DNA from: a bacterium
Lineage (GTDB): Bacteria; SZUA-182; DTGQ01
Reading direction: 5' to 3'
Assembly: GCA_040752695.1 (NCBI GenBank)
Contig: JBFMGO010000126.1
Coordinates: forward strand, 1-16,527
Length of the DNA stretch: 16,527 bases
Shown: positions 1 through 16,527 of the stretch, one piece after another
Layout of the letters: each line of letters starts with the position of its first letter
Position numbering within the stretch: the first letter of the stretch is position 1
The notes under the pieces: generated by a model
Told to the model about the DNA's origin: nothing
Databases searched by the model: none
Seen by the model: the letters and a program-made list of their open reading frames with translations, nothing else
Translations under genes and position numbers: made by a program

Positions 1-62
1 GCGGGAATCCATGCATGGTTGCAGCACCCCCCTGGATTCTAAGCCTACGCTCAGAATGACGG
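1..62. repeat. REP-like palindromic element, truncated at the window start
   Basis: GCGGGAATCCA...TGGATTC.AAGCCTACGC..AGAATGACGG. GAATCCA (5-11) and TGGATTC (33-39) are inverted repeats. The layout resembles the widespread GTCATTCCCGCG..GCGGGAATCCA / TGGATTCCCGCC..CGCGGGAATGAC intergenic palindromes. Confidence 0.6.
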
Positions 63-119
63 GAAATGTCCGTACTTACTGACGTATACAGAATCATAGA
101 TAAAAAGTGTCCGGTAGAG

Positions 120-456
120 AGATATATTTTTAATGAGCACTCCTAAATCCTTAATTGTATCCACTAATGCCTATTTTATTCGTTATTTCAAGGATAATGT
201 TTTTAATATTTTAATTATTTTTTATTATTTTATTTAAAAATATAATTTATACTTATTATCAAAATTATTTTTATTTTTTTAAAATATATGCTCCTTTTCA
301 TGAGATTTCAAATTAACTTTGAAATCAAGAGGGCGAAGCTATGATTTTAAATTAACATGAATTATTGTTATAAATTTATGAAATTTTCATCAAATTTTCA
401 AAAATCATAGCCGATAAACAGAAAAAAATTAAACTCAGTGGAGAAGTCATAATCAA
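120..456 (+). promoter_or_regulatory. Very AT-rich upstream region, probable promoter of the polysaccharide locus, with inverted repeats
   Basis: No long ORF and extreme AT richness. Inverted repeats are GATTTCAAA-N5-TTTGAAATC (304-326) and GCTATGATTTT (338-348) / AAAATCATAGC (401-411). An SD-like GGAG lies at about 440-443. The -35/-10 boxes cannot be assigned. Confidence 0.55.
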
Positions 457-1380
457 ATGTTCAATCCTTCAAATCTTCCATCGAAAAATTTTTTTCCCAT
501 GCCTCTCCTGTTTATCATATTTTTATTACTCCAGGCTTATCAGGCAATTGTTTTTGCTGCGCCACCAGATGTCTATAAGGTAGGAAATCTTGATGTTTTG
601 AAAATCAATGTAGCAGGAAGGCCGGCTATAAACGAGGTGTTTCCAGTCTCTTCTGATGGGACCATCAGTTTCCCTTGGTTGGGCAATGTATGGGTGGCCG
701 GGCTGACGGTGAAAGAGATAGAGGAAAAGATAACGGGTCTTTTAGGCCAAGATTACCTGGTGGACCCGAAGGTATACGTAAGCATGGAAAAGTATAACAG
801 CCAGAAGGTGATCGTATGGGGGGAAGTCAAATCACCGGGGACCTATGTTCTGACCGGCAGGGCCACCCTTCTTGAAATCGTAGCCGAAGCTGGCGGGGTA
901 ACGGAAAAGGCGGGCAGGAGGATCATGCTCTTTCGCCATGCCCTGGATGTGGTTGCCGGCATTGATGCTTCGGAGGCTGTCGAGGGAGTGATGAAAAAAG
1001 AGGGCCCGACGGTCATCGATATTGACCGGTTAGTGAAGGGGAGCGGCCTTGAGGGTGACCTGACCGTGTCGTCGGGTGATGTAATCGTGGTGGAGGCACA
1101 AAAGGATTCTGACATCAACGAGCAGCGCGTTTATATTACGGGCTGTCTGAGTAATCCTGGTGCCTATGATTATCAGAATGGTTTAACTGCCTTGAGTCTT
1201 TGCATCATAGCCGGAGGATTCACCAATCGTGCCGCCCCTCAGAAAGCTACCTTGGTCAGGAAGGTAAAGGGGGAAGATAAGGTGTATCAGATTGACCTTG
1301 ACAGGGTGAAGCGCGGCAAAGCCATTGACTTCGAGCTCAAGCCGGGGGATCGGCTGAATGTACCGGAATCTTTCTGGTGA
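457..1380 (+). CDS. wza: OPX-family polysaccharide export protein (Poly_export + 2 SLBB domains), short periplasmic type
   Basis: Poly_export signature YKVGNLDVLKINV...DGTISFPWLGNVWVAGLT...YLVDPKV. SLBB repeats VWGEVKSPGTY and ITGCLSNPGAY. Ends LKPGDRLNVPESFW. N-terminal hydrophobic signal ending VFA-A. The start could be the second Met (499). Confidence 0.9.
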   Translation: MFNPSNLPSKNFFPMPLLFIIFLLLQAYQAIVFAAPPDVYKVGNLDVLKINVAGRPAINEVFPVSSDGTISFPWLGNVWVAGLTVKEIEEKITGLLGQDYLVDPKVYVSMEKYNSQKVIVWGEVKSPGTYVLTGRATLLEIVAEAGGVTEKAGRRIMLFRHALDVVAGIDASEAVEGVMKKEGPTVIDIDRLVKGSGLEGDLTVSSGDVIVVEAQKDSDINEQRVYITGCLSNPGAYDYQNGLTALSLCIIAGGFTNRAAPQKATLVRKVKGEDKVYQIDLDRVKRGKAIDFELKPGDRLNVPESFW

Positions 1381-1406
1381 TGCGGGCACAGGGCAGGGGA
1401 GAGAGT

Positions 1407-4301
1407 ATGGAGCAAAGCAAAAATGATCACCCTCTCGATGACAGAGAGCAGATCAGTGAAGTTCATCTTCTGGATTATGTAACCCTTATCCGAAAGCGGA
1501 AATGGGTTCTCATTGCCTGTGTTTTGATCTGTGTGTCTGCGGCTATTGTTGTCAATCAGGTTATTGTTCCTCAGTATAAGGCCGAATGTCAGATCCTTAT
1601 CGATAAGGAAACGAACAGATCTGTGGTTAGCGGCGAGAACATGGAGTACCTGTATTACGAGACAGCCCTGTCGGAAGAATTGAGCTTCAACACTCAGCTT
1701 AAGATCATTACCAGCTACGAGGTATTGAAGCAGGTCATCGACAGGTTGAAGCTGAAGGAGCGCGAAAAGAGCAAAGAGTCAAAGGAGTTCACCGAAGGTG
1801 CCGGATTTGCATTCCATTTCAGGACTGCCGTCAGAAAAAACATTGAAAACCTGAGGGAAAGCATGAAAGGCCTGAGTGAGTTTCTCACCGGCACTGCAGG
1901 AGAAAAGCCTCATGGATCGAGGGCGATTGCAGGGGGAGGGGCCAAAAGTCTGGCCGAGGATCTGCCTGACAGCGAGATGGCGGCCCTGGTATCCACTCTG
2001 GCAGACAGGATAGAGGTTCAGCCCGTCAAGGATACCCGGCTGGTGAATATTTCGGCCAGCGATGAGGACCCCGTCTGGGCTGCTGCCATAGCCAATGCAG
2101 TGGTTAAGAGCTATATCGACTATGATACCTCCTTACGGTATAAGTCGGTCAGGGAATTTGTGAACTGGATCTCGGCCCAGATCGAGGAGATGAAGCAGAA
2201 GATAGACGCTGCCGAGAAAAAGTTTTTCGATTTTAAAACCAATAACAGGATCTATTCGATCCGTGAGAAAAAGGACATTGTCACGGGAAAAGTCACAGAC
2301 CTGAATAATGCCTATATCAGGATTCATACCGAGAGGATGGGGATAAAGGCGAAAATCCTGGAGCTGGAAAACCTGCTCAACCGCAGGAAAGACAAAACAC
2401 TGGGCAAAGACCTCATAGACGATCAGTTGCTTTTGGATCTCAGCAAAGAGCTTTCAAGAGAGAATATCAGGCTGGACGATTTGAAGCGGGATTACAAAGA
2501 CAAACACCCCGAGGTTGTGGATGCGGAGAGCAAGATCGAAATCCTGAAAAAAGAATTCACCCACACGCTGGATAAATCCCTGCAAGGGCTCCTCCTGCAG
2601 GATTCTGTCCTCAAATCCCGTGAGGACACGATCATGGCCGAAATAGCCAAACTGGAAGAGGCAGCCATTGCCGATAACAAAATCGAGGCCGCCTACTCGA
2701 TGCTCGAGCGGGAAGTCGAAACCAATAAGGTCCTCTATGACGTCATGCTCAATAAGCTCAAAGAAACCAAGATAAACGAAACCATGAAAAAAAGCAATAT
2801 CAGGGTAACCGAGCCCGCGATCATCCCCGAGTCCCCTCAAGGCAGTCAGAAAAAAATCAATATCGCCCTGGGTATCTTACTGGGCCTTTTGGGGGGCCTT
2901 GGTCTGACCCTTTCGATCGAGTATTTCGAGACCGGCATAAAGAGCGAGGAGGATGTAAAACGCTACCTGCAACTGCCGGTGATGGGCATCATCCCCGAGG
3001 ATGACAGTAAAGCGGCCAGGGGAACCAAAACGACCGATGCGGCTGATTCGATTAAGACTGCCGCTCACAGGAAAAAGCCGGTGAAATTTCCCCTTTTGAG
3101 CAACCAACACTGCTCGACGGCTTTTTGCGAAGCGTACAGGAGTCTGAGGACCAACCTTACCTATTCTCTGGGGAGCGGCACATCGAGTAAATCCATCCTG
3201 GTCACCAGCAGCATCCCCCAGGAGGGCAAATCAACTACCGCCTCGAATCTGGCCCTCACCCTGGCCCAGGCTGGCGAGCGGATCATTTTGATCGATACCG
3301 ACCTGAGAGTGCCCTCTATCCATAAACGATTCCACATGGACCACAAAAGAAAGGGACTGACCAATATCCTGGTCGACCTGTTTAATACTCCCCTGCATGA
3401 AGGCACCCTCGACGAATACAGTCTTGGCGACATCATAAGCCTGATCAATATCCAGGGCAGAAGCGGCACCCTCACCATATCGGACCGCTCGGAGCACTTT
3501 TCGCTCTTCTTCAAAGAGGGGGAACTCATCGATGCCCAGACCAAAAACCGCCCGGAAGAAAAAAGACTGGGCTCTCTGCTGACAGCCAGTCAGAAGATTA
3601 CCGAAGAGCAAAAGAAAAATGCCCTTAAGGAGCAGGATTACTACCATGAACGGCTGGGCTTAATTCTCCTGAACATGAACCTTTTGACTCCCGATGATTT
3701 GAGAGGCCCTGTCACCCTCCATTTTTCTTCGACCATGAACAGAATACTGAGCTTAAAGACAGGATACTTCAGCTTCAAAGACGGATGCCCCCAACAGACC
3801 GATACCGGTGATTACCTGAAGGATAAATTCCCCTCATGGCAAAAGACCTTCCAGATGCAGGCAGCTCCTTTTCTGGAACACACTATCTTTTCCATCCTTC
3901 AGGACTCTCCCCTGGAGAATCTGAAAGTGCTGACCTCAGGCCCCCTGCCTTCAAACCCTTCCGAATTGCTCAGTTCCCGGCGCATGAAGGCACTTATGCA
4001 TATTCTCAAAGGAAGATTCGACTACCTTGTCCTGGATTCACCCCCCATCAATTCCGTAACCGATGCTTCCATCCTGGCCTCACTGGTCGATGGGGTCATC
4101 CAGGTGTTGCACGTGGGCCATACCCATCGCAAAACCATCATCAAAGCCAAAGAACAACTCGACAGCATCGGAGCCAGAATCTTCGGCGTGGTCATGAACC
4201 GCCTCGACCTGAAAAAAGAGGGATACTACTACTCCTATCACTACTACCAGTACGGCACTACCCTTGGCCAAAAAGAGGAAAAAATAACCACACCCACTTA
4301 A
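1407..4301 (+). CDS. wzc: Wzc/GumC-like polysaccharide co-polymerase with BY tyrosine kinase domain and an inserted DUF4388/MshEN-like module
   Basis: Wzz-like N-terminus (HLLDYVTLIRKRKW + TM), periplasmic coiled coils, HPEV motif and a second TM. EAYRSLRTNL, Walker A SSIPQEGKST (3207-3236), Walker A' IDTDLRVP (3291-3314), Walker B YLVLDSPP (4023-4046) and Tyr cluster GYYYSYHYYQY (4221-4253). ATG 1407 follows GGGGAGAG. GTG 1377 or ATG 1380, overlapping the wza stop, are alternative starts. Confidence 0.93.
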   Translation: MEQSKNDHPLDDREQISEVHLLDYVTLIRKRKWVLIACVLICVSAAIVVNQVIVPQYKAECQILIDKETNRSVVSGENMEYLYYETALSEELSFNTQLKIITSYEVLKQVIDRLKLKEREKSKESKEFTEGAGFAFHFRTAVRKNIENLRESMKGLSEFLTGTAGEKPHGSRAIAGGGAKSLAEDLPDSEMAALVSTLADRIEVQPVKDTRLVNISASDEDPVWAAAIANAVVKSYIDYDTSLRYKSVREFVNWISAQIEEMKQKIDAAEKKFFDFKTNNRIYSIREKKDIVTGKVTDLNNAYIRIHTERMGIKAKILELENLLNRRKDKTLGKDLIDDQLLLDLSKELSRENIRLDDLKRDYKDKHPEVVDAESKIEILKKEFTHTLDKSLQGLLLQDSVLKSREDTIMAEIAKLEEAAIADNKIEAAYSMLEREVETNKVLYDVMLNKLKETKINETMKKSNIRVTEPAIIPESPQGSQKKINIALGILLGLLGGLGLTLSIEYFETGIKSEEDVKRYLQLPVMGIIPEDDSKAARGTKTTDAADSIKTAAHRKKPVKFPLLSNQHCSTAFCEAYRSLRTNLTYSLGSGTSSKSILVTSSIPQEGKSTTASNLALTLAQAGERIILIDTDLRVPSIHKRFHMDHKRKGLTNILVDLFNTPLHEGTLDEYSLGDIISLINIQGRSGTLTISDRSEHFSLFFKEGELIDAQTKNRPEEKRLGSLLTASQKITEEQKKNALKEQDYYHERLGLILLNMNLLTPDDLRGPVTLHFSSTMNRILSLKTGYFSFKDGCPQQTDTGDYLKDKFPSWQKTFQMQAAPFLEHTIFSILQDSPLENLKVLTSGPLPSNPSELLSSRRMKALMHILKGRFDYLVLDSPPINSVTDASILASLVDGVIQVLHVGHTHRKTIIKAKEQLDSIGARIFGVVMNRLDLKKEGYYYSYHYYQYGTTLGQKEEKITTPT

Positions 4302-4623
4302 AAAAACGTCTGATGAGTTAAACTGTACCCTTTAATACAGGGCGCGGAAATTCCCCGTGCGGTTTTATTGGAATAGGGCCATGGGTCGAAAAAGATCCCC
4401 TCACTTCCTTAATATTAAAGGTGGATAAAAGCCCTTTATCACACCAGGGAAGAAGGACAATAATCGTTTTACCGCGCCGTTTATTGAGCCTGATAGTTAA
4501 CAACAAAAGGAGTTGATAAAGCAGGTCATATTCTTCCCGTCGCAAGTGGCCAGCCCGATTCTATAAAGGCATCCCCGAACACGATGCGGAAGAAGTCTTA
4601 ACCGTGCGAGGGAAAGTCTCGAC

Positions 4624-4648
4624 CGTCATTCCTGCCCATCACGGGATC
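4624..4648 (+). repeat. Degenerate REP-like half element
   Basis: CGTCATTCCTGCCCATCACGGGATC. CCGTCATTC (4623-4631) is the reverse complement of GAATGACGG (54-62). Confidence 0.4.
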
Positions 4649-4675
4649 AAAAATACCCGGGAGTGAAAGCATCCT

Positions 4676-5533
4676 ATGAATAAGCCGTTATTTTTTAAAA
4701 ATAAGGAGAATGGTTATAACCTTTTTGGTTTTCTCTTGCAACCAGAAAGAGAAACGACAAATAACCGAAGGGGTATTGTATTTTGTGATTCGATCGGGAC
4801 TGAGAAACTCTATAGCCATAGAGTCCTGGTTAATTTTGCCAGACTCCTTCGTGCACAAGGTTATCATGTATTCCTATTTGATTATTATGGAAATGGCGAC
4901 AGTGAGGGAGACTTTGAAAATACAAAATTGGATACGTGCTTATCCGATACGAAAGCAGCAATTGAATTCTTAATGGAAGAAGCAAAGATAGATGAACTCG
5001 GCTTATTAGGGGTAAGATTAGGAGCTGTTTTTGCTTCCTTGCTTGCGGCAAAAGAAAAAATAATAAAAAATCTTATCTTATGGTCGCCGATTATAGACGT
5101 TGGAAAGTATATTAATGATTCTCTCAGGGAGAATATAAACTTACAACTGAACATTTATAAAAAGATACAATTTAACCGGATGCAGTTAATAGAGCAAATA
5201 ATGAATAATATTCCTGTGGAGATCCAAGGCTATGTAATATCCAAAGATTTTTATAATAGTTTTTCCCAGGTTGATCTGAAAAAAATACAGTTGCAATTCG
5301 ATACCAGAACCTTAGTGATAGAGATACAAAAAATGACAACTTCTGTAAGTAAAGAGATTACCATGCTTTTTAAAGATAATAATCAATGCTTCAGAACAGT
5401 AGTGCCGGAGGATCCCTTCTGGATCTACAGAGGGGCAAACCACAAATATGTAACCAAATCGAAGGTCCTTTTTGAAAGGACACTTAGCTGGCTAGAGGTG
5501 TTCGATGGTAATGGAAGAGCCTGTAAGGTTTAA
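4676..5533 (+). CDS. Alpha/beta-hydrolase-fold protein, similar to exosortase A system-associated hydrolase 2
   Basis: FDYYGNGDSEGDF motif, nucleophile elbow GVRLG (Arg in place of Ser), LILWSPI and C-terminal DPFW. Confidence 0.8.
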   Translation: MNKPLFFKNKENGYNLFGFLLQPERETTNNRRGIVFCDSIGTEKLYSHRVLVNFARLLRAQGYHVFLFDYYGNGDSEGDFENTKLDTCLSDTKAAIEFLMEEAKIDELGLLGVRLGAVFASLLAAKEKIIKNLILWSPIIDVGKYINDSLRENINLQLNIYKKIQFNRMQLIEQIMNNIPVEIQGYVISKDFYNSFSQVDLKKIQLQFDTRTLVIEIQKMTTSVSKEITMLFKDNNQCFRTVVPEDPFWIYRGANHKYVTKSKVLFERTLSWLEVFDGNGRACKV

Positions 5534-6467
5534 AAACAGAGCAAAGTACGAGCTTTACGGAATAGCTCATATCCCATCTAAAAACGAAGTGGAGAAAAAA
5601 GTCGGACTTATTTTTTTAAACGCGGGGCTCGGGGATAGAATTGCCTTCAACAGGCTGCATGTTACTCTGAGCAGGAGACTGGCTCAAAACGGCTTTTATT
5701 CCTTGCGCTTCGACCCCGCTGGTCTTGGAGAAAGCGAAGGGGATATAGAAGAAGCTATGCTTTTTGATCTCTATGCTTCAATCAATAAGGGACGATTTAT
5801 TCATGACGTGATAGACGCTGTCGAATTTTTTACCAGTAAGTATGGGCTGGAAGAAATTGTCCTGGCTGGATTATGTGGTGGAGCAACAACAGCTTTACTT
5901 GCAGCGCCACACTGTGGAAAAGTAAGTTCACTTATCCTTATGGGATTTCCCGTCCTTTTTAGTCCTCTCGATGCAAAAAAAGGTGTTCTGGATCCTACAT
6001 CCGCTCAGTATCTATTGAAAAATCAGCTTATCCGGCTTATAAATTTTAAGATACCGATCCTAAGCTCCTGGAATACCATACTCGGAAAAATCAAAAACGA
6101 CGGATTATTTGAACTGACAGCTAACTTATTGAAATCCTGGTTGACGGTCTTCAAAAAATCGCATAATAGTTTCCATCCTAACTTTAACAAATTGTCCTTG
6201 GATACACTTGAAAGAGTGAGAGGAAGTATAGATATAAACTTCATTTTCGGAGAATGCGATATGTGGAAACTATACTTTGAGGAGGAATTTGAGCAAAAAG
6301 TAGGCAAGGATTGTGAAAATAAATATTTTTATAGAAAATTTATTATTAAGAATGCAAATCACACCTTTACATTCCGAGAATGCCACAATGAATTAATTGA
6401 TGTCATTCAATATGTCATAAGTAATAAGATTAATTCTCAATTAAGGAAAATATCATATCCTCTATGA
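5505..6467 (+). CDS. Alpha/beta-hydrolase-fold protein, similar to exosortase A system-associated hydrolase 1
   Basis: LRFDPAGLGESEG motif, nucleophile elbow GLCGG (Cys), FIFGECD and ANHTF (candidate catalytic His). Overlaps the end of the upstream gene. The start could be ATG 5511. Confidence 0.8.
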   Translation: MVMEEPVRFKNRAKYELYGIAHIPSKNEVEKKVGLIFLNAGLGDRIAFNRLHVTLSRRLAQNGFYSLRFDPAGLGESEGDIEEAMLFDLYASINKGRFIHDVIDAVEFFTSKYGLEEIVLAGLCGGATTALLAAPHCGKVSSLILMGFPVLFSPLDAKKGVLDPTSAQYLLKNQLIRLINFKIPILSSWNTILGKIKNDGLFELTANLLKSWLTVFKKSHNSFHPNFNKLSLDTLERVRGSIDINFIFGECDMWKLYFEEEFEQKVGKDCENKYFYRKFIIKNANHTFTFRECHNELIDVIQYVISNKINSQLRKISYPL

Positions 6468-6569
6468 ATACTTTTACTTCATTGGAATCGCCGTGAGTGA
6501 GCGAGGCGTTTCATCAAATAAGGGAATAATGGCAGCAATAAAAAGAAGGAGAAAGGTGGTAAAGGCATA

Positions 6570-8303
6570 ATGATTAAAGTAGCTGTAGCAGGGGCAGGTT
6601 ATTGGGGAAAGAATCTGGTACGGAATTTTTATGAACTTGGCGTATTAAAGTCAGTCTGCGATAGACAGCAGGGCTTAAGCCAGCAATACCTGAAATACCC
6701 CGGCCTTATCTTTACTGACGATCTCCAGTCAATTATGGATGATCAGGAATTAGCGGCTGTGGTCATTGCCACGCCAGCACAGACCCATTATTCCCTGGTT
6801 CGTCAGGCCCTTCTTGCGGGTAAGCATGTTTTTGTGGAAAAACCTCTGGCCCTGGATGTAGCCCATGGCGAGGAGTTAGTCTTACTAGCTGCCCAAAAGG
6901 GGCTGATTCTCATGGTTGGGCATATCCTTCAGTATCATCCGGCTGTTCTGAAGCTTAAGCAGCTTATCGACCAGGGAGAGCTGGGCCAGATCGGGTATGT
7001 TTATTCCAACAGGCTCAACATGAGTACAAACCGATCCGAGGAGAATATTCTCTTTAGCTTTGCTCCTCATGATATCTCTGCCATTCTTATGCTCTTGAAC
7101 GAATTACCGGTGAGCATCCAGGTCAGCGGAGGGGAATACCTGCAAAAGAAGGTGACGAATGTGACGTTTACCTTTATGCAGTTTAATAGTGGCGTCGATG
7201 CACACATTTTTGTCAATTGGCTTCATCCCTACAAGGAACAAAAGCTGATAGTTATCGGTGATAGGCAAATGGCTGTCTTTGATGATATCAGTGAGGAGAA
7301 ACTTTTCCTATACCCTCACACTATCGAATGGAAAGATAGACTGCCTGTAGCCAGCAAGGTCCAGGCCATGCCTGTTCCCTTCCAGATGGAAGAGCCTTTA
7401 CGTGCCGAATGCCAGCACTTTTTGACCTGCATCCAGGAGAAAAAGCAGCCTCGCACCAATGGCCAGGAGGGCTTACGGGTTCTCAGGGTACTTCAGGCCT
7501 GCCAGAAATCCCTTGACCATCAGGGAGAGAAAATTGCCATTGCGGGTCAGTCGACCCGATTGAATTCGATTTCAGGAACGTTTTCAGTCTCTTATATCCA
7601 TCCCACGGTGGAAATTGATAAAGGGTGCATTATCGGGGAGGGAACAACGATCTGGCATTTTTCCCATGTTATGAAGGAAAGTATCATTGGCCGCGACTGC
7701 CGTATAGGTCAGTATGTGGTCATCGGTCCTAAAGTCACTATCGGAAATGGATGCAAGATCCAAAACAACGTCTCGATCTATGAAGGGGTAACCCTGGAAG
7801 ATGATGTCTTTTGCGGCACCTCCATGGTCTTCACCAATGTTTTTAATCCCAGGGCAGACATGCCCGGGATGGGTGAATTACGTCCTACTCTGATCAAAAG
7901 GGGTGCTACCATCGGCGCCAATGCCACTATCATCTGTGGCCATACAATCGGCCAATACGCCTTTATCGGCGCTGGTGCGGTGGTGACTCACGATGTTCCG
8001 GATCATGCACTGATGGTAGGGAACCCGGCCAGAATCGCTGGCTGGATGTGCACCTGTGGTAATAAGATAAAGGTAGGGGGGCAGGAGGGGCACTGCCCGA
8101 TCTGCAAAAAAGTATATATCATGGATAATGGCCGGATCAGGGGGAACCCAAAGTTAAGTCCTGAGGCAGGACCTAAGGGAAGTCCTGAGAGAAATCCTGA
8201 AGTAAGTCCTGAAGTAAGTCCTGGAATAACAATAGAAACCCTTTTCAGCGATTCTGAAATTGACCAGCCTGCGAACAAAGAATCCACCTCAAAGAGGTAC
8301 TGA
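6570..8303 (+). CDS. Fusion of a Gfo/Idh/MocA oxidoreductase (WbpB/WlbA-like) and a hexapeptide-repeat N-acetyltransferase (WbpD/WlbB-like), 2,3-diacetamido-uronic acid pathway
   Basis: N-half has GAGYWG, HVFVEKP and FAPHD. C-half has YIHPT...IWHFSHV...IGQ...KIQNNVSIYEGVTLED...MVFTNVFNPR...IGANATIICG...GNPAR and a Cys motif WMCTCG...CPIC. Confidence 0.88.
   Translation: MIKVAVAGAGYWGKNLVRNFYELGVLKSVCDRQQGLSQQYLKYPGLIFTDDLQSIMDDQELAAVVIATPAQTHYSLVRQALLAGKHVFVEKPLALDVAHGEELVLLAAQKGLILMVGHILQYHPAVLKLKQLIDQGELGQIGYVYSNRLNMSTNRSEENILFSFAPHDISAILMLLNELPVSIQVSGGEYLQKKVTNVTFTFMQFNSGVDAHIFVNWLHPYKEQKLIVIGDRQMAVFDDISEEKLFLYPHTIEWKDRLPVASKVQAMPVPFQMEEPLRAECQHFLTCIQEKKQPRTNGQEGLRVLRVLQACQKSLDHQGEKIAIAGQSTRLNSISGTFSVSYIHPTVEIDKGCIIGEGTTIWHFSHVMKESIIGRDCRIGQYVVIGPKVTIGNGCKIQNNVSIYEGVTLEDDVFCGTSMVFTNVFNPRADMPGMGELRPTLIKRGATIGANATIICGHTIGQYAFIGAGAVVTHDVPDHALMVGNPARIAGWMCTCGNKIKVGGQEGHCPICKKVYIMDNGRIRGNPKLSPEAGPKGSPERNPEVSPEVSPGITIETLFSDSEIDQPANKESTSKRY
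8148..8231 (+). repeat. Seven degenerate in-frame 12-bp tandem repeats (consensus about CCTGARGTAAGT) encoding P-x-x-S-type tetrapeptides
   Basis: ccaaagttaagt|cctgaggcagga|cctaagggaagt|cctgagagaaat|cctgaagtaagt|cctgaagtaagt|cctggaataaca, translating PKLS PEAG PKGS PERN PEVS PEVS PGIT. Confidence 0.85.
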
Positions 8304-8428
8304 CATCTACTAGCCAGTCCCCGTCCACCTTCAGGAATGCTTTCCCACGTTATTAGGATACAGGGGAGGGGATTCCTTCAGAACGTAACCAATTATCTGA
8401 AAAAATACATGAGTAGAGGAGAATAGTC

Positions 8429-9784
8429 CTGGTAGCGCGTGATTCACTGATAGCTTTATTAGCCCGCCTATCAATGTTCGCGACCGCATTTGTCGGAAAT
8501 ATGATCCTGGCCCGGTGTCTTGGTGCGTCAGGAATGGGAATCTGGTCAATTATGGTCACTTTTCTGTCAATGATACTCCTCGTGTGCGGACCAGGTATTG
8601 CCTCGGCAAACGTATATTACGTTGCCCAGGGAAAACATACGGCTGGAGAGTCCTGGGCTGTAACGCTGCTGTTAGGCACCGGATTCGGAATAGTGGGGGT
8701 ATGTACGGGGAAGGTCTTGCTTTGGCTCAGATTTAAGAGCATAGCAGGGATTGAAGATCAGAGGTTGATTTTACTTCTTCTTCTATCCCTTCCTCTGCTT
8801 TATATAACAGATTGGGGATATAAAATTATCCTTGGGATGGACCGCATCGGATTAATGAACCTCTTAGGTTTAATTTCTAATATTTTTCACCTGGGCTTAA
8901 TAATACTGTTCGTCGAAATTATGAAGATCGGGTTATGGGGAGTGGTAACTGCTTATCTTGGCATGTATCTTTCCTCTACCCTGATGCTGATAGTAACATT
9001 CCTCATACTCATGCGACCAAAGGAATTTCGGCTGAGATGGAAAACGATACAATTGGATGTCGTGTATGGAGTGAAGATATACTTCGGTAAATTGTCGGAG
9101 TGGACCAATAACCGTATCGACCTGCTCATAGCACCATTATTTTTAGACAGCAAACAGATCGGTCTTTATGCTGTTGTAGTAGCGGTCACTGAGAAATTAT
9201 GGCTTATTCCCAGCGCGATATCTCAGGCTGTTTTTCCCAAGATATCAGCGGACATAAAAGGGCGGCCTGAATTGGTAGGGCGGGCATGTCGAACCTCCAT
9301 AATCATTATGCTTCCGATTATGCTTTTATTGATCGCTGGAGGATGGTGGGTGATACCTGCCTTATTTGGCAGTGAATTTCAAGGATCTTATCTGCCCATG
9401 CTCGCTATCCTGCCGGGCATCTTTATGCTTGGGATCAGCCAAATATTATCAGCCAGCCTGGCTGCGACCAACCATCCCGCAACGATATCTGCCGTTGTTA
9501 CGGTTGCCTCTGTAATCAATGTGATTTTGAATTTCTTACTCATCCCACGTATGGGAATTACCGGATGTTCGCTGGCCAGCACTGGTTCTTACACATTTCA
9601 GGCTGTGGCATTGCTTTGGTATTACTGCCAGTATACAGGTGTGCGCCCCGTATCGCTGATAAGAGTCCAATTCAGTGACCTGTTAATCTTGCTGAAACAA
9701 AGCAGGCAAATAATTGCTAATGGTTCGTATGAGAGGCAAGAATCTCTTCGCTTCAAATTATTTAATAAAATCTGCTCTCGATAG
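8429..9784 (+). CDS. wzx: Wzx-type polysaccharide flippase (MOP superfamily)
   Basis: Many TM segments, with motifs ILARCLGASGMG, RIDLLIAPLFL...IGLYAVV, AVFPKIS, LFGSEF and LNFLLIPRMGITG. The ORF track starts at ATG 8474, but the frame is open from 8417 and CTG 8429 lies 7 nt after AGGAG. The start is uncertain. Confidence 0.88.
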   Translation: MVARDSLIALLARLSMFATAFVGNMILARCLGASGMGIWSIMVTFLSMILLVCGPGIASANVYYVAQGKHTAGESWAVTLLLGTGFGIVGVCTGKVLLWLRFKSIAGIEDQRLILLLLLSLPLLYITDWGYKIILGMDRIGLMNLLGLISNIFHLGLIILFVEIMKIGLWGVVTAYLGMYLSSTLMLIVTFLILMRPKEFRLRWKTIQLDVVYGVKIYFGKLSEWTNNRIDLLIAPLFLDSKQIGLYAVVVAVTEKLWLIPSAISQAVFPKISADIKGRPELVGRACRTSIIIMLPIMLLLIAGGWWVIPALFGSEFQGSYLPMLAILPGIFMLGISQILSASLAATNHPATISAVVTVASVINVILNFLLIPRMGITGCSLASTGSYTFQAVALLWYYCQYTGVRPVSLIRVQFSDLLILLKQSRQIIANGSYERQESLRFKLFNKICSR

Positions 9785-9874
9785 AGAGGAATGGATCACT
9801 TTTGTACATGAAACATATGGTCCAGTTAAAGGAAAAGTAAAAAACAACCGGATTGTATTAACCCAAAAAATATT

Positions 9875-10969
9875 ATGATTAGTACATACCTGACTACTCT
9901 TTATTTTGTAAGCCTCGTGACAGCTCAGATCAAGGGAGGACCAGGCCATTTACCTGTAGTTTTTATATCATATCTATGCATAATACATCTCATATTCTGT
10001 AAGGAGCAGATTAACTTAGACAGGGATACGTCAATACCGCAACTCATTCTCATTTTAGCTGCCATATTGTCTCTCACTTTTCACTTCAATATAAAATGTT
10101 TGACATACATAATTGGATTCATCATAAATATCATTATTTATAATAATTTATTCAAACAAATTTCATTAAAACACTTTCAAATAGTATTTTTCTGCCTATT
10201 ATTAACGATATTTTATCCGGCCTATAATGGAAACCAATTATCTTCCATATACGGAAACTCCAATTCGCTGGGAATTATTTTATTATGTTTATTATATTTG
10301 TTATTTTTACTTTATAAAAATAACTATTTTATCCTCTTTATCTGCATCGTATTATCTTATGTCTTATTCCTTACAGGAAATAGATCCGGGATAATTAGCT
10401 TTGCTACTTTTTTTATTTTTTATTTTATTTATAAAAAATTTGGTAAAATATATACTTATATATTATTTTTAGTATTTTTAGTCGGTATAATTTCCTATTT
10501 AACTTATTGTGCATTTGCTACTAAAAATTTACTATATCAACTAAATATTACCTTTTACCAAAGAAATTTTCTCTACGCCTCCCAAAGAGATACGATCATT
10601 AAACATACAATTCCCAATATCGTAAAGAAACCATTCGGCTTAGGATTTGGTTTTAGTAGTAAAGATGCTATGCAAGGGTTGGGAGTAGATGTGACATCTC
10701 CCCACAATGCTTATTTAAAAATGGCCTTGGAAGGGGGCTGGCTCTTTCTTATTGCGTATATCTTACTCATTTTACAGGCATTGAGAAAAGCTGAGAATCC
10801 CGTAACAGTATCAATGCTCATTGCATTCAATATAAGGGTATTTTTTGATATAGCAACTCCTTTTGGGTATAGCATTATTTCTGCTTTGCTAATCGCGCCT
10901 TATTATATTGAAAAAGGCCTGAAACATCAAAAACACTTTAACCGACTGAAAATGAGATCTTTGCCTTGA
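9875..10969 (+). CDS. wzy: Wzy-like polymerase / O-antigen ligase family membrane protein
   Basis: Very AT-rich and highly hydrophobic. Motifs GNSNSLG, LTGNRSG, PFGLGFG and PHNAYLKMALEGG are typical of the Wzy_C/O-antigen ligase family. It lies next to wzx. Confidence 0.75.
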   Translation: MISTYLTTLYFVSLVTAQIKGGPGHLPVVFISYLCIIHLIFCKEQINLDRDTSIPQLILILAAILSLTFHFNIKCLTYIIGFIINIIIYNNLFKQISLKHFQIVFFCLLLTIFYPAYNGNQLSSIYGNSNSLGIILLCLLYLLFLLYKNNYFILFICIVLSYVLFLTGNRSGIISFATFFIFYFIYKKFGKIYTYILFLVFLVGIISYLTYCAFATKNLLYQLNITFYQRNFLYASQRDTIIKHTIPNIVKKPFGLGFGFSSKDAMQGLGVDVTSPHNAYLKMALEGGWLFLIAYILLILQALRKAENPVTVSMLIAFNIRVFFDIATPFGYSIISALLIAPYYIEKGLKHQKHFNRLKMRSLP

Positions 10970-11156
10970 GCCATCGATCAGCCCGATGCAGGTACCTTGC
11001 TATAGCCGGTTCGTAAACAATAAGACAATTGAGCCTTGGCATTTTTTAAGACAGGCTCTCATCAGAGAGAGGACAAAGGGGTGTTAAAATGGATATTTGG
11101 GTAAAAATAGTCAAGGTTGCCTTCTCAATTATGGATGGCATAGTAAGTGAACGGCA

Positions 11157-12323
11157 ATGAAACCGGTTATCTGTTTACTTGCCTCTGCGAAAAACATACA
11201 TACTGTTAGATGGGCAGCATCTTTAGCTGAGCGTGGGTATGATGTCCACATTGTATCATTTGTAGATAACACTATACCTGGTATTCGGGTTCACTGTTTG
11301 GCTTCCGACTTCAATATACGTGGCAACGGGTTTTATAAGATCGTTTATTGTTTCAAAGAAATCAGACAGCTGAGGAGGATTATCGCTGATTTGAAACCCG
11401 CTATCCTTCATGCTCACTACATCACGAGTTATGGCCTGCTTGGCGCTTTGACGAGGTTTTATCCTTTTGTTGGTTCTCTTTGGGGTTCTGATGTCTTTGA
11501 ATTTCCAAATAGATCACCCTTTCACAGGATGATGATTAAATTTGTTCTGAGTCGTTGTGACTACCTTTGTGCAACCAGTTGGGCTTTGAAAAATGAGGCG
11601 GAAAAATACACGAAAAAGGAAATAACATTGACTCCATTTGGTGTTGACTGCCAAAAACTTAAACCTGTGCTGCCTGGAAACTGTGATGATGCGTTTTGTA
11701 TAGGAACAATTAAATCTCTCGAAGATTGCTATGGTATAGACATTCTGATTGATGCATTCGGAGTGTTAGTAAACCGAAATAGAGGGAAAAAACTCAAACT
11801 GATGATAGTTGGAGAGGGATCTTTGAGGAAAACCCTTGAGGAGATGGCCAAAAATCTTGGCTTAGCAGATAAGGTAAAATTTATCGGCAAAGTGGAGCAT
11901 AGTTTAGTTCCCGCATATCTGAATCAGATCGATGTGTTTGTGGCGCTTTCAAGACGTGAGAGTTTTGGGGTTGCCGTCCTTGAAGCATCAGCCTGCGGTA
12001 TCCCTGTTGTAGTATCAAATGTGGGTGGGCTCCCTGAAGTTGTAGAGGATGGACATACTGGAATTATCGTACCTCCTGATGATAGGAATGCAGCAGCCAT
12101 AGCTTTAGAAAAAATCATGTTAAACAGCCAATTACGACTTAACCTGGGTGCTGCGGGGAGAGAATTTGTTCTAAAAAAGTATGATTGGAATAGTAACGTT
12201 ACACAAATGGTAAAACTCTATAATGAAATCCTTAAGGTCTACCCGAGAACTAACAGTCAGCACAAGTACCTATTACAAAATAGGTATCCATTGAAAAAAT
12301 CCCCCCCTGAGTCTGGCCGATAA
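11157..12323 (+). CDS. GT4 family (GT-B) glycosyltransferase
   Basis: HAHYITSYG, WGSDV, PFGVD, and the EX7E motif ESFGVAVLE followed by ASACGIPVVVSNVGGLPEVV. Confidence 0.92.
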   Translation: MKPVICLLASAKNIHTVRWAASLAERGYDVHIVSFVDNTIPGIRVHCLASDFNIRGNGFYKIVYCFKEIRQLRRIIADLKPAILHAHYITSYGLLGALTRFYPFVGSLWGSDVFEFPNRSPFHRMMIKFVLSRCDYLCATSWALKNEAEKYTKKEITLTPFGVDCQKLKPVLPGNCDDAFCIGTIKSLEDCYGIDILIDAFGVLVNRNRGKKLKLMIVGEGSLRKTLEEMAKNLGLADKVKFIGKVEHSLVPAYLNQIDVFVALSRRESFGVAVLEASACGIPVVVSNVGGLPEVVEDGHTGIIVPPDDRNAAAIALEKIMLNSQLRLNLGAAGREFVLKKYDWNSNVTQMVKLYNEILKVYPRTNSQHKYLLQNRYPLKKSPPESGR

Positions 12324-12447
12324 CTCACTTCGGATCAAGGGACAATCGTGGCAGGCCCCGGATCTCATTTCAGCCATGCTCTGCCGGGCTAATCATCAGC
12401 CGTACTTTTCAGGCAGGTGAAGGTGAAGACAAAATGGAGATATTCTC

Positions 12448-13671
12448 ATGAACACTTTACTTATACATCAGGCATTTGCTTCTCCGAAAGATGCAGGAGG
12501 AACACGTCACTTTGAACTGGGCCGGTATCTCGTTGGAACTGGAGACCGGTTCACTATTATAGCCAGCGATCTCAGCTACCTGACCGGAAAACGAAAGGTT
12601 GAAGACAAAAAAGCAGTGGCAAAACAGAATATCAGCGGCGTTGATATCTTGCGGGCGTATACCTATCCCTCATTGCACCGAAGCTTCTCCTGGAGGGTGG
12701 TTTCTTTTCTCAGCTTTATGGGCACTTCATTGCTGGCTGCACTGTCAGAAAAGGATGTGGATCTGGTCATGGGCACTACACCCCCAATTTTTCAGGCAGG
12801 CTCAGCCTGGCTGGTTGCCACATTACGCAGGCGTCCTTTCCTGCTGGAGATTCGTGATCTGTGGCCCGAGTTTGCTATTGCCCTTGGCATATTGACTAAT
12901 CCGCTGCTTATCAAGCTTTCCCGCTGGTTTGAGATTTTCCTGTACAGTCAGGCCACACATCTTTTGGTCAACTCACCAGCCTATCGGGACTATCTTATCA
13001 GCAAGGGAGTGCCAGAGAGTAAAATCACCCTGATCCCCAACGGAGTCGATGCCACGATGTTCGATCCTGAGGCCGCAGGGGAGCATATCAGGGAGAAGTA
13101 CAACCTCAATGGCAAGTTTGTGGTCACCTATGCAGGCGCCCTTGGTATGGCCAATGATATAGATACCCTTTTGCACGCTGCGGTACACCTGCAAAATGAA
13201 CCGGACATTCATTTCCTCCTGGCGGGCGATGGCAAAGAGCGGGGCCGGCTGGAGGCAGCAGCTAGGAAGCTATGCCCTTCGCAGGTGACTTTTACCGGCC
13301 CTTTTCCAAAAGATGAAATGAGGAATGTTCTTGCCGCTTCAAACGCCTGTGTAGCCACACTCAAAGACATTCCTAGTTTTCGCACCACGTATCCCAATAA
13401 GGTTTTCGATTATATGGCGGCTGGCCGTCCTATTGTGTTGGGTATCGACGGAGTGATCCGCCAGGTAGTAGCGGATGCCAAGGCTGGCATATTCGTGCAG
13501 CCGGGAGATGGCGCTGCACTGGCTGATGCGGTGCGGAACCTCTACAGGAATCCTGAGCAGGCTGCCTCCATGGGCATGGCCGGCAGGCTTTACGTAATGG
13601 AGCATTTCAACCGCTCCAAACATGCAGAGGATTTTGCACGGCTTGTTCGGAGACTGGCTCAGGTGCGATAG
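12448..13671 (+). CDS. GT4 family glycosyltransferase, WbuB-like
   Basis: GGTRH, TTPPIF, LEIRDLWPE, IPNGVD, YAGALGMAN and PNKVFDYMAAGRP. SD GGAG lies upstream. Confidence 0.9.
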   Translation: MNTLLIHQAFASPKDAGGTRHFELGRYLVGTGDRFTIIASDLSYLTGKRKVEDKKAVAKQNISGVDILRAYTYPSLHRSFSWRVVSFLSFMGTSLLAALSEKDVDLVMGTTPPIFQAGSAWLVATLRRRPFLLEIRDLWPEFAIALGILTNPLLIKLSRWFEIFLYSQATHLLVNSPAYRDYLISKGVPESKITLIPNGVDATMFDPEAAGEHIREKYNLNGKFVVTYAGALGMANDIDTLLHAAVHLQNEPDIHFLLAGDGKERGRLEAAARKLCPSQVTFTGPFPKDEMRNVLAASNACVATLKDIPSFRTTYPNKVFDYMAAGRPIVLGIDGVIRQVVADAKAGIFVQPGDGAALADAVRNLYRNPEQAASMGMAGRLYVMEHFNRSKHAEDFARLVRRLAQVR

Positions 13672-13750
13672 CCTAAACCAGTTGTTGCCAGGAGGCTGTC
13701 AAACAGAGAACTGATGGAGAGATGATAACCCGATGGTCGTTATCCCATCG

Positions 13751-13772
13751 CGTCATTCCCGTGAGGCGGAAA
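13751..13772 (+). repeat. Degenerate REP-like half element
   Basis: CGTCATTCCCGTGAGGCGGAAA shares CGTCATTCC with 4624 and CGTCATTC with the reverse complement of 54-61. Confidence 0.45.
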
Positions 13773-13880
13773 GAGCCTCTATGAGCTGCTCCTGTTACCT
13801 TTTGGGGGTTCGATTGATAACCTGCTGGCAGCTCTTATGCTCATGTGCGGCTCACGCAACAGTCAGGAGGTAATTATTCG

Positions 13881-14480
13881 ATGTATCGTAAATCTGGAAA
13901 GCGGATGCTCGATCTGTCTCTTGCCATACCATCATTATTTCTCCTTTCTCCATTACTAGCGTTATTGGCGATACTTGTCTGTATAAAACATGGGGCACCT
14001 GTTCTTTTCTTTCAACAACGACCTGGATTGAACGGGCAGCCTTTCAAGCTGTATAAATTTCGAACCATGACAGATGCTCGCGATGCCAAGGGCAACTTAT
14101 TGCCTGACGAGAAACGGTTATCCCCCTTTGGCCAATTCCTGCGCAGTACCAGTCTTGATGAATTGCCTGAATTATTTAATATTATCAAAGGGGACATGAG
14201 CCTTGTCGGGCCACGGCCGCTGCTTATGGCTTATCTTGACCGCTATACTCCCGAACAGGCGAGAAGACATGAGATTAAGCCGGGTATCACTGGCTGGGCA
14301 CAGATCAATGGTCGCAATTCCATCCGCTGGGAGGAAAAGTTCAAGTTTGATGTATGGTATGTAGACAACTATTCCCTATGGTTAGACCTGAAGATTATCG
14401 CCATGACTGTCGGGAAGATTCTCAAACGTGAGGGCATCAGTCAAGCTGGGCACGCCACGATGGAGGAGTTTAAAGGGTAA
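13881..14480 (+). CDS. pglC: Monotopic phosphoglycosyl transferase (Bac_transf; PglC/EpsL-like initiating transferase)
   Basis: KRMLD, a hydrophobic helix with LLSP, QQRPG...YKFRTM, RSTSLDELP, GDMSLVGPRP and KPGITGWAQINGRN. ATG 13881 follows AGGAGG (13865-13870) and is preferred over GTG 13845. Confidence 0.9.
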   Translation: MYRKSGKRMLDLSLAIPSLFLLSPLLALLAILVCIKHGAPVLFFQQRPGLNGQPFKLYKFRTMTDARDAKGNLLPDEKRLSPFGQFLRSTSLDELPELFNIIKGDMSLVGPRPLLMAYLDRYTPEQARRHEIKPGITGWAQINGRNSIRWEEKFKFDVWYVDNYSLWLDLKIIAMTVGKILKREGISQAGHATMEEFKG

Positions 14481-14572
14481 TAAACGGTTGTCCATATCAT
14501 TTATCCGTGCAGATAGAGCAATGGAAAAATGGATTTTTTCGAACAGCCATACAGCAGACAATGGAAGTATAA

Positions 14573-15214
14573 ATGCAACAAATTGTTGTTATTGGAGCAG
14601 GTGGTTTTGGCATTGAAACAGCCTTTTTGATAGAGGAAATCAACCGGGCCGAATCTCAATGGGATTTGTTAGGTTTCTTAGATGAAGATACCGGCAAACA
14701 TGGCAGACGGTTCAATGGTTACTCCGTACTGGGGAACCTGGATTGGTGTAAGGACAATCCCAAGGTAGCTGTAGCATGTGGGATCGGTAATCCCCTGGCC
14801 AGGAAAAGGATAAGGGATATTCTGAGGCAATCCGGTGTCCAGTTCCCGAATCTTATCCATCCAGGTGTTATCTGCTATTCAGGTAACGTTTTTGGTGTTG
14901 GAAACATCGTGAATCCCGGAAATATCCTTAATGTCAATGTAAGTATCGGCAATCACGTTTGTTTGGAATCAGCTTCTCTTATCGGGCATGAAGTGATAAT
15001 CGAGGATCTGGTAAGTATCATGCCCGGTGTAAAAGTGTCGGGGAATGTAGTACTGGAAGAAGGATGCTACCTGGGAACAGGGTGTACTATTATTCAGGGA
15101 AAGCACATTGGCAGATGGGCAACGGTGGGTGCCGGTGCCGTAGTCATAGAAAATGTACCACCCTACTCAACCGTCGTTGGCGTACCGGCAAAGATAATCA
15201 AAAACCAAAGTTAA
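14573..15214 (+). CDS. PglD/NeuD/EpsM-family sugar acetyltransferase
   Basis: GAGGFG, GFLDE, GIGNP, LIHP, hexapeptide repeats with IGHE, and VVGVPAK. Confidence 0.9.
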   Translation: MQQIVVIGAGGFGIETAFLIEEINRAESQWDLLGFLDEDTGKHGRRFNGYSVLGNLDWCKDNPKVAVACGIGNPLARKRIRDILRQSGVQFPNLIHPGVICYSGNVFGVGNIVNPGNILNVNVSIGNHVCLESASLIGHEVIIEDLVSIMPGVKVSGNVVLEEGCYLGTGCTIIQGKHIGRWATVGAGAVVIENVPPYSTVVGVPAKIIKNQS

Positions 15215-15341
15215 TCACCTGACCACATAAGATGCACCATCGTAGCAGCCAGGCGCATACAAAAACGGCTTCTACTGCAATAGATAATAACTGGCATGGT
15301 ATTGAATATACGTTATATTGAATAAATATAAAGGAGATGTA

Positions 15342-16527
15342 ATGTCAAGAGCAGCGCCGCATAAAGTTCGGGATAACCAGCATCTCAACGGCGATGGCAA
15401 GTCGAGGATTGAGACAGTAAAAACTGACTCAGAACTTCAGACACGGCAGGATTCACGGCCAAAGCGCATCTACCTTTCTCCTCCCCATATAGGGGTGGAG
15501 GAAATAAGATTTGTGATGGAGGCATTTGAAACCAACTGGATCGCACCCTTAGGACCGCAGGTGGATGCCTTTGAAGAGGAATTTTCAAAGACAGTAGGCT
15601 GCAAGCAAGCGGTTGCTCTGTCTTCAGGTACGGCTGCTCTTCATCTGGCCTTGAGACTGATCGGAGTAGGTCCGGGTGATGAGGTAGTATGCTCTACCCT
15701 GACCTTTATTGCCAGCGCATCACCGATTACCTATCTGGGTGCCAAACCGGCCTTTATCGATAGCGACCGGCTAACCTGGAACATGGATCCGGGATTGCTG
15801 GCCGAAGAGCTCAAAGAGCGTGACAAATGGAAGAGACTTCCCAAAGCTGTTGTTCTCGTCCATCTCTACGGCCAGAGTGCGGATATTGATCCTATCCTCG
15901 AAACCTGTAACCGATACGATATACCCCTGATCGAAGATGCTGCCGAAGCACTTGGATCCACCTACAAGGATCGATCACCCGGTACTATTGGCAGAGCTGG
16001 CATTTACTCATTCAACGGCAATAAGATCATTACCACATCGGGTGGAGGCATGCTGGTTTCATGTGATGATGCTCTCGTGAGCGGGGCTCGTTTTTTAGCC
16101 ACACAGGCTCGTGATCCGGCCCCGCATTACGAGCATTCGGTCATAGGCTATAACTATCGGATGAGCAACGTACTGGCCGGGATCGGCAGAGGGCAGATCC
16201 GTGCTTTGCCTGGACGGATTGAGGCCAGGCGGCGCAACTACGAATTTTATCATGCCGCCTTAGCCGATATTGACGGTTTGGAGTTCATGCCTGAAGCTCC
16301 CTATGGAAAGTGCACACGCTGGCTTACCTGCCTGACCATCGACCCGAATAGATGCGGTACAGACAGAGATGCCATCATTGCAGCGCTTAGCCGGGAAAAT
16401 ATTGAGTCAAGACCGGTCTGGAAACCCCTCCATCTTCAATCAGCCTTTCAAGGTTGCATATGCCGTGGCGGAACCGTGGCTGAAGATCTCTTTATCAGAG
16501 GTCTCTGCCTTCCCTCCGGATCAAACC
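15342..16527 (+). CDS. DegT/DnrJ/EryC1/StrS PLP-dependent aminotransferase (PglE/EpsN-like), truncated by the window end
   Basis: Manual translation from ATG 15342 after AAGGAG (15331-15336) gives RIYLSPPH, NWIAPLGPQVDAFE, SSGTAALHLAL, VHLYGQ, IEDAAEALG, SFNGNKIITTSGGG (PLP Lys at 16023), GYNYRMSN, ESRPVWKPLH and GLCLPSGSN at the edge. Confidence 0.93.
   Translation, partial: MSRAAPHKVRDNQHLNGDGKSRIETVKTDSELQTRQDSRPKRIYLSPPHIGVEEIRFVMEAFETNWIAPLGPQVDAFEEEFSKTVGCKQAVALSSGTAALHLALRLIGVGPGDEVVCSTLTFIASASPITYLGAKPAFIDSDRLTWNMDPGLLAEELKERDKWKRLPKAVVLVHLYGQSADIDPILETCNRYDIPLIEDAAEALGSTYKDRSPGTIGRAGIYSFNGNKIITTSGGGMLVSCDDALVSGARFLATQARDPAPHYEHSVIGYNYRMSNVLAGIGRGQIRALPGRIEARRRNYEFYHAALADIDGLEFMPEAPYGKCTRWLTCLTIDPNRCGTDRDAIIAALSRENIESRPVWKPLHLQSAFQGCICRGGTVAEDLFIRGLCLPSGSN

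Follow-up and report, generated by a model that had tools for sequence, protein, structure and literature searches.

A Wzc-type tyrosine kinase with a PATAN domain and an MshEN-type motif nested in its catalytic fold: a candidate cyclic di-GMP input to polysaccharide export

The locus and its kinase gene

The window, meaning the whole 16,527-nucleotide stretch of DNA analyzed here, carries an outer polysaccharide export (OPX) gene, a kinase gene, and the rest of a Wzx/Wzy cluster (Table 1). That last region encodes two alpha/beta hydrolases, a Gfo/Idh-LbH fusion, a flippase, a Wzy-like protein, two GT4 proteins, a phosphoglycosyl transferase, a PglD-like acetyltransferase, and a DegT aminotransferase cut by the contig end. 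In nine related loci, too, the gene for the kinase or for its PCP partner comes after an OPX gene. There is no phosphatase gene in the cluster, and a Pfam search of the cluster gave no c-di-GMP enzyme gene; across this genome, profile matches numbered 14 for GGDEF, 2 for EAL, and 6 for PilZ. Rfam returned no match in the window, and promoter and terminator scans gave nothing specific.

The kinase occupies a single open frame. Its database copy is 964 aa long and begins at ATG 1407, the probable start of the gene. Pfam placed Wzz at aa 28-123, GNVR at aa 442-512, and DUF4388 at aa 675-806, and TIGR01007 matched the protein in two stretches at 192 bits against a cut-off of 108. Hydrophobic stretches, read by eye, lie at aa 43-63 and about 495-515, giving the PCP-2a layout, in which a periplasmic Wzz/GNVR region flanked by two membrane helices is joined to the kinase. 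As originally predicted, the Walker A, A', and B motifs and the tyrosine cluster are intact and in one frame. The protein is best explained as a working Wzc-type co-polymerase. It resembles the BY-kinases of PCP-2a/2b co-polymerases, such as Escherichia coli Wzc/Etk, Staphylococcus aureus CapAB, Vibrio cholerae VpsO, and Burkholderia BceF, in its domain order, Walker motifs, ExxRxxR motif (for the role of which see PMC11206214), tyrosine tail, fold, and Wzx/Wzy context. The loop after alpha5 carries no insert in any of the solved BY-kinases, unlike in this protein.

Table 1. Features of the kinase locus, with positions in the window
Feature	Position	Strand	Detail or basis
OPX polysaccharide export protein, 307 aa	457..1380	+	Poly_export PF02563 E 1.1e-21, 2 SLBB PF10531
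Wzc-type PCP-2a co-polymerase/BY-kinase with nested insert	1377..4301	+	974 aa from GTG 1377
ExxRxxR oligomerization motif	3129..3149	+	E585, R588, R591 (aa 585-591), EAYRSLR
Kinase N-terminal half	3186..3377	+	aligns with CapAB 54-142
Walker A	3210-3236	+	K618 = Wzc K540
Walker A'	3294-3308	+	D640/D642 = Wzc D562/D564
Helix alpha5 GLTNILVD	3354-3377	+	sequence
166-aa insertion, loop after alpha5	3378..3875	+	aa 668-833, between Wzc G588 and Q589
PATAN/DUF4388, first part (strand, helix, three strands)	3399..3563	+	Pfam, AlphaFold2 model
MshEN_N-type four-helix c-di-GMP motif (predicted)	3564..3722	+	24+5+24 residues, R730-Q753, R759-H782
PATAN/DUF4388 closing helix and strand (RILSLKTGYFSF)	3723..3794	+	Pfam, AlphaFold2 model
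Variable helical linker back to kinase	3795..3875	+	pLDDT 68-78
Kinase C-terminal half	3876..4220	+	alignment
Walker B	4023-4043	+	D887 = Wzc D642
Tyrosine cluster, 7 Tyr	4221..4253	+	sequence
Rest of Wzx/Wzy cluster	4676..16526	+	Pfam and family profiles

An MshEN-type motif within a PATAN domain

The bounds of the insert were set by aligning the protein with E. coli K-12 Wzc and with five kinases that have no insert. They lie close to the approximately 170 aa at 3378-3880 given by the original prediction, which had also placed GLTNILVD correctly. Three residues after the insertion point comes Wzc I592, which belongs to L-alpha5, is among the most variable residues, moves with alpha4, and shifts with ADP (PMC11206214). 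An AlphaFold2 model of the whole kinase domain (pLDDT 90.4; a separate model of the insert reached 89.1) matched the solved BY-kinases 2VED (Z 29.8, rmsd 2.1 Å over 216 positions) and 3LA6 (Z 29.0).

The predicted DUF4388/PATAN identity was borne out by Pfam (PF14332), with 71.1 bits against a cut-off of 25 over profile positions 1-98 of 122, and an E value of 8.5e-22 for the insert alone. DUF4388 is itself interrupted, at aa 730-782, by an MshEN-type motif. The original idea of a built-in regulatory input is supported, but its likely input part, this c-di-GMP motif, had been overlooked. Similar scaffolds occur in cyanobacterial PatA-type regulators and Myxococcus xanthus MXAN_3211, which share a PATAN domain with an alpha-clip, a two-repeat helical insertion common to PATAN and the N termini of pilus ATPases; MXAN_3211 has been described as a PATAN protein in one paper and as MshEN containing in another. 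PATAN domains elsewhere are usually N-terminal or found with REC and tied to pilus control, and the literature consulted described none inside an enzyme domain. The linker leading back to the kinase is less conserved than any other segment in the majority of 10 homologues.

The motif has the two 24-residue repeats, 5-residue spacer, and four-helix bundle of V. cholerae MshE (5HTL) and Thermus thermophilus PilF GSPII-B (8PDK); it differs from them in lacking an MshEN_C subdomain and in being housed in a kinase instead of a pilus ATPase. The best matches of the insert model were the MshE and PilF GSPII domains. The bundle superimposed on 5HTL with a Z score of 8.9 and an rmsd of 1.1 Å over 55 columns, at a Foldseek E value of only 0.32; across 5HTL and 8PDK the rmsds were 0.9-1.1 Å over 50-55 columns. 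A family profile of the insert matched 5HTL at an E value of 8.7e-11. Foldseek with the insert model gave no match at E ≤ 0.001, and a VIA fold search of the insert matched the helix bundle only, listing no clear relative of the PATAN scaffold. Non-binding GSPII domains have the same fold (XpsE, Z 5.2; PilF GSPII-A, Z 5.8). The MshEN profile NF053729, over positions 1-47 of 53, scored at its cut-off of 38 bits: 37.4 with the whole protein, 38.4 with the kinase domain, 40.2 with the insert, and 42.1 in the genome scan, lower than PilB-type domains encoded elsewhere in this genome (61-74 bits) and lower than its own paralogue (49.7 bits). All 24 of 24 aligned members of the family described below matched this profile at E ≤ 0.001.

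Ten key MshEN residues were scored (L10, G11, L25, L29, Q32, L39, G40, L54, L58, and Q61), and this copy has seven by a strict count and nine by a lenient one. The substitutions are L25K, L58V, and Q61H, and G18Q and G47N were also noted. Such a count lowers the likelihood of binding but does not exclude it, because known MshEN binders likewise depart from the full set. Both glycines, G11 and G40, are present. In MshE, binding by the G11L mutant was not detectable, G40I cost 72-fold and Q61A 12-fold, and the L25A protein was still stabilized by ligand, with a ΔTm of 9°C. Over 85 members, conservation was 0.67 for ligand-contact columns, 0.59 for the core, and 0.37 for other columns; over the 15 closest members the values were 0.83, 0.83, and 0.58. 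In those 15, L29 and L39 are invariant, G40 is kept in 14 and G11 in 13. Position 61 is Gln or His in 72 of the 85, so that a hydrogen-bond donor is kept.

A recurrent family of nested kinases

Far from being unique to this protein, the nested architecture recurs across a family. Among 389 proteins, 91 entries (90 distinct) have the DUF4388 domain nested between the kinase halves, in both fused and stand-alone kinases. The extra length at this site has a median of 168 aa in nested proteins and of 1 aa in the 290 other kinases. A second kinase in this genome, a stand-alone paralogue of 400 aa, is also nested. The spacer of five residues is retained in 83 of the 85 members with a full bundle, and the complete ExxRxxR motif in only 38 of the 90. 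The bundle is dispensable, because at least 5 of the 90 members keep PATAN without it and one protein lacks nearly the whole insert. A scan of genome contigs that used a single protein as query recovered only 2 distant members, and of 30 clusters looked up none bore an anammox name. Kinase-only trees gave no firm support to a single origin of the insert: in a FastTree tree of 171 rows, 82 of 85 insert-bearing rows fell in one clade (support 0.909) with 4 others, and an IQ-TREE tree of a 51-row subsample needed 5 changes, of which starred branches force only 1.

The statement that no characterized Wzc has this architecture holds for the literature searched, but the pairing of MshEN with a BY-kinase was published in 2016. 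The Methylobacillus EpsG type, "MshEN_N - AAA_31," was listed as a predicted c-di-GMP binder (Wang 2016, PMC5013675, Suppl. Tables 3-4; TIGR03029), and it too joins an MshEN_N motif to a polysaccharide chain-length tyrosine kinase. In EpsG, from beta- and gammaproteobacteria, the motif precedes the ATPase domain and there is no PATAN, whereas the motif of the present protein lies within PATAN, which itself interrupts the catalytic fold. The present kinase scored 114.9 bits against the EpsG equivalog cut-off of 313.8 and, with its internal motif, is not an EpsG. N-terminal MshEN with a BY-kinase and the PATAN helical insert are both already known. A literature search, in which subscription literature was thinly covered, found no description of a BY-kinase with PATAN or MshEN inserted in it, the nested form included.

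A candidate c-di-GMP switch and its alternatives

The best-established cases of direct switching by c-di-GMP are synthase-type polysaccharide systems (cellulose, alginate, Pel, and PNAG), whereas the usual view of Wzc-type kinases is that their phosphatase and oligomer cycle set them. A bolder reading, to which we give somewhat less than an even chance, is that the module of MshEN within PATAN within kinase, set in the loop that undergoes the open-closed motion, is a direct allosteric c-di-GMP switch of a family of Wzx/Wzy co-polymerase kinases found in this small uncultured phylum and in sulfate-reducer relatives. The four-helix bundle projects from the PATAN domain and would bind one c-di-GMP, probably more weakly than MshE, at low micromolar affinity. 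The fourth MshEN helix appears to continue into the closing PATAN helix, suggesting that the PATAN scaffold could relay binding to L-alpha5/alpha4, which moves during the Wzc open-closed cycle. Nucleotide exchange, ring assembly, and trans-autophosphorylation may then shift, and with them the amount or length of exported polymer. On the bolder reading, PATAN would act as a mechanical relay, able to lend any host enzyme a c-di-GMP input. For this particular kinase, the reading that we prefer, at about even odds, is that c-di-GMP binding at the predicted site tunes its autophosphorylation or ring cycle. We lean slightly toward stimulation rather than inhibition at high c-di-GMP, because c-di-GMP generally promotes matrix production. 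Control of kinase oligomerization or polymer length by the insert, the further step of the original prediction, is something that we likewise infer.

If a switch of this kind exists, a ligand site in the kinase would bring the most common export pathway under the biofilm messenger at the level of its master regulator, offer a handle on BY-kinase allostery, and assign DUF4388 a definite function. Relatives with PATAN alone or with no insert would then be natural knock-outs, and perfect, eroded, and missing motifs are all available among natural variants. The 400-aa paralogue or the cytoplasmic domain offers a soluble target, making a test cheap.

The main alternative, which we consider rather unlikely, is that PATAN is a protein-docking or localization module, with the bundle a part of that surface or a relic. 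It would anchor the export ring to a partner, for example a PilB/GspE-type ATPase, a PilC-type platform, or a second copy of the module; this is compatible with c-di-GMP binding, since both can hold. Cyanobacterial PATAN domains bind the N-terminal domains of PilB1 and PilC and self-interact in two-hybrid assays (bioRxiv 10.1101/2021.06.11.447907). Candidate partners occur in this genome (11 T2SSE matches, several with MshEN), PATAN-only members are spread over several branches, and the seven most conserved insert columns comprise six of PATAN and one of the bundle core, with none at a ligand contact. Against docking, the polar pocket positions are conserved without an obvious structural role (Q32 and R/K9 in 15 of the 15 closest members, besides Q/H61), and no pilus genes were seen among the annotated neighbors of nested kinases. 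The usual PATAN network is not evident here, because all DUF4388 matches in this genome and four relatives lie inside nested kinases and no Roadblock/MglB gene was found in this genome (96.6% complete).

It is improbable that the insert simply rides along in a surface loop that tolerates it, with no regulatory role in this protein. The insert has been partly or fully lost repeatedly, and the motif is eroded in many members: all ten key residues are found in only 5 of 85, at least nine in 19, and both glycines in 50. Nevertheless, proteins that share only 26-40% identity, whether fused or split, keep the insert at one site, and in all 10 full-length homologues the conservation of PATAN-N and MshEN roughly equals or exceeds that of the periplasmic domain.

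Less probable still is a change of ligand in this lineage, to 3',3'-cGAMP or another cyclic dinucleotide, through fixed L25-to-K/R/Q and Q61-to-H changes that retune the pocket. These changes are lineage-wide rather than random (position 25 is K, R, or Q in 14 of 15 close members and position 61 is His in all 15), and MshEN binds cGAMP weakly, with a published KD of 3.3e-4 M. However, MshEN owes its base specificity to the backbone amides that follow G11 and G40, and this copy keeps both glycines. An assembly chimera at the junctions, which the original prediction had raised, is refuted by independent homologues, the same junctions recurring in the 90 distinct proteins, which come from many sources, twice within this genome, and in five genomes related to it, and the GC (0.49) and GC3 (0.62) of the insert match the rest of the gene.

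A regulatory-type domain nested in the kinase fold

The original prediction held that a segment of approximately 170 residues, resembling DUF4388/PATAN, splits the kinase domain of the Wzc-type protein and leaves its Walker A, A', and B motifs and tyrosine cluster intact, and both parts were borne out. Alignment with Escherichia coli K-12 Wzc and insert-free kinases identified 166 residues without counterpart, between Wzc G588 and Q589, and the coordinates agree with those predicted within a few residues. The TIGR01007 match to the bacterial tyrosine kinase (BY-kinase) part falls in two pieces, and the catalytic set is complete (K618, D640/D642, D887, E585-R588-R591, and seven tail tyrosines). 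The split-kinase insert is a real feature, correctly seen at first but under-interpreted: Pfam DUF4388, the family entry for the PATAN domain, does match it, and within that match lies NCBIfam NF053729, an MshE-related c-di-GMP motif.

Structure prediction of the kinase monomer had been suggested with the original prediction, and the AlphaFold2 model of the whole cytoplasmic domain, built from a 100-row alignment, is confident (pLDDT 90.4, pTM 0.85), with the insert ordered and the kinase superposing on CapAB (Z 29.8) and Wzc (Z 29.0). Modeled alone (pLDDT 89.1), the insert runs in the order strand-helix-three strands, four helices, strand, and linker helices, the long fourth helix continuing into the closing PATAN segment. 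Its top structural matches were c-di-GMP-bound MshE (5HTL; Z 8.9, rmsd 2.2 over 59 residues) and the PilF GSPII domains; Foldseek aligned it to 5HTL with an rmsd of 1.1 over 55 and a probability of 1.0 but an E value of 0.32. Taken together, the two domain matches, the models, and the structural matches argue for a predicted layout in which the kinase encloses a PATAN domain that itself encloses an MshEN_N-type motif.

The gene is the second of a Wzx/Wzy cluster in the window, contig C126 of G000 (6.05-Mb assembly, 96.6% complete), ordered as follows: outer-membrane polysaccharide export protein (OPX), kinase, two hydrolases, Gfo/Idh-LbH, flippase, Wzy-like, two GT4, phosphoglycosyl transferase, PglD-like, and DegT. 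The low GC content of the Wzy-like gene marks the cluster as a mosaic. No tyrosine phosphatase gene was found in the cluster (window 1-16527); genome-wide, LMW-PTP (C13) and CpsB/CapC (C3) are each matched once. G000 carries beta-barrel BBP2 genes on other contigs, and in another locus, L030, such genes adjoin the cluster; OPX plus a BBP2 beta-barrel is hinted at as a composite exit for the polymer.

Coordinates of the kinase, its insert, and neighboring or related features (window positions unless a locus is named)
Feature	Nucleotides	Strand	Residues	Remarks
OPX protein	457-1380			Short, 307 aa; EpsY-like at E 4.8e-22, below cut-off
Wzc-type co-polymerase/BY-kinase	1377-4301	+	974 aa	Wzz aa 28-123, GNVR 442-512, TIGR01007
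Insert	3378-3875		668-833	
DUF4388 match			675-806	
NF053729 match			730-782	
Hairpin	4342-4360			Terminator-like, directly 3' of kinase gene
Alpha/beta hydrolase pair	4676-6467			Nearest, exosortase-A-associated hydrolases 2 and 1, below cut-off; about 35-43% GC vs about 50% for kinase gene
Gfo/Idh oxidoreductase-hexapeptide acetyltransferase fusion	6570-8303			Short proline-rich repeat tail
Wzy-like gene	9875-10969			25-30% GC
Paralogue locus, G000:C12	L021:4349-8091	-		OPX, 518-aa co-polymerase (PCP), 422-aa stand-alone kinase with same insert
PilZ gene, relative G007	L029:14597-14950			5' of cluster; unconserved elsewhere
REC and CHASE2-cyclase genes, relative G008	L024:1339-6555			3' of cluster; unconserved elsewhere

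Residues of the putative c-di-GMP pocket

With positions numbered as in MshE (Wang et al. 2016; PMC5013675), the window copy retains R9, L10, G11, L29, Q32, R38, L39, G40, and L54 and carries the substitutions L25K, L58V, Q61H, G18Q, and G47N. In MshE, G11L abolished binding, G40I, Q61A, L58A, and L29V cost 72-, 12-, 10-, and 4-fold, respectively, and ligand stabilization persisted in L25A (PMC5013675). The PilF GSPII-B domain binds at 6 nM despite replacement of both arginines, and GSPII-A, with a degenerate second motif, is a non-binder (PMC11731258).

Eighty-five members, that is, homologous kinases with the nested insert, have the full helix bundle, 83 of them with the five-residue spacer. 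Their strict key-residue scores range from 0 to 10 (at least 9 in 19/85), and conservation is higher in the ligand-contact columns than in the core or the remaining ones. The 15 closest members all have Q32, H61, L29, and L39, and 14 of them have K, R, or Q in place of L25; judged by sequence, the pocket of this group is maintained but altered. G000 gave profile matches to 14 GGDEF, 2 EAL, 6 PilZ, and 16 NF053729 domains. From the kept and changed residues, the column conservation, and these c-di-GMP genes, binding by the family is likely, and the odds that the window copy has useful affinity are about even.

Proposed action on the kinase and alternatives

In Wzc, alpha4 and loop L-alpha5 are displaced between open and closed states, one of the most variable residues (I592) lies in that loop, and ADP binding shifts the loop, part of a network joining the active site to the ring interfaces (alpha2, alpha7/alpha9) (PMC11206214). 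By alignment, the insert sits three residues ahead of I592 and, judging from the sequence, outside the helices that make these interfaces, so it would not necessarily prevent ring assembly. The accepted view is that polymerization and export are driven by repeated rounds of trans-autophosphorylation and octamer dissociation (PMC12004946, PMC11986026). A ligand-sensitive lever on L-alpha5 would bias this cycle, and we consider direct c-di-GMP control of this Wzc-type kinase evenly poised between right and wrong.

A serious alternative, which could coexist with sensing, is that the PATAN insert is a docking or localization module, since PATAN domains from Synechocystis interact with PilB1, with PilC, and with themselves (bioRxiv 10.1101/2021.06.11.447907), G000 encodes several pilus/secretion ATPases, and PATAN-only kinases persist in the family. 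Against a wider PATAN network, every DUF4388 match sits in insert kinases in five of the six own-order kinase-bearing genomes, the exception being G007 with three elsewhere, and a search of G000 turned up no Roadblock gene. A changed ligand for the MshEN bundle and an insert carried as a neutral passenger are both less likely than c-di-GMP sensing or docking.

Recurrence and distribution of the nested insert

The architecture, for which a database search had also been suggested, is recurrent, with the insert lying between the kinase halves in at least 90 distinct proteins among 389 compared. Two word-index searches yielded 11 full-length proteins including the query, plus shorter ones annotated PF14332; a profile search against 50%-identity representatives listed 150 proteins, at least 68 with the nested insert, a lower bound because some nested members stand near the bottom of the list. 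Thirty-five of the 90 exceed 750 aa, and the 55 shorter ones are stand-alone kinases or contig fragments, the stand-alone kinases being encoded directly 3' of separate PCP and OPX genes. G000 has one fused and one stand-alone insert-bearing kinase, 49% identical, and its remaining kinase matches lack the insert. The stand-alone paralogue has the better MshEN motif (49.7 bits), and epimerase, B12-radical SAM, and AMP-binding genes follow its split system, an order shared by the relatives G001 and G002.

BY-kinases are known, as is PATAN with a two-repeat helical insertion that pilus ATPases also have (bioRxiv 10.1101/2021.06.11.447907), and MshEN_N is an established c-di-GMP receptor whose pairing with a BY-kinase was already listed for Methylobacillus EpsG, a predicted c-di-GMP binder (PMC5013675). 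What is new is the insertion nested within the catalytic fold and its spread across fused and split co-polymerases. Our literature search found no paper on a nested insert in a BY-kinase, though supplements could still list the architecture, and some members carry the NCBI label 'DUF4388 domain-containing protein'.

Within its own phylum, matches at E<=1e-70 occur in 6 of 20 genomes, all from one order, and one further genome encodes a PATAN-only form of the kinase. In the phylum to which G042, labeled Desulfobacteraceae, belongs, a scan that scored no more than four candidates in each genome gave matches in 15 of the 401 sampled. The source names given for members are Deltaproteobacteria, Desulfobacteraceae, Desulfobulbaceae, Syntrophobacteraceae, one 'Odoribacter' MAG, and 'bacterium'. 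Of the 90, 87 retain Walker A, 88 Walker A', and 89 Walker B; 73 have four or more tail tyrosines and 38 a complete ExxRxxR, and five have PATAN without the helix bundle. Proteins P0304, P0340, and P0350 have a comparable short insert under the threshold used, and P0289 has only stubs. The common insertion site makes a single origin of the insert plausible; the kinase trees did not demonstrate one. In the P0291-P0371 group, the MshEN and Walker motifs are well kept, the ExxRxxR helix is absent, and tail tyrosines are few; these kinases possibly no longer form a classical ring.

Follow-up and report, generated by a model that had tools for sequence, protein, structure and literature searches.

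A PATAN domain with an MshEN-type motif nested in the kinase domain of a Wzc-type co-polymerase: a candidate c-di-GMP-gated module

A Wzx/Wzy gene cluster and its tyrosine kinase

The window (the whole stretch of bacterial DNA analyzed, 16,527 nucleotides) holds wza, wzx, and wzy-like genes and a priming transferase gene together with the gene of a tyrosine kinase:

457..1380, + strand: Wza/OPX-type polysaccharide export protein (Pfam Poly_export, E 1e-21; two SLBB)
1377..4301, + strand: Wzc-type co-polymerase and BY tyrosine kinase, 974 aa (Pfam Wzz, GNVR, ParA/AAA_31/CbiA)
8474..9784, + strand: Wzx-type flippase of the same cluster (Polysacc_synt_3, E 9e-12)
9875..10969, + strand: candidate Wzy-type polymerase (Wzy_C, E 1e-12)
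13845..14480, + strand: priming sugar transferase (Bac_transf, E 9e-65)

The stop of the export gene and the earliest possible start of the kinase gene lie in a 4-base overlap; residues are numbered here along the 974-aa open reading frame from the GTG at 1377, the start on record being the ATG at 1407 (964 aa, P0003). The periplasmic co-polymerase part, which matches Wzz and GNVR, is fused to the kinase, which exceeds the cut-off of TIGR01007 (192.3 bits vs. 108.05) and lies below that of the full-length model TIGR01005 (241.5 vs. 411.7). Rfam at gathering score gave 0 matches in the window, and thus no c-di-GMP riboswitch was found there. Judged by sequence, the catalytic motifs of a Wzc-type kinase are all in place, as is EX2RX2R, whose role in oligomerization is described in a BY-kinase review (PMC9800525):

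3129..3149, + strand: oligomerization motif EX2RX2R, intact (E585, R588, R591)
3210..3236, + strand: Walker A with catalytic Lys618
3282..3308, + strand: Walker A' (D640, D642)
4023..4046, + strand: Walker B (D887, P889, P890)
4221..4256, + strand: C-terminal tyrosine cluster, seven Tyr

The AlphaFold model (pLDDT 78, pTM 0.75) retains the BY-kinase fold, and a fold search with it returns CapAB (Z 28.3, rmsd 2.5, 215 aligned) and Wzc 3la6 (Z 27.7); such searches are filled by the kinase domain, so that these matches speak for the kinase and not for the insert by itself. An Atlas search with the full-length protein leads by features to ordinary Wzc clusters and by structure to one cluster of PATAN-kinases. 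Plain Wzc-like kinases, devoid of the insert, are also present in the same genome.

A PATAN domain within the catalytic core

Nested between Walker A' and Walker B lies a whole PATAN/DUF4388 domain, passed over by the initial annotation of this locus:

3378..3875, + strand: insert of about 166 aa (L668-L833, ends approximate), not in ordinary BY-kinases
3399..3794, + strand: DUF4388/PATAN (PatA_N) domain (PF14332, aa 675-806, E 1.1e-19)
3549..3563, + strand: acidic lead-in Arg-Pro-Glu-Glu-Lys (R725-K729)
3564..3635, + strand: motif copy 1 (R730-Q753), with R1, L2, G3, L21, and Q24 kept and Lys746 at Leu17
3636..3650, + strand: 5-residue linker of variable sequence
3651..3722, + strand: motif copy 2 (R759-H782), with R1, L2, G3, and L17 kept

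The PF14332 match reaches 71.1 bits against a cut-off of 25 and covers profile positions 1-98 of 122. The insert corresponds to a gap in the four ordinary kinases of alignment A1, the CapAB match falls in two pieces, and the G+C content of the insert is 0.49 against 0.50 for the rest of the gene. A frameshift or assembly artefact is ruled out by the single open frame, this gene-like G+C content, and the recurrence of the layout, with the insert full-length and at the same site, in no fewer than 45 clusters (50% identity). In the model, the elements E109-111, H117-127, E131-156, the clip H160-225, and E231-236 (numbering as in the model; pLDDT 74-89) follow the same order as in the model of a standalone PATAN control and agree with the PATAN pattern of two helices and strands that enclose a clip made of two helical hairpins. 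The 24+5+24-residue motif is the four-helix “alpha-clip” (MshEN_N-type) of the PATAN domain; PF05157, the MshEN_C subdomain, has no match in the window at E up to 0.1. Set 11 residues before the aligned strand, the re-entry into the kinase would fall at Wzc I592 in loop L-alpha5, a loop that is mobile in E. coli Wzc (PMC11206214).

The initial annotation had read positions 3564-3722 as a tandem MshEN-type motif, and the translation, in frame within the 974-aa open reading frame, agrees with it exactly: the codons are AGA (Arg) at 3564, CAG (Gln) at 3633, and CGG (Arg) at 3651, every residue that it lists as conserved is in place, and both copies lack G10 (Gln and Asn instead). Overlooked were the losses at contact positions encoded by the Lys codon at 3612, the Val codon at 3711, and the His codon at 3720. 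Both Arg-Leu-Gly ends are present (R730-G732 and R759-G761), and 10 of the 12 ligand-contact positions of MshE are kept, but Leu17 is replaced by Lys and the final Gln by His. Copy 2 has Val779 for Leu21 and His782 for Gln24 and also carries Gly777-Pro778; a terminal Gln is found in one copy only (Q753, with His at position 53), and the triangular Leu clusters (17, 21, 31 and 2, 46, 50) are incomplete, with Leu at four of six positions, Lys at 17, and Val at 50.

A chance motif is ruled out by counts over the genome's six-frame open reading frames, where only 8 of 2,876,967 segments of 53 residues reach at least 10 of 12 contacts in the strict 24+5+24 register, all 8 being MshEN-like by eye, and by two shuffled controls with 0 such segments in each. 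NF053729, the NCBIfam c-di-GMP motif model (cut-off 38), gives a borderline 37.4 bits in hmmscan and 42.1 in the genome search, and 45.9 and 49.7 bits, above the cut-off, for a second copy of the layout in the same genome. A PDB search with a profile of 10 inserts returns PilF, PilB, and MshE chains only (14 of 14, E up to 10), MshE 5htl at E 1.1e-5. On this sequence evidence, the motif is homologous to the c-di-GMP site of MshE.

Ahead of the motif, helix 1 is predicted to be one turn longer, beginning at P726 of the lead-in in the model. It runs through the first Arg-Leu-Gly in the window model and breaks at the Arg in the perfect-motif standalone control, a contrast that amounts to a one-residue difference between two ligand-free models. 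The predicted complex of two kinase domains with c-di-GMP scored 0.00 in both runs (mark 0.42) and is evidence neither way.

Distribution of the layout and conservation of the motif

Within the phylum, the nested layout occurs in 6 of 20 genomes, four of the six holding two copies, and in the genome studied the two kinases account for every PF14332 match. An alignment-based scan of contigs found the layout at 5 loci; a single-sequence scan of the genome contigs gave 312 pattern matches, of which 0 were confirmed. Insert-bearing kinases come in a fused form (~900-1000 aa) and a split form (~390-460 aa), and the overlapping stop and start together with nine other split-type clusters argue against a frameshift as the origin of the split paralogue of 422 aa. 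On a kinase-only, unrooted tree, insert-bearing and plain kinases are interleaved, with three changes, at least two of which are forced by starred branches; this contradicts a single clean clade of insert-bearing kinases.

Conservation was followed in a near set of 24 relatives, on a tree built from their kinase halves. The notion that the RLG and Gln residues are conserved among orthologous inserts holds for copy 1 and for the RLG of copy 2 (Arg/Lys1 in 24 sequences, Gly3 in 20, Gln24 in 22, Arg/Lys30 in 22, Gly32 in 23); it fails for the Gln of copy 2, present in 2 of 24 and replaced by His in 22. A hydrophobic residue is kept at Leu17 in 2 of 24. This position is relaxed (nine changes), while position 53 is stable as His (two changes) and not drifting. 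On the kinase tree, the mean number of changes is 3.0 for the 12 contact positions vs. 6.55 for the 29 other non-core positions (nominal p 0.0014). Seven non-contact residues, R725 and P726 (both in 24 of 24), N766, N768, G777, P778, and L781, match the contacts in conservation, and conservation by itself thus does not point to ligand binding. The lead-in is acidic throughout the near set, with a mean net charge of -0.96.

A wider comparison of 53 kinase-borne representatives with 81 standalone PATAN relatives reveals that the kinase-borne motif is eroded, its structural core being kept. The strict 12/12 motif occurs in 57 of 81 standalone relatives vs. 1 of 53 kinase-borne copies (5 of 53 if the first position may also be Lys, Leu, or Pro). 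Gly3 is kept in 41/53 kinase-borne vs. 79/81 standalone sequences, Leu17 in 37/53 vs. 80/81, Gln24 in 25/53 vs. 79/81, Gln53 in 31/53 vs. 75/81, and both Gln together in 11/53 vs. 73/81. Part of this erosion is accounted for by the greater divergence of the kinase set outside the clip (33% identity vs. 54% in the standalone set). Conversely, a Pro in the lead-in marks the kinase-borne copies (45/53 vs. 7/81), as do the Gly and Pro of the last helix (42/53 and 39/53 vs. 4/81 and 0/81). Some relatives lack a key Gly, P0009 lacks both, and P0142 is a kinase-borne member with a 12/12 motif. Another clade shows losses opposite to those of the window lineage. Since the motif of the standalone relatives is near-perfect, the inserted module would descend from a probable binder. 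The absent G10 does not signify a dead site, as Gly stands at the second turn in just 32 of the 81 otherwise near-perfect standalone relatives, and it matters least among the departures from the motif.

Possible gating by c-di-GMP and comparison with known systems

The genome has 14 GGDEF matches; such matches occur in all five other carrier genomes tested (carriers alone having been sampled), and GGDEF genes are widespread (8 of 14 control genomes). In MshE, the Arg-Leu-Gly ends read guanine O6/N7, Leu17 belongs to the first guanine pocket, and a basic patch occupies the place of the acidic lead-in of the window copy. The supplement to PMC5013675 reports that MshE L25A (position 17) is still stabilized by c-di-GMP (+9 °C), that Q61A loses ~12-fold in affinity, and that isolated MshEN_N binds at 0.35 µM and one that is borne by CheA and carries four changes at 2.6 µM; the effects of G11L and G40I are tabulated there (Suppl. 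Table 1), and a cellular c-di-GMP range of 0.05-10 µM is quoted in the paper. In PilF, a helix-1 extension blocks binding by GSPII-A even with restored consensus, and that of GSPII-B unwinds (PMC12002112). Stacking the single-mutant factors of MshE (~12 for the Gln and, by symmetry, ~4 for a Leu-to-Val change) would put the affinity of the window copy at tens of micromolar, above the cellular range. Contact losses, acidic lead-in, extended helix 1, and erosion relative to standalone copies are counted against binding.

Some members of this nested PATAN-kinase family probably bind c-di-GMP. For the window copy, we tentatively favor a module gated by c-di-GMP and carried by a mobile loop of the kinase, and the family may be a widespread BY-kinase subfamily with a c-di-GMP-gated PATAN domain, of which the window protein could be a working member with an altered Lys17/His53 pocket; confidence in either statement stays just short of even. 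As in MshE, c-di-GMP would stack on both Arg-Leu-Gly ends; Lys746, through its aliphatic part, and His782 would take the places of Leu17 and the final Gln, substitutes that would make the affinity micromolar or weaker. For binding, helix 1 would have to unwind its additional first turn, as happens in PilF GSPII-B, and this would pull on the PATAN core. This core would be anchored in the loop matching L-alpha5 of E. coli Wzc, which moves together with helix alpha4 between the open and closed states, a change tied to nucleotide exchange, so that the ligand would shift the phosphorylation cycle between ring and monomer. As the kinase cycle is taken to set polysaccharide length and export, c-di-GMP would tune both, with modest affinity; more polymer at high c-di-GMP would be the expectation from other systems. 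Literature searches found no measurement of c-di-GMP binding by a PATAN clip or a BY-kinase.

Alternatively, and with a more doubtful but real chance, the insert is a protein-docking PATAN module whose clip has no useful c-di-GMP affinity in this lineage and which sets the Wzc ring beside a partner, such as the PilB/PilC pilus motor, a phosphatase, or another PATAN protein. The only PATAN function described as tested in 10.1101/2021.06.11.447907 is PilB1 and PilC binding with self-association in Synechocystis, and the genome encodes several 580-640-aa MshEN proteins of PilB size. Docking would also suit polar contacts eroded around a kept core, the acidic lead-in with its extended helix 1, and the new conserved surface residues P726, G777, and P778, specific to kinase-borne copies. 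However, Arg/Lys1, Gly3, Gln24, Arg/Lys30, and Gly32 are still conserved in the near set, no pilus gene adjoins the kinase in the window or among 30 open reading frames of seven related loci, and the genome has no PF14332 match besides the two kinases.

That the insert is an old passenger, retained for folding of the kinase domain and without a signaling role in the window copy, is unlikely given its full length, constant site, and strong constraint across the 45 or more clusters and the retention of two copies in four of six carrier genomes, even though the interleaved tree fits repeated loss and plain Wzc-like kinases exist in the same genome. Still less probable is a clip for another nucleotide, for example 3'3'-cGAMP or a single guanine half: both guanine-reading Arg-Leu-Gly ends are kept, which speaks against the changed specificity that might be read into a fixed His53 (22/24, two changes), a relaxed Leu17 of the first guanine pocket (nine changes), and the weak binding of cGAMP by MshEN.

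Direct control by c-di-GMP is established for synthase-type polysaccharides, as with NfrB, BcsA, Alg44, and PelD. The Wzx/Wzy route is far commoner, and literature searches found no tested case that acts on its Wzc kinase. If c-di-GMP gating is true, the second messenger would directly control the Wzc phosphorylation timer and, through it, the length and export of Wzx/Wzy polysaccharides; the PATAN alpha-clip would itself be a c-di-GMP receptor, the PATAN domain gaining a ligand, and an inserted domain would be shown able to steer the open/closed cycle of a BY-kinase. A natural series is at hand, with perfect motifs (P0142), the lineage of the window protein, which has lost Leu17 and the final Gln, and a clade whose losses are the reverse. 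Split soluble kinases of 390-460 aa make the family directly testable; given its eroded site, the window copy is not the best member for this purpose.

A related link has already been predicted: in EpsG, Methylobacillus type “MshEN_N - AAA_31” (TIGR03029), c-di-GMP binding was proposed from the motif by Wang et al. 2016 (PMC5013675, Supplementary Tables 3 and 4). The earlier statement that no BY-kinase case is known must be narrowed by this prediction and stands for tested cases, none of which was found in the literature. EpsG likewise unites, in a single polypeptide, an MshEN_N clip with a chain-length tyrosine kinase encoded in an exopolysaccharide cluster; its bare clip, however, lies ahead of the kinase (in beta- and gammaproteobacteria), whereas that of the window is internal, in a nested PATAN domain, and the window protein scores 114.9 bits with TIGR03029 (cut-off 313.8). 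In the literature searched, neither a description of the nested layout nor a follow-up to the EpsG prediction was found, and the term “c-di-GMP” does not occur in the BY-kinase review PMC9800525. With E. coli Wzc/Etk, S. aureus CapAB, and V. cholerae VpsO, the window kinase shares the Wzz-type periplasmic part, Walker A/A'/B, EX2RX2R, the Tyr cluster, the fold (Z 24.6-28.3), and the site after a wza-like gene; it differs from them by a 166-aa regulatory-type domain inside the catalytic domain.

The N domain of V. cholerae MshE and T. thermophilus PilF GSPII-A/B/C likewise have two 24-residue motifs, a 5-residue linker, and four helices. In comparison, the window copy lacks MshEN_C and has Lys17, Val50, His53, and Gly-Pro in the last helix, and its acidic helical lead-in resembles non-binding GSPII-A or apo GSPII-B. 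The PATAN alpha-clip has been described (citing Makarova et al. 2006) as common to the start of T2SS/pilus ATPases. Cyanobacterial PatA-type and standalone PATAN proteins (PF14332) share the whole domain with its alpha-clip insertion, but there the domain is usually N-terminal or REC-fused and not nested in an enzyme; the nearest standalone relatives are mostly ~400-430 aa long, with an N-terminal PATAN and a better-kept motif. Myxococcus SopA, considered as a DUF4388-MshEN protein, was set aside as wrong on the evidence of PMC11580455. Finally, E. coli NfrB, a GT2-MshEN exopolysaccharide synthase under proven direct c-di-GMP control (Kd ~1 µM; PMC8669469), shares the MshEN motif in polysaccharide production; it is, however, a synthase-type system with a fully conserved C-terminal MshEN, whereas the window protein is a co-polymerase kinase of the Wzx/Wzy pathway.

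The PATAN domain nested in the window kinase

By all tests run, the Wzc-type protein encoded in the window at 1377-4301 (plus strand) is a BY-kinase holding a PATAN domain. Residues are numbered here from the GTG at 1377 (974 aa); the database record begins at the ATG at 1407. Pfam places the DUF4388/PATAN domain at residues 675-806 (E 1.1e-19), and the whole insert, approximately L668-L833, separates Walker A' from Walker B at a point where all four ordinary kinases in an alignment have a gap. In terms of architecture, the protein is a PATAN/MshEN-type module nested in a Wzc kinase whose motifs are intact: EX2RX2R, Walker A, A' and B and a tail of seven tyrosines are all present. An AlphaFold model of residues 567-974 built from 24 sequences (pLDDT 78, pTM 0.75) matches the folds of CapAB (Z 28.3, rmsd 2.5) and Wzc (Z 27.7, rmsd 2.2). 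The kinase gene directly follows a wza-like gene, in a cluster that also holds wzx- and wzy-like, glycosyltransferase and priming transferase genes.

Translation confirmed the 53 motif residues claimed by the initial annotation at 3564-3722, exact in sequence and in frame within the ORF; the residues it listed are correct, while three contact losses had gone unlisted, namely Leu17 to Lys746, Leu21 of copy 2 to Val779 and the last Gln to His782. Scored on the 12 c-di-GMP contact positions of MshE (1, 2, 3, 17, 21 and 24 of each copy, from PMC5013675), the motif keeps 10 of 12, with Val counted as hydrophobic. Eight windows score as high among 2,876,967 in the genome's ORFs, versus none in each of two shuffles. 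NCBIfam NF053729 scores the motif at 37.4 bits (cut-off 38), or at 42.1 bits when the genome is searched, and a PDB search with a profile of 10 inserts returned 14 matches, every one of them PilF, PilB or MshE. The motif stands as a real feature; it is the helical clip of the PATAN domain rather than a free-standing insert, a clip with which, according to the Synechocystis PATAN preprint (10.1101/2021.06.11.447907), pilus and T2SS ATPases also begin.

The cluster is a mosaic: G+C is 0.36-0.38 in two overlapping alpha/beta hydrolase genes (4676-6467) and 0.31 in the wzy-like gene, versus 0.50 for wza-wzc. The hydrolases come nearest to exosortase A system hydrolases 2 and 1 (TIGR03101 and TIGR03100, both below cut-off). 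At 6570-8303, a Gfo/Idh/MocA oxidoreductase is fused to a hexapeptide acetyltransferase, with a short Pro-Glu-rich repeat near its C-terminus; we take this fusion to be WbpB/WbpD-like, and a similar one comes after the kinase in another locus, L021. The upstream region (1-456) is very A+T-rich and gave no Rfam match. The genome's sole LMW phosphatase-family match is on a contig other than the window's (G000:C13:56142-56537), and no gene of this family was seen in the window.

Family, distribution and history of the insert

The same genome carries a second, split insert-bearing kinase on contig C12.

L001:4346-8091 (G000:C12), minus strand: second cluster, with a wza-like gene, a co-polymerase of 518 aa and, separate from it, a kinase of 422 aa bearing the same insert

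The co-polymerase and kinase genes are joined by a stop/start overlap, and an epimerase, a B12 radical SAM-like gene and an AMP-binding enzyme lie downstream. The C12 motif reaches 45.9 bits with NF053729, above the window copy; the third Arg of its EX2RX2R is lost, with Tyr in place. A search with the C12 copy gave 12 matches, 10 of them split kinases with PF14332 (itself included), and the first search had found PF14332 in 11 among the 120 matches listed (of 1727), the window protein included. Within the phylum, the insert profile matches in 7 of 20 genomes, at full length (E < 1e-72) in six, this genome included. The best 150 of 9223 matches in a 50%-identity library comprise 45 kinases with the insert between their halves, a lower bound counted as clusters at that identity, together with 9 partial kinases and 96 other proteins. 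The window protein belongs to a subfamily that is broad and undescribed. Taxon names in the family are Syntrophobacteraceae for one cluster and Deltaproteobacteria for one protein; the nearest cluster in the Atlas, with PF14332 in 100% of its 77 members, is mostly Thermodesulfobacteriota.

Atlas clusters of 412-485 aa that combine PF14332 with CbiA/ParA have 77 members (Thermodesulfobacteriota commonest), 73 (Ca. Eiseniibacteriota) and 66 (Acidobacteriota, PF14332 in 50%), the latter two as candidates for the nested layout. Standalone PATAN proteins (P0158, P0163 and about 80 more representatives) are mostly about 400-430 aa long, with an N-terminal PATAN domain, a near-perfect MshEN motif and a predicted membrane helix; three of seven scanned have a weak T2SS protein G-like C-terminus. 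From their sequences, these proteins are strong c-di-GMP receptor candidates.

An unrooted tree of the insert was built from 107 rows: 63 from kinases, 35 from the 82 standalone proteins and 9 other. A 99% branch has 43 non-kinase rows on one side and, on the other, every kinase row together with P0273, a fragment of 147 aa left out of the standalone counts afterwards. This unrooted topology would fit one origin of the module. The tree of the kinase halves (47 with insert and 18 plain, the controls being biased towards the window kinase) leaves out 9 of the 10 plain paralogues from this genome and 2 of the 19 remaining controls, on which the cutting pattern failed. It needs three changes, at least two of them forced, which counts against a simple history: either insert loss or module exchange occurred, or this tree lacks resolution.

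A clade of 23 insert-bearing kinases (P0153, P0166 and 21 more) is eroded in the opposite manner to the window lineage: Leu17 and Gln53 are kept in all 23, Gln24 in four, and Arg/Lys at position 30 in none, mostly replaced by Pro. Of the 20 that have both halves of the kinase, none carries EX2RX2R and the tails are mostly poor in Tyr; these are possibly non-ring or pseudo-kinases.

Evidence on c-di-GMP binding

The conservation of RLG and Gln residues, which the initial annotation set as a check on its proposal, was largely borne out in a set of 24 sequences near the window kinase, two of them near-duplicates: Arg/Lys1 is found in 24, Gly3 in 20, Gln24 in 22, Arg/Lys30 in 22 and Gly32 in 23. 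It broke down at position 53, which is fixed as His; Leu17 is relaxed in this lineage. In favour of binding, contact positions undergo on average 3.0 changes versus 6.55 for other non-core positions; against it, several non-contact residues match the contacts in conservation.

In an alignment of the 144 of 150 library matches that span the clip, all 12 contact positions are kept by 57 of 81 standalone proteins and by 1 of 53 kinase-borne copies, or by 5 of these 53 if position 1 may vary as it does in PilF GSPII-B and -C. Kinase-borne and standalone copies differ at Gly3 (41 of 53 versus 79 of 81), Leu17 (37 versus 80), Gln24 (25 versus 79) and Gln53 (31 versus 75) and not at most core positions, a comparison whose reading as erosion is weakened by the greater divergence of the kinase-borne set. 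MshEN domains that have been assayed can bear changes: among MshE variants, c-di-GMP still stabilises L25A by 9 °C, Q61A and L29V lose 11.8-fold and 4-fold, and it is G11L and G40I that are damaging (PMC5013675, Suppl. Tables 1 and 2); both corresponding Gly are kept in the window copy.

Against binding, the motif lead-in is acidic in the window lineage versus basic in MshE (PMC5013675). In the window model, helix 1 continues across the first Arg-Leu-Gly; in that of P0163, a standalone control with a perfect motif, it breaks at the Arg. This contrast is one residue between ligand-free models and weak evidence. In PilF, the stable helix extension of GSPII-A blocks binding even with the consensus restored, while the unstable one of GSPII-B unwinds (PMC12002112). 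In favour of binding, the genome has 14 GGDEF and 18 NF053729 matches, and GGDEF was found in all five other carrier genomes tested. That the window copy binds c-di-GMP with regulation is possible, slightly on the doubtful side of even; that at least some family members do so is quite probable.

Proposed coupling, docking and known systems

BY-kinases alternate between monomers and a ring in which the Tyr tails are trans-phosphorylated, a cycle that sets polymer output (PMC9800525). The open/closed change of E. coli Wzc, coupled to nucleotide exchange, involves movement of helix alpha4 and of loop L-alpha5 (I592) (PMC11206214). Window E847 pairs with Wzc residue 602 in the alignment and, counting 11 residues back from this strand in plain kinases, the insert would sit just before I592. 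A ligand-driven change in the clip might then act on the L-alpha5-like loop and would shift the ring/monomer cycle. The main rival explanation is that the insert is a protein-docking PATAN, in keeping with the only tested function of this domain, the binding of PilB1 and PilC (Synechocystis preprint 10.1101/2021.06.11.447907). Docking and c-di-GMP control through the clip are not exclusive.

The initial annotation knew of no c-di-GMP case acting through a BY-kinase, which overlooks a 2016 prediction for Methylobacillus EpsG and, for experiment, agrees with the literature covered, mostly from outside subscription journals: among the matches listed, neither a description of a PATAN-nested BY-kinase nor a binding test on one was found. 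Makarova et al. 2006 may list the layout. Whether c-di-GMP controls a Wzc kinase is a clear, testable question; the link was already predicted for a related fusion, and the window site is eroded. For the polysaccharide synthase NfrB, control through MshEN is proven (PMC8669469). Compared with a strict MshEN_N receptor, the window site departs from two sequence criteria, and it is because of this that we name it MshEN-type, not a proven receptor. EpsG, a 'MshEN_N - AAA_31' protein proposed as a chain-length tyrosine kinase, is a predicted c-di-GMP binder (Wang et al. 2016, PMC5013675); this is the related fusion, and the window protein is not EpsG.
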